Shown here: positions 1 through 54,655 of the stretch, piece after piece
How positions within the stretch are numbered: position 1 is the stretch's first letter
Layout: every line of letters begins with the position of its first letter
Origin: Enterobacteria phage mEp021
Sequence record: MH706966
Length of the DNA stretch: 54,655 bases
Reading direction: 5' to 3' (one strand)
Notes under the pieces: generated by a model
The model's input: the letters and a program-made list of their open reading frames with translations, nothing else
Told to the model about the DNA's origin: nothing
Databases searched by the model: none
Program-made: the position numbers and the translations under genes

Positions 1-149
1 TCCAGACAGTAACGATTCGTAGTGTTTAGTTGCGTTCAGACTGGTTAATGGATGATAGAAAATATCATTTAAATTCACTAAGTTACACATCAATCTTCCG
101 CAGATGTGTTTTAATCCGTTCGATGATGTTAATATCCGTTCAGATAAAA

Positions 150-172
150 TTGTGTACCAAATCGTGACCAAA
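150..172. repeat. Candidate attL core: ttgtgtaccaaat-cgt-gaccaaa, matching 54564-54586 at 20 of 23 positions
   Basis: 13-bp exact match plus 7-bp exact match after a 3-nt gap, sited just upstream of the integrase start and just past the last tail-fibre gene. Confidence 0.3.
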
Positions 173-185
173 AAGAGGTGTCATA

Positions 186-1400
186 ATGCTGACGGATACG
201 AAATTACGCGCAATAGCAAACAAGCCATATGACGGCCCGAACGAGATAGCAGATCGCGACGGCTTGTCTGCAAGGGTAAGCCCGAAAGGGAAAATAACTT
301 TCCAGTTCAGGTACAGGTTCAACGGTAAGCCTGTAAGGATGAAGATCGGCGATTACGGCAGCATGACGTTAAAAGATGCACGCTACGCGGTTGCAGAATA
401 CAAAGAGCTATTAGCGAAGGGGAAGAACCCAACTGTTTCAGTAAAGCAAGCGATAAGTTTTGAGCGTGGCAAATTAACGATAAGCGCCATTGTGAGCGAC
501 TATTTATCTCTGCCAAACGTTATTAAGCTGGTTGCATATAATGACGTCAGGAGCGCGCTTAAGCGTCATGTTGTCGATAAATTCGGTGAGTATATTGCCG
601 ATGATGTCAGCACGAAACAATGGATGGATATGTTTGGTGAGATCACTGCGGCGGGCCACGCGGTTACGGCTGGCCTAATACTTAAGCGAATGAAGATTGT
701 TGTGAACAGTGCTATCCGGCGCGGGCTAATGACCAGTACGGCGATAAACAACATCAGGGTTATTGACGTTGGCGAAAATTATGCGGTTGGCGAACGTTAT
801 TTATCATGCGATGAAATAGGCCATTTCTGGCGAACGGTGGATGATTCGCAGATCTACCGTCAGAACAAGATAGCATTAAAGCTATTGTTGCTCACCGGGT
901 GCAGGGTGGGAGAATTGCAGAAAATGCGGAGGGAACACCTCGACCTGGATAACGGTGTGTGGACCGTTCCGGCAGCGGTGGCGAAGACAAGGAGTGAAAT
1001 CAGGCGTGGATTATCTGATCTGTCAATAGAAATGCTCAGGGAGGTATTAGCCTCCCATGAGTATGATTATGTGTTCCCGCCAGTGATTAACGGCGGTAAC
1101 AGGCCAGTAAACGCATCAGTGATAAAAGTAGCTGCAATCTTCGTGCGTAAAAGAATGGGCGGTAAGTCGTGGTCCTGTCACGACCTCCGCCGGACGTGCA
1201 GGACGCACCTGTCAGCCATAGGTGTTCCGGTACATATCGCGGAAAAGATTTTAGGCCACTCACTAAGGGGAATTCTGGCGGTGTACGACAAATATGATTA
1301 TCTTGATGAACAAAAGGATGCGCTAAATAAGTTTGCGGATTATGTATTATCTTTGGCTGACGTCAAACCAATCTCATCAAAGAACCGCATTACATCCTGA
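186..1400 (+). CDS. int: Tyrosine recombinase/integrase, P4-like family
   Basis: 404 aa; N-terminal LTDTKLRA...GLSARVSPKGKITFQFRYRFNGK arm-binding pattern; C-terminal HDLRRT...H and VYDKYDY catalytic region; SD aagagg before the ATG. Confidence 0.9.
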   Translation: MLTDTKLRAIANKPYDGPNEIADRDGLSARVSPKGKITFQFRYRFNGKPVRMKIGDYGSMTLKDARYAVAEYKELLAKGKNPTVSVKQAISFERGKLTISAIVSDYLSLPNVIKLVAYNDVRSALKRHVVDKFGEYIADDVSTKQWMDMFGEITAAGHAVTAGLILKRMKIVVNSAIRRGLMTSTAINNIRVIDVGENYAVGERYLSCDEIGHFWRTVDDSQIYRQNKIALKLLLLTGCRVGELQKMRREHLDLDNGVWTVPAAVAKTRSEIRRGLSDLSIEMLREVLASHEYDYVFPPVINGGNRPVNASVIKVAAIFVRKRMGGKSWSCHDLRRTCRTHLSAIGVPVHIAEKILGHSLRGILAVYDKYDYLDEQKDALNKFADYVLSLADVKPISSKNRITS

Positions 1401-1570
1401 TAGCGATACATGACGCCACGCCCGGTCCCCAACACATCAACCGGGTCCGGGAATGGAGTTCCGTTTTCCTCCCACTTTTTACGCCATGAATAAAACGTTC
1501 CCCTGCTAATTCCGCCCAGCATACGGCAGATGGCAGGGCGACTAAGAAGAATTGTTGCCGTCTTATCCAT
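1340..1570 (-). CDS. AlpA-like excisionase / small DNA-binding regulator
   Basis: 76 aa; LSRPAICRMLGGISRGTFYSWRKK HTH pattern typical of AlpA/Xis partners of P4-like integrases; 3' end overlaps the int 3' end convergently. Confidence 0.6.
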   Translation of the reverse strand: MDKTATILLSRPAICRMLGGISRGTFYSWRKKWEENGTPFPDPVDVLGTGRGVMYRYQDVMRFFDEIGLTSAKDNT

Positions 1571-1573
1571 TAT

Positions 1574-2227
1574 TTACCCCCCCGTGTATTCAACGTGTGC
1601 GATACAGCCATCAATAATTGCTTGTGCCATGTTGCGATAATCGCACGAAAAATCATTGTCATGGTTAAAGTCAATCTCTTTTGCCGCGTCTTCACCAATC
1701 ACCTTAGTAGCCAGCGCAAACGCAATTTGTGACAGTGCTTTTTCTTTTGGATCTATCCATCTGCGATATTTAAACCCATTCCATCTGGCTGTTTCTTCGT
1801 GTTTACCATCCTTTCTAACAAAGATCCCTAACTCATCGCCAGTAAAAATATATTTAGCTACGCAGTACATAGGGGCAAATTCCCCTGGGTAAAATTCTAG
1901 CCATACATTTAACGGCGGTCTTTCTCCTGGCTGCCATTCCTCGACTTTCTGCTTATCGCAATCATGGCGCTCATCTTCGATTAATTCATCAATGATTTCA
2001 CTTTCTTTATTCATGCCGTCATCATCCTTATTCGATAAATCATCGTATTTTTCAAATTTCCAGCCTGAAGCCATAGCCGAATAAGTGCTGCCATTGTCAG
2101 CACGGATACCTAATAAATAGTATGTTCCGAAATTATATTCTGTGCGGCATGTTGCCACCTCAAACGATGGGTAACACTCAGGGTTAGCGCGATGACTAAT
2201 CACGCCAATTGCTTTAAGTTTATTCAT
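1574..2227 (-). CDS. Hypothetical protein (217 aa)
   Basis: Long ORF with SD gaggat upstream; no recognisable motif. Confidence 0.5.
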   Translation of the reverse strand: MNKLKAIGVISHRANPECYPSFEVATCRTEYNFGTYYLLGIRADNGSTYSAMASGWKFEKYDDLSNKDDDGMNKESEIIDELIEDERHDCDKQKVEEWQPGERPPLNVWLEFYPGEFAPMYCVAKYIFTGDELGIFVRKDGKHEETARWNGFKYRRWIDPKEKALSQIAFALATKVIGEDAAKEIDFNHDNDFSCDYRNMAQAIIDGCIAHVEYTGG

Positions 2228-2241
2228 TTGCTTATCCTCAA

Positions 2242-2403
2242 TTACGCCACAGCTACATTGTCAACTTTGATAAAATATTCAGGGTGATTTTCTATTTCGT
2301 GCTGAAAGTGAGCGTGACATAATCGCCAATCACGCGCCTGGTTGTGAAAGTAATAAACGTATTCGCCATCAACCTTATACAAAATGCCTGTAGGTTTAGC
2401 CAT
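2242..2403 (-). CDS. Hypothetical small protein (53 aa)
   Basis: Fills the gap between NinB and the 217-aa ORF; below the 60-aa cut-off of the ORF track; weak SD. Confidence 0.3.
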   Translation of the reverse strand: MAKPTGILYKVDGEYVYYFHNQARDWRLCHAHFQHEIENHPEYFIKVDNVAVA

Positions 2404-2417
2404 GTAATAACTAACCA

Positions 2418-2849
2418 TTATTGCCCCCAGCGTTTTATAAATTCCTCGTTCAACTTAGTGTCACCAGACCATTGAACATTATGTTCAGCGCCGAACGAGT
2501 AGATCAGTTCGATTAGTTCGCTAAATTCTGCTTTACTCATCCGGCTGGTTGACGTACCCAGCACAACAAAACCTGATTTATCCAGGTTAGGGACAACGCC
2601 ATATTTCTTAAGTCCGGCAGTAAATACCGCCTTCCAGTCTTCCGGCGACAGCTTTTTTCCGTACCAATTAACCTGATCGCTAATGTCGGTTAACAGCGCC
2701 CATAAAAGGCTATTTTGACTAAGCGAGCGGGTTTTCTCCTGGATGGTAATTATCAGCGGGCTTTTGCTATCAGACTGGATCTCTCTTATCTGCCTGATAG
2801 CGTTTTCTTTTACGGCGTCGTTTACTATTTCAAATCTAATTTGCCTCAT
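2418..2849 (-). CDS. ninB: NinB-like recombination protein
   Basis: 143 aa; resemblance to the lambda NinB (Orf) family as recalled; sits in a nin-like context next to a methyltransferase. Confidence 0.65.
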   Translation of the reverse strand: MRQIRFEIVNDAVKENAIRQIREIQSDSKSPLIITIQEKTRSLSQNSLLWALLTDISDQVNWYGKKLSPEDWKAVFTAGLKKYGVVPNLDKSGFVVLGTSTSRMSKAEFSELIELIYSFGAEHNVQWSGDTKLNEEFIKRWGQ

Positions 2850-3573
2850 GGTTAGATAACGCCTCGTTTATTCTATTTGATGCAATTTCGAAATATTTTT
2901 CATCCTTTTCTATGCCGATAAAACGTCGGTTAGTATTAATGCAGGCAACGCCTGTAGTTCCGCTGCCCATAGTAAAATCGAGAACCGTTTCCCCTTCGTT
3001 AGTGTATGTCTTAATTAGGTATTCCATCAGTGCGACAGGCTTTTGTGTTGGGTGTACCTTGCCTTTCTGGTTTGCGTTACTTATCTCTATAATGCTTTTA
3101 GGGTGCTTATCCTTATAAGTCCTTAAATCACCATAATTAATTATGCGGTTTGCCTCCCCAGCAGAATATGTTTTACCCGTCCTTTCCTTTTGCGGAGTTT
3201 TTATTGGGTAATATTTGACAGCGCCTTTAGAAAAAACAACAACATCCTCATGCACCCTATAAGGTTGCCATTTGAGGACTTGCATGTTACCGCCTTTCTT
3301 CTTGTCCCATACCCAGCAATATTTAAACATGCTTATGTTGCTTGCAATTAGTGTTGTAGTGAACGGCTGACTTGCAGTCATCACAATGGCGCAATTCGGC
3401 TTAACTATGCGCTTTAATTGCTCCCACATTGGATTAAGAGGAATGACGGAATCCCATTTGCAGGCCGTTGTGCCGTAAGGCGGATCAGCCATTACCATAT
3501 CAACGCTACCGCCTGGGATAGAGTTCATGACCTCCAGACAATCACCCAACAATAATGTAACATCTTTATTCAT
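2836..3573 (-). CDS. DNA methyltransferase, N6-adenine or N4-cytosine type
   Basis: 245 aa; DPPY catalytic motif (MADPPYGT) near the N-terminus and AdoMet motif FTMGSGTTGVA near the C-terminus (motif IV before motif I). Confidence 0.75.
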   Translation of the reverse strand: MNKDVTLLLGDCLEVMNSIPGGSVDMVMADPPYGTTACKWDSVIPLNPMWEQLKRIVKPNCAIVMTASQPFTTTLIASNISMFKYCWVWDKKKGGNMQVLKWQPYRVHEDVVVFSKGAVKYYPIKTPQKERTGKTYSAGEANRIINYGDLRTYKDKHPKSIIEISNANQKGKVHPTQKPVALMEYLIKTYTNEGETVLDFTMGSGTTGVACINTNRRFIGIEKDEKYFEIASNRINEALSNHEAN

Positions 3574-3582
3574 TATGTTGCC

Positions 3583-3780
3583 TCATGATACACCGTTACT
3601 ATTTTTCCACTGTGACCGCGCATACATGATCGCCCACAGAGAAATAAGCCTTGAGCTAGACATATAATCGTTTTTGAGTTTTTTCATATCAATAATAACA
3701 GGACTATCAGGATCGTCACCTCGCATGTATTCCGCAATCGTGCTCAAGTCTTCCACGGTCAAATCTAATTCCCTATTCAT
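3583..3780 (-). CDS. Hypothetical protein (65 aa)
   Basis: ORF in a tightly packed leftward operon. Confidence 0.35.
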   Translation of the reverse strand: MNRELDLTVEDLSTIAEYMRGDDPDSPVIIDMKKLKNDYMSSSRLISLWAIMYARSQWKNSNGVS

Positions 3781-3789
3781 GGTCGCCCC

Positions 3790-3996
3790 TTACACAATCC
3801 GCATTGTGTTTCGTAATTCACCGCGCAACGCCTGCAAAGCGTAATGAATCGGCACAAAAGCACGGTTAAATTTTACGTGCTTATACTTGCGCATTAGTGG
3901 CGGCGTATAAACCATCGTGCCGCAAGGATCGCATGTGAATTTAAAGTGAGATTCGTCAATAAACGTTTCAACTGAATAAAAAATTACCCGTCTCAT
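3790..3996 (-). CDS. Hypothetical protein (68 aa)
   Basis: ORF in a tightly packed leftward operon; overlaps the upstream gene by 4 nt. Confidence 0.35.
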   Translation of the reverse strand: MRRVIFYSVETFIDESHFKFTCDPCGTMVYTPPLMRKYKHVKFNRAFVPIHYALQALRGELRNTMRIV

Positions 3997-4586
3997 AATT
4001 CCAACCCCGTTTCCACGTTGAGTTTTTCAATCTCAAATACTGGTTTATCAGGAAGCAGCCCGTTATTTTTACGGTATTCGTTCAGGCGGCTGTCAAAGTC
4101 AAACGCCAAATCATTAGCGTGACCGAATCGCCCAGGTTTAAACAGTGAGTAAAAGTTAACCCCGTGCCTATTTGGATCAACGCAAAGCGTTTCATCAATC
4201 ACCATTAGGCGAAGAGTACGAGAAAGATAATTCCACGGGATACCAGTCTCCGCACTAATGTCACGCATACGCTTTTTAACGCTGTAGTCACCAAATAACG
4301 ACGCAACACGCTCACGACGTTCAGCATATAACTGTTTAATACGATAGCCCAGCAGACGGCGGCGGCGTCCAAAACATGTATATACGCGCTCGACGATACC
4401 GTTTTTTATTAAGTGTTTAATTGTCTCAGGAAGTAACCCATCTTTATCATATCCAGCTAATAACCCCGTTTTATTGCGCAACTGGTGCATTGTTGCGATG
4501 CCATCAAGTTCAAGGATATTGATAACTTTTGTTTCAAGTTCAGCGCTCATTGTTTTTAGCCTCGTTTTAAACGCGATAACAGCCAC
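3993..4586 (-). CDS. Hypothetical protein (197 aa) downstream of the helicase
   Basis: Long ORF; no Walker motif seen, so not called as a helicase loader. Confidence 0.5.
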   Translation of the reverse strand: MAVIAFKTRLKTMSAELETKVINILELDGIATMHQLRNKTGLLAGYDKDGLLPETIKHLIKNGIVERVYTCFGRRRRLLGYRIKQLYAERRERVASLFGDYSVKKRMRDISAETGIPWNYLSRTLRLMVIDETLCVDPNRHGVNFYSLFKPGRFGHANDLAFDFDSRLNEYRKNNGLLPDKPVFEIEKLNVETGLEL

Positions 4587-4629
4587 CAGAAAGCGGTAAA
4601 CTTTCCGGTAAGCCGTTTGCTCATATTGA

Positions 4630-6045
4630 TTAAAAAGATGCGTTATTCTGGTTGTTTCGTTGGTTAAATCTGCCTGTGCGGTGATTCATAGACTGAATAC
4701 ACGCAGCAGCCGCGCGTGCCTGGTCGCATGGTAAAATGTTGCCGTTATCATCAAACCGCTGGTAAACAGTGCCAGATTTACCATGACGGTTTTTCGATAC
4801 AATGATTTCCATATATTCGCGGGCTACAGACTGCTCATCGTAATATCCATCGCGGTAAACCATGATGATCCTGTCAGCATCTTGTTCAAGGTTCCCGGAA
4901 TCGCGCAGATCTGAATTGTTAGGACGCTTGTTCGGTCGCTCCTCAACGCGGCGTGACAACTGCGCCAGCGCTAACACTGGAACGCGCAATTCTTTTGCCA
5001 TCATCTTCAACGACCATGACAATTGCCCAACAGCGAGATCATGACGTTCAGCCTTAGCCAGCTTCATCAACCCGATGTAGTCAATCATTACCATACCCAG
5101 GTTAGGATGTTCCTGTTTCATCCGTTCCGTGGTGGCGCGTATTTCCTCAACCGTTAACTGCGACGCGTCAACGATCCACACATCAAGATTAGCAAGTGCG
5201 CTCATACCCTTGCCGACATGCGCCCACCCCTCATCATCAAGTTTTACCGGATTACGCAGGCAGTCTGTTGATAAATTACCAGCGCCAGCTATAGCGCGTT
5301 CAGTCATCTGATCGAGTGACATTTCAAGCGTGAAGAACAAAACGCCAACCCGCTGATCTTTACTGCCAGGGTAAGGGCGCTCAGCGGCAGCGCGGGCAAT
5401 TGTCAGCGCCAACGCAGATTTACCAGACCCAGGGCGTCCAGCTAAAAGCACCAAATCAGTAGCGTTAATGCCTCCCAACATCTCATCGAGTGGATCTATC
5501 CCTGTTTTGATGTTGTCAGAATTAACACCGCATTCCATGCGCTTGCTTAAAACGTCCGTATATTCCTGTACCGCATCACGCAACAGAACAGGAATGATCT
5601 TATCTTTCGTTACCTTTAATTTTGAATACCGGGAATCAAAATCTTTCATCGTCTCTTTGACGACCTCAAGCGTCCCCGTCTCCAGTTTGTAGCGCATATC
5701 GTCGATGAGTTCCAACATCTGCCGCCGCTGGTGCTCTTCACGTAGTAGCTGTGCGTATCCCTTCAGGTTGGCAGCAGACGGGCACGATCTCGCCGTTTGC
5801 ATTAGCGGTACAAAGTTTTCGTTGCCAATCTCATCGCCAACCAATAACGCGTCAATAAGATTCCTGTTTCTGGCTTGCGCCCTGATAATTTCAAACGCAC
5901 GTTTATACAGCGGAATCGTGAACACTTCAGGATCAAGAGTGGCGAGAACATCTTGCGCGTTAGGAGTAAGGCCGCCCAACAGCAGCCCACCGATAACTGA
6001 CGCCTCACGTTCCTGCCGTAGTGAGTTTATTTGCTCAGTTACCAT
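4630..6045 (-). CDS. dnaB: Replicative DNA helicase, DnaB family
   Basis: 471 aa; Walker A GRPGSGKSALALTIA; DnaB-like N-terminal domain and overall pattern. Confidence 0.85.
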   Translation of the reverse strand: MVTEQINSLRQEREASVIGGLLLGGLTPNAQDVLATLDPEVFTIPLYKRAFEIIRAQARNRNLIDALLVGDEIGNENFVPLMQTARSCPSAANLKGYAQLLREEHQRRQMLELIDDMRYKLETGTLEVVKETMKDFDSRYSKLKVTKDKIIPVLLRDAVQEYTDVLSKRMECGVNSDNIKTGIDPLDEMLGGINATDLVLLAGRPGSGKSALALTIARAAAERPYPGSKDQRVGVLFFTLEMSLDQMTERAIAGAGNLSTDCLRNPVKLDDEGWAHVGKGMSALANLDVWIVDASQLTVEEIRATTERMKQEHPNLGMVMIDYIGLMKLAKAERHDLAVGQLSWSLKMMAKELRVPVLALAQLSRRVEERPNKRPNNSDLRDSGNLEQDADRIIMVYRDGYYDEQSVAREYMEIIVSKNRHGKSGTVYQRFDDNGNILPCDQARAAAACIQSMNHRTGRFNQRNNQNNASF

Positions 6046-6079
6046 TATGTTATTACCTCCGGTTTACAAAATGGAAAAT

Positions 6080-6586
6080 TCAGGGTAAAGAAATACCGTG
6101 ATTGCTATGAAAGTTATACATTCTTTCAGCTTCTTTTCTTGCTTTTACGGCATCATCAAATGAGTCACCGTAATAAACGTACATTGTTTTCTTTTTCCCA
6201 TCAGACCCCCTTATACCTATTTGCGCCCGCCATTTATGGGTTTTCTTGTTCCACGTAACGCCAACGCATCCGCTAGTATTACTTGATGGCATTGTTTTGT
6301 TTCTGTTATTCTCCTTCCTTGTCACTATCCTTAAGTTTTCGATTCTATCGTCACCAGGTACATGATTTATGTGATCTATTTCCATTCCATCAGGAATAGG
6401 GCCGTTAAACATTTCCCAGATAATGCGGTGACGCCATGTGCAACAAATACCATTAACGCGTATAGTCCAATATCCGCGATAATGTTTACATCCAGCCACG
6501 CTACCTGCTTTTATTTTGTTATTTGCACGGTTACAAGACCAATATAGAACGCCGTCGCTATATGTAAATAAATCATCCCACATCAT
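6080..6586 (-). CDS. HNH homing endonuclease with AP2-like domain
   Basis: EIDHINHVPGDDRIENLRIVTRKENNRNK HNH motif; start taken at the internal ATGATG (6586) that overlaps the stop of the upstream gene; paralog of 45958-46524. Confidence 0.65.
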   Translation of the reverse strand: MMWDDLFTYSDGVLYWSCNRANNKIKAGSVAGCKHYRGYWTIRVNGICCTWRHRIIWEMFNGPIPDGMEIDHINHVPGDDRIENLRIVTRKENNRNKTMPSSNTSGCVGVTWNKKTHKWRAQIGIRGSDGKKKTMYVYYGDSFDDAVKARKEAERMYNFHSNHGISLP

Positions 6587-7703
6587 GACACCCAACCATT
6601 TCAGGCCTATATACAAAGCGACCAATTTCGCCATAATCAGGGCTGTAAATGATAACCGCCGCGCAACGTTGCGATCTCCAGCCTCCATTAGTTGAATAAG
6701 CGTCTTTTCCCGCTAACGTGCCGTGGTGTTCAACTATGCCTATAGATGATTCTGTTACTGATTTATGGTGCAAATGTCCGACATGGACGTAAACATATTT
6801 CGACTTGCCAAAATCCTCACGCCAGTCAGCTACGCAAGCAGACAATAAATTTTCAGGCTTTTTGATAGTGTGCCCGTGGTGGTAAGCAAGGAATGTTTTT
6901 CCGTACTGTGTGTGGTGGACGATGGCAGGGGACACATCAACCGTCACGCGCGGTTCATCTTCGTAAAAAGCCGCCAGCGCCGCACGTAGCCAGATCATTC
7001 CTGACTGGTCGTGATTGCCGGATAACACCTGGATTTCAACATCCTTATGATTTAATAACATCTTCCCTACCGCCCGCCGGACAGACCGGATCGCTACATA
7101 AACAAGTTTTGCGTAGCGACTATCTTGATCAAGAATGTGCCCGCTTGTTGGTGTCACCGGGACCATACCGTCAGAATGAAGTAGATCGCCACCGAGGAGC
7201 AGTACTGCTTTTTCAGACATAGGAGCAGCGCCAACCGCGTAGTCAAAGAAGTCATTCAACACGCGCTCAGCGATCCCAGTATCGTAGCTCTCACCGCATT
7301 CAGCTTTATGAGCAAGTGCCCCGATATGCAGGTCAAACACCGGATAAAGAGCCAGGCTTTTTTGAAAATCAATTTCCGGCACTGGCACTGCCTCCGCGCG
7401 TGGTATTTCTTCCGTGAATGCGTCGCGGGCGGCTTCCATTAGCCTTTCCATTTCATCGCGATCACGGGCTGTTTTAATCCAGCGCATGACCGTATTACCA
7501 GCCTTATCGACAAGAACAGATTCACCAGTAACGCCAAAACCCGGTGCGCGGCGCGTTGATAATAAACCGCGTTTCGCCAGCTTTGCGCCAAGCCGCTCGA
7601 CGTTGCGTTTTGACATGCCATATTTTTCGGCGATCTGTTTATACGTTAAACCGTTGTTATATTCAGCGATCAATTGCTCATCGCTTATCTTTCTTTGCGA
7701 CAT
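6573..7703 (-). CDS. HTH domain fused to calcineurin-like metallophosphoesterase (Mre11/SbcD or lambda-PPase-like)
   Basis: 376 aa; N-terminal LTYKQIAEKYGMSKRNVERL HTH; phosphoesterase motifs LLGGDLLHSDG, LSGNHDQ, HHGH, HVGHLHH. Confidence 0.6.
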   Translation of the reverse strand: MSQRKISDEQLIAEYNNGLTYKQIAEKYGMSKRNVERLGAKLAKRGLLSTRRAPGFGVTGESVLVDKAGNTVMRWIKTARDRDEMERLMEAARDAFTEEIPRAEAVPVPEIDFQKSLALYPVFDLHIGALAHKAECGESYDTGIAERVLNDFFDYAVGAAPMSEKAVLLLGGDLLHSDGMVPVTPTSGHILDQDSRYAKLVYVAIRSVRRAVGKMLLNHKDVEIQVLSGNHDQSGMIWLRAALAAFYEDEPRVTVDVSPAIVHHTQYGKTFLAYHHGHTIKKPENLLSACVADWREDFGKSKYVYVHVGHLHHKSVTESSIGIVEHHGTLAGKDAYSTNGGWRSQRCAAVIIYSPDYGEIGRFVYRPEMVGCHDVG

Positions 7704-7736
7704 AATGTTACTTCCTCATGTTTACGTTTTGTATAT

Positions 7737-9224
7737 TCATTGGCAGAAAACAATCTCTTTAAATGCTTTTTCTACCATGTCGAATACTTCCGGCCTGTAA
7801 TAGAAAAACTCATTGCTTCCATCAAATTTCACAGGAAAATTGATTTTATAATTACTAAAAGCCTTATGCATCGTGTTTTCTAGTTTATGTATACTTTCGG
7901 TTGGCCCTTCTAACGTTTTCACGACACACAAATCAGGGATTCTAACACCTGCTTTATGTGCGCTTTTTAATATCCGATTTCTTCGCTCGTTCTCCTTAAC
8001 ACTTACGCCGATTTTCATTTGTGTAGGTAATTCCAGATCATCAACCATGATGTAAAGTTTGCCATAATCATAACGAAAGAAACCGTATTTAGCGCATTTT
8101 TGGCAACCCCTACCGCGCTTAAGTTCTCTAGGTCTAACCGACCACTTATGATTACAAACCTTACAGCGGCATGATACTTTTTTATTTACGTTCGTTATTT
8201 CTCCCAGCACTTCAACATCAGGATTAACCTTAGCAATAGCTAAAACATGTTCTTCGTGCGTTATAATCTTCCCAGCACATTTTGGGCAACCCTTCCCGCG
8301 TTTAAGGTTGCTAGGAGTAACCGACCACTTATGATTACAAACCTTACAGCGGCATGATACTTTTTTATCTACGTTCGTTATTTCTCCCAGCACTTCAACA
8401 TCAGGATTAACCTTAGCAATAGCTAAAACATGTTCTTCGTGCGTTATAATCTTCCCAGCACATTTTGGGCAACCCTTACCGCGCTTAAGGTGGTTAGGTC
8501 TAACTGACCATTCATGATCACAAACCTTGCAGCGGCATAATACTTTTTTGTCGCCACCTGTAATTTCACCCAGCACTTCAACATCAGGATTAACCTTCGC
8601 AATGGCAGCAATTTGTTTATAATGTGATAGTCTTAGTTTTTGTGCAATTTTCACACATTTACATTTCGGGCAACCGCTCCCGTGTTTAAGGGCGTCAGGC
8701 GTAGCCGACCATACACGATCACAAATCTTGCAGCGGCATAATACTTTTGTTCTGCTATTAACAATTTTCCCCAGCACTTCAACATCAGGATTAATTCTTG
8801 AGATGGCGGCGATCTGTTCTTCGTGTGATAATCTTTTTGGCCCTTGCTTTAACATTGCGCATTTCGGGCAACCATTCCCGCGTTTAAGGTTGCTAGGAGT
8901 AACCGACCACTCATGATCACAAACCTTGCAGCGGCATAATACTTTTGTGCTGTTATTTATTATTTCCCCCAACACTTCAACATCAGGATTAATTTTAGCA
9001 ATAGCCGCAATTTGTTCTTCGTGGGATAGCCTTGCGTTCCCAGCGCATTTTGGGCAACCTTTACCGTGTTTAAGGTTGCTAGGAGTAACCGACCATTCAT
9101 GATCACAAACCTTGCAGCGGCATAATACTTTTTCCCGGCTTCCAGTAATTTCTCCCATCACTTCAACATCAGGATTAACTTTCGCAATAGCTGCAACCTG
9201 TTCTTCGTGTGTTAGCTTGCACAT
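7737..9224 (-). CDS. Protein with six tandem Zn-ribbon modules and a C-terminal GIY-YIG-like (T5orf172-type) domain
   Basis: 495 aa; six ~55-aa repeats HEEQVAAIAKVNPDVEVLGEI...C.C..C.H.W...P..L..G.GCPKC; C-terminal GKLYIMVDD...KIGVS...RRNRIL pattern; repeats 5 and 6 are near-identical at DNA level. Confidence 0.55.
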   Translation of the reverse strand: MCKLTHEEQVAAIAKVNPDVEVMGEITGSREKVLCRCKVCDHEWSVTPSNLKHGKGCPKCAGNARLSHEEQIAAIAKINPDVEVLGEIINNSTKVLCRCKVCDHEWSVTPSNLKRGNGCPKCAMLKQGPKRLSHEEQIAAISRINPDVEVLGKIVNSRTKVLCRCKICDRVWSATPDALKHGSGCPKCKCVKIAQKLRLSHYKQIAAIAKVNPDVEVLGEITGGDKKVLCRCKVCDHEWSVRPNHLKRGKGCPKCAGKIITHEEHVLAIAKVNPDVEVLGEITNVDKKVSCRCKVCNHKWSVTPSNLKRGKGCPKCAGKIITHEEHVLAIAKVNPDVEVLGEITNVNKKVSCRCKVCNHKWSVRPRELKRGRGCQKCAKYGFFRYDYGKLYIMVDDLELPTQMKIGVSVKENERRNRILKSAHKAGVRIPDLCVVKTLEGPTESIHKLENTMHKAFSNYKINFPVKFDGSNEFFYYRPEVFDMVEKAFKEIVFCQ

Positions 9225-9365
9225 CGTTTCAACTCCTTAAAACGCCTCAGACACTCTACAACGCAAAAACACACCGCGTAATCCACTTGTAATGGTGCAG
9301 TGTCTTTTTTGCGCCAGAATCGCAATCAGGTGGCTAATTTTTTGATTTACAGACTGGTATGAAGG

Positions 9366-9467
9366 TTATGGATTTACTAGAAGGAACAAGCCGCCGAACA
9401 AAGCGACGTTAACAGCGATTGCAGCGGCGATGGCAAAAGCCAGGGCGAAAACGTGTTTACCGTCCAT
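9366..9467 (-). CDS. Small hydrophobic peptide (33 aa, single predicted TM helix)
   Basis: MDGKHVFALAFAIAAAIAVNVALFGGLFLLVNP; SD agagagga upstream; below the ORF-track cut-off. Confidence 0.35.
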   Translation of the reverse strand: MDGKHVFALAFAIAAAIAVNVALFGGLFLLVNP

Positions 9468-9600
9468 TTTAAAATCCTCTCTAAAACGCTCTCTAACGAG
9501 CTAAACCGCTAAAGGTATGCAAGTGTAGCACCCAATGCTTTTTAGCTCGCTTATGGGCTTGTTTTGTTGGTAATTTTTGATTTTTGCGTATTGTGGTTGG

Positions 9601-10608
9601 TCAAATAGCGCCTGCGCGTGTATCGCGTAGCGTTTTTGGTTTAAGCAGGAAATCAAGTGTCGCAGTGAAGCCATTGCCGAAGTAAAAGTCTGAAGCCGTG
9701 TTTTTAAACGCCTCAAAGTAAGCAATAAAGCCAGTGATGCTTTTGTCTTTCAGGTAGTCAGTGAACGCATAGATCTTGCGTTCAAGATCCCGATCCAGTT
9801 CAGCAGGTGGCAACAGGCCATCAAACGTGCTGTTAAATGCTTCCACTACGTCGGCAGCGTTTGCAGTGACTGACAGTTTGCTCCATTGTTCAGCATCAGC
9901 CAGATACCCATCGAATTTAGTTACCCGGCAAATGTTAACAGGCTTAGGCACTCCACCACGGCCACGCCATTGCGTTAAAGCCCACTCAATCACTAATGTG
10001 ATCTCACCCTCCGTATACGCTTTGCGTGTTTTTGTTTCTGTCAGTAGTTCTACGAATGGCTTTGCATCACGACATTTGCATCCTGCCTTGTCGTTGTAGA
10101 AGGACAGGCAACGCAATGCCGCCAGATTAACCTCCCGATCTTCTTCGCTGATAGACTCGTCTTTTTCCAATACACGAAGTGTATTGTTTTTAATGTTCTC
10201 TTTACTGGTTATATATGACTGATTAGGGTTGCTCTCTGCCACTACCCCCGGTTGCTTTGTGCCACTACCCTGGTTGCTCTCTGCCACTACCCCCGGTTGC
10301 TTTGTGCCACTACCTGACAGTGAAGGTAAAACGATTACATAGAAATTGCTCGTTTGTTCTTTCCCTCCTATTAAATATCGAGGCTGTTTTAGTAATAAAC
10401 CTTTTTTGCAAAGAGCCTCGATTGCTCTCATTGCCGTACTTTTGTTTATTTCGCATTGCTTTGCTATGTGCTGGTAAGAAGGGTAGCACTCTCCGTTATC
10501 GTTAGCGTTATCAGCCAACTTTAACAGCACAAGTTTGTGCATTGGGTTGCCGACTTCAGTATGAAAGACTTCAACCATTAGCCGCATACTCATAAGCATT
10601 AACCTCAT
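9601..10608 (-). CDS. Replication initiator, phage O-like
   Basis: N-terminal winged-HTH pattern KLVLLKLADNANDNGECYPSYQHIAKQCEINKSTAMRAIEALCKKGLL; iterons embedded in the coding sequence; true start probably the internal ATG at 10593 with a gaggt SD. Confidence 0.7.
   Translation of the reverse strand: MRLMLMSMRLMVEVFHTEVGNPMHKLVLLKLADNANDNGECYPSYQHIAKQCEINKSTAMRAIEALCKKGLLLKQPRYLIGGKEQTSNFYVIVLPSLSGSGTKQPGVVAESNQGSGTKQPGVVAESNPNQSYITSKENIKNNTLRVLEKDESISEEDREVNLAALRCLSFYNDKAGCKCRDAKPFVELLTETKTRKAYTEGEITLVIEWALTQWRGRGGVPKPVNICRVTKFDGYLADAEQWSKLSVTANAADVVEAFNSTFDGLLPPAELDRDLERKIYAFTDYLKDKSITGFIAYFEAFKNTASDFYFGNGFTATLDFLLKPKTLRDTRAGAI
10227..10314. repeat. Four tandem ~22-bp iterons (ggttgctYtSTgccactaccc), candidate replication origin
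   Basis: Direct repeats at 10227-10249, 10250-10271, 10272-10294, 10295-10314, inside the O-like gene (encoding SGTKQPGVVAESN twice). Confidence 0.6.
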
Positions 10609-10614
10609 GACGAA

Positions 10615-10860
10615 CTAAAACATTAACTGATAAACACAGAAGAAGCCTGGAAGCTGGCTAATCAGGCCGCTTCTTTTCAGTTGATGCAGTGCAGAGATAG
10701 TGTCACGTAACGAAATTTCGCACATTTCCGCGATCTCTTCCGGAGTTACTTCGCTTTTGCCGTTGCATCCGGCCTTTGTTGCCAGTGCAATTAAGATAAG
10801 TTTTTGCACATGATCATTGTTATTCAGGCGAATATCAAAAGCCTTGCGAACGTAATACAT
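10615..10860 (-). CDS. Small winged-helix DNA-binding protein, first gene of the leftward operon (Cro-like by position)
   Basis: 81 aa; KLILIALATKAGCNGKSEVTPEEIAEMCEISLRDTISALHQLKRSGLI resembles the N-terminal domain of the O-like protein; divergent from cI; SD aggaga. Confidence 0.45.
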   Translation of the reverse strand: MYYVRKAFDIRLNNNDHVQKLILIALATKAGCNGKSEVTPEEIAEMCEISLRDTISALHQLKRSGLISQLPGFFCVYQLMF

Positions 10861-11166
10861 GTTTCTTTCTCCTATGGTTAGAGTGAACGCGCGGGCGGGT
10901 ATCCAATTAGCATTAGATAGCAGTGACTGACCGCTGAACAGATCCCGCCGTTGCGTGATATTTGTTTTTCGCTTCGCAGCGACACCGGATTTTTAAAGAG
11001 CTTTTAAGGTATGTACCTTTTGTGCTTTCCCTTATCTTTTTTCTTGCATCATTGCAACTATGGCCTTACCTTGTCAGCAAGTTTACAGAATGGAGCTTTA
11101 AGATCAAGGCTTGAAAAATACGTTTTGTGACTTGCATCAAAATTTTTTAGGTTATAGGGTAGCGAT
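10861..11166. promoter_or_regulatory. Divergent promoter/operator region between the Cro-like gene and cI
   Basis: 306-bp non-coding spacer with a 14-bp palindrome aaggtatgtacctt (11007-11020), an inverted repeat ttgcatcattgcaa (11044-11057) and a second cttgcatca (11129-11137). Individual operators not assigned. Confidence 0.5.
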
Positions 11167-11814
11167 ATGAAAACAAAATGGTATGACTTAGCAAAACAAC
11201 TCATGCGGGCGCAGGGCATGAGCCAGGATTCATTGGCTGATCTTATGGGGATCACAAAAGGCGGCCTTTCTCACTGGCTGAACGGTAGACGTGAGCCAAA
11301 TCTTGAAGATATTGCGCGTATCATGCGGGCGCTTGGGCGTCGGCAGTTCACTGTCACACATGATGGAATGGTCATTGATGATTCTGTTTCTAACACGTTG
11401 CCGGGAGCGCCGCCGCGTGATTTAGGTAGTTACCCGGTTGTTGACTGGAAGGATGTAGTAAACAATATGGAAGATGCAAGGCGATCAACATTACCACACG
11501 TTACGACTAGCGTTATTTGTTCAGATGATAGTTATTGGCTGGTAGCTAAAGGCGAATCAATGAACGCGCCGCAAGGATTGAGTATACCAGCGGGGACGAT
11601 GATACTTGTCGATCCGCACGCGCCAGCTATTGACGGCAAACTGGTTATAGCCCAATTGGAGGAGGGGCAGGTACCGACGTTTAAACAGTTGATTATTGAT
11701 GGAGGTCAAAGACTTTTGCGTTCGCTCAATCCGCTGTATCCGCCAATCCCTATGAATCCAGAATCAAAAATTATAGGCGTGGTGGTTGATGCGAAGATCG
11801 TAAACCTGCCATAA
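11167..11814 (+). CDS. cI: CI-type repressor (HTH plus S24 LexA-like peptidase domain)
   Basis: 215 aa; N-terminal HTH QDSLADLMGITKGGLSHWLNGRREP; C-terminal AKGESM...DGKLVIAQL S24 autocleavage pattern. Confidence 0.85.
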   Translation: MKTKWYDLAKQLMRAQGMSQDSLADLMGITKGGLSHWLNGRREPNLEDIARIMRALGRRQFTVTHDGMVIDDSVSNTLPGAPPRDLGSYPVVDWKDVVNNMEDARRSTLPHVTTSVICSDDSYWLVAKGESMNAPQGLSIPAGTMILVDPHAPAIDGKLVIAQLEEGQVPTFKQLIIDGGQRLLRSLNPLYPPIPMNPESKIIGVVVDAKIVNLP

Positions 11815-11818
11815 ACAT

Positions 11819-11845
11819 TAGCCGCCGGATGGCGGCTTTTCTTTG
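11819..11845 (+). terminator. Rho-independent terminator after cI
   Basis: Hairpin gccgcc-ggat-ggcggc followed by ttttctttg. Confidence 0.7.
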
Positions 11846-12223
11846 CCGTAAAAACACCAAAACGTAAACAGAAAACATGTTTTATCATTTAAATATCAAT
11901 GAGATAGAAAATTTTTTAAAAAAGTATACAAAATGGATTGACTCTGTATATCACGGGGCGTATATTGCGAATCAAAGGAAGGAGGCAGGAAACAAAAAAG
12001 CACCTTCCAGGCACTTTAAAAAATCAGGCTTAACACCTTGTCAACCGTGGAGTAACTCCCCGATGGGGGACCGAAAGCGGCACTGATAACAAGGCGCATG
12101 GGGTGTTTAAAGCGTTACACCCCCCACGAAACCGCACGCAAGGCGACGAGTCAGCTTGCTTGGAGTGAGCAAGGTCACACCGGAAACGGCGATGATTGCG
12201 GGATTAGTTGAAAGATGTTAAGC

Positions 12224-12261
12224 CGCTCATTAACAATCTGGTCAGCCGCTGGAAGTGCGGC
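12224..12261 (+). promoter_or_regulatory. nutL-like site: boxA-like cgctcattaacaa plus boxB-like hairpin gccgc-tggaagt-gcggc
   Basis: Matches the boxA consensus cgctctttaacaa at 11 of 13 positions; hairpin 8 nt downstream; lies just upstream of the N-like gene. Confidence 0.45.
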
Positions 12262-12317
12262 AATTAACGAAGATGATTTTTTATTAAGTATCATCAAGGA
12301 TATAAGGAGATCAGATC

Positions 12318-12608
12318 ATGACAGTTACAATCATGTATGGCAAATGTGACAGTAAACTGAATGCCAGGGAACGCAGAAGAATAAAAAGAGAAAACGAAAG
12401 AAAATCATCACCTGCAATTAATAAAACGGACAATGTGGATAAAGCCATTCGCTTTGCAAACGAGGAAAGATGCAAACCCAATGGCATTAAAGAACGTCGC
12501 AAAGGAGCGGTAAAATGGTATACGGAAAATGAAAGCGGCAACTACTACCACGCAACGCAACCACGCCAGTTAGGGGAAAAACCCCTTGATAAAGTCCGCT
12601 ACCATTAA
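12318..12608 (+). CDS. N-like transcription antiterminator (arginine-rich motif protein)
   Basis: 96 aa; N-terminus MTVTIMYGKCDSKLNARERRRIKRENERK resembles the P22 gene 24 / lambda N arginine-rich RNA-binding motif as recalled; SD aaggaga. Confidence 0.55.
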   Translation: MTVTIMYGKCDSKLNARERRRIKRENERKSSPAINKTDNVDKAIRFANEERCKPNGIKERRKGAVKWYTENESGNYYHATQPRQLGEKPLDKVRYH

Positions 12609-12638
12609 TACAAAATGTAAATAATCGGAGGTGACATT

Positions 12639-12761
12639 ATGGTTATCGAGGCGCTCAAATTCAAACTTGCGGTAGCGGAAATGCTTCATGATGCCGAAAT
12701 GTGGAGCGCCGCGAATAAAGCCTTATACGTAGTGTTAACAGCGAAGGAGATCAAAGAGTGA
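12639..12761 (+). CDS. Hypothetical small protein (40 aa)
   Basis: Strong SD ggaggtga; stop overlaps the erf start. Confidence 0.35.
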   Translation: MVIEALKFKLAVAEMLHDAEMWSAANKALYVVLTAKEIKE

Positions 12762-13399
12762 AAACAGAGTTACACAAAAAGCTGTGGACGATTCAACAAA
12801 CGTTGAATGCGCCGAAAAATCAGCGTAATAATTTCGGTGGGTACAATTACAGGTCGGCGGAGGATATTTTAGAGGCGGTTAAGCCACTGCTTCAAAATAT
12901 CACGCTGACTGTTAGCGATGAAATCGTCCTGATCGGCAATCGCTATTATGTGAAGGCCACAGCTACGCTAAGCGACGGTGAAGATGAAATTGCGGTAACT
13001 GCTTACGCCAGGGAAGAAGAAAGCAAGAAGGGAATGGACGCAAGCCAGTTAACTGGCGCGACATCAAGTTATGCGCGGAAATACGCGTTGAACGGATTGT
13101 TCTGTATTGATGATGCGCGAGATCCTGATACTGACGCATACGCGAAGCAGACTGGCCAGCAGCCTCGCCAGCAGAAAAACACACCAAAACAACAACCACA
13201 GCAGCAGAAAGCGCCGCCAAATCCTGACGAGGTGTTAGCGCGTTTCTGTGATGCAGCAGCGAAAGCGCCTGACGCTAACAAGTTGCGCGAGATATTCGGG
13301 AAGTGCTGGAAGCTACTTCCTAAAGATTCAGAACAGCAACAGAAAGCTAAAGACGTTTATGATATTCGCTTAAAAGAGCTTAACGGGGAGATCGGTTAA
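12758..13399 (+). CDS. erf: Erf-family single-strand annealing protein
   Basis: 213 aa; N-terminus LNAPKNQRNNFGGYNYRSAEDILEAVKPLL resembles P22 Erf as recalled; GTG start with SD gaaggaga. Confidence 0.75.
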   Translation: MKTELHKKLWTIQQTLNAPKNQRNNFGGYNYRSAEDILEAVKPLLQNITLTVSDEIVLIGNRYYVKATATLSDGEDEIAVTAYAREEESKKGMDASQLTGATSSYARKYALNGLFCIDDARDPDTDAYAKQTGQQPRQQKNTPKQQPQQQKAPPNPDEVLARFCDAAAKAPDANKLREIFGKCWKLLPKDSEQQQKAKDVYDIRLKELNGEIG

Positions 13400-13809
13400 T
13401 GAGCTTAAATTCAATTACGCTTGGCGGTAACGTTGGGAATGATTGCGAAACGAGATTTACATCAAACGGGAAAGCAATCGGTAGTTTCTCACTTGCTGTA
13501 CAACAAGGTTACGGTGATAACAAACGTGCAATGTGGGTAACGTGTTTAATATTAGGTGATAGAGCAACAAAATTAGCCGAACATATTAGGAAGGGGGATC
13601 ACCTGGTTGTAAGTGGTCGGTTGGATGTTAGGGATTGGGAAGGGCAGGACGGAAGAAAAAACAAATCAGTTGAGGTTATCGTGTCAGATATTGAATTTAT
13701 GAGCGGAAATAAACGCAGCGACCAAAACCAAAACAGACAACGCGAACAGCAACAACAATATAACCAGGATAACGGCGGGCAGGACTGCGACCAAGATATC
13801 CCATTTTAG
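13399..13809 (+). CDS. ssb: Single-stranded DNA-binding protein
   Basis: 136 aa; OB-fold pattern, glutamine-rich linker and C-terminal acidic tail ending DIPF. Confidence 0.85.
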   Translation: MSLNSITLGGNVGNDCETRFTSNGKAIGSFSLAVQQGYGDNKRAMWVTCLILGDRATKLAEHIRKGDHLVVSGRLDVRDWEGQDGRKNKSVEVIVSDIEFMSGNKRSDQNQNRQREQQQQYNQDNGGQDCDQDIPF

Positions 13810-13838
13810 CGAATATAATCAATTAGTTAGGTGTTATT

Positions 13839-14363
13839 ATGAGTAATGCCGAACCATTGAAAATATGTTGTACTTGCGGGGCACTATTGCCCCTTTCTTG
13901 TTTTCATAACGATAAGGGCAAGAAAGACGGCAAATCATGTAGATGTAAAGAGTGCGCCAAAAAAGCCACTAGAGAATGGAGTGAAGCGAATAAAGAAAGA
14001 AAAAAGAAAAATGATAGCGAATACGCAAAAACAGATAAAGCCAAAAAGAAAAGGGAAGAATACAGAAAATCGCAAAGAGGTAAAGAGATCGCGGCTGAAT
14101 CAAGAAAAAAATGGAATGAGAAAAACCCTAAAAAATACCACGCCCAAGTGATGGCACATAACGCTATCCGCGACGGCAAATTAATTAAACAACCTTGCGA
14201 AGTATGCGGCAGAGATGACCGCGTACACGCGCACCATTGCGATTATGATAAGCCGCTCGATGTTATGTGGCTTTGCCCGATATGCCATCGAGAGTGGCAC
14301 AACGAACACGGTGAAGGAGCTAATGCACACGACGAGGTATTAAGTGGTGAGCGAATATCTTAA
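13839..14363 (+). CDS. Zinc-binding protein with HNH-like C-terminal motif and lysine-rich centre
   Basis: 174 aa; CCTCG...C.C.EC then HAHHCDYDKPLDVMWLCPICHREWH. Confidence 0.5.
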   Translation: MSNAEPLKICCTCGALLPLSCFHNDKGKKDGKSCRCKECAKKATREWSEANKERKKKNDSEYAKTDKAKKKREEYRKSQRGKEIAAESRKKWNEKNPKKYHAQVMAHNAIRDGKLIKQPCEVCGRDDRVHAHHCDYDKPLDVMWLCPICHREWHNEHGEGANAHDEVLSGERIS

Positions 14364-14628
14364 AGCACCGCCACCGCCACCGCGAACAAAAGAACAAGTA
14401 TTAAAAGAAGCCCGTGATCATATCGATCATGGGCTTTTTTTATGCGGAACGGCGGCGGATCGAATGGCGAAAAGATTTAGTGACCTGTACGCAAAACAAA
14501 TATGGTTCGACAACTGGCAGGCAAGTTTTTACCCACTGCAAAGAAAACCGGATATGCATTGGCCTGAATATGTCGATCCACGTATGCGCAAATATCGCGG
14601 GCGTATGGGCCAGGTTATTAACGATTAA
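14344..14628 (+). CDS. Hypothetical protein (94 aa)
   Basis: ORF in the rightward early operon. Confidence 0.4.
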   Translation: MVSEYLKAPPPPPRTKEQVLKEARDHIDHGLFLCGTAADRMAKRFSDLYAKQIWFDNWQASFYPLQRKPDMHWPEYVDPRMRKYRGRMGQVIND

Positions 14629-14642
14629 TGAGGTATTAAATC

Positions 14643-14867
14643 ATGATCGAAGATAAAGAAGTTGACGTAGAAATTCCTGACAGCGCTGATGAGCTTATCA
14701 CTTTCGGCGGCGGCCTGTATGAGTTCGATACATCGGCTGGGTGGGTTGATAAGTGGCCTCAGCCTACTCGCCAGGAATTAATTAACCGCAAATCATTCGG
14801 CGAAGATGCAGAACGCCTTGCTAATAACAAGTGGCTTAACAAGTTCATTGCGGAGGGTGATAAATGA
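14643..14867 (+). CDS. Hypothetical acidic protein (74 aa)
   Basis: ORF with SD; D/E-rich. Confidence 0.45.
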   Translation: MIEDKEVDVEIPDSADELITFGGGLYEFDTSAGWVDKWPQPTRQELINRKSFGEDAERLANNKWLNKFIAEGDK

Positions 14868-14977
14868 ACCTTGCAAAAATTGCCGCATTGCTTGCGGCTT
14901 TGTCTATCGCTGTGCTGTATCTCAGCGTATCGCTTTATATAACGGTAGCGATCATTAAACTCATTGCTAACATGTGA
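14864..14977 (+). CDS. Small membrane peptide (37 aa)
   Basis: MNLAKIAALLAALSIAVLYLSVSLYITVAIIKLIANM; ATGA overlap with the upstream stop; SD ggaggg. Confidence 0.45.
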   Translation: MNLAKIAALLAALSIAVLYLSVSLYITVAIIKLIANM

Positions 14978-14985
14978 GGTTAATC

Positions 14986-15105
14986 ATGAAAGTCGGTAAG
15001 GATATTGTGACGGTCGCGTTTTGCATTATTTGCTTCCTATTTGTGGTTGTGTTTTGTGGCGGATTTGCAGCGCTGGTTAGCTTTATTTTCAGGGGATTGT
15101 TGTGA
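14986..15105 (+). CDS. Small membrane peptide (39 aa)
   Basis: MKVGKDIVTVAFCIICFLFVVVFCGGFAALVSFIFRGLL; SD tgaggt; overlaps the next gene start. Confidence 0.45.
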   Translation: MKVGKDIVTVAFCIICFLFVVVFCGGFAALVSFIFRGLL

Positions 15106-15377
15106 TGAAAACATGGGATGCAAAGACTGGTGATCTTGTTGTATTGCCTGAATATCGTGATGACCCTGGCCTGGTTGTACTGAATAAGATGTATAACGAT
15201 CTAGATCGCCCGCTAGTGGTTAAATACCTGGACGGAACAATCATAGAACCGCGCTACTTTGATGATATTGAACTGAAGGCCCGCAACGTTCGCGTTAAGC
15301 CGTTCCGGGCTTATGTTGAGGACCACTGGCGGAAATTGTTCGCCGGACTGAATGGGATGTACGGCGTATGGCTATAA
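15102..15377 (+). CDS. Hypothetical protein (91 aa)
   Basis: ORF in a tightly packed operon. Confidence 0.45.
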   Translation: MMKTWDAKTGDLVVLPEYRDDPGLVVLNKMYNDLDRPLVVKYLDGTIIEPRYFDDIELKARNVRVKPFRAYVEDHWRKLFAGLNGMYGVWL

Positions 15378-15559
15378 AGGAAGTAAAGGTCAAAGACCTG
15401 AAAGGCGGTGAGCGATTAAAGGCGTGGTGGGGTCGCGAGTTTACAGCCGCTGCCTTCATGATCATGCAGGGCGGGGAGGTCGTTATATACGATGAAGACC
15501 TGAAGGAAGTCGGCAGGTGGCATCTTGAGCAATATATCGAGGTGTTAGATGAAAATTAA
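15368..15559 (+). CDS. Hypothetical protein (63 aa)
   Basis: ORF in a tightly packed operon. Confidence 0.4.
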   Translation: MAIKEVKVKDLKGGERLKAWWGREFTAAAFMIMQGGEVVIYDEDLKEVGRWHLEQYIEVLDEN

Positions 15560-15881
15560 ATTCCATAAAGGTTATGATTCGGTCACTAACAAGTTATCGC
15601 TATTTATTGAGTTCGAGCGCCGGATCGTGGTTGTTCCTTATTCTCGGCGCTTTAATGATGCGGCAGGGCGGCGGCAATTCGCGTTAGACATGTTGTTACG
15701 TGGCTGCGGCCTTATGCGCCCGCTATCTGATTTGAAACGGATGATGCCGGGATCGTTCGGTCAGATTGATGAAATAGAAATAAGCCCGGAAGAACTGAAG
15801 CGGGAGCGTGATTTATTCCTTTCAAGCGAAGGAAACCCGTTTAATTCAGAAACAGAAATGAAATGGCATCACCCACTATAA
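15549..15881 (+). CDS. Hypothetical protein (110 aa)
   Basis: ORF in a tightly packed operon. Confidence 0.45.
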   Translation: MKIKFHKGYDSVTNKLSLFIEFERRIVVVPYSRRFNDAAGRRQFALDMLLRGCGLMRPLSDLKRMMPGSFGQIDEIEISPEELKRERDLFLSSEGNPFNSETEMKWHHPL

Positions 15882-15894
15882 AAGGATAAATATC

Positions 15895-16515
15895 ATGAAC
15901 GACATTAAAACAGCTTATTCACTAGGCAGCGATGGCATGTTAATCACTCGCTACACTGAAGACGCAAGTTTTCATGAAGTGGAAACGAAGGATTATCACG
16001 AAGTATTAAAAGATATGGAAGCTGGCGCGTATGACGCAGATTTGAATCTGGCTTTACAGATTGTTGATATTATGATGGACGCGTCGATCCGCGATTATGT
16101 GTCTTTAAACGCTGAAGAAAAAACGGCTGTGGCTCGTTATGTCTTCTGCCTAACTTTCGTGAAACGAATGGAAGAGGAATATGGGCGCGTGCCAGTGCCG
16201 GAAGAAATTGACCCGCTGGCGTTCGGAAGCGCTGTTATTTTCCCGTTAGATGAAAATCATACTGGTAGCGTTGCGCTGCATTCTATGCGCGGCGTAATGA
16301 AATGCATCTTTGAGGCTAAAGCGCTACAGAAGTGCATTGATGAAGGGCATGACGAAGAAGACGTAAAAGCGATCATGCCGTTGTTTTATGGCGAAATGGT
16401 TGGGAACAACATGCGCGCAAATGATTTAGGTGTGCAGGCTGCCATAACTGTACTTAACGAAGCGCGGAAAATGTCGCAGCCAATGCCGGAACCTGAAAAA
16501 CGTGTACTGCATTAA
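15895..16515 (+). CDS. Hypothetical acidic protein (206 aa)
   Basis: Long ORF with SD; markedly D/E-rich. Confidence 0.5.
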   Translation: MNDIKTAYSLGSDGMLITRYTEDASFHEVETKDYHEVLKDMEAGAYDADLNLALQIVDIMMDASIRDYVSLNAEEKTAVARYVFCLTFVKRMEEEYGRVPVPEEIDPLAFGSAVIFPLDENHTGSVALHSMRGVMKCIFEAKALQKCIDEGHDEEDVKAIMPLFYGEMVGNNMRANDLGVQAAITVLNEARKMSQPMPEPEKRVLH

Positions 16516-16614
16516 CATCGTGATTGCGATCACATAAATATACATTTTGTGTTGTGATCGCATATCCGTTTTGTAAACTGAAATCAAAAGGTTTACGGCA
16601 CGGAGGAAAACAAG

Positions 16615-16833
16615 ATGGCAAGCGAATTAATGCTTTATTGTGTTGAAGGTGGCGTGGGACATGATGCCTACGTCGCCGGGAAAAGCTATCCAGCAGATGA
16701 AGTGCTTTCTAATATGCACTTCCGGGAAAATGAAAACCAGGTGTCTGTGTGGAAGCGATGCGTTGATGGCATTGAGGTAGTTAGCCTCGAAAGATATTTG
16801 GGTAAATTTGACTACGCATTGATCGAGGCTTAA
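16615..16833 (+). CDS. Hypothetical protein (72 aa)
   Basis: SD cggagg upstream. Confidence 0.45.
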   Translation: MASELMLYCVEGGVGHDAYVAGKSYPADEVLSNMHFRENENQVSVWKRCVDGIEVVSLERYLGKFDYALIEA

Positions 16834-16931
16834 CTATGGACGAAACATTGCTATTCATGTGCATTTGCTGGGGTTTTATTGCCTTATGCCTGTTTATCAG
16901 GTGGTTTATTGAATACCATATGAGGTGATAT

Positions 16932-17126
16932 ATGGAACAGAAAACTGATTATAGAATACCTGACAACCTGAAGTTAGTTGGCATTGGTTTTGGTTGTCGT
17001 TTTGTATCTGACGCAAACGGGGCGATTTATTTAGTGCGCATCATTGATGGCGTTCAACATATAAGAAGGCTAGGACTTTACATCAAAGCATTTAGAAGAG
17101 GTTATTTGAAAACTCATGAAATTTAA
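16932..17126 (+). CDS. Hypothetical protein (64 aa)
   Basis: ORF with SD gaggtga. Confidence 0.4.
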   Translation: MEQKTDYRIPDNLKLVGIGFGCRFVSDANGAIYLVRIIDGVQHIRRLGLYIKAFRRGYLKTHEI

Positions 17127-17319
17127 ACAGTATAAAGAATGGAAGATTCCAGAAGAAGCGACAAAGGCAGCGCCCGGAATTTTTTCGGGCGTTTATTTTT
17201 ATATGGGCGGTAAATGGTATTTCGGCAGCAGGCCGGATCACTATTATCAAGAATTATGCAAATCTCACACATGGGACATTAATGAACGCGTGCAAGGCGG
17301 TGTAATAGACGAGGTTTAA
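17116..17319 (+). CDS. Hypothetical protein (67 aa)
   Basis: ORF overlapping its neighbours by a few nt. Confidence 0.4.
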   Translation: MKFKQYKEWKIPEEATKAAPGIFSGVYFYMGGKWYFGSRPDHYYQELCKSHTWDINERVQGGVIDEV

Positions 17320-17320
17320 A

Positions 17321-17557
17321 ATGATTAATGGTTTTTTAAGCTGGTTAAGAGTGTGGTTTTTTGCCACGCTTTTCGTTTTTTTGGCGTTCAGCGGTGTCAT
17401 TGTCATATTTACGCTGGCGATGATGTTCATTACATGGTCAGTACCTGAATTTAACAATCTTGGAAGTATTTTTGCTGTCGCCCGCGCCATGTTTGCTTGT
17501 AGCGCATTTGTTGGTTTTTGTTGGAGTGTTTCGCCTGATTGGGATGATGAATGGTGA
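17321..17557 (+). CDS. Small membrane protein (78 aa, two predicted TM helices)
   Basis: Hydrophobic segments FFATLFVFLAFSGVIVIFTLAMMFI and FACSAFVGFCW. Confidence 0.45.
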   Translation: MINGFLSWLRVWFFATLFVFLAFSGVIVIFTLAMMFITWSVPEFNNLGSIFAVARAMFACSAFVGFCWSVSPDWDDEW

Positions 17558-17561
17558 TCCT

Positions 17562-17795
17562 ATGGCCTTGTTCAATATGTCAGAACTGCAATTCAACGCC
17601 GTAAAAGCTGCCGCCCGCGCTGCACTTTCTGCTTGCAAAGCGGAGGTAGAGAAAAACGGCTACAGCGATAAAGCCACGCGGCTGATATTAGAAAAGCATT
17701 ATCGCAAGGTCGCCCCACTAATCAGCATTGAGCGCTTTGTGTGGTTGGTGGGGTATTTAAACAACCGTTGGGGGACGGAACAAGATTATTTCTAA
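17562..17795 (+). CDS. Hypothetical protein (77 aa)
   Basis: Internal ATG start chosen to avoid overlap with the upstream membrane-protein ORF. Confidence 0.4.
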   Translation: MALFNMSELQFNAVKAAARAALSACKAEVEKNGYSDKATRLILEKHYRKVAPLISIERFVWLVGYLNNRWGTEQDYF

Positions 17796-17804
17796 GGGGG
17801 CGTA

Positions 17805-18344
17805 ATGAAAAATGATTTTGGAGGCAGCCACACTCCTAAGGAAATTAAAGATCTATGGCAGACGCCTAAACCAGTTTTCAGAGGAATGGACCGCGAATTT
17901 GAATTTGTCGCTGACGTGGCGGCAAACAAGGAAAATGCGCTAGTTCCTCGGTATATAACCGAAGAAATGGACACGTTGCATTATCCGTGGGGAGCTGTGG
18001 CAATGCCTGGTGAGTATGTCTGGCTTAATCCGCCATATTCTAAACCGGGGCCATTCGTTGAGAAGGCGGCATTAGAACATCAACGAAATCACATTGGCTG
18101 TGTAATGCTGTTGCCCGCTGACATTTCTGTTAGCTGGTTTATGAACGGCGTGGATACGGCAAACGAATGCCGATTAATCACGCGCGGGCGGCTGGCGTTT
18201 ATCAATGCTGCGACTGGTAAGCCAGTAAGCGGAAACAATAAAGGGAGCTTGTTTTTGATCTGGCATCCACGGTGCAGACATGAATGTATTTTTACACACA
18301 TAACACGTAAAGAGCTATACGCAAGAGGTGCAGATAATGACTAG
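17805..18344 (+). CDS. dam: Phage-type DNA N6-adenine methyltransferase (Dam-like)
   Basis: 179 aa; WQTPKPVF...DVAANKENALVPRYIT...WLNPPYS pattern of the phage Dam family; SD aaggggg. Confidence 0.75.
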   Translation: MKNDFGGSHTPKEIKDLWQTPKPVFRGMDREFEFVADVAANKENALVPRYITEEMDTLHYPWGAVAMPGEYVWLNPPYSKPGPFVEKAALEHQRNHIGCVMLLPADISVSWFMNGVDTANECRLITRGRLAFINAATGKPVSGNNKGSLFLIWHPRCRHECIFTHITRKELYARGADND

Positions 18345-18834
18345 TGCAGCAGATTTACTACGAATCGCAGCGGAAACAATTGAGCAAAGAGGTAAACAAA
18401 ACGGCTACGACAGAAAAGAGGAAAAATCAGCGCCAAAAATAGCCACTATATACAACGCTAAGAAGGGCGCAAATTTAACCCCACTTGATGTATGGGATCT
18501 GATGATTTGTCTTAAGGAGGCGCGTTTAGAGGCTATTTTGGTTAATGGCAGCGATCCCACTGACACTTTGGTTGACCTAATCAGCTACAGCGCACTAAAA
18601 GCTGAGCAAATATTGAATGATCTGGATGAAGAGTTAAAGAAAAATCAGTTCACTGCCGCCAATATTAATGATGGAATAATAAATGACGCAGCAATAACAA
18701 GCTGTAAGGGATTGCCGCCTTCAATGCTTAAACCTCAGTGTGGCTGTATTTCAAATCGGCTTGATTTGAGTTTTGACAGATCTGAAGCTATTCGCGACAA
18801 GAGGTATGACCCAAATGAAAAAGGTGACAATTGA
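18337..18834 (+). CDS. Hypothetical protein (about 165 aa)
   Basis: ORF with SD aagagg; no motif recognised. Confidence 0.45.
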   Translation: MTSAADLLRIAAETIEQRGKQNGYDRKEEKSAPKIATIYNAKKGANLTPLDVWDLMICLKEARLEAILVNGSDPTDTLVDLISYSALKAEQILNDLDEELKKNQFTAANINDGIINDAAITSCKGLPPSMLKPQCGCISNRLDLSFDRSEAIRDKRYDPNEKGDN

Positions 18835-19318
18835 CAGGTTATTGGCCTGCGTTTATGTCGCCGTTTTCGTGATCATCAACCTAATTGTTAACCATTGCGG
18901 CCCGTGGGTGATTCCTATCACTACGGTAGCCGCTGTGTGTGTCAATATGATGATCCGCGACTTCCTGTTATATGACGGCGGTATCAAGTGGTCGGCGACA
19001 ACATGCGCCGCCGCTGGCGCAATCACTGTGCTGATAAATTACGACGCCGGAATGGTAGCGATCGCGTCATTTGTTGCGGTTGTTTCCGGTGCACTTATTT
19101 CTGGCGGCGTTTACCGGGTTTTACCTGGTGACTTTGATTCAAAACGATGGCCTGCAAATATAGCGTCAGCAATAGGCGATGCGTTGATTTTCCCTACGCT
19201 ATCGTTTATGGCATTCATGCCGGAAATATCAGCAATGCAATTCATATCCAAAATGGCGGCGGTAACGGTGATCACTATCATCATGCGCCGCTATTTTACG
19301 TTTGAGGGTAGAAAATGA
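18806..19318 (+). CDS. Multi-pass membrane protein (possibly VUT/YhhQ-like transporter; start uncertain)
   Basis: Four or five hydrophobic segments; loose resemblance to YhhQ-type proteins from memory only. Confidence 0.4.
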   Translation: MTQMKKVTIDRLLACVYVAVFVIINLIVNHCGPWVIPITTVAAVCVNMMIRDFLLYDGGIKWSATTCAAAGAITVLINYDAGMVAIASFVAVVSGALISGGVYRVLPGDFDSKRWPANIASAIGDALIFPTLSFMAFMPEISAMQFISKMAAVTVITIIMRRYFTFEGRK

Positions 19319-20073
19319 GCAGGGGTAAACATTGGTTTAATAATTGGCTTAGAAATTGGGTCGTTTGGTCGTTGTACGACGGCAGCGGGTACGCCGTCAA
19401 AGATTGGGCGGAAGCAGGATATAAGTGCTATTGCTTCAACTATGACGGCGCAAATCACGGCGATTATGAAGGCGTTAAAATCATTCATCCAAATATTGAA
19501 TACGTTAACGTATGGATTGACAGTCACTTCCTGGTGATGTTCTCGCCTGAACTGTCAGTTTACCCAGATCCTGATATTATCCTGGGCTTCCCGCCGTGCG
19601 ACGATCTCGCCGTGTCTGGCGCTCGCTGGTTCGCTGATAAACGGAAAAAAGATCCTGACTTCCAGGTGAAGGCGGCGAATAGCGCAAAACTGGTAGAAAA
19701 ACTGGCGGATATGCACAACGTGCCGTGGATGGTGGAAAATCCGGTGGGAGCACTGTCAACGCTATGGCGCAAACCTGATTTTATTTTCAACCCTTGCGCT
19801 TACGGTGGCTACCTGCCGGAAGACGACAAACATCCTGCTTTCCCTGATGTTTACCCTGCGCGCGACGCGTATACAAAGAAAACTTGCATATGGTGCGGCA
19901 ACGGATTCAAACAGCCGCTTTTTAGACCTGTAGATCTTAACTCTGGCGATAACCCTGGGTGGGCGAAAACAGGAGGCAGGACGAAACGAACAAAGATGAT
20001 ACGCTCACTAACTCCGCGCGGCTTTGCCCGTGCTGTATTCATGGCTAACCATGACCGCGTTTTACCGGACTGA
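19315..20073 (+). CDS. Small DNA C5-cytosine methyltransferase-like protein
   Basis: 252 aa; LYDGSGY (motif I-like), GFPPCDDLAVSG (PC motif, with PCD rather than PCQ), MVENPVG (ENV motif). Confidence 0.45.
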   Translation: MSRGKHWFNNWLRNWVVWSLYDGSGYAVKDWAEAGYKCYCFNYDGANHGDYEGVKIIHPNIEYVNVWIDSHFLVMFSPELSVYPDPDIILGFPPCDDLAVSGARWFADKRKKDPDFQVKAANSAKLVEKLADMHNVPWMVENPVGALSTLWRKPDFIFNPCAYGGYLPEDDKHPAFPDVYPARDAYTKKTCIWCGNGFKQPLFRPVDLNSGDNPGWAKTGGRTKRTKMIRSLTPRGFARAVFMANHDRVLPD

Positions 20074-20170
20074 AATTTACAAAATGGCGTCATTGCGTGA
20101 TGTGGATCACATAATGGCGCTATTCACCTTGTTCTGATGTATCCATTTTGTATACTTCAAACAAGCAAAA

Positions 20171-20183
20171 TGCTCTTTAAAAA
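20171..20183 (+). promoter_or_regulatory. Second boxA-like element (tgctctttaaaaa)
   Basis: 12 of 13 match to the boxA consensus tgctctttaacaa; intergenic, upstream of the nin-like genes and Q; no clear boxB hairpin. Confidence 0.3.
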
Positions 20184-20232
20184 TCCGGCAGCGCTGAAAT
20201 GCGTAGAAATCACCTGAAAAGGAGAGAGCATT

Positions 20233-20409
20233 ATGCCTTTTAATAATTACCAATGGCATGACGACTATGAACGAGAAAGCGTCATGCGTGCAATGTGCAA
20301 TGTATGCAGCACGAAGAAAGGAGACTGCAACGAGTGCAACGAATGTTTAGATCATTGGCTAAGGGCCGGACACGCCGAAAGGCTGAACGAAACAGAAAAT
20401 CAAAAATAA
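20233..20409 (+). CDS. Small Cys-rich protein (58 aa), possibly NinF-like
   Basis: Strong SD aaaaggagagag; CNVCSTKKGDCNECNEC; same size and position as lambda NinF; below the ORF-track cut-off. Confidence 0.45.
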   Translation: MPFNNYQWHDDYERESVMRAMCNVCSTKKGDCNECNECLDHWLRAGHAERLNETENQK

Positions 20410-20423
20410 TCGGGGTGATTTTT

Positions 20424-21029
20424 ATGCAGAACCCTAAAAAACCAATACGACGCCGTTGCAAATGCTGCGGCGTTTTTTTTGAGCCTAAATATCACAATCA
20501 AACGTGGTGCAGTGATGAATGTCTGGAAGAACTGAAGTTTGACCAGCTATGCCGCGACCGAGAAAAGGCTATGAAGGCTATGGAACGGAAGAAACGCCGC
20601 GACAGCCAGCGTGAGGAACGCAACCGGAAACGTAAACAGTTAAATCCGCGCAGCTACTGGATTAAACAGGCGCAAAACGTGTTTAACGCATATATTCGCG
20701 AACGTGACGCAGGACAGCCGTGTATATCTTGCGGGACTTATTATTACGAACAATGCGGCGCTGATGCTGGACACTGGCGCACAGTAGCGGCAGCCGGACA
20801 CCTTCGCTTTAACGAGGATAACGTAAACCTACAATGCCGACATTGCAATCAGGTATTAGACGGCAATGTAGAGTTATACAGAATAAATTTAATAAAAAAA
20901 ATAGGATTAGAAAGGGTGGAGGCATTAGAAAATAATAACGAGACTCACAAATGGACGATAGAAGAATGTAAGGAAATCATAAAAGTCTATCAGGCTAAAT
21001 TGGACGCCTTAAGGAGAAAGGCGGCATGA
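20424..21029 (+). CDS. ninG: NinG/Rap-family recombination protein
   Basis: RSYWIKQAQNVFNAYIRERD...PCISCGT...AGHWRT...LRFNEDNVNLQCRHCNQ...WTIEECKEI closely parallels lambda NinG as recalled; start at the internal ATG with SD cggggtga. Confidence 0.85.
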   Translation: MQNPKKPIRRRCKCCGVFFEPKYHNQTWCSDECLEELKFDQLCRDREKAMKAMERKKRRDSQREERNRKRKQLNPRSYWIKQAQNVFNAYIRERDAGQPCISCGTYYYEQCGADAGHWRTVAAAGHLRFNEDNVNLQCRHCNQVLDGNVELYRINLIKKIGLERVEALENNNETHKWTIEECKEIIKVYQAKLDALRRKAA

Positions 21030-21433
21030 ATGAATATTCTTTTAGCCTGCCTTACCCGCCATCGAACAATCGCTATTACCGACATTCTCGCGGTTTTCAC
21101 TATATTAGCAAAGTGGGGAAGGAATACAGGGAACAAGTAAGAGACATCATCGAGCTATTAAATTTAAACATCAACCTATCTTGCCGACTGGCAATAACTA
21201 TTCATGCCGCGCCGCCTGATAACCGGATCAGAGATCTGGATAATATCCCAAAATGCCTTTTTGATAGCCTTACTTACGCCGGATTCTGGACCGACGACGG
21301 ACAAATCGATTCTATAAAAATTGTTCGCTGCCGGAAGGTGAAAGGCGGGCGATTGTTTATTAAGGTGCGCGAGCGCGGCGACCTGTTACCGGATATTGGC
21401 GAATACGAAACTAATATATGGGGTGAGAAATGA
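21026..21433 (+). CDS. rusA: RusA-family Holliday junction resolvase
   Basis: 135 aa; LPYPPSNNRYYR N-terminal signature and conserved acidic residues. Confidence 0.8.
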   Translation: MNEYSFSLPYPPSNNRYYRHSRGFHYISKVGKEYREQVRDIIELLNLNINLSCRLAITIHAAPPDNRIRDLDNIPKCLFDSLTYAGFWTDDGQIDSIKIVRCRKVKGGRLFIKVRERGDLLPDIGEYETNIWGEK

Positions 21434-21612
21434 AAAACGAAATTAAAGATCTGCAAATAGATATTCAGCGCGACGAGCTTGATTTAGCTACAGTCAGGCA
21501 AATCCAGGCTTTCCACATGAGAGAATTGCTTGCGCTGAAAGAGCTTGAAAGAAAGTTGGTCCAGTCAATATCTGATCGCAAAAGACTGGTTGCGCGTTAC
21601 GGGGGTAAATAA
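21430..21612 (+). CDS. Hypothetical small protein (60 aa)
   Basis: ORF between rusA and Q. Confidence 0.35.
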   Translation: MKNEIKDLQIDIQRDELDLATVRQIQAFHMRELLALKELERKLVQSISDRKRLVARYGGK

Positions 21613-22334
21613 TGAATTTGGAATCTATTCTTAAATTCCATTTCCCAAAGTCACCGCGTTTGTCAGATGAAAGCCGTGGAACATCACCTGATGCACTTAA
21701 TACTACTGATGCACTAACCGCCGCAGGTATGGCGCAATCTCGCGTAGAGCTTGGATATAGCGCTTTTTTAGGGAAGATGGAACTATCACAAGCCGAAAAA
21801 CATAAGGCCGTAGTTTTGCTTATAGAGCGTTTAAAGGCTATGGCAAAAGATTATAAATACGTTATGGAACTGGACGAGGCACAACGCAATGATCTCATTA
21901 TTCTTGTTGCCGTTTTTGCGTTTCGGGATTATTGCCAGAGTGCCGCGACGGAAAAAACTTGCATGGAGTGCGGCGGATATAAATTTACGTTTGACGAATA
22001 CGGTGAAAAACACCTTTGTAAAAAATGCAAGGGGCATGGGACAGTTCGCAATCATTGTAAACAATGCAAGGGCCGTGGCGAAGTACCGGACAAAGCAGCC
22101 AGCGAAGCGACGGAAATGCCAGTATTCAAAACGTGCCAGCATTGCGGCGGGCGCGGTTACTCGCGTTTCCCAGTAGATCTTGTTCGGCAGGCGGTTAATC
22201 AGCTTGTTTTCCCTGTAAGCCGATCAACATGGTGGAAGAAATACAGGGTTTTCTATGAAGACGCCATAGTGGAGCTATTCAAAGAAGAATCTCGCGCGGA
22301 AAGCGAAATCAAACGAGTGACACGGGGTGAATAA
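21612..22334 (+). CDS. Q: Late-gene antiterminator Q (lambda Q family)
   Basis: 240 aa; N-terminus LESILKFHFPKSPRLSDESRG...AAGMAQS and Zn-finger CxxC...CxxC region parallel lambda Q as recalled. Confidence 0.7.
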   Translation: MNLESILKFHFPKSPRLSDESRGTSPDALNTTDALTAAGMAQSRVELGYSAFLGKMELSQAEKHKAVVLLIERLKAMAKDYKYVMELDEAQRNDLIILVAVFAFRDYCQSAATEKTCMECGGYKFTFDEYGEKHLCKKCKGHGTVRNHCKQCKGRGEVPDKAASEATEMPVFKTCQHCGGRGYSRFPVDLVRQAVNQLVFPVSRSTWWKKYRVFYEDAIVELFKEESRAESEIKRVTRGE

Positions 22335-22564
22335 TGGAGCTAAAAATCTGGCAGGCTATCGACGTTGTTGATAATGAATTGTCTATGTTCGCCACTAACG
22401 GGAAACGCGTTGTGATCGCTACATGGACTCGTAACCATGATGATATTGCTTTTCGTCGCGCGGCGGCGGAATTGCTTTTCTCTGATGGCGGCTACACGAT
22501 GAACATCGACCAGCTTGCAAGAATGAAAGATGAAAAACTGGTTGATAGCTACACAACTGCTTAA
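22334..22564 (+). CDS. Hypothetical protein (76 aa)
   Basis: ORF directly after Q. Confidence 0.4.
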   Translation: MELKIWQAIDVVDNELSMFATNGKRVVIATWTRNHDDIAFRRAAAELLFSDGGYTMNIDQLARMKDEKLVDSYTTA

Positions 22565-22574
22565 CGGGGTGAAT

Positions 22575-22808
22575 ATGCGTATCTATGAACACAAGCGGGA
22601 TAAAACCCGCTTTTTTGTTCGTGCTGGAGTGGCGTACCAGTATCACGAATGCGGTTACATTGAGGCGCTTGCTTACGATCTGGACTTCGAGCAAGAAAAG
22701 GAATGGTTCGATTTTAAAATTTACCGGAAGCGCAAACCAACGCGCGACGAGCGACACGCTATCCGTGACTTTTTAATCAGCATTGAACGTTGGGAGACAG
22801 AGGAATGA
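22575..22808 (+). CDS. Hypothetical protein (77 aa)
   Basis: Internal ATG with SD acggggtga. Confidence 0.4.
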   Translation: MRIYEHKRDKTRFFVRAGVAYQYHECGYIEALAYDLDFEQEKEWFDFKIYRKRKPTRDERHAIRDFLISIERWETEE

Positions 22809-23032
22809 AGGTAAAATTCTTGCACGATCACGGTTATCCGTCATTGAAACAGGTTGTTGGTAAGGTCGTTGATGTCGTTCATAGCGATGATGTCACTTGC
22901 ATGATTAACGGTGCTGATCTAATTGCCGCTGGTGCTGATGACCATTACATAAATCCAGCGTGGTCGTATACGTTTAGCCTGGGCGACTTCGTTGGCGACA
23001 AGGGGCGCGGGCTGGAAGTGGTCGAGGGTTAA
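22805..23032 (+). CDS. Hypothetical protein (75 aa)
   Basis: ATGA overlap with the upstream stop. Confidence 0.4.
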   Translation: MKVKFLHDHGYPSLKQVVGKVVDVVHSDDVTCMINGADLIAAGADDHYINPAWSYTFSLGDFVGDKGRGLEVVEG

Positions 23033-23036
23033 CATC

Positions 23037-23285
23037 ATGGACGTTTACGAAGATCTATACCTCCAGACAAACACCAACACTTTTTATTTTCTTAAAAACG
23101 GCGTCGTGTATCGCAGTGACGACGGGGTGATAATGAAAGAGTGGTTATTTAAGCGTGAAGACCTACTCGACGATCTGGTTTTTGCCGGTGTATTTCGTAA
23201 ACGTCCGGCTAACCTGGAAGAAGAAATGTTGATTGAGGTTATTAAAAATGAAAATCAGGGTAAGTTATTTCCGGGCGAAAGATAA
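23037..23285 (+). CDS. Hypothetical protein (82 aa)
   Basis: SD gaggg 8 nt upstream. Confidence 0.4.
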   Translation: MDVYEDLYLQTNTNTFYFLKNGVVYRSDDGVIMKEWLFKREDLLDDLVFAGVFRKRPANLEEEMLIEVIKNENQGKLFPGER

Positions 23286-23499
23286 GGCAACAGGAAAGCA
23301 GGTGGCGATCCTGGTTAACGAGGCGCAGTACATGTTTGTCCTTCAGCCGTGGTGTATGGCTGACTATAGCAGTGATTATCGCCGTCATGCTGCGCGGAGT
23401 GCGGTAGGGATGAAGGGATGGCAACCGCGCGACATGGAAAACTATTGTGAATGGAAATTAGTAGCAAAATACACGGTCGATTATAAAGGGGTTTTCTGA
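23248..23499 (+). CDS. Hypothetical protein (83 aa)
   Basis: SD gaggt upstream. Confidence 0.4.
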   Translation: MKIRVSYFRAKDKATGKQVAILVNEAQYMFVLQPWCMADYSSDYRRHAARSAVGMKGWQPRDMENYCEWKLVAKYTVDYKGVF

Positions 23500-23571
23500 T
23501 TAATGTCACTTTCCTGGACGATGCGCGAAACAGGGGCCAAATGGCCCCATTAAACCAGAAGGGGTGGGATC

Positions 23572-23871
23572 ATGAAAAGCGATAAATTCATTGCGTGCTG
23601 TTTTGTCGAAGTTCCTAATGATGATGTTTTCTACAATTATGAATTTAAAGACAGTTGGGGCGGATCTCATGTTGTAGTTGGCAAGCGCGGCGACTGGTTA
23701 TATATCACTGATGGTGACAGGATCTTCACTAAAAACCAGTTGTTAAGAATAAAGGCAGAAAATAATGAAATACCAGTTGGTAATATGGGGATTATGAACT
23801 ACCACGCCTGCCTATGTTTAAAGCAAGATGCGGTAAATAAAGCGCGTAGCTTACCTGGTGCGGAGTTTTAA
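23572..23871 (+). CDS. Hypothetical protein (99 aa)
   Basis: SD aaggggtggga upstream. Confidence 0.45.
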   Translation: MKSDKFIACCFVEVPNDDVFYNYEFKDSWGGSHVVVGKRGDWLYITDGDRIFTKNQLLRIKAENNEIPVGNMGIMNYHACLCLKQDAVNKARSLPGAEF

Positions 23872-23873
23872 TT

Positions 23874-24047
23874 ATGGTTGTGTTCAGGCTATGGCGCGGT
23901 GTTAGTCGTACCGATGGCACGTACAGCCGCGTGATTGAAGATGTAAATCGTGGGCGTTTTTATGAACTGGCATACAATGAGGGAATGGGAAATACATATT
24001 TTGATGAATCTATCCATATGTGGCGGAAGATGGCTGGTGAAGGTTAG
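23874..24047 (+). CDS. Hypothetical small protein (57 aa)
   Basis: Read by eye; below the ORF-track cut-off. Confidence 0.3.
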   Translation: MVVFRLWRGVSRTDGTYSRVIEDVNRGRFYELAYNEGMGNTYFDESIHMWRKMAGEG

Positions 24048-24053
24048 CGACCT

Positions 24054-24230
24054 ATGAACGAGATTGAAGACGGTATCTATTTACACAAGGTATTTAACAT
24101 CACCTATTTACTTAGAGGTGAATCGGTGATGATAAGACCTGATGATGATCCGTATTGGGAATCAAGCGACATGGATCGGTGGCATATGCAAACATTACTA
24201 AATAATGGCCTGATATATAGAAAGCCGTAA
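24054..24230 (+). CDS. Hypothetical small protein (58 aa)
   Basis: Read by eye; below the ORF-track cut-off. Confidence 0.3.
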   Translation: MNEIEDGIYLHKVFNITYLLRGESVMIRPDDDPYWESSDMDRWHMQTLLNNGLIYRKP

Positions 24231-24295
24231 AGCCGTATTTGTAGAGCGTAAACAAACAGATTAAAATATTACCTAACAATGCGAAATTGTAATTA

Positions 24296-24322
24296 CCCGG
24301 CCCCGCGCCGGGTTTTTGCTTT
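24296..24322 (+). terminator. Rho-independent terminator immediately upstream of the lysis cassette (tR'-like by position)
   Basis: Hairpin cccgg-ccccgcg-ccggg followed by tttttgctttg; the holin SD and ATG follow within 20 nt. Confidence 0.6.
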
Positions 24323-24337
24323 GTTGGAGGTAAATCT

Positions 24338-24538
24338 ATGTTCGACAGAATACGGGAGGCGTGTGCGTATGTGACTGGGGCCGTAACTGCTTTTTTCGGC
24401 GCTATAACCATCAATGACGTCGCTGTTTTCGTTGGTATCTTATCAACCATAGGCACATTTGCCGTTAATTATTACTTCAAATCACAGGAGAACAAGCGGG
24501 CGCAAGAGGAACACGACGCGCGAATGGGGAATAAGTAA
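24338..24538 (+). CDS. Holin, pinholin-like (two TM segments)
   Basis: 66 aa; hydrophobic segments and a charged C-terminus; directly upstream of a SAR endolysin. Confidence 0.6.
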   Translation: MFDRIREACAYVTGAVTAFFGAITINDVAVFVGILSTIGTFAVNYYFKSQENKRAQEEHDARMGNK

Positions 24539-25030
24539 ATGATTAGCCAATCGCTGAAAAACAAGATTGTTGCGGCGGCGGCTGGTGGGGCGATCGCTAT
24601 TGCGGCGGTGATGATTAAGCCATTAGAGGGCGTGGAATACGATCCTTATCGTGATGTTGTTGGCGTATGGACTGTTTGCTACGGTCACACCGGAAAAGAC
24701 ATCATGCTTGGGAAGACTTACACGCAATCAGAATGCGATGCTTTGTTGAACAAAGATCTACATAAGACCGCAAAAGCGATTGACCCATATATCAAAGTCG
24801 AAATATCAGATTTTACCCGCGCTGCACTTTATTCATTCGCCTATAACGTAGGCGCAACCAACTTCAAAACATCAACCTTATTAAAGCTACTCAATGACGG
24901 CAAGAAATCAGAGGCGTGCGCACAGCTTAAGCGCTGGGTATACGCTGGCGGTAAGAAGTGGCAAGGCCTGGTTAACCGCCGCGAGGTTGAATATGCCGTT
25001 TGCGAATGGGGTGAGAAATGGACAAGGTGA
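24539..25030 (+). CDS. SAR endolysin (GH24 lysozyme with N-terminal signal-anchor-release segment)
   Basis: 163 aa; N-terminal weakly hydrophobic [15 protein letters not shown]; catalytic region [22 protein letters not shown]. Confidence 0.85.
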
Positions 25031-25488
25031 AGACGTTAATCATCGCCGTTGTTGTTTGCATTATTGCCGGACTGATCGCCGTAACGTGTTATTACCAGGG
25101 TGAAACGGCAAGGTTACAGGAAGAAGTCACGGTGACGAAAGGCGCACTGAAGACAGCAAGTAACACTATTCAGCAGATGAAGGAGCGAAACGCCGAACTG
25201 TCAAAACTTGATAAGAGGTATCACGATGAGATTAAAGCTATCAGATCTGACATTGCCGATCTGCGCACTGGCATTGATAACGGTACTATCAGGCTGCGCG
25301 TCAACGCCGTGCCAATGCGAACAGACAGTAATACCGGAACCTCCAGCCGCATTGATGGAGCCACCTGCGAACCTACTGCCGACGCTAAATCGGCTTATCT
25401 ATCCCTCAGAGAACAACTAAAAATAAAAGACGCACAGATCACTGGCCTACAGGACTACATCAAAACGCAGTGCTTACGCAAAGAATAA
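25018..25488 (+). CDS. Rz: i-spanin Rz
   Basis: 156 aa; N-terminal TM segment then coiled-coil periplasmic domain; position after the endolysin. Confidence 0.65.
25226..25420 (+). CDS. Rz1: o-spanin Rz1, embedded in the +1 frame of Rz
   Basis: Lipobox LSGC after a signal peptide; proline-rich mature part; SD aagagg 7 nt upstream of the ATG. Confidence 0.6.
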   Translation: MRLKLSDLTLPICALALITVLSGCASTPCQCEQTVIPEPPAALMEPPANLLPTLNRLIYPSENN

Positions 25489-25824
25489 CAGCGCGTGGAC
25501 GTGTCGCCGTTTCCGCCAGCCAGCCATAACCGGGCCAATCCTTCCCGCGAGCGACGGCAGAAATTCAAAAACACGTAATACCGGATCAACAGTCCCATTA
25601 ACAGGTCAGGCGCTACCTGGGTAGAAGAAAGCGTCATTACTCACCTGCCATGCGTAGGACGAGCGCCCGGATCTGTTTATCAGAGATGTTAAGCAGGTCC
25701 AGATTTATAAAATTCTGGAAACGGTACTCATGCAGCGCCGTTTTCAGTGTTTTATAGCTGTTTTCACTCCCTGCGGTGTCCAGTTTTGCGGGGGTTATAT
25801 TTTTCAGGATAGAGGAATATTCTG

Positions 25825-26409
25825 ATGGCTAAGGGTAAAGGCATTAAGTTGCCTCAATTCAAAGTTCCGCTCTTTGAGCATACAACAGTTTTCTTCTGCC
25901 CGACCCGCGACATGTTTTATGAATTTTGCGAAAGGGCCGGAATACCAATCGAACCTGATTTCGAACTGGCAGGAGGATTAACGCTTACTTGTACTGGTGA
26001 GAAAGGCGGTAATTTCTATGTGATCGCAGTATTCGACAATGAGTTAGGTACGCTGGTACACGAATGCGCTCACACTACATTCCACGTTCTAAGCGATGTA
26101 GGTGTCGTGGCAACCACTGATCCAACTCATCCGGCAAACGAGACATATGCTTACATGGTAGGCCGTATCTTTGACGCATTCTTCCCAATCCTGGCAGAGT
26201 CAAACGAAGCACAGATTGCAGCAATGCAGGCGGCTGAAGTTGTCGAGAAGGCATTAGATCAGGCAGAAAAGGCGACTGATGCAGCAGAGCAAGCAGTAAA
26301 ACAGGCAGAGGAACCGAAAGAAGAGAAAAAACCAGTTAAGAAAGGCAAACGTAAGCCTAAAGCAAAAGAGGCGCTTGTGCCGCGTGTTATGAGATTTAAA
26401 CGGGGGTGA
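25825..26409 (+). CDS. Zincin-like HExxH protein with lysine-rich basic C-terminal tail
   Basis: 194 aa; LVHECAHTTFH; C-terminal KEEKKPVKKGKRKPKAKEA; SD agagga. Confidence 0.5.
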   Translation: MAKGKGIKLPQFKVPLFEHTTVFFCPTRDMFYEFCERAGIPIEPDFELAGGLTLTCTGEKGGNFYVIAVFDNELGTLVHECAHTTFHVLSDVGVVATTDPTHPANETYAYMVGRIFDAFFPILAESNEAQIAAMQAAEVVEKALDQAEKATDAAEQAVKQAEEPKEEKKPVKKGKRKPKAKEALVPRVMRFKRG

Positions 26410-26411
26410 TT

Positions 26412-26486
26412 ATGATTGACCCGCTCATTATCCTTTCTGCCTGTGTCGCTGTATGGCTGGCGATCATGATATTCATCGAAAGCTGA
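26412..26486 (+). CDS. Mini-ORF 1 of a tandem array: 24-aa single-TM peptide
   Basis: MIDPLIILSACVAVWLAIMIFIES; SD cgggggtga directly upstream. Confidence 0.4.
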   Translation: MIDPLIILSACVAVWLAIMIFIES

Positions 26487-26496
26487 AGGTGTTCAC

Positions 26497-26577
26497 ATGA
26501 ACGCATACGAAATGCTATTGCTGGTGGCTGTAGTTGTAGTCATTGCCGTTGATTTCTATCGAGGGTTTAAAAGATGA
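26497..26577 (+). CDS. Mini-ORF 2: 26-aa single-TM peptide
   Basis: MNAYEMLLLVAVVVVIAVDFYRGFKR; SD aaggtg 5 nt upstream. Confidence 0.4.
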   Translation: MNAYEMLLLVAVVVVIAVDFYRGFKR

Positions 26578-26645
26578 AAGAAGCAGACTTCTTTTGCATG
26601 ATTGTAGTGATCGTCATCATTGCGGTGATTTTAAACCTTAGTTGA
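26574..26645 (+). CDS. Mini-ORF 3: 23-aa single-TM peptide
   Basis: MKEADFFCMIVVIVIIAVILNLS; ATGA overlap with mini-ORF 2; SD gaggg. Confidence 0.4.
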   Translation: MKEADFFCMIVVIVIIAVILNLS

Positions 26646-26662
26646 ATCGCAGGGGGTTGAAA

Positions 26663-26731
26663 ATGAAATGGCTTGATTTCTTTTTCCTGATTGTTGCGAT
26701 TGTTCTAACCATGACCGCGCTTGCTCAATAG
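26663..26731 (+). CDS. Mini-ORF 4: 22-aa single-TM peptide
   Basis: MKWLDFFFLIVAIVLTMTALAQ; SD aggggg 6 nt upstream. Confidence 0.4.
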   Translation: MKWLDFFFLIVAIVLTMTALAQ

Positions 26732-26800
26732 GTTATGGCTTGGACGCGCATTTTATGCGCTTCCTAAACTTAGTAAGCCAAAGAAAGAGAATGGCAAACA

Positions 26801-26884
26801 ATGAAATATCTATCCAGTTGGTTTGGTGTATCAATATACTTCGCAACATTAATCGAGTGTTTATATATAGTGAATAAATTTTAA
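26801..26884 (+). CDS. Mini-ORF 5: 27-aa hydrophobic peptide (start less certain)
   Basis: MKYLSSWFGVSIYFATLIECLYIVNKF; weaker purine-rich SD (aaagaga) about 10 nt upstream. Confidence 0.3.
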   Translation: MKYLSSWFGVSIYFATLIECLYIVNKF

Positions 26885-26894
26885 GAGGTGAATT

Positions 26895-27380
26895 ATGGCC
26901 CGCACTAAAAAGGCAAAGGCTGACGATAAAAAGACAGCCGCAAAAAGGGTGGGCCGTCCGCATGGTTATACCGAAGAAAAGGCATTAGAGATCTGTGAGC
27001 TGGTGGCGGACGGTCAAAGTATTAACAAGATTTCGAAGATGCCTGATATGCCTGCGCGTTCAACAATCCTTAAATGGTTCAGAGACGTGCCAGAGTTCTC
27101 GGACATGTACATACGCGCGAAGGAGATCGGTTTTGAGGTATTGGCTGATGAGATCATAGATATAGCAGATGCAGCGGAGAACATTGATAAAGACGAATGC
27201 CGCCGCCATCAACTGATGATTGAAACGCGTAAATGGCTATTGGCAAAACTGCAACCGCGTAAATATGGTGAACGCGTCACGCAGGAAATCGTTGGTAACA
27301 GGGAGGAAGCACCCGTCCAGGTAGAAGTCACGAAAGAAGAGATCGCCCGCATCGTCCAGGAAGTAGAAGACGAGGTGTGA
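26895..27380 (+). CDS. Terminase small subunit
   Basis: 161 aa; HTH-like N-terminal domain, position immediately upstream of the large subunit; SD aagaggtga. Confidence 0.6.
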   Translation: MARTKKAKADDKKTAAKRVGRPHGYTEEKALEICELVADGQSINKISKMPDMPARSTILKWFRDVPEFSDMYIRAKEIGFEVLADEIIDIADAAENIDKDECRRHQLMIETRKWLLAKLQPRKYGERVTQEIVGNREEAPVQVEVTKEEIARIVQEVEDEV

Positions 27381-27382
27381 TT

Positions 27383-28861
27383 ATGTTGACAATCAAAGAA
27401 CGAGTTATTCAGTCCAAATGTGAAAACGATGGCCTGTTTTTCAATCGCTATTTCTATAAACAAGCGAATGGAACGAAGATGTTAATCTCAGGCCATCATT
27501 TAGCTATCCGTGATGCACTACAACGCGTTATTAATGGTGAGATAACCCGCCTCATCATTAACATTCCCCCAGGGTACGGTAAAACCATGATCGCAACTAT
27601 CAACATGATGGCGCGGTCCCTCGCAATAAATCCCCGCACAAGATTCCTTCACGTTTCCTATTCCAACAACCTGGCGCTACTCAATTCCTCTACTGTAAGA
27701 AACATGATCTGTACGCCTGAATATCAGGCAATGTGGCCCATGAAGATCCGCAACGATGCAAACTCCAAATCGATGTGGTGGACCGAATACGGTGGCGGCG
27801 TGTATGCAACGTCATCACTTGGTCAGGTGACTGGGTTCCGTGCGGGGTACATGGAATCAGGATTTAACGGCGCGTTAATCATCGACGACCCATTAAAACC
27901 CGCTGACGCTTACTCTGACGTGGTGAGAAAGCAGGTAAACACCAACTATAACGACACACTTGCTTCACGTCTGGCAGTGCAAACAACGCCTGTTATCGTC
28001 ATCATGCAGCGCATCCACTACGATGATTTGTCCGGCTACCTGCTACGCGGTGGGAGCGGTGAAAAGTGGTATCACCTTAACCTGCCAGTGAAGATCGACA
28101 ACAGCATCGACTACTGGGATCTGTACCCTGAAAACGAGTTCGCCATCCCTATCGCTCACAACCTGCCAGATGGCTGGCTATGGCCTAAAAAGCACAATGA
28201 CAACCACGAAGCAGGACTGAAGGCACACAGAAGGTCATTCGAGGCCCAGTACATGCAGCGCCCGCGTAAATTCGACGAAGAGGGTGCATTGTGGACTGAA
28301 GCGATGATAACCGCCGCGCACCGGATGCAGATAACGCAGGAGAAAATTCGCACTGTGATAGCCATCGACCCGGCGACAACGTCATCTGATGAATCAGACG
28401 AAACAGGGATCGTGGCGTGTTCCGCTTATGGTGGCGGTAAGAATGCTCAGTATTCTGTTGATGGCGACTACTCAGGCCGCATGTCTCCTAACGACTGGGC
28501 GCAAGCCTCAATGAACGCCTACAACATCCATGAAGCTGACGCGATAGTTATCGAAACAAACCAGGGCGGCGAAATGGCAGAGGCCACGCTACGCAATGCA
28601 GGATTTAAAGGCCGCATTGTTAAGGTGCACGCAAGTAAAGGTAAATTCGCCCGCGCCGAACCAATATCAGCACTATATGCACAGGGCAGAGTAGCCCACA
28701 CTGGCAGCCTGTACACGCTGGAAAATCAAATGATGGAATACGTGCCAGCTACCGCTAAAAAATCCCCTGACCGTATGGACGCTATGGTGTGGGGCATCAC
28801 TGAACTAAGCCAACCACAGGCAATGGGCCTCATGTTACCGAAGCGCCTGCGCGGATTTTAA
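27383..28861 (+). CDS. Terminase large subunit
   Basis: Walker A-like INIPPGYGKT ATPase motif and C-terminal nuclease-like region; start set at ATG 27383 overlapping the terS stop. Confidence 0.85.
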   Translation: MLTIKERVIQSKCENDGLFFNRYFYKQANGTKMLISGHHLAIRDALQRVINGEITRLIINIPPGYGKTMIATINMMARSLAINPRTRFLHVSYSNNLALLNSSTVRNMICTPEYQAMWPMKIRNDANSKSMWWTEYGGGVYATSSLGQVTGFRAGYMESGFNGALIIDDPLKPADAYSDVVRKQVNTNYNDTLASRLAVQTTPVIVIMQRIHYDDLSGYLLRGGSGEKWYHLNLPVKIDNSIDYWDLYPENEFAIPIAHNLPDGWLWPKKHNDNHEAGLKAHRRSFEAQYMQRPRKFDEEGALWTEAMITAAHRMQITQEKIRTVIAIDPATTSSDESDETGIVACSAYGGGKNAQYSVDGDYSGRMSPNDWAQASMNAYNIHEADAIVIETNQGGEMAEATLRNAGFKGRIVKVHASKGKFARAEPISALYAQGRVAHTGSLYTLENQMMEYVPATAKKSPDRMDAMVWGITELSQPQAMGLMLPKRLRGF

Positions 28862-28918
28862 AATCTGCCTCACAATCACCCGCAAGTTTTTCTATTTTTC
28901 GCGTAGCAACGCGTAAAC

Positions 28919-30310
28919 ATGTATTCAGGAGTAAACATTATATTGCGTTTATTAGATTTGGCGGTTAATGCTGCCTTGTCACAACGTCAGGCGGCCTATG
29001 CCCGCTATGCAGCCGCCAACCCATTCACTATGGGGATAGATGCCAAACGAGATACTGCATGGAGTGAATACGGATTCAAGGAAGAAATCACGTATGACGA
29101 CCTGTACAAACTGTATAGACGCGGTGGTATTGCTCACGGTGCTATTGAGAAAATCATCACGACTTGCTGGCGCACCAGGCCAACGATGATCGAGGGAACA
29201 GAAGACGAGAAAGCGGAAACGGAAACACCCTGGGAAAGAGACATCAAGAAACAGTTTGATAACAGATTTTGGCGCACCATTGCCGAATGTGACCGCCGCC
29301 GCCTCATTGGTCGTTATGCTGGCCTGTTGATTCATGTCAGAGATAGCAAGCCGTGGGATCAGCCAGTGACAAAAGGCGTGGGTATTGCCAAATTTACCCC
29401 GGTATGGGCTGGCGCTCTCACACCGAAGGAGTTCGAAGAAGACCCTAACAGTGAAAACTATGGCCTGCCTACATGGTGGGAATACAAAGAGCGCATAAAC
29501 AGCAAGACCATTGCCAGAAAGATCCACCCTGACCGCATATTTATCTTTGGTGACTATTCTGATGATGCCATCGCCTTCCTTGAACCGTCCTATAACGCCT
29601 TTGTGTCACTTGAGAAAGTGGAAGGCGGTAGCGGTGAATCATTCCTGAAAAACGCTGCCCGCCAGTTAGCTATCTCGTTCGATAAAGAGATTGACTTCCG
29701 CTCCCTTGCTGCAACATACGGATGCGACGTCACAGAGCTACGCGAAAGATTCAATGAGGCTGCGGCTGAAATGAATAAGGGTAACGATGTGATGATGGCA
29801 TTACAGGGGGCGACAGTAAGCCCGCTGGTGACTGCCGTATCTGACCCGTCGGCAACCTATGACGTCAACCTGCAAACCGCCGCCGCTGGTATTGATATTC
29901 CAACCCGCATCCTGGTTGGGAACCAGCAGGGGGAACGCGCATCAACCGAAGACCTCCGCTACTTCAACAGTCGCTGCATGACCCGCAGGGAGGAAATCGG
30001 GGGTGAGCTTGAAGATCTGTTTCGCAAGATGGCAGATCTCCGCCTTATCAGTATGCCAGTCGATGTATCAGTTTTATGGGACGACCTGAACGCCATGACC
30101 AAAGCCGAACTACTGGAAGCGGCATACAAAATGGCACAAATCAATCAGGCTTGTCTGGCTACTGGTGAAGAAATATTTAGCGGTGATGAGATCCGCGAGG
30201 CTGCCGGATACGATGGCCCTGCCAGTGTAGTAGAAACGGAAGAGGAAAACGATGATGAAGGTGAAGAAGATAATCAGGCGAATACCTCCAGCCGCGATAA
30301 TGCCATCTAA
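28919..30310 (+). CDS. Portal protein (start uncertain)
   Basis: 463 aa; position after the terminase, acidic C-terminus; no SD at the annotated ATG, which lies inside a conserved 31-bp element. Confidence 0.65.
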   Translation: MYSGVNIILRLLDLAVNAALSQRQAAYARYAAANPFTMGIDAKRDTAWSEYGFKEEITYDDLYKLYRRGGIAHGAIEKIITTCWRTRPTMIEGTEDEKAETETPWERDIKKQFDNRFWRTIAECDRRRLIGRYAGLLIHVRDSKPWDQPVTKGVGIAKFTPVWAGALTPKEFEEDPNSENYGLPTWWEYKERINSKTIARKIHPDRIFIFGDYSDDAIAFLEPSYNAFVSLEKVEGGSGESFLKNAARQLAISFDKEIDFRSLAATYGCDVTELRERFNEAAAEMNKGNDVMMALQGATVSPLVTAVSDPSATYDVNLQTAAAGIDIPTRILVGNQQGERASTEDLRYFNSRCMTRREEIGGELEDLFRKMADLRLISMPVDVSVLWDDLNAMTKAELLEAAYKMAQINQACLATGEEIFSGDEIREAAGYDGPASVVETEEENDDEGEEDNQANTSSRDNAI

Positions 30311-31196
30311 CACAGAAGACCCTACCATGACAGGGAAGTTAAGGTCAGGCGCTATCAAGCGTTTTAAAGCCTGCCTTAAGAAAGTGGCGGATCCATATAT
30401 TGCCATACTGGACAGAATGCAATACAGCCTTGCTGTTAATAAGAAATACACCTTTCAGATCTACATTGACGAATTACATGACTTACTGGAAGACGCCAGC
30501 GACATGATTGATGAGATATTCGAGTTAACAGACCCGGAAAACTTCTGGTTCTGGCAAGAATATGTGAAGGTGGCATATCAACGCGGCACTTCTCAGGAAT
30601 ATGCCAACCTCGCTAATCAGTCAGTCACATATTCCAGGGCTTATCCTGAAGTGTCAGCGGTATTAACCAGCCAGACCTATCGCACGCGTCTTGCCCTGGT
30701 CCGTACCCGTGTATTTGAAGAGATGCGCGGGCTGACGGCACAGATCAAGAAGGATATGGCCCGCCGATTAACTGAAGGCATGGCCCGTGGTTTAAACCCG
30801 CTTGAAATAGCGCGTACATTGCAGCAGGAAACGCAATTACCGCTATACAGGTGCAAACGTATTGCCCGTACTGAAATATGCACAGCGTTACGCACAGCGC
30901 GTATGGATGAGGCAGAAGCGGCGACGGAAGAGCTTAACTTGCGCACTATGCAAATGCACATTTCGGCATTGTCACCGACTACCAGGCTATCACACGCACA
31001 GCGACACGGGAAAACATACACCATAGAAGAGCAGCGCGAATGGTGGAGTAGATCCCCTAATTCAATTAACTGCAAATGTAGCACTATTACCGTGATGGTT
31101 GATGAGTCTGGTAATATATTAAACAAACGAATATTAGATCGGGCGCAAGAAAACTATAAGGTTGCGCACGCTAAATATGGCGAAGATTGGGAGTAA
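30300..31196 (+). CDS. Head morphogenesis / minor head protein (Mu F / SPP1 gp7-like)
   Basis: Position after portal; start ambiguous between 30252 and 30300. Confidence 0.5.
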   Translation: MPSNTEDPTMTGKLRSGAIKRFKACLKKVADPYIAILDRMQYSLAVNKKYTFQIYIDELHDLLEDASDMIDEIFELTDPENFWFWQEYVKVAYQRGTSQEYANLANQSVTYSRAYPEVSAVLTSQTYRTRLALVRTRVFEEMRGLTAQIKKDMARRLTEGMARGLNPLEIARTLQQETQLPLYRCKRIARTEICTALRTARMDEAEAATEELNLRTMQMHISALSPTTRLSHAQRHGKTYTIEEQREWWSRSPNSINCKCSTITVMVDESGNILNKRILDRAQENYKVAHAKYGEDWE

Positions 31197-32473
31197 TAAC
31201 CGTGAGTAAAGAATTAATTCAGGTTAATACCAAATTAACCGCTAATACCATCCGCCGGGAAACGTATAACGGGCGTGAGCATATTGTTGTTCCGTCTTAT
31301 ACGTTACCCTTCAATATCGTTATGAATCGTGAATATTACCCGGAAGCTGAAATTATCGCTAATTATCAATCTCTGGAAGGCACGCTCGCACCGCTGGGTC
31401 ATCCTACGGTTGACGGTGAATTTGTTTCCGCATTTAGCCCGGAAGGTCTGAATATTGGCTTTTGTGGGGCATGGAACAGAAATGTTGAATTACGCGGCAA
31501 TCGTGTTTATGTGGAAAAATGGGTTGATGTTGAAACAGCCAGCCATTCAGAACAGGGCCGAGAATTATTAAGCCGAATTGAAGCGCTGGAAAAAGGCGAA
31601 AGCAAAGATCCGATCTGGTCATCCGTAGCCGTATATCGTCAGCGTATGCCAGCTACCGAAGAAATGAAAGCCCAGGGTGCTGACAGCGTTGTCAAAATTA
31701 TGTCGATTGACCATGATGCTATCTTACTGCATGAACCGCCAGCCGCATCGCCAGAACAGGGCGTTGGCCTGATGGTTAACACTGACCAGGCGAAGCCGTT
31801 AATGGCGGTGGCAATGAAAGAAAACAGCTATCGCACGCTTGAAAGACAATTGGAAGAAGCTGCGCGTGAACTGTTCCACGATGCAGATTATGTCTATGTT
31901 GTGGACTTCACAGATAAAGAAGTGACGATTGCCACTAATACCGAAAGTGCTCAAGTTTGCACATATGAAAAACAGGCTGATAAAATTATCTCTGATAATG
32001 GCGAGCTTGCAACCAATGAGGAAAGCAAATCCTGGTTTACGCAGTTCGCCGAACACCTTTCTAATCTTTTCTCCCTGAATGAAAAAATAAAGGCCAATAA
32101 ATCGGAGGACGATCCCATGCCTTTGACCAAAGAAGAACGCGCCGAACTGGTAAAAGAAATTAACGAAGGTTTAGCCGCTAATATCGCTAATGCAGTAGCA
32201 GAGGCATTAAAACCAGTACAGGCAAGCGTTGAAGAATTACAGACCAACCAGAAAGCGATTAAAGAAGAGATCGCAGCAAACGCAAATAAAGAAGTAGCAG
32301 AAAAACGCGCCGCAGTAGCAAAAGTTCACGGCGAAATTGTTGCTAACGCTTTAAGCGGTGAAGCGTTAGAAGCAATGTTTAAATCCCTGGGTAAAGCAGC
32401 ACCAATGGCAGCAAACTCAGCCGCTGGTGGAAATAAACCTGCCACCCCTGACATTAACAACTATTTCGCATAA
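31187..32473 (+). CDS. Scaffold-like head protein with coiled-coil C-terminus
   Basis: 428 aa; alanine/lysine/glutamate-rich helical C-terminal half; position before the capsid genes; possible GTG start at 31202. Confidence 0.45.
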   Translation: MGVITVSKELIQVNTKLTANTIRRETYNGREHIVVPSYTLPFNIVMNREYYPEAEIIANYQSLEGTLAPLGHPTVDGEFVSAFSPEGLNIGFCGAWNRNVELRGNRVYVEKWVDVETASHSEQGRELLSRIEALEKGESKDPIWSSVAVYRQRMPATEEMKAQGADSVVKIMSIDHDAILLHEPPAASPEQGVGLMVNTDQAKPLMAVAMKENSYRTLERQLEEAARELFHDADYVYVVDFTDKEVTIATNTESAQVCTYEKQADKIISDNGELATNEESKSWFTQFAEHLSNLFSLNEKIKANKSEDDPMPLTKEERAELVKEINEGLAANIANAVAEALKPVQASVEELQTNQKAIKEEIAANANKEVAEKRAAVAKVHGEIVANALSGEALEAMFKSLGKAAPMAANSAAGGNKPATPDINNYFA

Positions 32474-32484
32474 GAGGTGAAATT

Positions 32485-32886
32485 ATGGCCCGTTTTCGTC
32501 GTGTAAATATTGACGGTAAATCCGTTACTGAAACCGCAGTATCTGCCGCAGCACTTAAGCCTGGCACCCCGGTAAAAATGGCGTCTGGTAAATTCGCTGC
32601 CGCAACTGATACCACAGGACGTATTTATGTTGTTAATCCGGCATACCATGAAGGTTTAGGCATTGAAGATGCGATCCCGGTTGGTCATTCCGTGGTTGCT
32701 GACTACGCAGAAGAAGGACGCGAATTTGCAATTCTGCTTCCTGAAGGTACTTACACCAAAGACGCTGCCATCACCATCGGTGAAGGTGGGTTCAAATTGG
32801 TAGCATCTGATGAACCGGTTTTCGCTTTCTGCCAGGAAACTGTAACCCTTGAAGCGGCTGATTTTGTACGTGTCCGCGTTGCATAA
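32485..32886 (+). CDS. Head accessory protein (possible decoration or cement protein)
   Basis: 133 aa; strong SD; sits between the scaffold and the major capsid gene. Confidence 0.4.
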   Translation: MARFRRVNIDGKSVTETAVSAAALKPGTPVKMASGKFAAATDTTGRIYVVNPAYHEGLGIEDAIPVGHSVVADYAEEGREFAILLPEGTYTKDAAITIGEGGFKLVASDEPVFAFCQETVTLEAADFVRVRVA

Positions 32887-32905
32887 TAATAAGAGGTGAA
32901 AAACT

Positions 32906-33958
32906 ATGTTGTTTAATAAACACAACCTTGCTACCAACAGCCGCATTCGTGCTCAGTGGGATCACCTTTGGGCGCAGCGCAACATGTTCAATGATCGTGA
33001 CGGCGCTCTTATTGCCGCAAATATGGCAAACATGACCGCTGACATCCTGGCATGTAATGCCGTTGGCGGCTTCGATCAGGAATTCTGGAAAGCTATCGAT
33101 AACCAGATTATCGAAATGAGCACCGAAGAGACTGGCATCGAAATTGTAAACGACCTGATGGCTGTTCAAACCGTATTACCAATCGGTAAAACCGAGAAAA
33201 TGTACAGCGTATCCGGTGATATTAACGATGAAGTTGTCGTTAGTATTGATGGTCAAGCGCCACACGGCTTTGATCACACCGAATACGGTAGCGATGGCGA
33301 CCCGATCCCGATGTTCACAGCGGGTTACGGTGTCAACTGGCGTCATTCCGAAGGTCTGAAAACTGCGGGTATTGACCTTGCACTGGATAGCCAGCGCCTG
33401 AAACTGCAAAAATTCAACAAAGCCCGCGTTGATTATTACCTTAACGGTAACGCAAAAATCAACGTCAACGGTAAACCGGGCCAGGGTATTAAAAATCACC
33501 GTAATACCCAACAGCTGGTAATGACCTCCGAAGACCTCACCACTGACGGATTTGACGATCTCATCAAATTCTTCACCACTGGTGCATTCGGTGTAATGGC
33601 CCGCAATAACCGTGTTGATCAGTATGACATCATGTGGGTGTCCCCTGAAATTATGGCTAACATGGCGGCGCCGCACATTGCTAACGGTACTGTTGTTGGT
33701 ACTGTACTGAATATCGTTAAACCGTTCATTCCGGTTAAAGAAATCCGTCAGACCTTTGCACTGAAAGGCAACGAGTTCATTGCTTACCAACGCCGTCGCA
33801 ACGTCATTACCCCGCTGGTTGGTATGACCACTGGTGTTGTCCCAATGCCGCGCTTTATGCCTACCGATAACTACAACTTCAAAATCATGTCTGCCGAAGG
33901 CTTACAAATCACCTGCGACATGCTGGGCCGTTCCGGTGTTGTTTACGGTCACAAATAA
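32906..33958 (+). CDS. Major capsid protein
   Basis: 350 aa; strong SD; position; followed by a strong terminator, as expected for a highly expressed gene. Confidence 0.55.
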   Translation: MLFNKHNLATNSRIRAQWDHLWAQRNMFNDRDGALIAANMANMTADILACNAVGGFDQEFWKAIDNQIIEMSTEETGIEIVNDLMAVQTVLPIGKTEKMYSVSGDINDEVVVSIDGQAPHGFDHTEYGSDGDPIPMFTAGYGVNWRHSEGLKTAGIDLALDSQRLKLQKFNKARVDYYLNGNAKINVNGKPGQGIKNHRNTQQLVMTSEDLTTDGFDDLIKFFTTGAFGVMARNNRVDQYDIMWVSPEIMANMAAPHIANGTVVGTVLNIVKPFIPVKEIRQTFALKGNEFIAYQRRRNVITPLVGMTTGVVPMPRFMPTDNYNFKIMSAEGLQITCDMLGRSGVVYGHK

Positions 33959-33977
33959 TTTCCTTATTTCCTGTAAC

Positions 33978-34008
33978 TCCCCGGCGCAATGCCGGGGATT
34001 TTTTTTGT
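33978..34008 (+). terminator. Rho-independent terminator after the major capsid gene
   Basis: Hairpin tccccggc-gcaat-gccgggga followed by a T-run of 9. Confidence 0.75.
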
Positions 34009-34024
34009 ATGTGGAGCAAACAAA

Positions 34025-34411
34025 ATGGTCACTACAGAACAGGCGCGGGAATATCTTGAAAGCCAGGGTATTGACCTGCCAGACATTATCTTATCCTTGC
34101 TGGTGGAGCAGGCAAACAGCGTTAACGAATGCCTTGATGCCAACTATCCGGCCTCCACTGCAACATTAATTCAACTTTATCTGATTGGCCTGTCAGGACT
34201 AACCCAGGCTAACAAATACGTTTCCTCGCAGACTGGTCCGAACGGTGCAAGCCAGTCATACCGCTATGTCGATTTTAATAAAAAATGGAAGGCGGCCTAT
34301 TCGTTGCTTTATTCCCTGGACAAACATCACTGTACAGCAGAACTAATTCCACCAGATCCAGAAAACACCGCGCACGCCGGGCTGTGGATAGGTAAAAGCG
34401 GGAGGATGTAA
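34025..34411 (+). CDS. Head-tail joining / head completion protein (by position)
   Basis: Start at the internal ATG downstream of the terminator. Confidence 0.4.
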   Translation: MVTTEQAREYLESQGIDLPDIILSLLVEQANSVNECLDANYPASTATLIQLYLIGLSGLTQANKYVSSQTGPNGASQSYRYVDFNKKWKAAYSLLYSLDKHHCTAELIPPDPENTAHAGLWIGKSGRM

Positions 34412-34413
34412 CA

Positions 34414-34599
34414 ATGTGGAATGACCTGACATTACCGAATCCGTTATTACCGAAACCGTTTACCCGCGTATGGGTGCAGACTGATACCGGGAGGCAGGTG
34501 GCGGCATATCTTAATGACGCTGGCGAATGGGTGATTCTATGCCCGCGCGTGGCGAAAACCCATCCGAAAATCATCAAATGGAGTTGCGGATATGAGTAA
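34414..34599 (+). CDS. Hypothetical structural protein (61 aa)
   Basis: ORF in a packed structural operon. Confidence 0.35.
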   Translation: MWNDLTLPNPLLPKPFTRVWVQTDTGRQVAAYLNDAGEWVILCPRVAKTHPKIIKWSCGYE

Positions 34600-34960
34600 G
34601 ATCGCGAGATTCAGCTATAAGGCATTAGCCACCATTTACCCCGTGACGCGTGACGACTGGACAAACTCCGACGTATACGGAACGCCATACCTGATTGATT
34701 GTGCATGGGAACGCACTGACGGAACCGCAACAGACGCAAACGGGAATGAGGTTAGCAACACAATAACCGTATATACCGAACTGCTTCACAAGATGCAGCC
34801 AGTACAGCGCCCGGAAAAAGGGTGGATGCTTGCCACTGGTGACACTACTGCTATTGCTGACCCGCTGGCGGCTGGGGCCAACTTTATAACCGGGATCGTT
34901 GAATGGGACATGAGCATGTTTAACGACACGCCGGACTATAAGATCGTCACAGGAGGTTAA
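34592..34960 (+). CDS. Head-tail connector protein (by position)
   Basis: 122 aa; packed operon. Confidence 0.4.
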   Translation: MSKIARFSYKALATIYPVTRDDWTNSDVYGTPYLIDCAWERTDGTATDANGNEVSNTITVYTELLHKMQPVQRPEKGWMLATGDTTAIADPLAAGANFITGIVEWDMSMFNDTPDYKIVTGG

Positions 34961-34962
34961 TT

Positions 34963-35403
34963 ATGCCTATTAGGGGCGTCAAACGTGTCAGGGAGCGATT
35001 AAAGCAGGAGCTAAAGGAAATCACAGATAAGAAAACTTATGAGGTGTTATGGCGAGTAGGGATGCTGGCTGGTGGCTTCGCAGCGAACATGACCCCAGTT
35101 GACACGGGTTTTTTAATTAACAGTCAATTTCAGTATATAGGTAACACGGCGGAGGGTATGCAATTACGACTGGGGTATACGGCCCGTTACGCTGAATGGG
35201 TGCATGACATGCCGGGTAAATTAAAAGGCCAGCCGCGTAAACATTTCGGCAAAACCAGAGAAGGCGTAGAATTTGGCGGCGGTACTGGTAAGGGTAATTA
35301 TTGGGACCCAAACGCGGAGCCGGAATTTTTGCGTAATGCATTTGAAGATCCAAACAACGCTGACGATATTTATAAAACGATTATAGAAGGTTACAAAACA
35401 TGA
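34963..35403 (+). CDS. Head-tail connector / tail completion protein (by position)
   Basis: 146 aa; packed operon. Confidence 0.4.
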   Translation: MPIRGVKRVRERLKQELKEITDKKTYEVLWRVGMLAGGFAANMTPVDTGFLINSQFQYIGNTAEGMQLRLGYTARYAEWVHDMPGKLKGQPRKHFGKTREGVEFGGGTGKGNYWDPNAEPEFLRNAFEDPNNADDIYKTIIEGYKT

Positions 35404-35786
35404 AACGCAGCGAGGTTTACGACGAAATAAGGGATTGGATTAAATCCCACGGGTACGACGAAGGTTATATTTTGCAGGCCCGTTTCTGGAATGAGCGATC
35501 CAATTCGAATAACAGCAGATATATTGTCATACAGCAAAACGGCGGAGCGGCGGGAGAAGAGGCGATAACCCGCGACTATTTCCGCATCCTGGTTATTTCG
35601 GCGCGTAATGACGCAAATATCAGTGAAGTGGAAGATCTCGCCGATGCAATACGGCAAAGTATGATAACAGAGTATAAAACTGATAAAATTACATACATGA
35701 AGCCAGTAGGCGCTATTCCTGCAATGCAGACAAGAGAAGGGCGCTTTATTTTTACCGTAGCTTTTCAAACCATCATATCAAGATAA
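35400..35786 (+). CDS. Tail completion protein (by position)
   Basis: 128 aa; packed operon. Confidence 0.4.
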   Translation: MKRSEVYDEIRDWIKSHGYDEGYILQARFWNERSNSNNSRYIVIQQNGGAAGEEAITRDYFRILVISARNDANISEVEDLADAIRQSMITEYKTDKITYMKPVGAIPAMQTREGRFIFTVAFQTIISR

Positions 35787-35799
35787 GAGGTAACTAAAC

Positions 35800-36276
35800 A
35801 TGTCTCAGACTTGTGATAAAGGTTCGTTCTTAGGCCGCGACGTTGCCGTATTTTACGCTATCGCTTGCCCTAATGCGAAACCTGAAGAAAGCGCTTATAA
35901 AGCGTTAGGCATGATGCGTGGCAAATCTCTTTCCGTAGAATGGGAAACCGCAGACGCCACCGCTGATAAATCAGCAGACTACACCAAAGAATCACTGGTA
36001 ACTTACAAATCTGTTGCCTTCTCAGGTGACGGCGTATCACGCACCGAAGAGATCTACAATCAGAAAGCACTTAAACGCCACGTTATTAACCCTGGCGAAA
36101 CAACTGGTGCGCAGCCTTACGTCTGGTTGAAACTCGTTTCCCCGCTCGACGTAACAGAAGGCCCGTTTCTTTGCACCTCCTTTAAAGAAGAGGATCCGCA
36201 CGACGATGTGTCCACTTGGTCCATTGAATGCGAAAGCGCTGGCAAAGTCACGGTAGGTGACGTTCCGTCAGTGTAA
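35800..36276 (+). CDS. Major tail protein (by position and size)
   Basis: 158 aa; strong SD; followed by a terminator hairpin. Confidence 0.45.
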   Translation: MSQTCDKGSFLGRDVAVFYAIACPNAKPEESAYKALGMMRGKSLSVEWETADATADKSADYTKESLVTYKSVAFSGDGVSRTEEIYNQKALKRHVINPGETTGAQPYVWLKLVSPLDVTEGPFLCTSFKEEDPHDDVSTWSIECESAGKVTVGDVPSV

Positions 36277-36293
36277 CAATAAATATTAACATC

Positions 36294-36320
36294 GGGGCCA
36301 TTTGGCCCCTTTATTTTTTA
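36294..36320 (+). terminator. Rho-independent terminator after the major tail gene
   Basis: Hairpin ggggcc-attt-ggcccc followed by tttatttttta. Confidence 0.7.
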
Positions 36321-36331
36321 TGGTGACAGTT

Positions 36332-37012
36332 ATGATTCATGTTCGAACCGGACAATTTGCGGTCGTTGTTGATGGCAGACGTTACGAGTTCAACCCATGC
36401 TTTGCTGCAATGGCTAAGATCGGCAGTGACAGGGAACTGGTTGAATATTTCGCAACTGTGCACGGTGGCAAATACCCACAGCGTTTGCCAACGGATCCAG
36501 ACCTCCGCAATCGCATTATGGCGCGTTGTTATGGTGAGTTAGTGCAAACGTCCATCCACGTCCTGAAATGTTGCTCAGAATGCGAAATAGGCCAGTTATT
36601 GGGCGAATGCAGCTTTACTCCTTCGGGTAAGTTGAGACTGAAACCTGGGTTGATGCCCACCAGCGACGTTATCACACTGGCGCAACACTGCATGTATCAC
36701 GGTTTGATTGGTGACGGACCAGATGAGGACACTGGCGAGGAGCAGGAAGGAGACTATAAACAGACGTTTGACATCCTTGAATACGTTTACTCCGCTGTTG
36801 CTCACCTGGGATTGTCTGAATCTGAAGCATGGGGCATGACAATGACCGGATACAGGGCCGCTGTACGCGCTAAAACGCCACCAGACGAAAGAAACGAGAA
36901 ACGTAAGCCAAACGTTCATATAAATAAACGTGATTATGATGAGCAAATGGAGGCAGCTAAAAGGGTGCTGGAATTGATGAAAAAACGCGAGCAAGAAAAA
37001 GCCCGGGGTTAG
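36332..37012 (+). CDS. Tail assembly chaperone (G/GT-like by position)
   Basis: Position between the major tail gene and the tape measure gene; start moved downstream of the terminator. Confidence 0.4.
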   Translation: MIHVRTGQFAVVVDGRRYEFNPCFAAMAKIGSDRELVEYFATVHGGKYPQRLPTDPDLRNRIMARCYGELVQTSIHVLKCCSECEIGQLLGECSFTPSGKLRLKPGLMPTSDVITLAQHCMYHGLIGDGPDEDTGEEQEGDYKQTFDILEYVYSAVAHLGLSESEAWGMTMTGYRAAVRAKTPPDERNEKRKPNVHINKRDYDEQMEAAKRVLELMKKREQEKARG

Positions 37013-37052
37013 CCGGGCGTTATATGTCGATGATGCTTTTTGATGGTGCCAA

Positions 37053-37469
37053 TTATCTGAACCTTGCTATTTCAATTCTGCCGTTGCCCAAGTCAATGAT
37101 GGCATGATTTTTTATACCCGCGCCGCCTTCGTTAAATATTCTTTCAGCAAATGCGGCTTTATCAGCGTTACACTCATTGGCTATTCTGTTTCTTATTTCA
37201 TCGTTGCCTTCGAATACGACGCCTACAGCAGCCTCCTTCACAAGTCCCCAGTTAAACCATCTTGCGTAAACCGGTTTACCTTCGAAATGATCGTCAATTG
37301 CTTTATAAAAAACCTTGATAGCTGCGGGTTCCTTCTTGAAGATTTTGTGGTATTCGGCAACATTATTAGCTACATCATCGCAGTTTATATTCATCACATC
37401 GTTTGCGTTGGCGTTGAATGCTAAACCTACCATTACCGCCATCACTGCCGCTTTGATTAGCCGTTTCAT
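37053..37469 (-). CDS. Secreted/periplasmic protein of unknown function (moron)
   Basis: 138 aa; N-terminal signal peptide MKRLIKAAVMAVMVGLAFNANA; two Cys; opposite strand to the tail genes; SD gggggtgggg. Confidence 0.55.
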   Translation of the reverse strand: MKRLIKAAVMAVMVGLAFNANANDVMNINCDDVANNVAEYHKIFKKEPAAIKVFYKAIDDHFEGKPVYARWFNWGLVKEAAVGVVFEGNDEIRNRIANECNADKAAFAERIFNEGGAGIKNHAIIDLGNGRIEIARFR

Positions 37470-37482
37470 ACCCCACCCCCGC

Positions 37483-37569
37483 TTATTTTTTGTTTTTAAG
37501 TGCCTTCAGCATTTCTTCGATAAAGTCGGCATAGTGCTCATGCTCGTTGGGTCGGTAGTAGTTTTTCAT
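37483..37569 (-). CDS. Small hydrophilic protein (28 aa), first gene of a two-gene moron operon
   Basis: MKNYYRPNEHEHYADFIEEMLKALKNKK; SD aagagga 7 nt upstream. Confidence 0.35.
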   Translation of the reverse strand: MKNYYRPNEHEHYADFIEEMLKALKNKK

Positions 37570-37725
37570 TTTCTTATCCTCTTTGCTTCCTCCGGTTAAT
37601 CCGACCTTCTAAATCCCTTTACTCTATCCCTTTCCTTTAGCCTCTTTATACAAAATGTATTCGTTGAAGTGAAGCCATTTTGTATAAAATAGAGATCAGT
37701 ATCACACTTTTTACGAGGTTAAATC

Positions 37726-40071
37726 ATGTCCACCAGTTTAGGTACAATTTATTACGAAGTTGATGCAAAAACTGGTCAACTTCTAGTCGCTCAGAGACAG
37801 GCGGATCAGGCTTTTGACAGTATCGAGCGTGGCGCAAAACGCGCTGACCGCCAGGTTAACACGCTTAAAACTTCAATCAAAGCACTATCCAGGGTTATAC
37901 ATCTGCTACTTGCTGCGGAGGCTGTGCGCCAGTTTATTGACATGGCGGAGCAAGCAAAAATGCTTCGTGTCAAAATTAAAATGCTCACAGGTGACGCAGA
38001 GGCCGCAGGACGTGTTTTTGACGGCCTGAAAAAAATATCAAAGGAAACCGGGCAAAGCCTTAAAGACACTGGCGAATTGTGGCAAGGCCTGGCTATTTCA
38101 CTAAAGAATACTTCCGCTACGGAAGGCCAATTGCTCAACCTGGTTGGCACTATTCAGAAGATGGGGGCGTTAGGAGGCGCGTCAGCGGAACAGATGTCTA
38201 ATTCTATGCGCCAGTTCCGCCAGTCTATAGACGGCGGCGTGCTGCGTGCTGAAGAGTTTAACAGCCTGTTAGAGAACACGCCGACCATCGTACAGACAAT
38301 GGCCCGCCATATGGGGTTGTCAATGGGCCAGTTCCGCGCCGAAATGCTGGACGGCAAGATCACGGCTGAAAGGATGGTTAACGCGATTCAGGCAGCTACA
38401 CAGGAAACAAACGAGAAGTTTGCACAGTTGCCGCGCACGTCCGGCAAGGCTATCAATGAGCTTAAAGTTGAGGTGATGGGGCTTGTCGAACAACTTGACG
38501 ATCTTTTCGGCATATCAGATGGCGTTGTATCAGCTATCGACTTAATAACTGGCGGCGTTGAGGGATTAGGTAAAGGCGCTAAATTCGCCGCAACCTGTTT
38601 TAATACACTCAAAACGGCTGGCAGTGAGTTCATAGACATGTTTGACGACGTGGCTGTTAAGGCTGGCGAGGTGGCGGAAGAAATCATTAGAATGGTAACG
38701 CCAATCAAGGCGCTAATGGATGGCTACAAATGGATGAAGGAGATTGTAGGAAAGCAAACAGAAGAATATAACACCAATTATGAGAAGAAATACGGTAAAA
38801 GACTTGGTAAGGGAATGCAATTTTGGGATGATTGGCAGGCCGTACTTAACCAAACAAAAGAAAACAAGGGAACCGACACCGCTGACGACGGCAAGATCAC
38901 CGGATTCGAGCCACCAGTAGATAAGCCAGGAAAACCGAAAAAAGGAAAAAAAGACAAGAAATCTGAAGCTGATCGGCTTGGTGATGAAGGTATAAAAGTG
39001 TCCGACCAGTACAACAAGGACGCCGCCGCTATGCGCAAAGCATTAGAGAACGGCAAGGCCATTGATGCTGCATTCGCCCAGGGCAAAATCACCCTCCTTG
39101 AGTACAAGGCCGCGCAAAAGGGGATAGGCAAGGAACTGAAGGACGAATTGGCACAAATCCCGGTGGAAGAATTGCAAGATAAATGGGCGCACATAGTAAG
39201 CCCAATGGATCAGCTTAAGGGCGAAATTGACCCAATCAAACAGGCGCAGAATGAGTGGGCTGTCAGAAAACAAATGCTATTAGACCTGGGAGCTACAGAA
39301 GCGCAACAGAGACAGGCGCAGTTAGAATATGAGCAACAGATCAGGGATCTGAAGTGGGAGCAATGGCAGGCGCAAAGCGACACAAACAGCCTGATTGGTG
39401 CTTGTGTTAGCGGCCTCAAGGGTGGCATGGGTAATGCGCTTACTGGCCTGTTAAACGGTACTCAATCATTAAGCGAGGTTTTTGCCAACCTGGGAAGCAG
39501 CATACTTAACACCGTAGGCAATAAACTTTCGGAAATAGCCGCTAACTGGATAGCAGATCAATTGATGATGGAAACGCAAAGCAAGGCTACACAGGCAAGT
39601 ACAGCGGCTGGCGCTGTGGCAGCGCAGGGCGAGATTGCTGCGGCAGCGGCCCCGGCAGCGGCTGCGACGGCGGCATCAACTGGCGGTAGCTGGGCGGCGG
39701 CTGGTGCTGCGGCGCTTTCTGCTATCATGTCGCTGGCAACGTCAATTTTTGGCGGCGGTCGTTATAATGGTGGTTCTGTGAATGGTGGCAGTCTGTATCG
39801 CGTAGGGGAACACGGAATACCGGAGCTATTCCAGACGAGCAACGGGCGTCAGTATATGATTCCTGGGGAAAATGGCAGGGTTATTCCTGGCCGCGATCTT
39901 TTCAGTGGTGGCAGCATCAGTATGCCTGTTAACATTACCGTTCAGACCACAAACGGGTTTAGCGAAGAGGACAGTCGCAGATTGCAAGACGCCATGAAAC
40001 GCGTTGCAATGGGAGTAATTAAAGAGCAAAGTTCAAGGCCCGGAGGTCTTATCCAACCACGAAGAAAATAA
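37726..40071 (+). CDS. Tail tape measure protein
   Basis: 781 aa; helical N-terminal two-thirds, glycine/alanine-rich segment, position in the tail module; SD gaggt. Confidence 0.85.
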   Translation: MSTSLGTIYYEVDAKTGQLLVAQRQADQAFDSIERGAKRADRQVNTLKTSIKALSRVIHLLLAAEAVRQFIDMAEQAKMLRVKIKMLTGDAEAAGRVFDGLKKISKETGQSLKDTGELWQGLAISLKNTSATEGQLLNLVGTIQKMGALGGASAEQMSNSMRQFRQSIDGGVLRAEEFNSLLENTPTIVQTMARHMGLSMGQFRAEMLDGKITAERMVNAIQAATQETNEKFAQLPRTSGKAINELKVEVMGLVEQLDDLFGISDGVVSAIDLITGGVEGLGKGAKFAATCFNTLKTAGSEFIDMFDDVAVKAGEVAEEIIRMVTPIKALMDGYKWMKEIVGKQTEEYNTNYEKKYGKRLGKGMQFWDDWQAVLNQTKENKGTDTADDGKITGFEPPVDKPGKPKKGKKDKKSEADRLGDEGIKVSDQYNKDAAAMRKALENGKAIDAAFAQGKITLLEYKAAQKGIGKELKDELAQIPVEELQDKWAHIVSPMDQLKGEIDPIKQAQNEWAVRKQMLLDLGATEAQQRQAQLEYEQQIRDLKWEQWQAQSDTNSLIGACVSGLKGGMGNALTGLLNGTQSLSEVFANLGSSILNTVGNKLSEIAANWIADQLMMETQSKATQASTAAGAVAAQGEIAAAAAPAAAATAASTGGSWAAAGAAALSAIMSLATSIFGGGRYNGGSVNGGSLYRVGEHGIPELFQTSNGRQYMIPGENGRVIPGRDLFSGGSISMPVNITVQTTNGFSEEDSRRLQDAMKRVAMGVIKEQSSRPGGLIQPRRK

Positions 40072-40126
40072 TTTATTGATTTAATCTTACGCCCGCAAGA
40101 TAATGACGTATCCTTGCGGGCTTTGC

Positions 40127-41461
40127 TTACGCGGCTTTTATAATTTCTTTATACTTATCTTCCACCATGTTAAAAACCTCTGGTCTGTAGTAGAAAAATT
40201 CGCAACTACCATCAAATTTTACTGGGAAGTTAATTTTGTAATTATTAAGGGTTTTGTGTATCGCGCCTTCTAGTTCATAGATATTTTGTGTCGGACCTTC
40301 TAATGTTTTTACGATATGCAAATCAGGAATCGTTACACCCGCTTTATGTGCGCTACTTAGTATTCTATTTCTTCGTTCGTTTTCCTTAACACTTACCCCT
40401 ACTTTCATTAGCGTTGGTACTTCCAGATCGTCAACCATGATATAAAGTTTGCCGCGTTCGTAGGATAAAAAACCCTTTTTAGCACATTTAGAACAGCCGC
40501 TACCTTCCTTAAGTTTTTGCGGCGTGGTTCGCCACTTATAACCACACACTTTACATAAACACGATACTTTGTTTTTATTCCCTGTTATTTTACCTACCAC
40601 TTTGATATTAGGGTTGATGTTGGCAATGGCTTTTACTTGCTCATCATGTGATATTCTTCGTGCTTGCGATCCTTTTCGTTTCGCACACTTCGGGCAACCA
40701 GTACCTTTTTTAAGGCTGGCTGGAGTAGTTAACCACTCATGACTGCAAGACTTACAGCGGCATAACGTTCTCGTAGTATTGTTAATAATTTTTTCTAATA
40801 CCTCAACGCTAGGACTGGTTTTCGCAATAACTGCAATTTGTTCTTCATGTGATAGTTTGGTGTGTCCGCTACATTTCGGGCAGCCAGTACCATGCTTGAT
40901 GTTGTTGGGAGTTGCTGGCCATTCATGATTGCAAATCTTACATTTGCATAATACTTTTTTTAAACTCGCAGATTAAAAGGGGTTTTATTCAATATTGCTG
41001 TTAACCTTCGCAATAGCTGCAACTTGTTCTTCATGCGTTAATCTTCTATCTGCGCATTTTGGGCAACCTTGCCCGATTTTAAGTGTTTCAGGTCTAGCCA
41101 ACCATTCATGATCACAAACTTTGCAATGGCATAATACCTTTGTTTTATTATTAATAATTACCCCTAACACCTTAATATCAGGATTAACTTTAGCAATAAT
41201 TGCAACCTGTTCTTCGTGTGGTAATGCCCGTTTTTGTGCTCTTTTTAACGCCGCACATTTAGGGCAACCAACACCGCGCTTAAGATCAGCAGGTCTACCA
41301 AACCATTCGTGATTACAAGTTTTGCAGCAGCATGATACTTTTTCCATATTCCCGGTAATTACCCCTATCACCTCGATATTGGGGTTAACTTTTGCAATAG
41401 CGGCAACTTGTTCTTCGTGTGTTAATTTTTTTGTCATAATACCGCTCCTACAATCTTCCAT
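40127..41461 (-). pseudogene. Disrupted paralog of the Zn-ribbon/GIY-YIG-like gene at 7737-9224
   Basis: A single reading frame of about 445 codons carries about five Zn-ribbon modules and an intact C-terminal GIY-YIG-like domain but is interrupted by two in-frame TAA stops (+ strand 40985-40987 and 40973-40975). Confidence 0.55.
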
Positions 41462-41547
41462 TCCGTCCTACATAACTCCTGCCGAACATTACCAACCAGA
41501 TGCTCCAGATCTCCCGCCATGTGTATTTCTCATTCTTCATACCCGCC

Positions 41548-41802
41548 TCACTTATGAGCGCCTTTTACGCCACATAACTTGTTATAAAAATGGTGCTCAA
41601 CGATTAACCAAACCCTCAGATCTTCACTGAACAGCCGCCAATCAGGATTAATGTCAAACTTCCAGCCATAACCATCGCGTAACTTTTTGGGGTTGGCCTC
41701 TTTCTTCAGGAAAGCATTTAATAAGGCTTTTCCCTTTTTGATGATCCGGTCCTGTGCGTTTTTCTGTGCTTTCAGGTTTTTACCAATCGCCACCAATTTC
41801 AT
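41548..41802 (-). CDS. Small protein (84 aa), possibly RelE/YafQ-like toxin fold
   Basis: Lysine-rich N-terminal helices then GYGWKFDINPDWRLFSEDLRVWLIVEHHFYNKL, loosely resembling the YafQ PDW-L-Y pattern from memory; SD gcggggtgg. Confidence 0.3.
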   Translation of the reverse strand: MKLVAIGKNLKAQKNAQDRIIKKGKALLNAFLKKEANPKKLRDGYGWKFDINPDWRLFSEDLRVWLIVEHHFYNKLCGVKGAHK

Positions 41803-41820
41803 AATCCACCCCGCAATCAA

Positions 41821-41976
41821 TTAGTTGACCACTTTCAGGAAGAAATCACAGTATTCATCTTCTTTTGCATTCATCATGAACTGACCGTATTTGAATGCGT
41901 CATCAAAGCCTTTTACAATCGCCACTTCCACCTGTTCGAATGCGTTGTTCAGCATTACCACTACATAGCGTTTCAT
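41821..41976 (-). CDS. Small protein (51 aa), upstream partner of the 84-aa gene
   Basis: MKRYVVVMLNNAFEQVEVAIVKGFDDAFKYGQFMMNAKEDEYCDFFLKVVN; strong SD aaaggagggg 4 nt upstream of the ATG. Confidence 0.4.
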   Translation of the reverse strand: MKRYVVVMLNNAFEQVEVAIVKGFDDAFKYGQFMMNAKEDEYCDFFLKVVN

Positions 41977-42146
41977 GATGCCCCTCCTTTGTTGGTACTG
42001 CTTTCTCTTCTTGCCTCCTATATACATCTTGTTACGTCATGTGTGAAGCCATTTTGTAAACTGGGTATAATTCTTGTGACGAAGTTCTCATTTTTCGCGT
42101 AGAAGCGCGTAAAGATGTATGCAATATGTAACTTATAGGGGGAATC

Positions 42147-42500
42147 ATGCCTGAAGTTTTCAGATGGACGCCGCAAAGAAGCTACAGCGTGACCAGGGAA
42201 CCAAATGTGTCGGTCGTTAAACTTGGTGATGGTTATGAACAGCGCCAGGCTAAAGGGATTAACACGTTGCTTGATAGCTACACCCTGGTTTTTAAAGGCA
42301 GTAGCGCAGGATGCGGTGATAGTGGGAACGTGGCGATCCAGGCAGAAGCATTCTTGAGGGCGCGCGGCGCTGTCGAGGCTTTTTACTGGTCGCCGTCTAT
42401 GGATGGTGTGCAAAGGCTTTTTGTTTGCCGTAGCTGGAGTATGACAAAGGACGGGCCTGTATACACGCTAAACGCAACATTTGAGCAAGTTGTCAGTTAG
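42147..42500 (+). CDS. M: Minor tail protein M
   Basis: 117 aa; size and position as lambda gpM, immediately before gpL-like; SD taggggga. Confidence 0.65.
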   Translation: MPEVFRWTPQRSYSVTREPNVSVVKLGDGYEQRQAKGINTLLDSYTLVFKGSSAGCGDSGNVAIQAEAFLRARGAVEAFYWSPSMDGVQRLFVCRSWSMTKDGPVYTLNATFEQVVS

Positions 42501-42697
42501 TGGGGGTTAATATGTACGGGACTTGTGTAGTGGACAAAACTGACGCTTTTACATTGTTTGACGACTACGAGATCAACGACCTTACTGTAAAGGCTGACAA
42601 TGGCGATACATGGTATCTTCATGATGTTGGTGATGGTTATGTGGGATGCAGATCCAGAGAAGGCAAGGAGGTTTTATTTTTGGTTGATGGCGTATAA
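42500..42697 (+). CDS. Hypothetical protein (65 aa)
   Basis: ORF overlapping the gpM stop. Confidence 0.35.
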   Translation: MGVNMYGTCVVDKTDAFTLFDDYEINDLTVKADNGDTWYLHDVGDGYVGCRSREGKEVLFLVDGV

Positions 42698-42876
42698 TAA
42701 CAACCCCGCTTCGCGCGGGGTTTTCTTGTCAGTAGTTAATGTACATCAAACTCATTGGGTGAGCGTGCGCCATATTATTGGCTATCGCCGCCCAGTCCCA
42801 ATCGGCAGCATGAACGCCAAATACTATCAGTCCCATTATTATTAGCGCCAAAACTTCTATTTTCATAATCTGTCAC

Positions 42877-43191
42877 CTATAAGTTATCACGCAGGTAATT
42901 AACGCCCTTATCAGTGACGAATGAATGGTTTACCTGGTTTTCATCCGTCATGATGATGAATAACTTTTCCTGTAGGTATTTCGCTTTCGGGTACAGTGTT
43001 AAACAGACCTGGTACAGTATCCCGCGCTCAATCAGCAAATCAATAAATTCGTGCTCATGATAACCGATAAGGCGGGCGGCCTGTTTCAACGTGTACACAT
43101 AGTCACCGTGATTACGCCGTGCCATGATTTTATTCTCACATATCAAAAAATAGCATGTCAGGTATAAAAGTATCGCCGCAAGAATTTCCAT
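42877..43191 (-). CDS. Hypothetical protein, possible HTH DNA-binding protein (start ambiguous)
   Basis: YTLKQAARLIGYHEHEFIDLLIERGIL HTH-like segment; alternative start at 43125. Confidence 0.4.
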   Translation of the reverse strand: MEILAAILLYLTCYFLICENKIMARRNHGDYVYTLKQAARLIGYHEHEFIDLLIERGILYQVCLTLYPKAKYLQEKLFIIMTDENQVNHSFVTDKGVNYLRDNL

Positions 43192-43369
43192 ATCCTTTTA
43201 CCGTACTACCATCAATATCAATCACTGTGAGCGGCACAAAATTTAAACAGTCATCGACAGTGAAACGGCTGCCAGAAGGTGTAATGAATAATGGGTATCT
43301 ATTTTTTATATTAAAATCATCATTTTTGTTAGATGTAACAACGAGTTTGATAACACCTATCATCTTCAT
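43136..43369 (-). CDS. Hypothetical protein (77 aa)
   Basis: ORF in the opposite-strand island. Confidence 0.35.
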   Translation of the reverse strand: MKMIGVIKLVVTSNKNDDFNIKNRYPLFITPSGSRFTVDDCLNFVPLTVIDIDGSTVKGYGNSCGDTFIPDMLFFDM

Positions 43370-43384
43370 ATATCGGCCTACACT

Positions 43385-43738
43385 TTATTTGCCATTAAAA
43401 CAGCCCAGGTTATCTATGCAGAAGTCTTTTGCCGCTTTTTCGTATTCGCGTTTTGCTTCCGGATCGTCAGCTGGAAAACCTTTTGCGTGTATTTCTCCAG
43501 GGCAAGATTGATCCATAGAATCAGCAAATTCAACATTGACGTTAAAGTTAATATCTTTCGGGTTCATCTCTTCCACCTTATCCGGTACTTGGACCGGAGT
43601 AATATCAAAATCACGATAGTTAAACCCACAGCGAAGTAATTCACGACCTTCATCACGCGCCGCAGCATATGTGTCAAATAGGCCCATGCGTTCCCATCCG
43701 CATTTATTAGTAAACACGTCTAAACTGTATTTTTGCAT
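43385..43738 (-). CDS. Hypothetical protein (117 aa)
   Basis: ORF in the opposite-strand island. Confidence 0.45.
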   Translation of the reverse strand: MQKYSLDVFTNKCGWERMGLFDTYAAARDEGRELLRCGFNYRDFDITPVQVPDKVEEMNPKDINFNVNVEFADSMDQSCPGEIHAKGFPADDPEAKREYEKAAKDFCIDNLGCFNGK

Positions 43739-43750
43739 TTTGTTAACCTC

Positions 43751-43981
43751 TCATTTGACGGGTTCGATCTCGTACCCCAAAACGCGTTCGTCTTCAGCAA
43801 GTAAAAGCGCGTCAACCAGCGCATCGCCTTCATCTTTATACAGGGCCACAAGCATTTCCCTGCCATCAGCCAGGAACACCGTCAACCTCCACACCTTATC
43901 ATCCATCGCACACCTCCGCGCCATTTTGTTAACCCTGCTTCCTTTTGAGTACAATATACATATTGTAAAAAGCGCTATCAA
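43751..43981 (-). CDS. Hypothetical protein (57-76 aa)
   Basis: First gene of the opposite-strand island; acidic. Confidence 0.35.
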   Translation of the reverse strand: MIALFTICILYSKGSRVNKMARRCAMDDKVWRLTVFLADGREMLVALYKDEGDALVDALLLAEDERVLGYEIEPVK

Positions 43982-44033
43982 CCGTTTTGGTATGATTTAG
44001 CGTGACGTAGATCACAAATTGCAAGGTGATAAA

Positions 44034-44738
44034 ATGCGCAGCATACCTACAGAAATGATTATTGATTCCGTGGATGCCGGAGTCGGCGCGGTAATTGACT
44101 TGTTTGAATTAGACCTCACGCCCCTGGGTGGCGAGGTTATCCGCTTCCATTCCGGCGCGAATGGCTATTACGGCCCGGTTATCTGGAAGGGGGTGGCCTA
44201 CAACAGCTACCCAATCGAGGCGACTGGCTTCGAAATGAAAAACGAAGGCGTTTACTCACGCCCACAAATGGTAGTAGCCAACATCGGCGGGCTAATCACC
44301 GGGATGAATAACGATTTTAACGACCTGCGAGGAATGAAGGTTACGCGCCGCCAGGTGGAGGTAAAATACCTGGACGCCGTTAATTTCCCCAACGGCAACC
44401 CGGATGCAGATCCATCTATTGAGGCTGTGTCTTTTTACGTCGTTGAAGCGATGAGTGAAGAAACAGCCGACCAGGTGCAATATGAACTGTCAACGCCAAT
44501 TGATGCTGATAAGGCGGTTATCCCTGGGCGCACAATTCTCGCTGACGTTTGCCAGTGGCAATATCGCGGCGACGGTTGCGGATACAGTGGCGGCCCTGTA
44601 GCTACAGATAAAGACGAATCGACCAGCGATCCAAAACTGGATAGATGCAGCCACCGCCTGAGCGGTTGCCGTTTGCGTTTTCCGCGCCCCAACCCGTTAC
44701 CAATTTCCTGTTTCCCGGGATCAAGCAAGGTGGGTTGA
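44034..44738 (+). CDS. L: Minor tail protein L
   Basis: Closely parallels lambda gpL as recalled, including the C-terminal Cys cluster CQWQYRGDGCGYSG...CSHRLSGC; SD aaggtg. Confidence 0.85.
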   Translation: MRSIPTEMIIDSVDAGVGAVIDLFELDLTPLGGEVIRFHSGANGYYGPVIWKGVAYNSYPIEATGFEMKNEGVYSRPQMVVANIGGLITGMNNDFNDLRGMKVTRRQVEVKYLDAVNFPNGNPDADPSIEAVSFYVVEAMSEETADQVQYELSTPIDADKAVIPGRTILADVCQWQYRGDGCGYSGGPVATDKDESTSDPKLDRCSHRLSGCRLRFPRPNPLPISCFPGSSKVG

Positions 44739-44740
44739 TT

Positions 44741-45472
44741 ATGGCGCTTGAAGATAAAATGATTCGCTATGCCGCAGCACACCCGGAAGAGGAGGTGTGC
44801 GGGCTGGTGATAGATAACGATTATTTTTACCCGTGCTTAAACGTGTCTGAAACGCCGCACAACAGCTTTAAAATATCGCCTGACGATTATATCAAAGCTG
44901 ACGAATTAGGCGTTATAACCGCCGTTTTTCACTCCCATACTGACAATTCGTTGATATTGTCAGCACGGGATCGACAACAGCAGGTTATTTCCGGCCTGCC
45001 GTGGTATTTGTGTTCCGGCGGCAGGGTTAGAAAGTTCCGCCCGGTGGCGCACCTGTTGGGCCGTAAATTTGAACACGGTAAAACAGATTGTTACTCGCTT
45101 TTCCGTGACGCATATCACCTATGCGGCGTGGATCTGCCCGACTTTGAGCGCCACGATGGGTGGTGGCTGCGTGGGGAAAACCTGTACATAAAAAACCTGC
45201 CATTGAACGGGTTTTTCATGGTTGACGCGCAAAGCATTCAGCCAGGTGATGTGATTATTCGCCAGCCTTTTAAAGGCGCTGACCCATGTCACGCGATGAT
45301 TTACCTGGGCGATAACACCGTTTTGCATCATGACAATGCCGGACTGTTAAGCCGCCGCGAGCAAATGCGGCCAGCTTATGTTAGGCAAACGCATTCAATA
45401 TGGAGATCTGACAAATGCTCAAATTTAGATTTACGGGCAATCTTCGAAGATATTACGGCAAGGTGTGTTTAA
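44741..45472 (+). CDS. K: Tail assembly protein K (JAB/MPN plus NlpC/P60-like domains)
   Basis: Closely parallels lambda gpK as recalled (EEVCGLV, HSH, FEHGKTDCYSLFRDAYHL). Confidence 0.85.
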   Translation: MALEDKMIRYAAAHPEEEVCGLVIDNDYFYPCLNVSETPHNSFKISPDDYIKADELGVITAVFHSHTDNSLILSARDRQQQVISGLPWYLCSGGRVRKFRPVAHLLGRKFEHGKTDCYSLFRDAYHLCGVDLPDFERHDGWWLRGENLYIKNLPLNGFFMVDAQSIQPGDVIIRQPFKGADPCHAMIYLGDNTVLHHDNAGLLSRREQMRPAYVRQTHSIWRSDKCSNLDLRAIFEDITARCV

Positions 45473-45945
45473 ACGTTGATACGCCAGCGCAGGGACTTCG
45501 CTTATTGACCGCACAGAATCAGGAGTTCAAGAAGGCTTTTTTAAACACCCCATTGCGCTTGCGAATTGCCGGAAAAGATTACGACGAAAAGACCGCACCC
45601 GCAGCGGTTAACAGTAAATACCAGGATGGTACTACCGTCATTGTTGCGCCAGTGGTGGAAGGCGGTATTGCAGGGATTGGCGTTGTAGGCTGGATTTTGA
45701 TCGGTGTTTCGGTTGTTAGCGTTGCGTTCTCAAGAGTTGTGTCACGCAACATGAAGATAAAAACATCAGCAGAAAGCGCACAAGATAACACCATATCTAA
45801 CAACACATACACCAGCGTTGAAAACAAGGTTGGCCAGGGTAGACCAGTGCCGATCCTGTTGGGTGAAATGAAAATAGGTTCAAACGTCGGATCGTTAGGC
45901 ATAGACACAAGTAATAACAAAGACGCCTTAGACGTTGTAAGTTAA
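45415..45945 (+). CDS. I: Tail assembly protein I
   Basis: 176 aa; N-terminal ubiquitin-like region and C-terminal glycine-rich hydrophobic segment as in lambda gpI; overlaps the gpK end. Confidence 0.7.
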   Translation: MLKFRFTGNLRRYYGKVCLNVDTPAQGLRLLTAQNQEFKKAFLNTPLRLRIAGKDYDEKTAPAAVNSKYQDGTTVIVAPVVEGGIAGIGVVGWILIGVSVVSVAFSRVVSRNMKIKTSAESAQDNTISNNTYTSVENKVGQGRPVPILLGEMKIGSNVGSLGIDTSNNKDALDVVS

Positions 45946-45957
45946 TAGGGGGTTACA

Positions 45958-46524
45958 GTGAACTGGTCTGAATTGTTTGTTTATGATGAAGATTCTCCTT
46001 CATGTTTAAGGTGGAAAGTCACCGCTAACAGCAGAACGGCGAGGACTGGCGATGCGGCAGGAAAAATAGTAGCGGCAAAAAGCGGCAATAAGTACTGGAA
46101 AATCACATGGAAGGGCCGTCGCTATTATGCTCACCGGATTGTTTACGAATTATGCAGTGGCAGAAAATTAAAACGCAGTGAGATCATCGATCACATTGAT
46201 GGTAATGGGCTTAATAATAAATTCAATAACATACGCGTAACAGATAAAAAAGGTAACGCCAGAAATATGACCATAGGTCGCGCGACAAGGGAGAGCGGAT
46301 TGCCATTTGGGATATGTTGGCACGCAGAAGGGAGATCTATTAGAGCACGTATCACCGCTGATAACGACAAAAGAGTTAGTAAATCATTTAGCGTTATAGC
46401 GTGCGGTGGACTTGAAATGGCTATTAATGCCGCCGTCGCGTGGCGGTCATTCATGATTGAAGAGCTAAATAAAGCTGGCGCAGGATACACGAAATTACAC
46501 GAAACAGGGGGTTTATATGTCTAG
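45958..46524 (+). CDS. HNH homing endonuclease with AP2-like domain, inserted between I and J
   Basis: 188 aa; SEIIDHIDGNGLNNKFNNIRVTDKKGNARN HNH motif; GTG start with SD aggggg; paralog of 6080-6586. Confidence 0.7.
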   Translation: MNWSELFVYDEDSPSCLRWKVTANSRTARTGDAAGKIVAAKSGNKYWKITWKGRRYYAHRIVYELCSGRKLKRSEIIDHIDGNGLNNKFNNIRVTDKKGNARNMTIGRATRESGLPFGICWHAEGRSIRARITADNDKRVSKSFSVIACGGLEMAINAAVAWRSFMIEELNKAGAGYTKLHETGGLYV

Positions 46525-49500
46525 TGGCGGCGGTAAAGCAAAAACGCCAACTTTGCTTAATGATAATTTGTTTCATAAACAATTTTATCGGGTTTTAGAT
46601 ATTCTAAGTGAAGGACCAATTTTTGGAGTAGTTAACCAAACAGCGCCATTAAACAGCGTAATGCTTAATGACACGCCTATCACTGACGCAAGCGGAAACA
46701 CATCAGTCCCTGGCGTTAGCTTAGCGTGGCGTAATGGTACGGCTGACCAGTCACCAATCAACGGCTTCAACGCTATTGAGTCAACCGTTATTGTCAACGC
46801 AAAAGTAACTCACGACACACCAATAATCAGGACCATTTCAGATCCCAACGTTAACCGCGTAAGGCTGAATCTTGGCGTTGACTCTTTGGTAAGGTCAGAT
46901 GACAAGGGCAATCAATACAATACATCCGTTATGTTGATGGTTGATGTCAAACCTTCATCGTCATCAACGTGGTCACTGGTTAAAGATATTACTATTGGCC
47001 CAGGCAAACAAAGCGGTGAGTATCTAGAAGCCCACATTATCAACGCGCCGGATGAAAAACCGTTTGATATTCGCGTTCGTCGCGTAACGCCAGACAGCAC
47101 GGGAGATCTTCTTCACAATGATACCAGGTGGAGCAGTTACAGCGAGATAATCGATGATAATTTGTCTTATCCCCATACCGCTGTTGCTGGCGCGGTAATT
47201 GACCACGATCAGTATACTGATACGCCTACCCGCACCTATCATCTGCGTGGGCTGATTGTTGATGTTCCTGATAACTACGACCCGGAAACGCGCACGTATT
47301 CAGGATTATGGCTTGGTGGCTTTAAAAAGGCGTATACCAATAACCCTGCATGGCTTTTCCGGTATCTGGTTAAAAATGAACGTTTCGGGCTTGCCCGTCA
47401 TGCTGGTTACATTGATGTTGACGACGGCGCATTATATACGCTTTCTCAATACTGCGACCAGTTGGTTAGCGACGGATACGGCGGCTTTGAACCTCGCATG
47501 ACGCTTAATGCTTACATCACGGAGCAAATGAGCGCACGCGACTTACTTGATAACATTGCAGGCATGTTCCGTGGTATCGCGTTATGGGACGGGCAACGCC
47601 TTACCGTGATGATTGATGCACCACAAGATCCGATCGCCACCATTACAAATGCAAACGTCGTTGATGGCGCGTTTACTCGTTCAAGTATTGCCCGCGCAGA
47701 ATCTTACAACGCCGTGATTGTGTCATGGACTGACCCAGAAAACGGCTGGGAGCAATCAAAAGAATACGTGGCAGATGATGAATTGATCGCCCGCGACGGT
47801 TATAACGAAACAACGCTAGAGGCGTTCGGTTGCACGTCACGCGGGCAAGCGTACCGCGCTGGCAAATGGCTGATAGAAACGGCAAAACGCGAGCCATCAA
47901 AATTCACGTTTAAAATGGCCCGTGACGCAATTCACTTCACCCCCGGGGATATTATCGAGATACTCGACAATAACCGCGCTGGCGCTCGTTTAGGCGGCCG
48001 CATCGTGGCGAACAGTGGGAAGGTGATAACGGTAGACAAGGTTGATTCTGAATATATCGCGGCTGGTGACACTATCAGTTTACTTGATAGTGATGGCAAG
48101 TTTAAAAAACACCAGATCACCGGAGTTAACGGAAACAACATCACCCTTGCAACCGCCCCCGCATGGATTCGTAACGGGACCGTATTCGCTGTGTCAACTG
48201 AAGCGGCAAAACCTGTTCTGTGTCGAATTATCAGCGTAGCAGAAACAGAAAATAACAGCGTGTACACCATCGAGGCAGCACAACATGACCCACACAAACA
48301 GGCTGTAGTTGATGAAGGCGCAATCTTCGAGGTAAACAACGACACGCTTAATCACTTCCGCGTGCCGAACATTGAAAATCTGAAGGTGTTAAACGTTGGT
48401 TCTGAAACTGTTCAATGTCGCGCTACATGGGAAACACAGACGACAACGCATCGCCTGACCTTTGAAATACGCGTATATAACGCCGAAGGCCGCGTGGTGG
48501 CAGCTTATGAAACAACGAATTACCGCTATGATTTTTATGGCCTCGATGCTGGCAGCTACACACTTGGTATTCGCGGTCGTAATGACACTGGCATGAAGGG
48601 GGCGGAAAGTATTGTTGACCTGGTTATTGGCGCGCCAGCGGCCCCAATTGGAGTTAATTGGGTTCCCGGCGTTTTCCAGGCAACAGTATACCCGATCAGC
48701 AAAACAACACTGACAACTGATACAGCATACGAGTTCTATTTCTCAGGTGAAAATCAGATCACTGACCCATCAAAAGTAACAACTTTGGCGCAGTTTACCG
48801 GGCGCGGCTATCAGTGGACTTTTGGCGGAATGAACACGGGCCATACCTATTACGTTTATGTCCGCACACGTAACGCTTTTGGTGTGTCAGATTTCGTTGA
48901 GTCATCAGGAAAACCAACTGAAAACTTCGATGAAATTAGCGACTACGTCACCAAAGACGTGATTAACTCAGAACAGTTTAAAGGGATGATTAGCGACATT
49001 AAAGATCTTGGCGACCGCGCCGACCTTATCGAAAGCGCTACAAATGACCTTAAAACTGCTACCGACAACCTCAAAACTGCAACTGATAACCTGACAAACA
49101 TCACTGACGATTTAATGGTTGACACTGACAACCTGACAAACATCACTGACGAATTGAGGACTGATACGGACGGCTTAATCACAGAAACAGGGGCCATAAA
49201 AGCTGATACGGACACACTGAAAAAACAAACGGAAGATCTTTATAAAAAGGTTGGGGAAAACGCCGATGATATTGGACAGCATGAGGCAAGAATAGATTCA
49301 CTGGAGGTATCTAGCGAAAAAGTTGGCAGTGAACTTGCGCAAGCAAAAGCAAGCCTGCAAAACGCGTCATTGGCGCTTATCAATAACTCACTTGCACAGA
49401 CTAACACTCGCGTAACTCTTACCGCTCAGTATAAGAAAGGCAGGACAGAGACGAAGGCTGAAATTGACCGTATTGACAACGTTATTGCTGAAGAGAAAAA

Positions 49501-51700
49501 GGCAACGGCTGAATCACTGGAAACCATCACGGCAGAAATGAACACGATGGATTCTAACCTTAAAGGTCAGATCTCAAGCGTGGAACGCGCAGTGGCTGAC
49601 GAGGCCAGCGCACGCGCAGAAGCCATTAACGGTGTGAACGCATCAATAAGCAATCTAGACAAGAAAACAGACGCCAGCATCAATAGACTTGATCAAGCTA
49701 TTGCAGACGAAACGAACGCCCGCACACAGGCAGTCAGTGACGTTAACGCGAGTATCTCATCGCTAGACAAGAAAACTGACGCCAGCGTTAAACGCTTGGA
49801 TCAAGCAATTGCAGACGAAACCAGTGCAAGAACTGAAGCTATCAGCGGCGTGAACGCATCAATTTCCACTCTTGATAGCAAGGTAACAAGCAATGTAACG
49901 CGCATAGATAAAGCTATTGCAGACGAAACGAAGGCACGCACTGACGCAATCAGCGGCGTTAATGCAAGTATTAGCACACTCGAAGGCAACACCAATTCAG
50001 AAGTGAAACGCCTTGATCAAGCAATAGCTGACGAGACTAGTGCCCGCACACAGGCTATCAGCGGTGTAAATGCTTCGATAAGCAATCTTGAAAGCAAAAC
50101 TGACGCGAGCGTTTCCCGTCTTGATAAAGCAATATCAGATGAAACGCAGGCAAGAAGTGCCGCAATAACAGAGGTTAAAGCTGATTTGTCAACGCTCGAA
50201 AATAGCACAAACGCCAGCGTTAAACGCCTTGATCAGGCGATTGCCGACGAATCAAGCGCACGCGCTGAAGCAATATCGGGCATCAACGCAGAGATTGGCA
50301 ACATTGAAAATAATGTTGACAAAAACAGCGATGATATAAATCAGACAAAAGCAAGCCTGCAAAACGCGTCTATCGCGCTTATTAACAACTCAATCGCTCA
50401 AACAAACACGCGTGTTACGCTTACGGCCCAATACAAGAAAGGCCGCAAAGAAACCAACGCGCAAATTGACCGTATTGACAATGTTATCGCTGAAGAGAAA
50501 AAGGCTACAGCGGAAGCGGTTAGCGTGGTAAAAGCATCGATCACGGATCTTGATAAGAAGACTGACGCGAGTGTTTCCCGTCTCGACAAGGCTATCGCAG
50601 ACGAAACAAGCGCACGCAGCGAGGCTATTAGCGGAGTAAATGCCTCAGTGTCAGCGCTAGACAAGAAAACGGATTCAAACATAAGCCGTCTTGATAAAGC
50701 CATTGCAGATGAGACAAGCGCAAGAACTGAAGCTATCAGTGGAGTGAATGCAAGTATTATCACTCTTGAAAGCAACACTGAATCTGAAGTTGGCAGGCTG
50801 GATCAGGCAATTGCCGACGAATCAAGTGCCCGCGCCCAGGCTATAAGCGGAGTGAACGCATCAATTTCCACTCTTGATAGTAAGGTGACAAGTAACGTAA
50901 CCCGTATTGATAAGGCTATTGCAGACGAAACGAAGGCACGCACTGACGCGATAAGTAGCCTTAATTCATCGCTTACCAGTACGATTAATTCGAAAGTGTC
51001 TGAAGTATCAACGGCACTTTCTACGCATGAAGCATCAAGCGCTGAAAAATTTAGCCAGATCTCTGCGTCTTTCGAATCTGTAAACTCAAGTATTACAGAA
51101 TGGTCACAATCTATGGCAACGGCTGACGAGGCATTGTCAACCAAAATTGATCAGTTAACAGTAACCGTTAACGGTAACAAAACGGCGATCGAGACGACAT
51201 CGAATGCGCTAACCGATTTCAAGGGTAACGTTGATGCGTCATATTCAATCAAGCTCGCCACCGATAACAACGGCATGAAGTACGCGACAGGTATGTCGCT
51301 TGGCCTGACTGGTAACGGCACAAACTTTCAATCGCAGTGTATTTTCCTCGTTGACCGCTTCGTGTTAATGACCTCAGCAAACGGCACATATACAACACCT
51401 TTCTATGTCACCAATGGTGCGATGTATGTGAAAGAAGCGTTTATTAAAGACGGATCGATCGATACTGCAAAAATAGCGCAGCAAATCCAGTCAACTGTAT
51501 TTGTTCAAGACTCAAAAGGTTGGATGATTAACAAAGATGGATGGGCGCAATTCAACGAAGTTACTGTAAGGGGTAACGTCATTGTTAAAGGCAATCAAAA
51601 TTTCGATGTACGCAATAGTGACGGACGGGTAATTATTAACAATAATGGCATTACAGTAAATCTTCCTAGTGGTGGTAAAATTATTATCGGTGTTTGGTAA
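46517..51700 (+). CDS. J: Central tail fibre / host specificity protein J, expanded by internal repeats
   Basis: 1727 aa; N-terminal about 800 aa parallels lambda J as recalled; about 13 copies of a 33-aa repeat in the centre; lambda-J-like distal region retained. Confidence 0.9.
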   Translation: MSSGGGKAKTPTLLNDNLFHKQFYRVLDILSEGPIFGVVNQTAPLNSVMLNDTPITDASGNTSVPGVSLAWRNGTADQSPINGFNAIESTVIVNAKVTHDTPIIRTISDPNVNRVRLNLGVDSLVRSDDKGNQYNTSVMLMVDVKPSSSSTWSLVKDITIGPGKQSGEYLEAHIINAPDEKPFDIRVRRVTPDSTGDLLHNDTRWSSYSEIIDDNLSYPHTAVAGAVIDHDQYTDTPTRTYHLRGLIVDVPDNYDPETRTYSGLWLGGFKKAYTNNPAWLFRYLVKNERFGLARHAGYIDVDDGALYTLSQYCDQLVSDGYGGFEPRMTLNAYITEQMSARDLLDNIAGMFRGIALWDGQRLTVMIDAPQDPIATITNANVVDGAFTRSSIARAESYNAVIVSWTDPENGWEQSKEYVADDELIARDGYNETTLEAFGCTSRGQAYRAGKWLIETAKREPSKFTFKMARDAIHFTPGDIIEILDNNRAGARLGGRIVANSGKVITVDKVDSEYIAAGDTISLLDSDGKFKKHQITGVNGNNITLATAPAWIRNGTVFAVSTEAAKPVLCRIISVAETENNSVYTIEAAQHDPHKQAVVDEGAIFEVNNDTLNHFRVPNIENLKVLNVGSETVQCRATWETQTTTHRLTFEIRVYNAEGRVVAAYETTNYRYDFYGLDAGSYTLGIRGRNDTGMKGAESIVDLVIGAPAAPIGVNWVPGVFQATVYPISKTTLTTDTAYEFYFSGENQITDPSKVTTLAQFTGRGYQWTFGGMNTGHTYYVYVRTRNAFGVSDFVESSGKPTENFDEISDYVTKDVINSEQFKGMISDIKDLGDRADLIESATNDLKTATDNLKTATDNLTNITDDLMVDTDNLTNITDELRTDTDGLITETGAIKADTDTLKKQTEDLYKKVGENADDIGQHEARIDSLEVSSEKVGSELAQAKASLQNASLALINNSLAQTNTRVTLTAQYKKGRTETKAEIDRIDNVIAEEKKATAESLETITAEMNTMDSNLKGQISSVERAVADEASARAEAINGVNASISNLDKKTDASINRLDQAIADETNARTQAVSDVNASISSLDKKTDASVKRLDQAIADETSARTEAISGVNASISTLDSKVTSNVTRIDKAIADETKARTDAISGVNASISTLEGNTNSEVKRLDQAIADETSARTQAISGVNASISNLESKTDASVSRLDKAISDETQARSAAITEVKADLSTLENSTNASVKRLDQAIADESSARAEAISGINAEIGNIENNVDKNSDDINQTKASLQNASIALINNSIAQTNTRVTLTAQYKKGRKETNAQIDRIDNVIAEEKKATAEAVSVVKASITDLDKKTDASVSRLDKAIADETSARSEAISGVNASVSALDKKTDSNISRLDKAIADETSARTEAISGVNASIITLESNTESEVGRLDQAIADESSARAQAISGVNASISTLDSKVTSNVTRIDKAIADETKARTDAISSLNSSLTSTINSKVSEVSTALSTHEASSAEKFSQISASFESVNSSITEWSQSMATADEALSTKIDQLTVTVNGNKTAIETTSNALTDFKGNVDASYSIKLATDNNGMKYATGMSLGLTGNGTNFQSQCIFLVDRFVLMTSANGTYTTPFYVTNGAMYVKEAFIKDGSIDTAKIAQQIQSTVFVQDSKGWMINKDGWAQFNEVTVRGNVIVKGNQNFDVRNSDGRVIINNNGITVNLPSGGKIIIGVW
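49560..50960 (+). repeat. Coding tandem repeats within J (about 99-bp units) plus a roughly 1-kb segmental duplication
   Basis: Repeat unit ...DASVxRLDxAIADETSARTEAISGVNASISxLDxKT...; the linker gcaagcctgcaaaacgcgtc... occurs at about 49345 and again at about 50350. Confidence 0.8.
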
Positions 51701-51740
51701 CCACTGTTGCCCCGCCAAATGGTTGGGGCAACTAATTTTA

Positions 51741-52685
51741 TTAATAAATTACTGGCAAATAAGGAAGATTCATACCTATACAGAAATCCGGCCTGTTACC
51801 TATTTCATACCTGACAATCCTTGATCCTGTTCCGCTTTTCACCTGCCCGTTGTACATCATAATGCCTTTGTATCTTAGTTCCTTGTATGCTGATATAGCT
51901 CTAGTATTAAAGCCGCATCTCAATATTGGGAAGAACGCGTCACCTATTGTCTGGTAACTATTCGATAACGCTATAAATCCCTTAACAACCAATGGCCTTT
52001 GTTTTGTTGAAAACACGCATTGATTATTTTTATTAATGATGGTTATTCCGTCGCCAGGTGATGGCGGTGATTTGCTAAAAATAGCCAAATTCATCGTTAC
52101 CGATCCATATGTGTCACCAGTTGCAGAAGTGTTTGTGTTTGTACAGATCAATTTATTGTTTCCGTCAAACTCAACTGAAACACCGCTATTGCTCCAGTTA
52201 CCGAAAGGAACACCGGCAACTGGCATAGTGTAAGAACCATTAAAGCTAACACTCCCAACCCATAAACATGACATCAATGTATCGTTAGTCGTTATCGATG
52301 CAAAATCTGTGCTATCTGCAACTAATATACCCTCACCAGTAGACGCCTTTGCTATCTCAAACACGCTACCGCTAAAATTAGTGATCCTATCAGAATATGC
52401 GTTCTCACCACTAATTGAAATCCTTGCCGTGCCACCAGAAGCACTAAAGCCTGATATAAAATATGTTTCAACACCCCTGTCAAGCTCAAACGCGTAAGCG
52501 CCTACCTTTGGGATTAGAAACTTATCGCCGCCAGTTAAATCCTTTATGGAAAAACTTTGCGAAAACCCAGCATTTTGAATATTGAAATCTCCAGCGTGTG
52601 AGAACGCACGCAACCCGCTTGTTATTTCCATTGCAGGGCGTCCGTCATTCAGCCCAATATATATACCCGCCCCCATTAGTACCAC
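51741..52685 (-). CDS. Hypothetical Gly/Ser/Thr/Asn-rich protein (314 aa), opposite strand after J
   Basis: Long ORF; beta-rich composition; no motif recognised. Confidence 0.5.
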   Translation of the reverse strand: MVLMGAGIYIGLNDGRPAMEITSGLRAFSHAGDFNIQNAGFSQSFSIKDLTGGDKFLIPKVGAYAFELDRGVETYFISGFSASGGTARISISGENAYSDRITNFSGSVFEIAKASTGEGILVADSTDFASITTNDTLMSCLWVGSVSFNGSYTMPVAGVPFGNWSNSGVSVEFDGNNKLICTNTNTSATGDTYGSVTMNLAIFSKSPPSPGDGITIINKNNQCVFSTKQRPLVVKGFIALSNSYQTIGDAFFPILRCGFNTRAISAYKELRYKGIMMYNGQVKSGTGSRIVRYEIGNRPDFCIGMNLPYLPVIY

Positions 52686-52894
52686 TCCTTACTTCCGCAA
52701 TCTCTAGTCTTGCCACTATGACCATCAGTGCCATCATAAACGCGACAGATCTCACCGGACGGAACCTTAGCCCCGTCAACCCATCTTTCATAGCAGACAC
52801 CGTATGCGCTAGTTGCACAATGGCCGTTGTGTCGATTAGTGTCAGCGCAACCAACCAGAATAGCCGCAACAGCGATAATTGTTACCATTTTCAT
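52676..52894 (-). CDS. Small Cys-rich lipoprotein (72 aa), moron
   Basis: MKMVTIIAVAAILVGCADTN... signal peptide with lipobox LVGC; six Cys; SD ggggtg. Confidence 0.55.
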   Translation of the reverse strand: MKMVTIIAVAAILVGCADTNRHNGHCATSAYGVCYERWVDGAKVPSGEICRVYDGTDGHSGKTRDCGSKEWY

Positions 52895-53028
52895 TAGTAC
52901 ACCCCACTCAGATTGTGTGTATTTGTTGCTTTGTTTATTATAATATACATTTTGTATAAGCATAAAATGCAACATAGATCACAAAATGGTAGAATTATTC
53001 CGTTAATTAACATAATGGAGTCATTGCG

Positions 53029-54378
53029 ATGATTTACACAACTGGAACAATTGCCATCAATGGCAACACTGTTACAGGCACGGGTACAAACTTTTCCGCG
53101 CCGCTTTCTCTCATTCGTGTAGGTTGCACGCTCATTACCATCGGCAATCCGGTGCAGATCTTTACCATCACAGAAAGGCCCAGCGGTACTGAACTGTCAG
53201 TAACGCCAGCGGCTAACCCTGCGATCCCCGCCGGAACAAAATTTAGCATTCTGCTTTCTGACTCGATCTCAGTAGATGGTCTTGCTCAGGACGTAGCTGA
53301 AACGCTGCGTTACTACCAGGGTAAGGAAACTGAAATTGCAGAAGCAATTGAATTTTTCCATGAATTTGATTTCAATGCACTTACAACGCTGGCTAACCAG
53401 GTTCACACTGATTCAGCGCAAGTAAGCGCAGATAAAGCGATAGTTCAGCAATATAAAACAGATTCCGAATCAGCCAAATCAGCAGCAGAAGCTGCAAAAG
53501 GTCAGGCGGTGTTAGCTCAAACCGCCGCAGAGACAGCTAATACCAACGCGCAAGCCGCCAGCACTGCAGCGCAGGGATTTTGCGATCGGGCCGAAGAATG
53601 GGCGCAAAGCGTAAACCCCGACAACCTGCTAACTAAAGCCGGCAACCTGGCAGGGTTGACAGATAAATCGGCGGCGAGGTCCAATCTTGGGGTTGGAGAT
53701 AATAGTTTAGTTAAGTTAGGTGCGCTGCACCTGAATGGTGGTGAGTCATTAGTGTTAAGGGGCGCAGAGTCTAACGAGTTAAGGTTGTCAAACTCTTTAT
53801 ACGGGGCTGATAGCTGGGTTGGGATGACGATGCATAAGTGGTACGAGGATTGGACGCGGGCTGGCTTGGTAAGGGGAGGTGGTACCAAATTATCAGACTA
53901 CCGCATCCATGTGTGGAAAGATGGTATATCTGATGCTTTATTCCGATTTTTGCCCGACCAAAGGCTTATTAGCGGCAACAGTGACAACCCGGCGGTTAAC
54001 GAGTTCCAGAAAGCGCCGCTATCGGACCGCGACCATAAAAAAGAAATCCAATACACGGACGGCGAGGAAAGCTACAACCGCGTTCGCCAATGGCTTCCGG
54101 TAATGTTTAAGTATAAAGAGTCGGATGTACAGCGATACGGCCTTATCGCGCAGGACCTGGTAAGGATTGACCCGGAATACGTGCATTTGCTGCCGGGCTA
54201 CGCCATCTATGAGGACGTCAAGGGGGTGGACGAGGAAGGGAACGAGGTAGTAGTAGACCGGAAGGAGATCGGGTATACAGACGATGTGCTGTCTCTAGAC
54301 AGTAATGTGCTGTTGATGGATCTGTGTGCCGCCTTCGTTCATCTGTTGCATAAAGTGGAGAAGCTGGAAGGTAAGTAA
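53029..54378 (+). CDS. Side tail fibre protein with C-terminal intramolecular-chaperone (S74-like) domain
   Basis: 449 aa; N-terminal MIYTTGTIAINGNTVTGTGTNF; Ala/Gln-rich coiled-coil centre; C-terminal ...YGLIAQDL... segment typical of autoproteolytic chaperone domains. Confidence 0.7.
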   Translation: MIYTTGTIAINGNTVTGTGTNFSAPLSLIRVGCTLITIGNPVQIFTITERPSGTELSVTPAANPAIPAGTKFSILLSDSISVDGLAQDVAETLRYYQGKETEIAEAIEFFHEFDFNALTTLANQVHTDSAQVSADKAIVQQYKTDSESAKSAAEAAKGQAVLAQTAAETANTNAQAASTAAQGFCDRAEEWAQSVNPDNLLTKAGNLAGLTDKSAARSNLGVGDNSLVKLGALHLNGGESLVLRGAESNELRLSNSLYGADSWVGMTMHKWYEDWTRAGLVRGGGTKLSDYRIHVWKDGISDALFRFLPDQRLISGNSDNPAVNEFQKAPLSDRDHKKEIQYTDGEESYNRVRQWLPVMFKYKESDVQRYGLIAQDLVRIDPEYVHLLPGYAIYEDVKGVDEEGNEVVVDRKEIGYTDDVLSLDSNVLLMDLCAAFVHLLHKVEKLEGK

Positions 54379-54384
54379 GGAAAA

Positions 54385-54411
54385 GGGGCCATACGGCCCC
54401 TTCTTTAGTTT
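54385..54411 (+). terminator. Rho-independent terminator after the tail fibre gene
   Basis: Hairpin ggggcc-atac-ggcccc followed by ttctttagttt. Confidence 0.7.
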
Positions 54412-54536
54412 GAGTTTTCCCAGCCCATTTTACGCCGCACCAACGAGATTTCGTAGTATTCCTTGCCTTCTACCTCCACCAACGGCCAATCGTTAATAAT
54501 CACGTATATCTCCGCTATACCTCAATCACGCCGCGC

Positions 54537-54566
54537 GAAACGAGGCTAACGCCTCGTTTCTTTTTG
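54537..54566 (+). terminator. Terminator-like hairpin immediately before the candidate attR core
   Basis: aaacgaggc-taac-gcctcgttt followed by ctttttgtg. Confidence 0.5.
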
Positions 54567-54586
54567 TGTACCAAATAGAGACCAAA
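54564..54586. repeat. Candidate attR core: ttgtgtaccaaat-aga-gaccaaa
   Basis: 20 of 23 match to 150-172. Confidence 0.3.
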
Positions 54587-54655
54587 TATCCAAAACAAAA
54601 AGCAAAAGCACTGTAACATACTGTTTTATAAATGATTATTCACAACACTAATCAT

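Follow-up and report, generated by a model that had tools for sequence, protein, structure and literature searches.

The minus strand of Enterobacteria phage mEp021 encodes, between the genes for the tape measure protein and the minor tail protein gpM, an 84-aa product (T84; mEp021_67) that belongs to the RelE/ParE toxin-fold superfamily as a genuine, if divergent, member. The small gene that precedes it, A51, is dispensable for the maintenance of T84 and, because related phages have lost A51 and kept T84 intact, is probably not its obligatory antidote. T84 adds one member to an existing, uncharacterised Pfam family, and its neighbour A51 is a gene of no assigned function. The reading that we favour, with a confidence somewhat short of even, is that T84 is a RelE/YoeB-like effector independent of A51. 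The phage itself, a temperate siphovirus, belongs to the "mEpimmI" group and integrates in ydaM (PMC11893012); the window analysed here is the whole 54,655-nucleotide stretch of record MH706966, to which all mEp021 coordinates refer.

Gene layout of the leftward unit

The raw minus-strand open reading frames (ORFs) at the locus run from 41821 to 42027 and from 41548 to 41820, and correspond to two head-to-tail genes, A51 (51 aa) followed by T84 (84 aa), both confirmed as real and separated by 18 nt as read from the sequence. The features of the locus and its flanks are as follows.

37726..40071, plus strand: tape measure protein, flank (PF20155 TMP_3, E 2e-51)
40091..40121, both strands: GC-rich hairpin GCCCGCAAGGAUA…UAUCUUGCGGGC, candidate convergent terminator, from RNA folds
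40127..41461, minus strand: interrupted homing-endonuclease-like gene (Pfam DUF4379, CapR and T5orf172; PHROG endonuclease families)
41448..41540, minus strand: P30, 30-aa Trp-rich ORF, MKNEKYTWREIWSIWLVMFGRSYVGRNGRL, annotated in mEp013
41548..41802 including the stop, minus strand: T84, 84 aa, ATG at 41802, RelE/ParE-superfamily toxin fold
41806..41814, minus strand: T84 Shine-Dalgarno-like sequence, GCGGGGTGG
41821..41976, minus strand: A51, 51 aa, acidic, ORF with ATG at 41976, conserved Shine-Dalgarno sequence and non-conserved upstream frame
41981..41990, minus strand: A51 Shine-Dalgarno sequence, AAAGGAGGGG, 6 bases 5' of the ATG at 41976
42019..42047, minus strand: candidate sigma-70 promoter, TTCACA-17 nt-TATATA, hexamers placed by eye
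42147..42500, plus strand: gpM minor tail protein, flank (PF05939, E 6e-29)

A sequence-only reading of this DNA had described two head-to-tail minus-strand genes of 51 and 84 aa with Shine-Dalgarno sequences, lying between tape measure and gpM, and both points are borne out, the first by the ORFs together with AAAGGAGGGG and GCGGGGTGG and the second by the PF20155 and PF05939 matches of the flanks. Purifying selection acts on A51 (pN/pS 0.11) and on T84 (pN/pS 0.19), and homologues of both occur in about 50 phage or prophage loci, which shows that they are not chance ORFs. The start of A51 was placed at ATG 41976 because, in 43 related sequences, the frame of the upstream extension is not preserved while the Shine-Dalgarno sequence persists, as AAGGAGG or AAGGGGG in 43 unique upstream sequences. 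A 68-aa version of A51 beginning at the first ATG (42027) was rejected; its 17 extra codons are out of frame or often carry stops in the 43 relatives, and its ATG falls within the spacer of the candidate promoter.

The same reading had taken the cassette to consist of two genes, and here it has to be corrected, as the same strand goes on into the 30-aa ORF P30 and then into the interrupted zinc-finger/T5orf172 gene. P30 begins 7 nt past the T84 stop with a Shine-Dalgarno-like sequence of its own (GAGGCGGG), has no family match, and is a variable third gene, with full-length homologues (63-80% amino acid identity) in 30 of 51 related loci and absent or truncated in the rest. The endonuclease-like gene, which is variable downstream cargo of the strand that carries T84, encodes five treble-clef zinc-finger repeats and a C-terminal T5orf172 domain, and aligns collinearly, within one frame, with mEp013_88 (436 aa, 89% identity). 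It is broken by two in-frame stops (…NSNIE*NPF*SASL…), and ORFs of 158 and 157 aa are its pieces; it is either a pseudogene or the product of a SOLiD/Velvet assembly error. In rV5-like phages a related gene is annotated as a GIY-YIG nuclease. The hairpin at 40091..40121 occupies part of the 55 nt that separate the tape-measure gene from the leftward unit converging on it, and folds at -19.7 and -20.6 kcal/mol on the two strands (z -2.5 and -2.4); it has no clean T-run on either side and was not called by the terminator scan.

Other inserts were found in the tail region. Four small genes (42877-43981, minus strand) form another opposite-strand cassette, placed between gpM with the conserved 65-aa ORF that follows it (42500-42697) and gpL; the product of the first contains a KilAC/ANT antirepressor domain (PF03374, E 1e-6) and the other three are without a family match. 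An HNH_3 endonuclease gene (PF13392, E 1.6e-9; 45958-46524, plus strand) is inserted behind the gpI-like gene of the tail operon, and related phages carry other endonuclease genes beside T84, for example an HNH gene in mEp515. The HNH_3 insert and the endonuclease genes adjacent to T84 make the tail region look like a hotspot for homing-type genes.

Family and fold of T84

The Pfam family PF24732 (ParE_like) matches T84 over profile positions 2-67 of 67 with 47.2 bits (gathering threshold 24.4; E 2.2e-12), and is matched by all 22 of the aligned T84 homologues; T84 also matches phrog_1525. Since the ParE_like score lies above the gathering threshold, similarity to the toxin superfamily is present at the fold level, and the loose RelE/YafQ likeness of T84 that had been proposed from the sequence holds at that level, with YoeB and YafQ also being the top Foldseek matches. 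The AlphaFold2 model of T84, built with 22 homologues, has a pLDDT of 90.4 and a pTM of 0.79 and the order beta, beta, alpha (18-32), beta, beta, beta, alpha (70-77), which agrees with the small alpha/beta fold of the RelE/ParE superfamily, in which an antiparallel sheet of three to five strands packs on one or more N-terminal helices. The helical N-terminus that had been expected for T84 is partly recovered, in that the model contains one helix there (18-32), but a beta-hairpin comes before it.

The Foldseek scores of the best matches are weak (YoeB: prob 0.93, E 0.15, TM 0.49), and the best structural matches, YoeB, YafQ, RelE and HigB, have in common with T84 a beta-alpha-beta-beta-beta-alpha core. 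Like T84, these mRNA interferases are small and basic; they differ from it in that no significant sequence or profile match joins them and in that a short beta-hairpin of T84 takes the place of their first helix. Three residues of T84 (W55, R56 and N74) are invariant down to homologues of about 25% identity, and K23, L41, L57, S59, W65 and H70 are near-invariant. The catalytic set of RelE, YoeB and YafQ combines an Arg or Lys of the sheet with a C-terminal His or Tyr. For residue register, the T84 family was compared by hhalign with single YoeB, YafQ and RelE sequences (E 0.03-0.2). This placed T84 16-59 on YoeB 19-68 with R56 over R65 (E 0.2, non-significant and used for register only), and T84 45-61 on YafQ 58-74 with D54-W55 over D67-W68 (E 0.03, likewise non-significant and for register only). 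By these non-significant alignments R56, H70 and N74 of T84 stand in the register of YoeB R65/H83 and YafQ D67/H87, so that a middle-strand Arg and a His/aromatic motif past the last strand would be features that T84 has in common with YoeB and YafQ. Structure and motif register together suggest, in our reading, that T84 is nearer to the YoeB/YafQ/RelE mRNA-interferase branch than to ParE proper, and that it may have an RNase-type activity.

Among the 22 T84 homologues no Pfam toxin family besides ParE_like was matched at E up to 10, classical ParE included, and a search of all PDB chains with the T84 sequence and the 22-member family profile returned nothing relevant and matched no ParE sequence. 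NCBIfam matched neither T84 nor A51, and neither was matched by the PADLOC defence-system models at E up to 1, for which reason an assignment of the cassette to a defence system was dropped. The Pfam name ParE_like, and the product name "ParE family toxin-like protein" that RefSeq gives to the E. coli prophage homologues (80-89% identity), would favour T84 being a true ParE-type toxin that poisons DNA gyrase; "ParE" in these names is a similarity label rather than a tested function. Against this, as matches to T84 the ParE structures rank under all of the RNase-type ones (5-8% identity, compared with 19-21% for YafQ and YoeB), the classical ParE family goes unmatched in the Pfam search just described, and the T84 model is without the N-terminal two-helix hairpin typical of ParE. 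We consider a gyrase poison highly improbable.

T84 might instead be a domesticated, non-toxic protein with a phage-specific binding or regulatory role, such as binding RNA or the ribosome without cleavage, A51 then being an unrelated accessory. Consistent with this are the weak structural scores, the predicted replacement of the two-helix hairpin by one long helix with an extra N-terminal beta-hairpin, and the Lys that T84 has at the position of the YoeB general base E46 in the non-significant hhalign register. T84 is also fixed in every member of its phage group, unlike sporadic defence morons, and is tolerated without A51. Conversely, the invariant or nearly invariant R56, H70 and N74 resemble an active site more than a scaffold, and truncated or frameshifted T84 copies, which are usual for costly genes, are present in some E. 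coli genomes. As the domesticated state also makes no positive in silico prediction, we rate it as improbable, though less so than a gyrase poison.

Is A51 the antitoxin of T84?

In IMG/VR, 46 loci of the phage type of mEp021 carry T84, and A51 lies directly upstream of it in 44 of them with a spacing of 18-24 nt; the 44 A51 loci, which were found independently, are all on those T84 contigs, and A51 never occurs alone. A51 and T84 are thus, as type II pairs are, adjacent co-directional small genes with a short gap that are found together. Such a classical module, in which A51, as a new antitoxin lacking a DNA-binding domain (compare PaaA2), would neutralise T84 by binding it and the pair would stabilise the prophage or abort superinfecting phages, is also suggested by the antitoxin-then-toxin order with its 18-nt gap and a Shine-Dalgarno sequence on each gene, by the purifying selection on both genes, by the toxin fold of T84 and by charge, A51 being acidic and T84 very basic from their sequences. 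On balance we find it rather unlikely, for the reasons that follow.

In a type II pair an intact toxin gene would not be expected to be kept without its antitoxin, but T84 is intact in two genomes in which A51 has been removed by an exact deletion, a metagenomic locus (L035) and a locus identical to the prophage of E. coli UMNK88 (L039). The deletion spans from the ATGAAAC at the start of A51 to the ATGAAAC at the start of T84, after which T84 sits behind the leader and Shine-Dalgarno sequence of A51. The sites, from alignment, are:

L035 and L039: A51 deletion around 2833-3001
L115 (E. coli UMNK88, NC_017641.1): 1659386-1659640

Identity between the L035 and L039 genomes is just 86-94%. Codon differences between their T84 genes number 7 synonymous and 2 non-synonymous; against the closest alleles linked to A51 the counts are 25-29 synonymous and 2-3 non-synonymous. 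T84 has therefore remained constrained in the absence of A51. No second match to the cassette, and no copy of A51 in trans, was found in UMNK88. An A51-less lineage could persist through a silent promoter, or through neutralisation of T84 by P30 or another factor. P30 is present in all three of the A51-less loci; because about 40% of loci lack or truncate it, P30 is not a general partner of T84, and it was rejected as a general antitoxin on this count.

Nor do the two genes change together. Conservation is 78-98% for A51 and 64-89% for T84, and one A51 allele occurs with three T84 allele types, from which we conclude that A51 and T84 do not covary. An A51-(G4S)6-T84 fusion modelled with AF2 on the paired alignment reached a pTM of 0.48, the alignment being shallow and the weights those of the monomer; the five models disagree (mean pLDDT 60 to 74) and give no confident docking. 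Within this fusion A51 is modelled as a beta-beta-alpha-beta domain that folds on its own (pLDDT of about 80), a compact domain that has just generic alpha/beta fold matches and resembles no antitoxin fold or antitoxin family. A51 has no match in Pfam, NCBIfam, PADLOC or PDB; its sole family match is phrog_29810, and its homologues are confined to the phage group of mEp021. A recognisable antitoxin or DNA-binding fold together with a palindromic operator, which would mark a type II antitoxin, is lacking, the region upstream of A51 containing no inverted repeat or palindromic operator and just a 16-nt direct repeat. A further point against the pair is that no partner family is conserved elsewhere in PF24732. 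The proposal of an antitoxin-toxin operon made in the sequence-only reading is accordingly unsupported as regards A51, given the intact T84 genes without it and the absence of antitoxin fold, operator and covariation.

YefM, DinJ, RelB and HigA, the antitoxins of the mRNA interferases, have DNA-binding domains, and A51 has none. The closest precedent for an antitoxin without one is PaaA2, which with ParE2 and PaaR2 forms a system of an E. coli O157:H7 prophage. Unlike A51, which is modelled as a folded domain, PaaA2 is a helical peptide that is mostly disordered; the PaaA2-ParE2 system has a third regulator (PaaR2) of which none is seen at the mEp021 locus, and T84 and ParE2 have about 5-6% sequence identity. 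A different precedent is RegB of phage T4, an endoribonuclease of the RelE/YoeB fold that acts in phage gene regulation without an antitoxin; by analogy, T84 may work in the manner of RegB.

Distribution and distant relatives

A scan with gpM showed that all 43 mEpimmI-type loci (gpM at least 84% identical) carry T84; in the next gpM group, at about 70% identity, neither T84 nor A51 occurs in any of the 37 loci. Both genes are present in all seven sequenced isolates. Of 5426 complete E. coli genomes, 28 have the cassette, in every case on the chromosome. The wider T84 family is phage-borne and occurs on just 2 of 72,556 plasmids, both of them Enterobacter replicons of 40-43 kb. By this distribution T84 therefore behaves as a lineage-fixed phage gene rather than a sporadic mobile toxin-antitoxin module. 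In size the two plasmid replicons are close to the genomes of Sortsne and Kc237, and they may be Sortsne-like phage-plasmids. The mEpimmI paper and its supplements (PMC11893012) make no mention of the A51 or T84 genes, of a toxin gene or of ParE.

The T84 subfamily is narrow, because just 4 clusters match T84 in an exhaustive phmmer search of 1.8 billion cluster representatives; a profile search added Sortsne-like homologues and others from E. coli early regions. These distant members of PF24732, a family on which we found no paper, are found in co-directional runs of early or accessory phage genes, next to unrelated neighbours. The homologue in Sortsne and Kc237 is preceded by a 123-125-aa protein and followed by a 96-98-aa protein, in E. 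coli prophage early regions its neighbours are DUF2857 and DUF7446, after DnaB, and in three further loci (L011, L058 and L070) there are still other neighbours. None of the neighbours of the distant members matched an antitoxin family. The Sortsne-like homologues (Sortsne, L002, and Kc237, L003) are 73 aa long, without the N-terminal beta-hairpin, and immediately precede the holin and lysin genes, overlapping both of their neighbours by 4 nt. L058 (IMGVR_UViG_3300045988_159287), a viral contig of 140.6 kb for which megablast against the phage collection found no relative, carries a full-length homologue (88 aa, 49% identity) amid many small early-type genes, its upstream neighbour being an unrelated 69-aa protein.

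A broader proposal would make PF24732 a phage-specific RelE/YoeB branch of stand-alone, antitoxin-free translation effectors comparable to RegB, with T84 as a core gene of the mEpimmI phages and A51 as either a new folded modulator without a DNA-binding domain or the founder of a new antitoxin family. We find this rather unlikely, to about the same degree as the type II pair.

The candidate promoter and the gpM/A51 intergenic region

The 170-nt intergenic region between gpM and A51 (41977-42146) is almost invariant in 43 unique sequences. Both hexamer blocks of the putative promoter at 42019..42047 are kept in these intergenic sequences, those of A51-less genomes included. Consensus scans called no minus-strand promoter or terminator in the region, that candidate included, and an Rfam scan of 39900-44100 found no RNA family. 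The intergenic region also contains the 16-nt direct repeat (42021-42036 and 42066-42081) and a TACGCG-N4-TACGCG motif.

Proposed role of the leftward unit

T84 is the constant gene of the small leftward unit, which lies antisense within the tail operon between tape measure and gpM. On the reading of T84 as an effector independent of A51, transcription from the candidate promoter would yield A51, T84 and the variable downstream cargo, and T84, presumably an inhibitor of growth or translation, would be made from this promoter of its own in the lysogen or early after infection. Late tail transcription opposing it across the same DNA would then silence the leftward unit, and control of T84 would be exerted mainly at the level of expression and not through an obligatory protein antitoxin. 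A51, which would be co-transcribed with T84, may modulate it without being a classical, indispensable type II antitoxin.

The A51 deletion in the UMNK88 prophage provides a natural genetic control for the question of whether A51 and T84 are a pair or T84 is a stand-alone effector. Should T84 prove inactive, what is described here is an ordinary annotation, that of a member of an existing Pfam family and its neighbouring gene. If T84 is active, all mEpimmI phages would bear a RelE/YoeB-like effector within their tail operon, and this effector could affect the physiology of the lysogen, the stability of the prophage or the exclusion of other phages.

Follow-up and report, generated by a model that had tools for sequence, protein, structure and literature searches.

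A conserved minus-strand operon with a KilAC-domain gene between the tail genes M and L of Enterobacteria phage mEp021

Introduction

Non-structural genes within a phage tail cluster are known as morons, after the concept of Juhala and Hendrix, with lambda lom and bor and the HK97 morons as examples. A moron is a single added gene of deviating base composition that has its own promoter and terminator and is present in some relatives and absent from others. Anti-CRISPR (acr-aca) operons combine a strong promoter and an inverted-repeat operator with small variable Acr genes and a 3' gene for the HTH repressor Aca. P22 immI (mnt-arc-ant) and the Arc-Ant operon of phage Oslo are regulatory operons that lie within the late or tail gene region and encode small proteins ahead of an Ant-family domain. 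A single KilAC domain makes up CreP of Acinetobacter baylyi, a bacteriostatic protein of 103 aa that causes filamentation (bioRxiv 10.1101/2024.01.05.574328). Division inhibition was also reported for P1 KilA and phi11 gp07, and a TxKG motif is common to CreP homologues and P1 KilA (bioRxiv 10.1101/2024.01.05.574328).

Here, we analyzed an operon located between the tail genes M and L of Enterobacteria phage mEp021 (sequence record MH706966). The whole stretch of 54,655 nt, referred to as the window, is 97% identical to mEp515 and falls within the published mEpimmI group of coliphages. In human faeces, mEpimmI phages were reported to make up as large a share of the temperate coliphages as lambdoid phages do (PMC11893012). 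About half of the mEpimmI genes have no known function, and the M-L operon belongs to a small number of non-structural operons that are fixed group-wide.

Results

M and L directly adjoin each other in lambda-type phages, as the original prediction had stated. In CP-1639, for example, M spans 37566-37889 and L 37892-38536, and the annotated features of most matches show the same arrangement. In mEp021 the tail order H-M-L-K-I-J is retained, with the tape measure gene upstream of gpM and K, I and J downstream, and the spacing between gpM and gpL is 1533 bp. The interval and its flanks comprise the following features:

42147-42500, plus strand: gpM, minor tail protein M (PF05939, E 6e-29, 101 bits; phrog_14), the left boundary
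42512-42697, plus strand (the late-operon strand): 61-aa acidic protein (phrog_3249), outside the minus-strand operon
42702-42722, both strands: predicted rho-independent terminator for both directions, with 6 GC pairs in its 8-bp stem and a T-run on either strand
42729-42866, minus strand: s45, the final operon gene, a 45-aa ORF that is hydrophobic in an N-terminal segment and contains the conserved motif GVHA|A(D)
42877-43125, minus strand: KilAC/ANT-domain protein of 82 aa (PF03374; 29.2 bits, cut-off 25.3)
43136-43369, minus strand: p77, an accessory 77-aa gene in a variable slot between p117 and KilAC (GC ~0.35)
43385-43738, minus strand: p117, a two-module acidic protein (phrog_38567)
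43751-43906, minus strand: p51, a 51-aa acidic protein and the first gene of the operon (phrog_29559; net charge ~-7.5)
44034-44738, plus strand: gpL, minor tail protein L (PF05100, E 6e-72, 241.8 bits), the right boundary

Between the Pfam-verified flanks lie one plus-strand gene, the terminator and five minus-strand genes, which confirms the predicted block of small non-structural genes on the minus strand. The block had been described as four genes, s45 having been overlooked. Its models of 117 and 77 aa were kept as p117 and p77, and two others had to be shortened. The supposed 76-aa gene is p51, which starts at ATG 43906 behind GGAGG (in some relatives an ATG further upstream is not in frame), and the supposed 104-aa gene has 82 aa, as the extension overlaps p77 and is missing in relatives. 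An HTH-like segment had been noticed in the latter gene, and its product is indeed an HTH-type protein (KilAC/ANT, PF03374). The statement that none of the products is recognisable does not hold for this protein, which scores above the Pfam threshold.

The start of gpL at ATG 44034 is conserved among relatives and gives the 705-nt gene that is annotated there. The 61-aa plus-strand gene is annotated as mEp515_96 and has a positional analogue in ES18 gp24, in phage Oslo. The island is AT-richer than its flanks, with a GC content of 0.35-0.45 vs 0.50-0.54 in gpM and gpL. Searches of Pfam and PHROG gave no match of island products to tail or head families, and the operon does not appear to encode virion machinery. 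RNA families of Rfam are absent from the whole window.

We compared the M-L junction in 49 related loci. p117 and KilAC were present in all of them and p51 in 48, an unrelated 52-aa ORF taking its place in L047; a KilAC-like gene is also among the core genes in the manual analysis of the pangenome (PMC11893012). Amino acid identity across the loci was 84-100% for gpM and 43-100% for p51. KilAC is the most conserved gene of the island, the mean pairwise distance being 0.056, whereas p51 reached 0.27 and the N-terminal domain of p117 0.42. The correlation of distances with those of KilAC was 0.23 for p51, 0.07 for the N-terminal and 0.14 for the C-terminal part of p117, none of them above the KilAC-gpM value. 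s45 was found in 32 of the 49 loci. In slots on both sides of KilAC, p77, a 67-aa gene, a 58-aa gene and an HNH insertion are gained or lost among the loci. p77 occurs in the window and in six of the 49 loci and is missing from mEp515 and most relatives; it has only 4 clusters among 5.8 billion proteins, and no family or PDB match was found for it.

The original prediction regarded the island as inserted cargo and proposed comparative genomics of the junction as a check. This comparison points instead to a lineage-conserved operon, given the occurrence of p117, KilAC and p51 in (nearly) all loci, and the M-L operon appears to be a fixed feature of the mEpimmI lineage and not a recent insertion. 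As a description of p77 and a few other small genes, variable cargo is apt; it does not apply to the core. The slot itself predates the mEpimmI lineage; the M-L junction of the ES18-like phage Oslo also holds a forward small gene and an unrelated minus-strand gene. The ES18-like Salmonella phages (ES18 gp24/gp25; Oslo AMBK_22/23) have the same tail module, with a gpM that is 69% identical, and the same succession of a forward small gene and a minus-strand gene, but the latter encodes a single unrelated 95-aa coiled-coil-like protein, and KilAC, p51 and p117 are lacking.

Few homologues exist and most products are without annotated function, as would be expected of chance or decaying frames in a non-coding spacer. 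This explanation is nevertheless highly improbable, since the five ORFs are intact among relatives whose synonymous divergence reaches 0.9 substitutions per site, dN/dS is low throughout (p51 0.23, p117 0.21, KilAC 0.11, s45 0.18, p77 0.37), and the ORFs match PHROG families and one Pfam domain above threshold. All five minus-strand genes are under purifying selection.

Three regulatory elements were predicted upstream of p51:

43950-43967, minus strand: candidate operator, an 18-bp palindrome, TACAATAT-GT-ATATTGTA, overlapping the -10 hexamer
43953-43981, minus strand, leftward: predicted sigma-70-like promoter TTGATA-17-TATATT (10/12 match, the best in 4.4 kb scanned)
44002-44016, minus strand: CRP-like site TGTGATCTACGTCAC, with half-site cores as in the lac CRP site

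A predicted promoter and terminator of its own, together with a base composition that differs from that of the flanks, support the original prediction in part. The terminator at 42702-42722, annotated as T16 in mEp515, would end the minus-strand operon, and late plus-strand transcription would have to read through it. Among 34 unique promoter sequences, the hexamers were invariant and the spacer partly variable, the palindrome showed almost no variation, and the TGTGA and TCAC arms of the CRP-like site were invariant around a variable N6 spacer. Class I CRP activation is characterized by a TGTGA-N6-TCACA-type site near -61.5 (or -71.5, -82.5, -92.5) upstream of a sigma-70 promoter; the centre of the CRP-like site lies ~62 to 62.5 bp upstream of the predicted (unmapped) start near 43946, which would correspond to this geometry. 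The window contains 4 CRP-like sites vs 0.27 expected, and the site could instead bind a small protein of the phage itself, of 81 aa and encoded at 10615-10860, that has a weak Crp-type HTH match.

The left half of the palindrome is included in the motif ACAANATGKAT, of which the phage has 7 matches vs 0.31 expected. Six of these are sites other than the palindrome, including some in the early PR region and in the promoter that precedes the gene for the exclusion lipoprotein. Hence the operator may be that of a phage regulator acting across the genome, such as a CI-like repressor, instead of KilAC. The full palindrome was found only at the M-L island; a CI-like repressor (434-type ACAA...TTGT operators) and host factors were considered as binders of the copies. 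A LexA box at the palindrome was rejected, as the CTGT-N8-ACAG cores are unmatched.

Full-length antirepressors of the P22 Ant/KilA/Bro-KilAC type have an N-terminal domain in addition to KilAC and ~200-300 aa. The 82-aa protein consists of the KilAC domain alone, without N-terminal AntA, KilA-N or Bro-N, and its nearest matches outside mEpimmI are the C-termini of larger Ant/Rha proteins. The KilAC model resembles MerR/excisionase winged-helix DNA binders, and the protein is a candidate regulator of winged-HTH-like fold. The protein is near neutral (pI 6.9) and contains the TxKG motif as TDKG.

p117 has an N-terminal X domain (residues 1-50; beta-beta-alpha-beta), which is hypervariable, and a conserved C-module (residues ~58-117) with the motif SMDQxCPGEIHxxGFPADDPxAKREYEKAAKDF. 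AF2 modelled residues 1-50 with a pLDDT of 88-96 and the C-module with ~50. A sequence search with p117 returned only 14 matches among 1.84 billion representatives. An hhalign comparison of p51 with the N-terminal domain of p117 (probability 91.7%, E 7.7e-7, 45 columns) indicates that p51 is a paralogue of the X domain. The likeness of the X domain to small phage proteins of the DUF7336 type is structural only (TM 0.7-0.8 over ~55 residues, Foldseek E >=2e-3), and Pfam gave no sequence match to it, even at E up to 10. For p51, p117, p77 and the 67-aa slot gene, no usable match was obtained in PDB, Pfam, NCBIfam or PADLOC. A match of p117 residues 80-113 to RecA fusion chains (E 0.005) was judged a short helical coincidence. 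An OmpA-like domain has ~100 aa; the HMMER match of the C-module to OmpA-like GHAKGxPADDNEAKR repeats in two large proteins covers ~27 residues and is probably due to chance.

Read by eye, s45 is a candidate signal peptide or small membrane peptide. Its homologues lie directly 3' of stand-alone C-modules in two unrelated, larger (121-kb-class) phage contigs (L050 and L059). There, C-module, s45 and terminator form a free-standing promoter-to-terminator cassette behind a consensus sigma-70 promoter, and no KilAC gene was found near the C-module. The cassette of L050 is closed by the hairpin ACCCCGCTTCGGCGGGGTTT, which is homologous to the island terminator. The operon is assembled from mobile pieces, namely two copies of the X domain, the C-module/s45/terminator cassette and a stand-alone KilAC winged-HTH gene.

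Discussion

The M-L operon is an accessory operon, ordinary in kind and no surprise. Like morons, it consists of non-structural genes of deviating base composition in the tail cluster with a putative promoter and terminator of its own, the latter two deduced from consensus matches (TTGATA-17-TATATT; a GC-rich hairpin with a T-run), and it shows presence/absence polymorphism, albeit only in p77 and other slot genes. In contrast to a single added gene, the core trio is lineage-fixed and belongs to a five-gene operon on the opposite strand with conserved regulatory sites. The gene order, a conserved HTH gene versus variable acidic upstream genes, the cargo slots and the promoter palindrome recall acr-aca operons; however, no known Acr or Aca is matched, and the effector genes are universal instead of patchy. 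A description of KilAC as an Aca family was not found in the literature searched. The likeness to CreP rests on the single KilAC domain of ~80-100 aa and on TxKG; CreP is encoded on the chromosome, where a CRISPR effector and an RNA repress it, whereas the KilAC gene of the island comes last among the conserved genes of a phage operon. P22 immI and the Oslo Arc-Ant operon share with the island the position of a regulatory operon amid late or tail genes, a domain of the Ant family and small proteins encoded upstream, but the island lacks the N-terminal Ant domain and a ribbon-helix-helix repressor and runs opposite to the late genes.

As a tentative best guess, we propose an operon that is driven by host RNA polymerase, represses itself through KilAC and encodes products acting on the host. 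The leftward unit runs from the predicted promoter through p51, p117, the variable slot (p77 here), KilAC and s45 to the bidirectional terminator. Host RNA polymerase would fire the promoter unaided, possibly with cAMP-CRP near -62, and KilAC would bind the 18-bp palindrome over the -10 hexamer and shut the operon off in the manner of the Aca repressors of anti-CRISPR operons. The effectors would be the cargo genes, an exported s45 peptide and two acidic proteins that diverge rapidly, p51 and p117; they would target host components for counter-defence, takeover of the host or exclusion. Silencing of the operon at the late stage of infection would come from rightward late transcription that crosses the island in antisense direction. 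A pattern of one regulator plus effectors is suggested by a nearly invariant KilAC next to variable p51 and p117 N-terminal sequences, with cargo slots around KilAC. As the sole highly conserved product with a DNA-binding-type fold, KilAC is the proposed repressor, and the PF03374 match above threshold and the palindrome placed exactly over the -10 hexamer support it as a DNA binder. We favour this explanation because the promoter elements show fixed arms and free spacers in the 34 unique sequences, and because the effectors are small and acidic in an architecture that is modular (hhalign, stand-alone C-modules, cassettes). It is weakened by CreP, the only characterised stand-alone KilAC protein, being a growth-arresting toxin and not a regulator, and by the universality of the p51/p117/KilAC trio, since anti-defence loci usually vary among close relatives. 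The pairing of KilAC with the operator is weakened by the phage-wide occurrence of ACAANATGKAT, to which the left half of the palindrome belongs. Searches of Pfam, NCBIfam, PDB sequences and the annotation of PHROG linked none of the products to known anti-defence, exclusion, toxin or Acr/Aca families.

A rather unlikely alternative, in line with the original prediction, is a conversion or exclusion module expressed in the lysogen, in which a prophage-active, perhaps CRP-gated promoter supplies s45 and p117 to block superinfection or alter the envelope. The orientation opposite to the late operon with a predicted sigma-70 promoter and terminator would suit such a module, as would the signal-peptide-like N-terminus of s45 with its GVHA|A motif and the finding that s45 always accompanies the C-module of p117. 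In addition, the element ACAAnATGTATAT recurs in the promoter region of Lpp, an experimentally shown exclusion lipoprotein gene, and a sister island that separates M from the tape measure gene holds a ParE-like toxin pair, typical prophage-maintenance cargo. However, s45 is lacking in about one third of the relatives, p117 and KilAC in none, the palindrome over the -10 hexamer argues for repression and not constitutive expression, consensus promoters precede the same cassette in unrelated phage contigs of much greater length, and the searches made revealed no exclusion protein, be it Sie, Cor, Llp, Rex or another, as a homologue. Both the operator-like palindrome and the cassettes elsewhere are no less compatible with regulated or early expression than with constitutive expression in the lysogen.

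Two further readings centre on KilAC. In a toxin or host-arrest module, which we consider unlikely, a CreP/KilA-like KilAC would inhibit division and be neutralised by p51 and/or p117, serving addiction, abortive infection or a lytic Kil function. CreP, P1 KilA and phi11 gp07 are precedents, the TDKG motif is present, the upstream genes are acidic, the palindrome is operator-like, and the C-module, conserved yet predicted with low confidence, is probably a disordered tail like that of a type II antitoxin; the sister island, moreover, is a genuine pair of a small acidic protein and a ParE-like protein. Yet C-modules without a nearby KilAC gene in the two large contigs indicate independence of KilAC, and alleles of p51 and of the p117 N-terminal domain reassort freely against a near-invariant KilAC (correlations 0.07-0.23), unlike cognate pairs. 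The near-neutral pI of KilAC also speaks against this reading, and no toxin or antitoxin family scored above threshold, the only match being UPF0175 below it. Still less probable is a second, immI-like immunity operon, in which KilAC would inactivate a CI-like repressor, the small upstream proteins would modulate it, and a non-SOS signal such as cAMP-CRP would induce. Most mEpimmI phages are not UV-inducible despite an S24-domain repressor (PMC11893012). Many phage antirepressors end in KilAC, as do the Ant/Rha matches named above, the related phage Oslo has an Arc-Ant operon within its tail cluster, and universal conservation of the trio would suit a life-cycle function. On the other hand, the 82-aa protein lacks AntA, Bro-N and KilA-N, p51 is predicted as beta-beta-alpha-beta and not as an Arc/Mnt ribbon-helix-helix and has no Pfam match, and the CI-like repressor Rep, encoded at 11167-11814, is ~96% identical group-wide whereas p51 and p117 are highly variable.

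A more far-reaching reading is unlikely. In it, the operon would be gated by carbon status through cAMP-CRP and repressed by KilAC, and it would encode a new effector system for host manipulation or counter-defence. The effectors would combine a hypervariable X "specificity" domain with the acidic C-module and work with a secreted 25-residue s45 peptide, and the cassette would be common to temperate mEpimmI phages and unrelated large phages. If so, KilAC-only proteins would be a new class of Aca-like operon repressors. A repressor function of KilAC would be the first regulatory role for a very common, poorly understood phage domain, and effectors that act as anti-defence or exclusion factors would constitute a new family. 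Through the analysis, gene models were corrected, candidates for a promoter, an operator and a CRP site were identified, and the operon was dissected at the domain level into X paralogues and the C-module/s45 cassette.

Three further candidates were rejected. The 51-aa protein of neighbouring island A is not a homologue of p51 (hhalign probability 0.2%), and the E. coli anti-CRISPR module AcrIE9/AcrIE10 is plasmid-borne and unrelated in context. The haemolysis-inducing protein Ipe of mEp021 was placed outside the island, as the only ORF with in-frame starts for 83, 82, 77 and 72 aa lies at 17544-17795 on the plus strand, in the early region.

A conserved minus-strand operon separates gpM from gpL

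A six-frame ORF listing combined with a family scan placed gpM (PF05939) at 42147-42500 and the start of gpL (PF05100) at an ATG at 44034 that is conserved in relatives, leaving 1533 bp between the two genes. This interval has a lower GC content than the tail genes (0.35-0.45 versus 0.50-0.54). The two genes abut in lambda-type phages, for example in CP-1639 (M to 37889, L from 37892), and the gpM and gpL tblastn matches mostly overlap the annotation of the neighbouring gene. The original prediction that opposite-strand genes split M from L is therefore borne out, as is the minus-strand block itself; the block contains five genes, however, not four, s45 having been missed. In order of transcription these are p51, p117, p77, KilAC (a stand-alone KilAC/ANT-domain protein) and s45.

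Features of the M-L interval
42512-42697, plus: 61-aa gene (p61; phrog_3249), which opens the interval
42702-42722: GC-rich hairpin with T-runs on both strands
42729-42866, minus: s45, 45-aa ORF
42877-43125, minus: KilAC, 82 aa
43751-43906, minus: p51, 51 aa

Two proteins had been given over-extended starts. The supposed 104-aa protein has 82 aa, since the additional stretch runs into p77 and is missing from loci without p77. The supposed 76-aa protein has 51 aa and starts at an ATG behind GGAGG; some relatives have the ATG further upstream in another frame.

Escherichia phage mEp515 shares 97% identity with the region, and mEp013, mEp554, mEp044, mEp010 and MagusPhagus share 88-95%; among 5426 complete E. 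coli genomes, 35 carry related DNA. These relatives are the mEpimmI phages, non-lambdoid siphoviruses that depend on Nus and were described as a group in 2025 (PMC11893012). Already known were the genes as such, every one deposited as "hypothetical protein", and a "KilAC-like antirepressor" listed as a core gene in a manual pangenome without further study (PMC11893012).

We sampled 45 loci from viral contigs with a p117 profile and added five annotated records; conservation counts refer to the 49 mEpimmI-type loci. Both p117 and KilAC lie between gpM/p61 and gpL in 49 of 49, and p51 in 48, an unrelated 52-aa ORF taking its place in the remaining locus (L047). By comparison, s45 was detected in about two thirds of the loci and p77 in the window and six of the 49, with only four homologue clusters among 5.8 billion proteins. 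Elsewhere KilAC is flanked by a 67-aa gene (ten loci), a 58-aa gene (two) or an HNH endonuclease (one). The operon core is a fixed feature of the mEpimmI lineage rather than the inserted cargo that had been proposed; cargo-like behaviour is confined to the small accessory genes either side of KilAC.

Conservation among related loci (identity to the window protein; mean pairwise distance)
KilAC: 90-100%; 0.056
gpL: 84-100%
p51: 43-100%; 0.27
p117, whole: 61-98%
p117, N-terminal domain: distance 0.42

The dN/dS ratios (Nei-Gojobori) were 0.23 for p51, 0.21 for p117, 0.11 for KilAC, 0.18 for s45 and 0.37 for p77, with synonymous divergence of up to about 0.9, and all five ORFs are therefore real genes under selection. 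Chance ORFs are excluded by these values (0.11-0.37) together with the intact presence of the genes across loci. The island is an operon, bounded by a predicted promoter and a predicted terminator, that is conserved, coding and modular, and non-structural by homology.

Among relatives, dS is far lower in KilAC (0.32) than in gpM (0.88) or p117 (0.92), which suggests a recent sweep, recombination or an added constraint on the nucleotide sequence. In the ES18-like Salmonella phage Oslo, whose gpM is 69% identical, the order is M, a forward small gene, an unrelated minus-strand 95-aa gene and L; the M-L slot predates the mEpimmI lineage.

Variable proteins and a mobile cassette

p117 consists of a hypervariable N-terminal and a strongly conserved C-terminal module. 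Residues 1-50, the hypervariable part (X domain), are predicted to fold as beta-beta-alpha-beta (pLDDT 88-96), while residues ~58-117 (C-module) carry the strongly conserved SMDQxCPGEIHxxGFPADDPxAKREYEKAAKDF and are modelled with low confidence. p51 aligned with the N-terminal domain (hhalign probability 91.7%, E 7.7e-7, 45 columns) and is its paralogue. Alleles of the two correlate at r = 0.32, not above the correlation with gpM, and reassort freely. In one relative, P0050, the X domain is doubled ahead of the C-module. Many phage proteins of 50-70 aa, some of them named DUF7336, are structurally similar to the X fold (TM 0.7-0.8), with no supporting sequence match. The p117 family is tiny (14 matches in 1.84 billion representative proteins). 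Net charges are about -7.5 (p51), -8.4 (p117) and -2.5 (p77), all acidic, and KilAC is near neutral; its model indicates a MerR/Xis-like fold.

C-modules also occur stand-alone (56-60 aa). In L050 (a 121-kb viral contig) and two further loci, L059 and L060, an s45 homologue lies within about 10 nt after such a C-module and is followed by a hairpin terminator homologous to that of the window, and a consensus promoter of its own lies upstream (TTGACA-17-TATGAT in L059). Neighbours in L059 and L060 are PhoH, a ClpP-like protease, Dam methylase and T5orf172. C-module, s45 and terminator therefore form an autonomous unit, which works independently of KilAC, p51 and the X domain and has moved from phage to unrelated phage. 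C-module homologues that are more distant lie in arrays of small uncharacterised genes oriented away from portal and Mu-F genes.

Candidate regulatory sites

Across 34 distinct sequences, the 127 bp that separate the p51 start from the gpL start hardly vary. This stretch contains, on the minus strand, a candidate CRP-like site, TGTGATCTACGTCAC, whose half-site cores are those of the lac CRP site; its arms are invariant and its six central bases variable. The best sigma-70-like promoter of the region, TTGATA-17-TATATT on the same strand, has invariant hexamers and a partly variable spacer, and an 18-bp minus-strand palindrome, TACAATAT-GT-ATATTGTA, covers the -10 as a candidate operator. Counted from a start site predicted 7 nt past the -10, the CRP-like site would be centred near -62.5, within one base of class I geometry.

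TGTGA-N6-TCAC occurs four times in the window versus 0.27 expected (12165, 16520, 20097 and 44002, all minus strand), three sites sharing the extended form TGTGATC-N4-RTCACG. In the palindrome, the left half is an instance of ACAANATGKAT, present in seven copies versus 0.31 expected, all in intergenic or promoter-like positions.

Copies of ACAANATGKAT
11928: early rightward promoter adjoining the repressor gene
16540 and 20141
37650: 10-bp inverted repeat with a copy about 25 bp downstream
42022: promoter of the minus-strand block between the tape measure gene and gpM (sister island)
43956: M-L island promoter
52945: upstream of the exclusion lipoprotein gene

An 81-aa phage protein (ORF 10615-10860, minus) weakly matches a Crp-type HTH (E 7e-4) and could be the actual binder of the CRP-like sites instead of host CRP. 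Given the four CRP-like sites, this protein and the seven ACAANATGKAT sites, the cognate regulators of both elements are uncertain.

Possible functions of the operon

In the mechanism that we propose, host RNA polymerase, perhaps helped by CRP, would transcribe the island leftward, and the conserved winged-HTH KilAC protein would repress the operon via the palindrome. The targets of the variable acidic proteins and of the putatively exported s45 peptide would lie in the host. Late in infection, rightward transcription would have to pass the terminator at 42702-42722 on its way to L, K, I and J; crossing the island in antisense, it would silence the operon at this stage. Taken as a whole, this scheme is tentative, and we consider it possible rather than probable. 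It follows the logic of acr-aca operons, with a conserved HTH protein, variable small putative effectors, cargo slots and a candidate operator in the promoter. However, the trio of p51, p117 and KilAC is universal, not patchy, and none of the island genes matched known Acr, Aca or other anti-defence proteins in Pfam, PHROG annotation, NCBIfam or PDB sequences; we therefore did not file the island as an acr-aca operon.

The lysogen-expressed exclusion or conversion module of the original prediction would fit the opposite strand, the signal-peptide-like s45 and the promoter element common to the island and the Lpp exclusion gene, but the candidate operator over the -10 and the fact that a third of relatives have lost s45 make it unlikely. 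Even less credible is a KilAC toxin or division-inhibitor module. CreP, the sole studied stand-alone KilAC protein, causes growth arrest and filamentation (bioRxiv 10.1101/2024.01.05.574328), and p117 has an antitoxin-like build, yet the C-module occurs without KilAC and no co-variation was detected. We place least weight on an immI-like antirepressor operon: the KilAC domain family, the reported lack of UV induction in mEpimmI phages (PMC11893012) and the Arc-Ant operon within the Oslo tail cluster speak for it, while the KilAC protein is without an Ant N-terminal domain and the island holds no Arc- or Mnt-like repressor. In Oslo (L058, 89-1226), the Arc-like repressor and P22-type Ant antirepressor genes lie on the late strand immediately before the tape measure region and set a precedent for regulatory operons within this type of tail cluster.

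This analysis newly provides corrected gene models, the finding that the trio is conserved across the lineage while the slot genes vary, the p51/p117 paralogy with its hypervariable domain, the mobile C-module/s45 cassette, the predicted MerR/Xis-like KilAC fold, and a CRP-like site and a palindrome that are both conserved. Autonomous accessory units in tail clusters are a well-known kind of element, and no new principle is revealed.

Other genes of the tail cluster and beyond

The sister island (41548-41976, minus, promoter region to about 42060) lies between the tape measure gene and gpM. Two genes found in nearly all of the 49 related loci make up its conserved part, which looks from sequence like a toxin-antitoxin pair, and its promoter region has the same ACAAGATGTATAT element as the M-L island.

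Genes of the sister island and zinc-finger ORFs
41821-41976, minus: 51-aa acidic protein
41548-41802, minus: 84-aa basic ParE-like toxin-domain protein (PF24732, E 2e-12)
40127-40600 and 40985-41461, minus: zinc-finger ORFs of 157 and 158 aa with treble-clef repeats (DUF4379/CapR)

One zinc-finger ORF also has a T5orf172/MUG113 nuclease domain, and the two resemble a homing endonuclease that has been split or duplicated. No copy of either was found in the 49 related loci; they are therefore the truly window-specific insertion in the tail cluster. A 188-aa HNH_3 homing-endonuclease gene (45958-46524, plus) lies between I and J, and a related HNH gene is inserted within the M-L island of another locus (L024), so that endonucleases hop around the tail cluster. 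The J-like tail tip protein (46517-51700, plus; 1727 aa) is unlike lambda J in its many tandem ~35-residue repeats (...ISGVNASISxLDxKTDASVxRLDxAIADETxAR...).

Downstream of J, a 72-aa lipoprotein (52676-52894, minus; lipobox LVGC) presumably belongs to the Lpp superinfection-exclusion lipoproteins that were put to the test in PMC11893012; TTGTGATCTATGT and ACAAAATGTATATT elements lie upstream of its gene, as in the island promoter. Finally, an 83-aa ORF at 17544-17795 (plus), whose in-frame ATGs give 83, 82, 77 and 72 aa, agrees with the published account of mEp021 Ipe, which causes haemolysis and cell death on overexpression.

Follow-up and report, generated by a model that had tools for sequence, protein, structure and literature searches.

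What does a long array of repeats contribute to the central tail fibre of a lambdoid phage, and is the length of such an array genuine? The question is raised by the J gene of Enterobacteria phage mEp021 (record MH706966; the window, i.e. the whole stretch of DNA analysed, comprises 54,655 nucleotides). Mass spectrometry of mEp021 virions detected J, and the J proteins of the mEp group were reported to vary in size and to possess 'repeats of different length' (positions 950-1,475; PMC11893012). We consider it likely that in mEp021 J a helical repeat insert forms a long, extended shaft on the central tail fibre and that the tip of this shaft probably docks a separate receptor-binding protein (RBP).

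Domain order and repeat architecture of J

As originally predicted, J is a single open reading frame of 1727 amino acids. The gene follows the tail-tip genes L, a K-like gene (JAB plus NlpC/P60) and I, as judged by ORF order, Pfam and the annotations of relatives; in mEp515, mEp044 and mEp554 the J genes are annotated as 'host specificity protein J'. An HNH gene sits between I and J in mEp021. The predicted lambda-J-like N-terminal region was recovered with four Pfam domains within 811 residues, all past their cut-offs: FNIII-A_GpJ (88-214), Phage-tail_3 (335-492), Ig_J (609-707) and Ig_J_second (709-811). Residues 1-851 matched the lambda J structure PDB 8iyk with E=2.8e-180 (phmmer). The NCBIfam model lambda_TipJ scored 708 bits against mEp021 J, below its curated cut-off of 1950, and the match was limited to residues 1-889. 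The first ~811 residues would form a lambda-type tail-tip cone. Close to the C-terminus the Phage_Tail_Tip domain, for which AlphaFold2 (AF2) predicted strands, aligned with the equivalent region of lambda J (lambda residues 841-931; 24% identity, E=4e-7). The spacing between Ig_J_second and Phage_Tail_Tip is 745 residues in mEp021 J versus 26 in lambda J (Pfam).

The insert starts with short heptads. A TDNL repeat had been placed ahead of the array at about 49030-49180, which is close to the measured extent of the TDxL heptads (Table 1). These show a lag-7 identity of 0.44 and a hydrophobic period of 3.54 residues; across relatives their copy number is 3-10. The period of the main array had been given as 33 residues. 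This was wrong. Residue identity was 0.61-0.64 at a lag of 36 and only 0.05 at a lag of 33, the maximum across 500 shuffles being 0.19-0.35, and the spacing in the DNA is 108 nt throughout. The expectation of about 13 copies in two blocks, in contrast, was correct. A hidden Markov model (HMM) built from the mEp021 units located 13, a block of eight (starts at residues 978, 1013, 1049, 1085, 1121, 1158, 1193 and 1229) and a block of five (1311, 1347, 1383, 1419 and 1455). Eleven units are canonical and two are degenerate; a degenerate unit opens each block and constitutes the second half of the preceding linker. Every unit carries the strongly conserved polar motif D-x-A-I-A-D-E-T-x-A-R. Finally, the same linker of roughly 70 residues had been described before each block, and indeed the two 68-residue linkers share 76% identity when offset by 334 residues, versus 6-21% at other offsets.

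Table 1. Features of the mEp021 J gene and of the adjoining locus (positions in the window).
Feature	Position	Strand	Evidence
J ORF (central tail fibre / tip attachment protein), 1727 aa	46517..51700	+	ORF list; phrog_31 'central tail fiber J' E=0
Lambda-J-like N-terminal part, aa 1-811: tip hub and FNIII/Ig domains	46517..48949	+	Pfam, phmmer
Helical insert, 745 aa (aa 812-1556), between Ig_J_second and Phage_Tail_Tip	48950..51184	+	Domain spacing, no proline, AF2
TDxL heptad repeats (7 aa, 21 nt), ~10, aa 840-909	49034..49243	+	Motif scan, heptad register; TRF period 21
Linker copy 1, aa 945-1012, second half a degenerate 36-aa unit	49349..49552	+	76% aa identity to copy 2; D4 repeat 82% nt
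Non-helical break NTRVTLTAQYKKGRTE in linker copy 1	49403-49450	+	AF2 break aa 963-978
Block 1: seven canonical 36-aa (108-nt) units, aa 1013-1264	49553..50308	+	AIADE motif spacing 36; D2 family spacing 108 nt; lag-36 identity 0.61
Near-identical patch, maps the mEp515 1002-nt deletion junction	49900..49950	+	Cut-and-compare; partner 50902-50952
14-aa spacer NNVDKNSDDINQTK, block 1 to linker copy 2	50309..50350	+	Sequence
Linker copy 2, aa 1279-1346	50351..50554	+	Repeat comparison, AF2
Non-helical break NTRVTLTAQYKKGR in linker copy 2	50405-50446	+	AF2
Block 2: four canonical 36-aa units, aa 1347-1490	50555..50986	+	Motif spacing, HMM; lag-36 identity 0.64
Partner copy of the recombination patch	50902..50952	+	Repeat comparison
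Phage_Tail_Tip domain, aa 1557-1691, beta-rich distal fibre domain	51185..51589	+	Pfam PF09327 E=1.2e-36
Short C-terminal tip of J, 36 aa, without receptor-binding extension; probable RBP docking site	51590..51697	+	No Ig_GpJ_C; tip motif
DUF6453 protein, homologous to the Oekolampad RBP that binds LptDE	51741..52685	-	Pfam PF20051 E=1.6e-104
Phage lipoprotein Lpp021, homologue of superinfection-exclusion lipoprotein Rtp45	52676..52975	-	Pfam PF24052 E=2.6e-31

Helical character of the insert and a possible shaft

The 745-residue insert was searched for proline and none was found. The two blocks have a hydrophobic period of 3.60 residues with a power of 220 compared with 32±10 in shuffles (about 18 SD above), although a period of 3.6 is a harmonic of the 36-residue repeat and hence not fully independent evidence of helix. 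AF2 placed helices at residues 819-927, 934-962, 979-1296 and 1311-1533 (109, 29, 318 and 223 residues; pLDDT 50-78), interrupted within the insert by 14-16 residues in each linker and by a six-residue gap at 928-933; this is a monomer model with a mean pLDDT of 58.9 and a pTM of 0.22, which supports secondary structure only and neither quaternary structure nor geometry. Period, absence of proline and predicted helices support the original proposal of a long fibrous segment contributed by the repeats.

How might this segment be arranged in the virion? It enters between the second Ig-like domain and Phage_Tail_Tip, and in a J trimer, the stoichiometry being taken from the J structures of lambda and T1, it would most likely form a parallel three-stranded coiled-coil shaft. 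A 36-residue unit would correspond to ten helical turns. With a 7+11+7+11 pattern and a period of 3.6 residues the bundle should be nearly straight, and the gain or loss of whole units would leave the core register intact. Hinges may lie at the two conserved NTRVTLTAQYKKGR breaks. At full extension the ~679 helical residues would span ~100 nm, and the shaft would keep the distal tip well away from the tail. Tails of ~130 nm have been reported (PMC11893012).

Alternatively, the insert may fold back at the NTRVTLTAQYKKGR breaks. Blocks 1 and 2 would then run antiparallel and the trimer would contain a six-helix bundle, i.e. a shorter and thicker rod or a receptor-triggered spring. The two blocks are similar and each follows an identical type of break, and the central fibres of lambda and T5 were reported to bend in infection (PMC11945409). 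Weak compositional matches of the insert to heptad-repeat regions of viral fusion proteins and to SMC coiled coils point the same way, but they are far under significance or curated cut-offs. The block layout in relatives argues against folding back. Among 132 homologous proteins 23 layouts occurred, including 8+5, 5+5, 4+1, 9+3, 5+3, 12+3, 8+4 and a single block of 5. In the 53 two-block proteins the two sizes vary independently (r=0.14; e.g. 12+3, 5+5 and 4+1), and only one block is present in 79 of the 132 homologues, including that of mEp515, a viable phage. Therefore, block pairing cannot be required, and a folded-back rod is improbable.

The conservation of the D-x-A-I-A-D-E-T-x-A-R motif in all units exceeds the need of a plain coiled coil. 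Possibly, then, the units are adhesive along the shaft, e.g. towards surface glycans or LPS, rather than a passive spacer. Yet the conserved residues occupy core-adjacent positions in the 7+11 pattern, no carbohydrate-binding family was matched, and the freely varying number of units argues against adhesion as well. We regard this function as very unlikely and retain the extended shaft as the preferred reading.

Length variation and age of the repeats

Of the earlier claims, that of length variation in the array was the best supported. The J gene of mEp515 equals that of mEp021 minus exactly 1002 nt, plus two other mismatches. Removal of 1002 nt from any cut in gene positions 3384-3434 reproduced mEp515 J with two mismatches; an exact 35-nt repeat (gene positions 3397/4399) lies in this recombination patch. 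From J to the end of the module both phages are 99.3-99.8% identical. In relatives J has 1393-1935 residues and 5-15 units (mEp021 13, mEp010 10, mEp515 5), and 125 phage records encode J-like proteins that carry this type of repeat. A length of 1727 residues is ordinary for the phage group of mEp021. Homologous recombination between diverged units would alter the length of the shaft.

Judged from sequence, the repeat units are old. DNA identity between units is 42-75%, and no exact repeat exceeds 35 nt. Overall, units share 61% nucleotide identity, with 74% at codon positions 1 and 2 and 35% at position 3; purifying selection evidently acts on the protein sequence of the repeat. The proposed origin by duplication of about 1 kb holds for part of the array: the linker-plus-block segments, 1002 nt apart, are colinear over ~623 nt with ~71% identity (blastn E=1e-87). 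With ~70% nucleotide identity between copies this duplication is ancient. It is common to mEp044, mEp554, mEp010, UMNK88 and others and therefore does not represent an event specific to the mEp021 genome.

The array had also been suspected as a site of assembly error. Velvet yielded eight contigs from the SOLiD reads of mEp021, and Sanger sequencing served to close the genome (PMC11893012). Short reads might have collapsed or expanded the repeats, the true copy number in J being different, and the loss of 1002 nt in mEp515 from an otherwise identical sequence could be viewed in this light. However, the units are diverged and the longest exact repeat is short, therefore collapse in assembly is unlikely. 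An extra 1-kb segment of ~70% identity is unique sequence which requires reads of its own and could not arise from collapse or expansion. The J frame is open across 5.2 kb. In the independent Illumina MiSeq assemblies of mEp044 and mEp554, 13 units occupy the same coordinates as in mEp021, and complete E. coli genomes contain arrays similar in length or longer. Lastly, mEp515 was assembled with SPAdes from 150-nt reads, in which a 35-nt repeat would not collapse. An artefact is extremely improbable and the suspicion was not borne out.

In mEp021, a phage already published, the repeat array taken by itself is routine. Shafts of variable length are common among related phages and had been mentioned in the literature before; the finding is real but ordinary. 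The array shows that central tail fibres alter their length by whole helical units with function retained. mEp021 with 13 units and mEp515 with five, which would be ~50 nm shorter if the proposed geometry is true, are a natural near-isogenic pair. The exact 1002-nt difference offers a ready test of fibre length against access to outer-membrane receptors, adsorption and host range.

The distal tip, the downstream locus and known systems

What is located at the end of the shaft? The receptor-binding domain Ig_GpJ_C (PF12421) was not found by Pfam in mEp021 J or in any of ten relatives scanned. Downstream of J, the DUF6453 protein matched PDB 9rpt_C with E=8.9e-46 (phmmer); this is the LptDE-binding RBP of phage Oekolampad (PMC12685063). 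The protein is 37.6% identical to a homologue in phage FritzHoffmann that adjoins the FritzHoffmann J. The neighbouring Lpp021 matched Rtp45 (PDB 9rps_D, E=1.8e-18, phmmer) and experimentally excludes mEp021 and mEp515 (PMC11893012). The tip motif of mEp021 J, NGITVNL..GGKI..G.W, is common only to WCHEC025970, whose downstream RBP gene is 97% identical to the DUF6453 gene of mEp021. More generally, J proteins with a short tip accompany a DUF6453 gene, and those with a long C-terminal extension occur without it. Docking of RBPs on J-like fibres also follows a general model (PMC8594841). Because J is devoid of a C-terminal binding extension and homologues of an RBP and an exclusion lipoprotein are encoded downstream, J probably consists of a shaft and a docking tip, and the distal tip would carry the separately encoded RBP.

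In published work receptor recognition, i.e. of OmpA, was assigned to the C-terminus of J: in an ompA knockout, plating of mEp021 and mEp515, which have the same J C-terminus, drops to ~1e2 PFU/mL (PMC11893012). In this case J itself would be the receptor binder, its last ~80 residues would bind OmpA, and the DUF6453 gene would encode a moron or exclusion partner and not a virion protein. PHROGs labels the DUF6453 family 'membrane protein, moron', and the gene lies on the strand opposite to J, overlapping and co-oriented with the lipoprotein gene. Yet both downstream products match solved structures of an LptDE-binding RBP and of Rtp45, the convergent arrangement also adjoins J-like genes in the BASEL phage FritzHoffmann, and the association of short J tips with a DUF6453 gene and of long extensions with its absence is difficult to reconcile with a J that binds by itself. 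Moreover, infection persists in the ompA knockout and is not abolished. lptD is an essential gene and absent from the Keio set; therefore, the Keio screen could not detect it. Recognition by J itself thus appears rather unlikely.

Since an LptD-type RBP and an exclusion lipoprotein are encoded beside J, the published assignment of OmpA binding to the J C-terminus may be incomplete for mEp021. Going further, we tentatively suggest as a possibility that J of mEp021 and mEp515 is a unit-modular, near-straight coiled-coil boom and not a receptor binder; that its tip docks an Oekolampad-type RBP; that LptDE is the true terminal receptor with OmpA as an accessory; and that boom length is reset stepwise by recombination between diverged repeat blocks.

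Lambda gpJ (PDB 8iyk) shares with mEp021 J the N-terminal ~850 residues with their four Pfam domains, Phage_Tail_Tip and the gene order L, K-like, I, J. Lambda gpJ, however, ends in the LamB-binding Ig_GpJ_C (residues 1001-1132), which mEp021 J lacks. In the latter respect mEp021 resembles the systems of Rtp44/Rtp45, the Oekolampad RBP and T5 pb4/pb5/Llp (PMC8594841, PMC12685063): J is without a binding extension, and homologues of an RBP and of Rtp45 are encoded directly downstream. In contrast to the small siphoviruses of the Drexlerviridae/Dhillonvirus type with separate RBPs, mEp021 is temperate, belongs to another group and has OmpA, not LptD, as its published receptor phenotype. Gp33 of phage T1 (PDB 9l9p) has a J-like N-terminus followed by IA(D/T)ETxAR repeats and matched the mEp021 insert with E=2.4e-6 (phmmer). 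Its unit has 33 residues with ~3-4 copies in a C-terminal part of 352 residues, whereas mEp021 J has 13 units of 36 residues, heptads and duplicated linkers. The T1 gp33 C-terminus is a long flexible fibre unresolved by cryo-EM, for which AF3 predicts an alpha/beta fibre of ~37 nm (PMC11945409). Closest are the J proteins of the mEpimmI group (mEp021, mEp515, mEp044, mEp554, mEp010 and mEp013; Negrete-Mendez et al., 2025, PMC11893012), with 86-94% nucleotide identity to the mEp021 J gene. Over 1450 nt the window is 100% identical to an mEp021 fragment in GenBank. In mEp021 J the 36-residue IADETxAR units follow a conserved linker, and the 13 units and two linkers are colinear with those of mEp044 and mEp554. 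For this group the repeats as such and the differences in size had already been stated; what goes beyond that report is the unit of 36 residues, its arrangement in two blocks, the helical period, the loss of exactly 1002 nt in mEp515 and the RBP locus downstream.

Repeat insertion in the J protein

The reading frame of J, the central tail fibre and tip attachment protein, was confirmed exactly as originally predicted. All domains of the lambda-J set (FNIII-A_GpJ, Phage-tail_3, Ig_J, Ig_J_second) are found in its first 811 residues, and residues 1-851 aligned with lambda J structures (E=2.8e-180). In lambda J, Ig_J_second extends to residue 818 and Phage_Tail_Tip begins at 845; in mEp021 the respective positions are 811 and 1557. 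Because these two domains lie close together in lambda J and are far apart here, the repeat region constitutes a 745-residue insertion at a single domain boundary. At the C-terminus only 36 residues extend beyond Phage_Tail_Tip.

Features of J, its surroundings and related loci. Positions are those of the window unless given as J residues (aa) or within a named locus of a relative.
Feature	Position	Strand	Remarks
HNH_3 endonuclease ORF	45958-46524	+	188 aa; PF13392, E=1.6e-9
J	46517-51700	+	1727 aa
Repeat insertion in J	aa 812-1556		745 aa
TDxL-type heptads	49034-49243		about 10 heptads
Linker, copy 1	aa 945-1012		precedes first block
Linker, copy 2	aa 1279-1346		precedes second block
DUF6453 protein	51741-52685	-	matches Oekolampad LptDE-binding receptor-binding protein, PDB 9rpt_C, E=8.9e-46
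Lipoprotein	52676-52975	-	matches Rtp45, LptDE-binding exclusion lipoprotein, PDB 9rps_D, E=1.8e-18
Side tail fibre protein	53029-54378	+	449 aa
mEp044 J C-terminus	locus L002, 7790-8479		equivalents in mEp554, mEp010 and mEp013
E. coli UMNK88 prophage	locus L012, 7590-8769		third locus type downstream of a short-tipped J

The array had been taken for a 33-residue repeat. This period was a misreading: identity was 0.61-0.64 at a lag of 36 residues and 0.05 at a lag of 33 (maximum in 500 shuffles 0.19-0.35). The AIADE motif is spaced by 36 residues and the DNA family of the unit, D2, by 108 nt. The remaining description held. A search with an HMM of the 11 canonical units of the window detected 13 units in two blocks (8 + 5), in agreement with the predicted 13 or so copies, and the same linker does precede each block, the 68-residue copies, 334 aa apart, sharing 76% identity. 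The first unit of either block is degenerate and makes up the second half of the linker. About 623 nt of flanking DNA are colinear (about 71% identity, 1002-nt spacing; blastn E=1e-87). The shorter repeat reported upstream of the array was recovered as a run of heptads. Tandem Repeats Finder read the array as just 1.9 copies of the 108-nt unit, which was discarded; the units are too diverged for this program and had to be resolved by an HMM and lag analysis at the protein level. Minus-strand ORFs within the repeats and, in relatives, a minus-strand terminator predicted within J were set aside as consequences of the composition of the repeats. An Rfam search of 45500-53200 found no RNA family.

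The proposal that the repeats add a fibrous segment was supported by several properties of the insert. It is devoid of proline. The 36-aa blocks have a hydrophobic period of 3.60 residues (power 220 versus 32±10 in shuffles), and in the heptad part the period is 3.54. Hydrophobic columns 7, 10, 14, 25, 28, 32 and 35 of the unit follow a 7+11+7+11 pattern. Thirty-six residues would correspond to 10 turns and a nearly unsupercoiled bundle is predicted. AlphaFold2 modelling of a J monomer from a 12-sequence alignment reached an overall pLDDT of only 58.9, a low confidence to be expected when a single chain of a fibre is modelled. It placed helices at aa 819-927, 934-962, 979-1296 and 1311-1533, followed by a beta-rich C-terminus. 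The main helix breaks of 14-16 residues are located at NTRVTLTAQYKKGR in both linker copies; an extra 6-residue gap is at aa 928-933. Arranged in line, the model's 679 helical residues would span about 100 nm, an upper bound. Weak matches to SMC, SF-assemblin and spike proteins were below cut-offs and were rejected as compositional coiled-coil noise.

Age and length variation of the array

Pairs of units share 60% identity in protein and 61% in DNA. At codon positions 1 and 2 they are 74% identical, at position 3 only 35%, and different codons are used at 58% of the conserved residues. The low third-position identity and the differing codons indicate that the array is old and has been maintained by protein-level selection. 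Of the suggested 1-kb duplication the two segments, 1002 nt apart, were verified; however, the duplication is ancient and common to relatives.

The array had also been suspected as a site of assembly error. The mEp021 genome was obtained from SOLiD reads and closed by Sanger sequencing. The longest exact DNA repeat within the J gene is 35 nt, and identity between the two 1-kb segments is about 70%. The second segment thus is unique sequence which neither collapse nor expansion could create. In the related phages mEp044 and mEp554, which were assembled independently from MiSeq data, the units are at the same coordinates. The suspicion was not supported by these data, and we consider it answered despite the SOLiD origin of the genome.

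The anticipated length variation was evident from mEp515 and from the range of layouts in other relatives. The J protein of mEp515 (1393 aa) equals that of mEp021 minus exactly 1002 nt; a cut anywhere in gene positions 3384-3434 recreates it except for 2 mismatches over 4182 nt. The cut interval is within a short patch which is 97-100% identical between the units starting at residues 1121 and 1455 and contains exact repeats of 35 and 29 nt, with surroundings about 70% identical. mEp044 has the patch as well; in mEp554 it is weaker, and UMNK88 lacks it. This suggests that a local gene conversion gave rise to a substrate for recombination. The two-block layout is shared by mEp044 and mEp554; mEp515 therefore is a deletion derivative, and the mEp021 protein is not an expansion.

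J proteins of other relatives have 1478-1935 aa, 3-10 heptads and layouts of 5+5, 4+1, 5, 9+3, 5+3, 12+3 and 8+4. The upper length range was taken from J genes of complete genomes, not from the protein database search: all 120 J homologues among the protein-database matches listed have at most 1600 aa, apparently because of a length cap, and long J proteins are under-represented among them; GenBank genomes hold J proteins of 1656-1935 aa. Most homologues among the matches listed carry the Pfam domain PF28217. Altogether 23 layouts were observed among 132 J proteins, of which 79 are single-block and 53 two-block, and the sizes of the two blocks were uncorrelated (r=0.14). Independent block sizes and viable single-block phages argue against an obligatory pairing of the blocks.

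Distribution and genomic context

The same repeat type, with a 33-aa unit, is present in gp33 of phage T1. Its C-terminal 352 residues were too flexible for cryo-EM, and in an AF3 prediction they form a fibre of about 37 nm (PMC11945409). By tblastn, J-like genes with the repeat were located in 125 phage records from Escherichia, Klebsiella, Shigella, Salmonella, Enterobacter and Pantoea; among 5426 complete E. coli genomes, about 35 have a J of the mEp group. J is detected in the virion by mass spectrometry, and the J proteins of the group are known to vary in size, with 'repeats of different length (positions 950-1,475)' (PMC11893012). The repeat feature is already in the literature, if in one sentence only. 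Given a published phage and a widespread class of J-like fibres, its novelty is low.

Window 16919-18368 matches a GenBank fragment of mEp021 (JQ072023) at 100% identity, and the mEp021 record given in PMC11893012 is MH706966. Compared with mEp515 the genome is mosaic: identity is 98.3% in the first 25 kb, 92.7% at 76% coverage in 25001-46516, and 99.3-99.8% in 43500-54655, a region that begins about 3 kb before J and runs to the right end. This suggests a recent exchange of the whole host-range module comprising J, receptor-binding protein (RBP), lipoprotein and side fibre. The HNH_3 ORF lies just upstream of J, with tail assembly gene I on its other side, and its last 8 nt overlap the start of J. 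mEp515 carries it too, but it is missing from mEp044, mEp554, mEp010, mEp013, MagusPhagus and the examined E. coli prophages; probably it is a mobile homing-endonuclease insertion.

The receptor-binding locus next to J

More interesting is the neighbouring RBP locus, a complete one of LptD type at 51741-52975, which the original prediction had not flagged. The DUF6453 and lipoprotein genes are directly downstream of J and convergent with it. In the scheme described for small siphoviruses, the J tip holds a dedicated RBP by non-covalent attachment; without an RBP locus, J bears a C-terminal binding extension (PMC8594841; preprint 10.64898/2026.04.02.716166). This either/or pattern holds in the mEp group: in the LamB-dependent mEp044, mEp554, mEp010 and mEp013, J is 125-155 aa longer at the C-terminus than in mEp021. 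WCHEC025970 has the J tip motif of mEp021 together with a 97% identical RBP gene. Ig_GpJ_C, expected in the LamB-dependent relatives, was not found by Pfam; their C-terminal extension does not match this LamB-binding domain of lambda, BLAST similarity being confined to the shared tip domain. Nevertheless Lpp010, a lipoprotein of these relatives, excludes lambda (PMC11893012). In UMNK88 the downstream locus comprises plus-strand genes of phrog_557 ('outer membrane protein') and phrog_425 ('membrane associated protein'), then cor, which suggests that this phage group also includes an RBP locus of the FhuA type. BLAST of DUF6453 against the UMNK88 downstream gene was not significant (E=0.033) and no relationship is claimed.

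The OmpA dependence of mEp021 and mEp515, with residual plating, has been ascribed to the J terminus in a study that mentions neither LptD nor Rtp45 (PMC11893012). From the locus, we would assign to J the role of hub, shaft and docking tip. lptD is an essential gene and, therefore, could not show up in a Keio screen. LptD may be the terminal receptor, with OmpA in another role. The side tail fibre protein has a C-terminal Peptidase_S74 intramolecular chaperone domain (PF13884, E=1.5e-9); if J and the RBP target LptD, this protein could account for the OmpA-dependent step. The arrangement in mEp021 is the same as the 'RBP locus downstream of gpJ' of small siphoviruses, and the BASEL phage FritzHoffmann has the same convergent order.

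Follow-up and report, generated by a model that had tools for sequence, protein, structure and literature searches.

A probable LptD-type receptor-binding and superinfection-exclusion module downstream of gene J in the temperate phage mEp021

What do the two minus-strand genes between J and the lateral tail-fibre gene of Enterobacteria phage mEp021 encode, and do they act together? We addressed this question within the window, that is, the whole stretch of DNA analysed (54,655 nucleotides, sequence record MH706966). A preliminary description, made from the sequence without database searches, had reported an opposite-strand pair after J that diverges from the tail-fibre gene. Both open reading frames are indeed present (Table 1), their Pfam matches mark them as real genes, and the divergence holds, with the fibre gene beginning at 53029. 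We judge it probable, at roughly three chances in four, that they constitute a LptD-type receptor-binding protein (RBP) and superinfection-exclusion module on a temperate phage. The pair is best read as the ‘bona fide RBP locus’ known downstream of gpJ in Drexlerviridae, Dhillonvirus and Queuovirinae, here in a temperate phage; we found no report in the literature of an LptD-type host-recognition cassette in a temperate coliphage.

Table 1. Features of the locus between J and the lateral tail-fibre gene of mEp021 (window positions)
Feature	Position	Strand	Basis or reading
C-terminal end of J, last 31 codons and stop, DVRNSDGRVIINNNGITVNLPSGGKIIIGVW	51605..51700	+	putative docking tail for a separate RBP
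GC-rich hairpin at the J/RBP convergence, then UAAUUUUAUU on the + strand	51706..51732	.	probably a terminator
RBP, 311 aa, 33.3 kDa, DUF6453, LptD-type family	51741..52676	-	Pfam, sequence, fold
Lpp021 (gp81), exclusion lipoprotein, precursor 72 aa, mature form 57 aa	52676..52894	-	PF24052, identity, Rtp45 homology
AAGGAG, Shine-Dalgarno of the RBP gene, within the 3' end of the lipoprotein gene	52685..52690	-	read from the sequence
TATAAT, perfect -10 hexamer, tentative candidate for the lpp-RBP promoter (weak evidence)	52937..52942	-	

The lipoprotein gene comes first and the RBP gene second in a translationally coupled pair, the lipoprotein stop codon overlapping the RBP start codon by 1 nt (TAATG at 52674-52678), and the RBP gene converges with J, their stop codons 40 nt apart. 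The hairpin at this convergence (-19 kcal/mol, z -3.38, with 0 of 200 shuffles folding equally well) was found by folding but missed by a sigma-70/terminator consensus scan of 51500-53200; terminators are annotated at the equivalent place in mEp010 and AKS96. The scan gave no promoter in the 52895-53028 spacer, and its number of matches equalled the shuffle expectation. The candidate -10 hexamer, unreported by the scan and without a good -35 element, precedes the lipoprotein ATG by about 43 nt. It falls on the right-hand border of the exchanged module, where similarity to the LamB-type mEp phages resumes (~52940). The region is 99.9% identical to mEp515. For the larger gene, the open reading frame of 314 codons reported earlier stands as the longest form, from an alternative GTG at 52685, whereas the start is better placed three codons further in, at the ATG at 52676, as in the homologues and the mEp515 annotation and with AAGGAG upstream. 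For the smaller gene, we rejected the 99-aa form of the mEp515 annotation (ATG 52975) because it adds 27 polar residues ahead of the signal peptide, because the homologues and the mEp021 annotation begin at MKMV, and because the candidate -10 element sits downstream of this ATG.

The larger product begins MGAGIYIGLNDGRP and matches Pfam DUF6453 over profile positions 1-290 of 291 (E 1.6e-104). It aligns without gaps to Rtp44 of phage Rtp (63.7% identity, 311/311 residues, E 3e-150) and at 100% coverage to bas01_0028 of AugustePiccard (Bas01; 64% identity), and a sequence search of the PDB finds the Oekolampad RBP solved on LptDE (9rpt_C, E 8.9e-46). The same chain was the sole Foldseek match in the PDB at E<=0.001 for the AF2 model of the protein (pTM 0.84), with E 4e-17, TM 0.72/0.88 and rmsd 2.8 A. 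Membership of the LptD-type RBP family has been drawn at >30% identity over >99% coverage to members (bioRxiv 10.64898/2026.04.02.716166), and the values for Rtp44 and bas01_0028 fall within these bounds; mEp021 and mEp515 are absent from the supplementary receptor-prediction tables of that 2026 preprint. Near the C-terminus, the segment SRIVRYEIGNRPD is almost unchanged relative to Bas01 and Rtp44, and its counterpart in the Oekolampad RBP is the stretch expected to contain Gln299, a reported contact to LptD EL4 (PMC12685063), in an alignment printed as far as residue 292. Overall, 36% of the residues differ from Rtp44, and the mEp-type RBPs form a clade of their own (81-94% identity).

Several properties that the preliminary description had read from the sequence agree with this assignment or are left unchanged by it: Gly, Ser and Thr make up 30% of the residues, the structure prediction it had called for is all-beta (pLDDT 82.6), and no 19-residue stretch has a Kyte-Doolittle mean above 0.89, so that no signal peptide or membrane segment is indicated. 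Its placement of the protein among lom/cor-type conversion genes did not survive, as the protein belongs to the RBP family of LptD-targeting small siphoviruses. The product labelled ‘hypothetical’ or ‘membrane protein/moron’ is thus best read as the RBP of the phage, and by family membership it would be a component of the virion tail tip. Published mass spectrometry of mEp021 found 16 virion proteins.

The absence of a membrane segment bears directly on a rival explanation, in which both genes are lysogenic-conversion ‘morons’ of the lom, bor and cor kind, the large protein acts at the membrane or in host takeover, and expression from the prophage changes the host surface. The label of PHROG 1265 (‘membrane protein; moron’) would fit such a role, but a protein whose hydropathy peaks at 0.89 has neither signal peptide nor membrane segment, and a member of its family has been solved as a tail RBP on its receptor. 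The layout can also be cited in its favour, with a pair that runs opposite to the late operon, has its own hairpin and candidate -10, and lies near the prophage end by mppA in LSU61. The opposite-strand arrangement is also present in strictly virulent Drexlerviridae, however, and gene orientation is therefore uninformative on expression in lysogens; moreover, in Salmonella phage FSL SP-016 the RBP gene is co-directional with J and is the next gene after it, and in Bas93 it lies within the tail gene cluster. A lipoprotein made by a lysogen would still count as a conversion factor, but as an account of both genes we consider this explanation very improbable. A defence-system reading was rejected for want of homology, neither protein matching any defence-system model family in PADLOC.

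The smaller product matches PF24052 (Phage_lipoprotein, E 5.6e-31) and is 100% identical over its 72 aa to ‘putative lipoprotein [Enterobacteria phage mEp021]’. The ATG at 52894 is also where the forward primer for Lpp021 has its match. The lipoprotein signal with an LVGC lipobox that had been noted beforehand was found, consisting of an MK n-region, a hydrophobic core and a single lipobox at residues 13-16, with Ala at +2 after the lipidated Cys and a mature form of 6.3 kDa, while the count of six cysteines had to be corrected to five (16, 26, 34, 50 and 66). Under the sorting rule of the Lol pathway, lipoproteins without Asp at +2 go to the outer membrane. Lpp021 is 49% identical to Rtp45 (E 4e-24) and matches PDB 9rps_D by sequence (E 1.6e-18); Cys26 and Cys34 align with the Cys30-Cys38 disulfide pair of Rtp45, and its CATSAY with the LptD-pairing strand CATQAS. 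The mEp-type lipoproteins form their own clade at 70-81% identity, with Cys50 and Cys66 as two extra cysteines. With its signal peptide and lipobox and without Asp at +2, Lpp021 can be placed by homology among Rtp45-type exclusion lipoproteins, a family in which Rtp45 and the Oekolampad exclusion protein are treated together despite only 35% identity. The earlier guess of an exclusion lipoprotein proved apt, given that the identical protein expressed from a plasmid (pLpp021) excludes mEp021 and mEp515 (PMC11893012).

The post-J position, where T1, N15 and phi80 carry cor, could alternatively suggest a Cor-like or Llp-like lipoprotein that inactivates a TonB-dependent transporter such as FhuA and has nothing to do with the neighbouring gene. 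Cor resembles Lpp021 as a small post-J lipoprotein giving superinfection exclusion, and a Cor match was obtained (PHROG 1119), but it is weak (E 0.0094) and limited to residues 1-31, the signal peptide, with no Cor homology beyond. The accompanying proteins of the T1 locus are all different (ST32, ST31, Cor), the T1 J lacks the C-terminal motif described below, and the lipoprotein gene of mEp021 is translationally coupled to the RBP gene. T5 pb5 and Llp on FhuA offer a parallel in organization, in which a monomeric RBP sits at the central-fibre tip, the neighbouring gene encodes a small outer-membrane lipoprotein on the periplasmic side, and the same receptor is blocked from inside; the Llp mechanism differs, however, being long-range allostery in a TonB-dependent transporter, against physical loop displacement in the Rtp45 type. 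When the PDB was searched by sequence with E 1 as the limit, Lpp021 matched Rtp45 only and no Llp homology appeared; Llp structures are present in the PDB (PMC9586334, PMC12685063). We regard this alternative as already contradicted by these comparisons and give it next to no credence, and the Cor, Llp, Lom and Bor readings were all rejected because homology was wanting.

Another exclusion lipoprotein, the type-C Lpp010 of LamB-dependent mEpimmI phages, is encoded at the equivalent place between J and the lateral fibre gene, on the same strand, and its exclusion activity has been demonstrated by experiment, but its sequence is unrelated to that of Lpp021 (23.6% identity, E 0.02). The phages that carry it (mEp010) differ in having no RBP gene and a longer J with an extra C-terminal domain of ~124 aa, a pattern described by Maffei et al. 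for TolC and LamB phages (PMC8594841). What sets mEp021 and mEp515 apart from the LamB-type mEp phages is confined to the RBP, the lipoprotein, the C-terminal 23 residues of J and the distal part of the lateral fibre, at 53356-54378.

The LptD-type reading is also consistent with the distribution of the locus. Rtp, vB_EcoS-12210I, phiEB49, pSf-1, AKS96 and Ioannina have the same gene order and the same convergence with J, most of them with the 1-nt overlap between lipoprotein and RBP genes, and the AAGGAGTGG..TAATG junction recurs in Rtp and vB_EcoS-12210I. The LSU61 prophage shows the same arrangement near its end, adjoining mppA, and a megablast search found this variant of the module in 3 of 5426 complete E. 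coli genomes. The host prophage group is common in the human gut. Judged from sequence, the module is shared by phages of at least six groups in its gene order, TAATG overlap and J C-terminal motif. This motif, INxNGITVNLPxGG..V.G.W, is common to the J proteins of nine other DUF6453-carrying phages from at least six taxa and, among the J proteins compared, is confined to those preceding DUF6453; it is absent from the J of T1 (FhuA-type locus) and from that of LamB-dependent mEp010, where the extra C-terminal domain replaces it. We infer that the C-terminus of the 1727-aa mEp021 J, which also has a long coiled-coil repeat insert, is a docking site for the RBP and not the receptor-binding domain assumed in the mEpimmI paper. 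An AF2 fusion of three copies of the last 45 J residues, joined by GS linkers to the RBP and based on a paired alignment of 10 phages, did not yield a confident interface (mean pLDDT 56.7; J tails and RBP N-terminus at 21-42, J tails at 21-39).

The known system most like this locus is that of Rtp44 and Rtp45 in Rtp, together with the near-identical AugustePiccard/Bas01 locus (Drexlerviridae, Braunvirinae). Its RBP has the same length of 311 aa and the gapless alignment given above, its lipoprotein shares the disulfide cysteines, the lipoprotein gene precedes the RBP gene across the same junction, the loci converge with J, and the J proteins end NGITVNLPxGG...G. In contrast to these phages, mEp021 is a temperate, Nus-dependent mEpimmI phage whose J has the coiled-coil insert and whose lipoprotein has the two additional cysteines, and its reported phenotype is OmpA, against LptD and NupG for Bas01 and predicted LptD use for Rtp. 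The RBP and SE protein of Oekolampad/Bas18 (PDB 9rpt, 9rpw, 9rqi) share the RBP fold (TM 0.88 on the target) at a greater distance than Rtp44, with 21% identity in the Foldseek structural alignment; RBPs of the Oekolampad type have ~10 additional residues and differ in the C-terminal loop, and the mEp021 proteins are known from sequence and model. In the Oekolampad and Rtp45-LptDE structures (PDB 9rps), the RBP is inserted into an open LptD barrel, and EL4 is pushed aside by the lipoprotein from below. The mEp021 pair presumably works in this way too, periplasmic LptDE binding and EL4 displacement having been shown for Rtp45 only; the authors of the Rtp45 work describe AF3 models of such complexes as wrong.

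By homology, the receptor of mEp021 would be the LptDE lipopolysaccharide translocon, with its essential LPS exporter LptD, an assignment that conflicts with, or extends, the published one in which OmpA is the receptor and ‘J is the RBP’. Published receptor experiments on mEp021 and mEp515 point to OmpA and not LptD: on the Keio ompA deletion both fall to ~10^2 PFU/mL while LamB-type relatives are unaffected, although infection is not fully blocked by OmpA loss. The Keio collection cannot test lptD because the gene is essential. Dependence on OmpA is unusual for a DUF6453 RBP/lipoprotein module, and the RBP could be its determinant because it is among the few parts that differ from the LamB-type mEp phages. 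The pair may have been retargeted from LptDE to OmpA, such that the DUF6453 protein binds OmpA, Lpp021 blocks via OmpA or a later step, and LptD goes unused, or LptDE and OmpA may both be required through the RBP itself. Retargeting would accommodate the Keio result, the exclusion by Lpp021 of exactly the two OmpA-dependent phages, and the separate mEp clades with their extra Cys50 and Cys66.

We nevertheless consider retargeting unlikely. Infection is not abolished by OmpA loss, and the RBP shares 64% of its residues, in a gapless alignment, with those of phages with lptD-mapped resistance, SRIVRYEIGNRPD being nearly the same as in Bas01 and Rtp44, while accepted LptD binders go down to 33% identity to each other. 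OmpA is a narrow 8-strand barrel without a lumen comparable to that of LptD, and the hairpin of Rtp45 lodges inside the 26-strand barrel of LptD, in the lumen between LptE and LptM; because of this difference, a lipoprotein 49% identical to Rtp45 is unlikely to act on OmpA as Rtp45 does on LptD. If retargeting were nonetheless true, it would provide the first example of this RBP family, together with its periplasmic blocker, working on a small 8-strand barrel, and an exclusion mechanism other than the Rtp45 lumen wedge would be needed. For the LptD reading, resistance mutations of Bas01 map to lptD (PMC8594841), the lptD receptor mutants EL11 deletion Y658-Y678, D352Y, Y671N and imp4213 stop Bas01, Bas18 and OzMSK, Rtp44 is 96% identical to the Bas01 RBP (PMC12685063), and the need of Bas01 for both LptD and NupG provides a precedent for a dual outer-membrane-protein requirement. 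If the LptD reading is true, mEp021 and mEp515 should fail on lptD EL4/EL11 mutants, with OmpA as a co-requirement like NupG for Bas01.

Gene structure, family membership by sequence and fold, and synteny are observed, and exclusion by this very lipoprotein is published; J docking, presence in the virion, the LptD target and the wedge are the parts of the following model that we propose. The lipoprotein and RBP would form one functional unit, a link that the preliminary description had not drawn, with a receptor binder and a blocker of the same receptor made from one minus-strand operon with the lipoprotein first and RBP translation coupled through the TAATG overlap. The soluble, all-beta RBP may be held non-covalently at the tail tip, its conserved N-terminus bound to the conserved C-terminal end of J, and its distal loops may enter the extracellular mouth of the outer-membrane receptor, leading to irreversible adsorption. 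The lipoprotein would be exported, lipidated at Cys16 and, with Ala at +2, sorted to the periplasmic face of the outer membrane, where, by analogy with Rtp45, its hairpin could wedge into the receptor from the periplasmic side and push an extracellular loop into a shape that the RBP cannot bind. The outcome would be that superinfection is prevented and no progeny are lost on cell debris. On this model, the incomplete dependence of mEp021 and mEp515 on OmpA would represent a second, earlier or auxiliary requirement, as for Bas01 with NupG and LptD.

The locus shows that the J tip, RBP, lipoprotein and lateral fibre travel together, as one cassette, between virulent and temperate siphoviruses. 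Should lysogens express the lipoprotein, the prophage would keep one extracellular loop of the essential LPS exporter displaced, with possible consequences for the physiology of the envelope and for cross-resistance to therapeutic phages that target LptD.

The two minus-strand ORFs that the preliminary description placed after J do lie between the J stop codon and the start of the tail-fibre gene (see table), and they belong to a known LptD-type module, a receptor-binding protein (RBP) with its exclusion lipoprotein, of which they are a new member, in a temperate phage group. mEp021 is the archetype of the mEpimmI group of temperate, Nus-dependent, non-lambdoid phages (PMC11893012), and mEp515 is 99.9% identical to it across this region. 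The larger ORF, described earlier as encoding 314 aa, is indeed open from GTG 52685, but we assigned 311 aa to its product because the ATG three codons further on is the start in homologues and in the mEp515 annotation, overlaps the lipoprotein stop codon (TAATG) and is preceded by AAGGAG. The two genes would form a single, translationally coupled transcription unit. The TATAAT upstream of the lipoprotein gene did not pass a consensus promoter scan.

Features of the J-to-tail-fibre region of mEp021
Position	Strand	Feature	Properties
45958-46524	+	HNH endonuclease ORF	188 aa; PF13392 E 1.6e-9; PHROG 99 E 4.8e-34
46517-51700	+	J gene	1727 aa
51706-51732		Hairpin between convergent J and RBP genes	-19 kcal/mol; z -3.4; every shuffle less stable
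51741-52676	-	RBP gene	311 aa; 33.3 kDa; ATG at 52676
52676-52894	-	Lipoprotein gene (Lpp021)	72 aa; upstream of RBP gene
52942-52937	-	TATAAT 5' of lipoprotein gene	Perfect; sole promoter-like element found there
53029-54378	+	Lateral tail-fibre gene	449 aa; C-terminal Peptidase_S74 intramolecular chaperone domain

The larger gene lies where lom/cor-type conversion genes are often found in lambdoid phages; the matches of its product identify that protein instead as an RBP. It falls in Pfam DUF6453 (E 1.6e-104) and PHROG 1265 and is 63.7% identical to Rtp44, the RBP of phage Rtp, across all 311 residues without a gap (E 3e-150). With its closest characterised relative, bas01_0028 of AugustePiccard (Bas01), it shares 64% identity at 100% coverage. 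These values lie well inside the LptD RBP family as delimited in a 2026 preprint (>30% identity over >99% coverage; bioRxiv 10.64898/2026.04.02.716166). Its PDB sequence match is 9rpt_C, the Oekolampad (Bas18) RBP on LptDE (E 8.9e-46), which is also the sole significant structural neighbour of its AF2 model (E 4e-17, TM 0.72/0.88). The model is all-beta (pLDDT 82.6), in keeping with the beta-rich character noted before, and Gly, Ser and Thr make up 30% of the residues. As also noted before, we found no signal peptide, nor any membrane segment, in the RBP (top 19-residue hydropathy mean 0.89), and the PHROG 1265 label ‘membrane protein, moron’ is thus unsupported by the sequence. The N-terminus is the best-conserved part (invariant M1, G4, I7, D11, G12, M16, I18, T19 and G21); modelled alone it reached a pLDDT of only 57-61, and it may be equivalent to the disordered, tail-proximal region of the cryo-EM map.

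The lipoprotein begins MKMVTIIAVAAILVGC and has a single lipobox, the LVGC already recognised (residues 13-16), with Ala at +2, leaving a mature protein of 57 aa (6.3 kDa) with five cysteines in the full sequence, one fewer than had been counted. Pfam places it in PF24052 (E 5.6e-31). Its identity to Rtp45, the exclusion lipoprotein of Rtp, is 49% (E 4e-24), and in the PDB it matches 9rps_D, the Rtp45 chain of a complex with LptDE (E 1.6e-18). In the alignment, Cys26 and Cys34 fall on the Cys30-Cys38 disulfide of Rtp45, and CATSAY on the Rtp45 strand CATQAS, which pairs with LptD beta6. The extra Cys50 and Cys66, found specifically in the prophage-type clade, might be joined in a second disulfide. 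Longer forms of 99 aa, from an upstream ATG in the mEp515 annotation (locus L001, 9077-9376; 52895-52975 here), and of 95 aa, in one protein cluster, are probably over-extended gene calls. The exclusion role proposed earlier had already been established experimentally: the protein matches ‘putative lipoprotein [Enterobacteria phage mEp021]’ at 100% identity, the published Lpp021 forward primer matches its ATG at 52894, and cloned gp81 (Lpp021), expressed from a plasmid, excluded mEp021 and mEp515 (PMC11893012).

Small siphoviruses carry ‘bona fide RBP loci’ directly 3' of gpJ, each encoding a non-covalently attached RBP and its cognate exclusion protein, with the receptor predicted by allelic type; the Rtp/Bas01 type was tied to LptD by resistance mutations (Maffei et al., PMC8594841), as Black et al. 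(PMC13035648) and Dunbar et al. (PMC12685063) confirmed. The Oekolampad RBP inserts into open-state LptDE, and point mutations in extracellular loops EL4 and EL11 abolish RBP binding and infection. Rtp45 occupies a periplasmic site between LptE and LptM, from which it lifts EL4 by up to 20 A, preventing RBP binding.

Homology points to LptDE as the receptor of the mEp021 RBP. The sole receptor experiment points to OmpA: in a Keio ompA deletion, plating of mEp021 and mEp515 was strongly, though not completely, reduced (PMC11893012). That study assumes that the variable J C-terminus is the receptor-binding domain, mentions neither LptD nor Rtp and does not discuss the 311-aa gene. A shift of the RBP itself to OmpA would account for the plating result, but we consider it unlikely: the RBP aligns without gaps and at high identity with LptD binders, its C-terminal loop SRIVRYEIGNRPD is nearly identical to theirs, and the lipoprotein resembles Rtp45, whose known action requires the wide LptD lumen. 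Recognition of LptD by the RBP is compatible with the experiment provided that the phages need OmpA as well: some plating persisted without OmpA; lptD, being essential, cannot surface in a Keio screen; and Bas01 depends on NupG, through a J domain, as well as on LptD, through its RBP (bioRxiv 10.64898/2026.04.02.716166). The distal lateral fibre (53356-54378) is also a candidate for the OmpA effect because the OmpA and LamB groups carry different versions of it, while the first 109 aa of the fibre are shared with LamB-dependent mEp010 (93% identity). Since this distal part is 62-85% identical to Dhillonvirus/Drexlerviridae lateral fibres (JL1, SSL-2009a, BF9, SH6), the whole host-recognition cassette looks, from these comparisons, to have been exchanged with virulent small siphoviruses.

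The same order, lipoprotein gene then RBP gene convergent with J, occurs in Rtp, vB_EcoS-12210I, phiEB49, pSf-1, AKS96, Ioannina and the LSU61 prophage, mostly with the 1-nt overlap; in both Rtp and 12210I the junction reads AAGGAGTGG..TAATG. All nine other RBP-gene carriers examined (a second mEpimmI prophage, three Drexlerviridae subfamilies, Seuratvirus, Dhillonvirus and a Salmonella phage) conserve the C-terminal ~30 residues of J (…INNNGITVNLPSGGKIIIGVW). This motif is absent from T1 J, although T1 and Rtp J are 58% identical up to that point. LamB-dependent mEpimmI phages such as mEp010, by contrast, have no RBP gene; mEp010 J diverges exactly at the motif, continuing for ~124 residues as an additional C-terminal domain (L004, 1005-6407), and its 82-aa lipoprotein Lpp010, which reportedly also excludes lambda (PMC11893012), is unrelated to Lpp021. 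We infer that the RBP is attached by its N-terminus to the J tail; an AF2 fusion of the two yielded no confident docking. In Salmonella phage FSL SP-016 (L012, 1-3601) the DUF6453 gene directly follows J in the same direction, ahead of an HK022-like tail fibre; J retains the motif, and the annotation shows no lipoprotein gene next to the DUF6453 gene. J length varies (1393 aa in mEp515, 1144 aa in the LSU61 prophage) with the number of coiled-coil-like repeats (RLDQAIADETSAR..AISGVNASIS.L..K) at about 49300-50900, where Tandem Repeats Finder gave a 108-nt period and long spurious minus-strand ORFs occur. The HNH ORF is an insertion that separates J from the gene for tail assembly protein I; mEp515 also carries it, annotated as hypothetical.

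Relatives of the RBP (81-94% identity) and lipoprotein (70-81%) lie on large E. coli contigs and therefore in prophages. Megablast against 5426 complete E. coli genomes detected the module in just three, of which WCHEC025970 and LSU61 are listed in the mEpimmI study (PMC11893012). Phage records matching the RBP (436) and lipoprotein (380) families come mainly from virulent small siphoviruses with Escherichia, Shigella or Klebsiella hosts. Kuravirus-like podoviruses (Bas93, ES17, SU10, NJ01, Bas87) encode distant homologues of DUF6453 (24-28% identity), within the tail gene cluster at the one locus inspected (AidaStucki_Bas93, L013, 2501-3520), and of the PF24052 lipoprotein (38-45%) elsewhere in the genome. 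Such similarities hint that LptD, or a similar receptor-and-blocker pair, may be used beyond siphoviruses.

In the mechanism we propose, the cytoplasmic RBP would join the tail tip on the J C-terminal tail, and its distal loops would enter the receptor of a new host, committing the virion to DNA delivery. The lipoprotein, once exported, lipidated and delivered to the inner leaflet of the outer membrane, would bind the same receptor from below like a wedge, locking it in a conformation that the RBP cannot use. Infected or lysogenic cells would thus be shielded from superinfection, and progeny spared adsorption to debris. The module brings a corrected annotation and an experimentally testable conflict with the receptor assigned in print.
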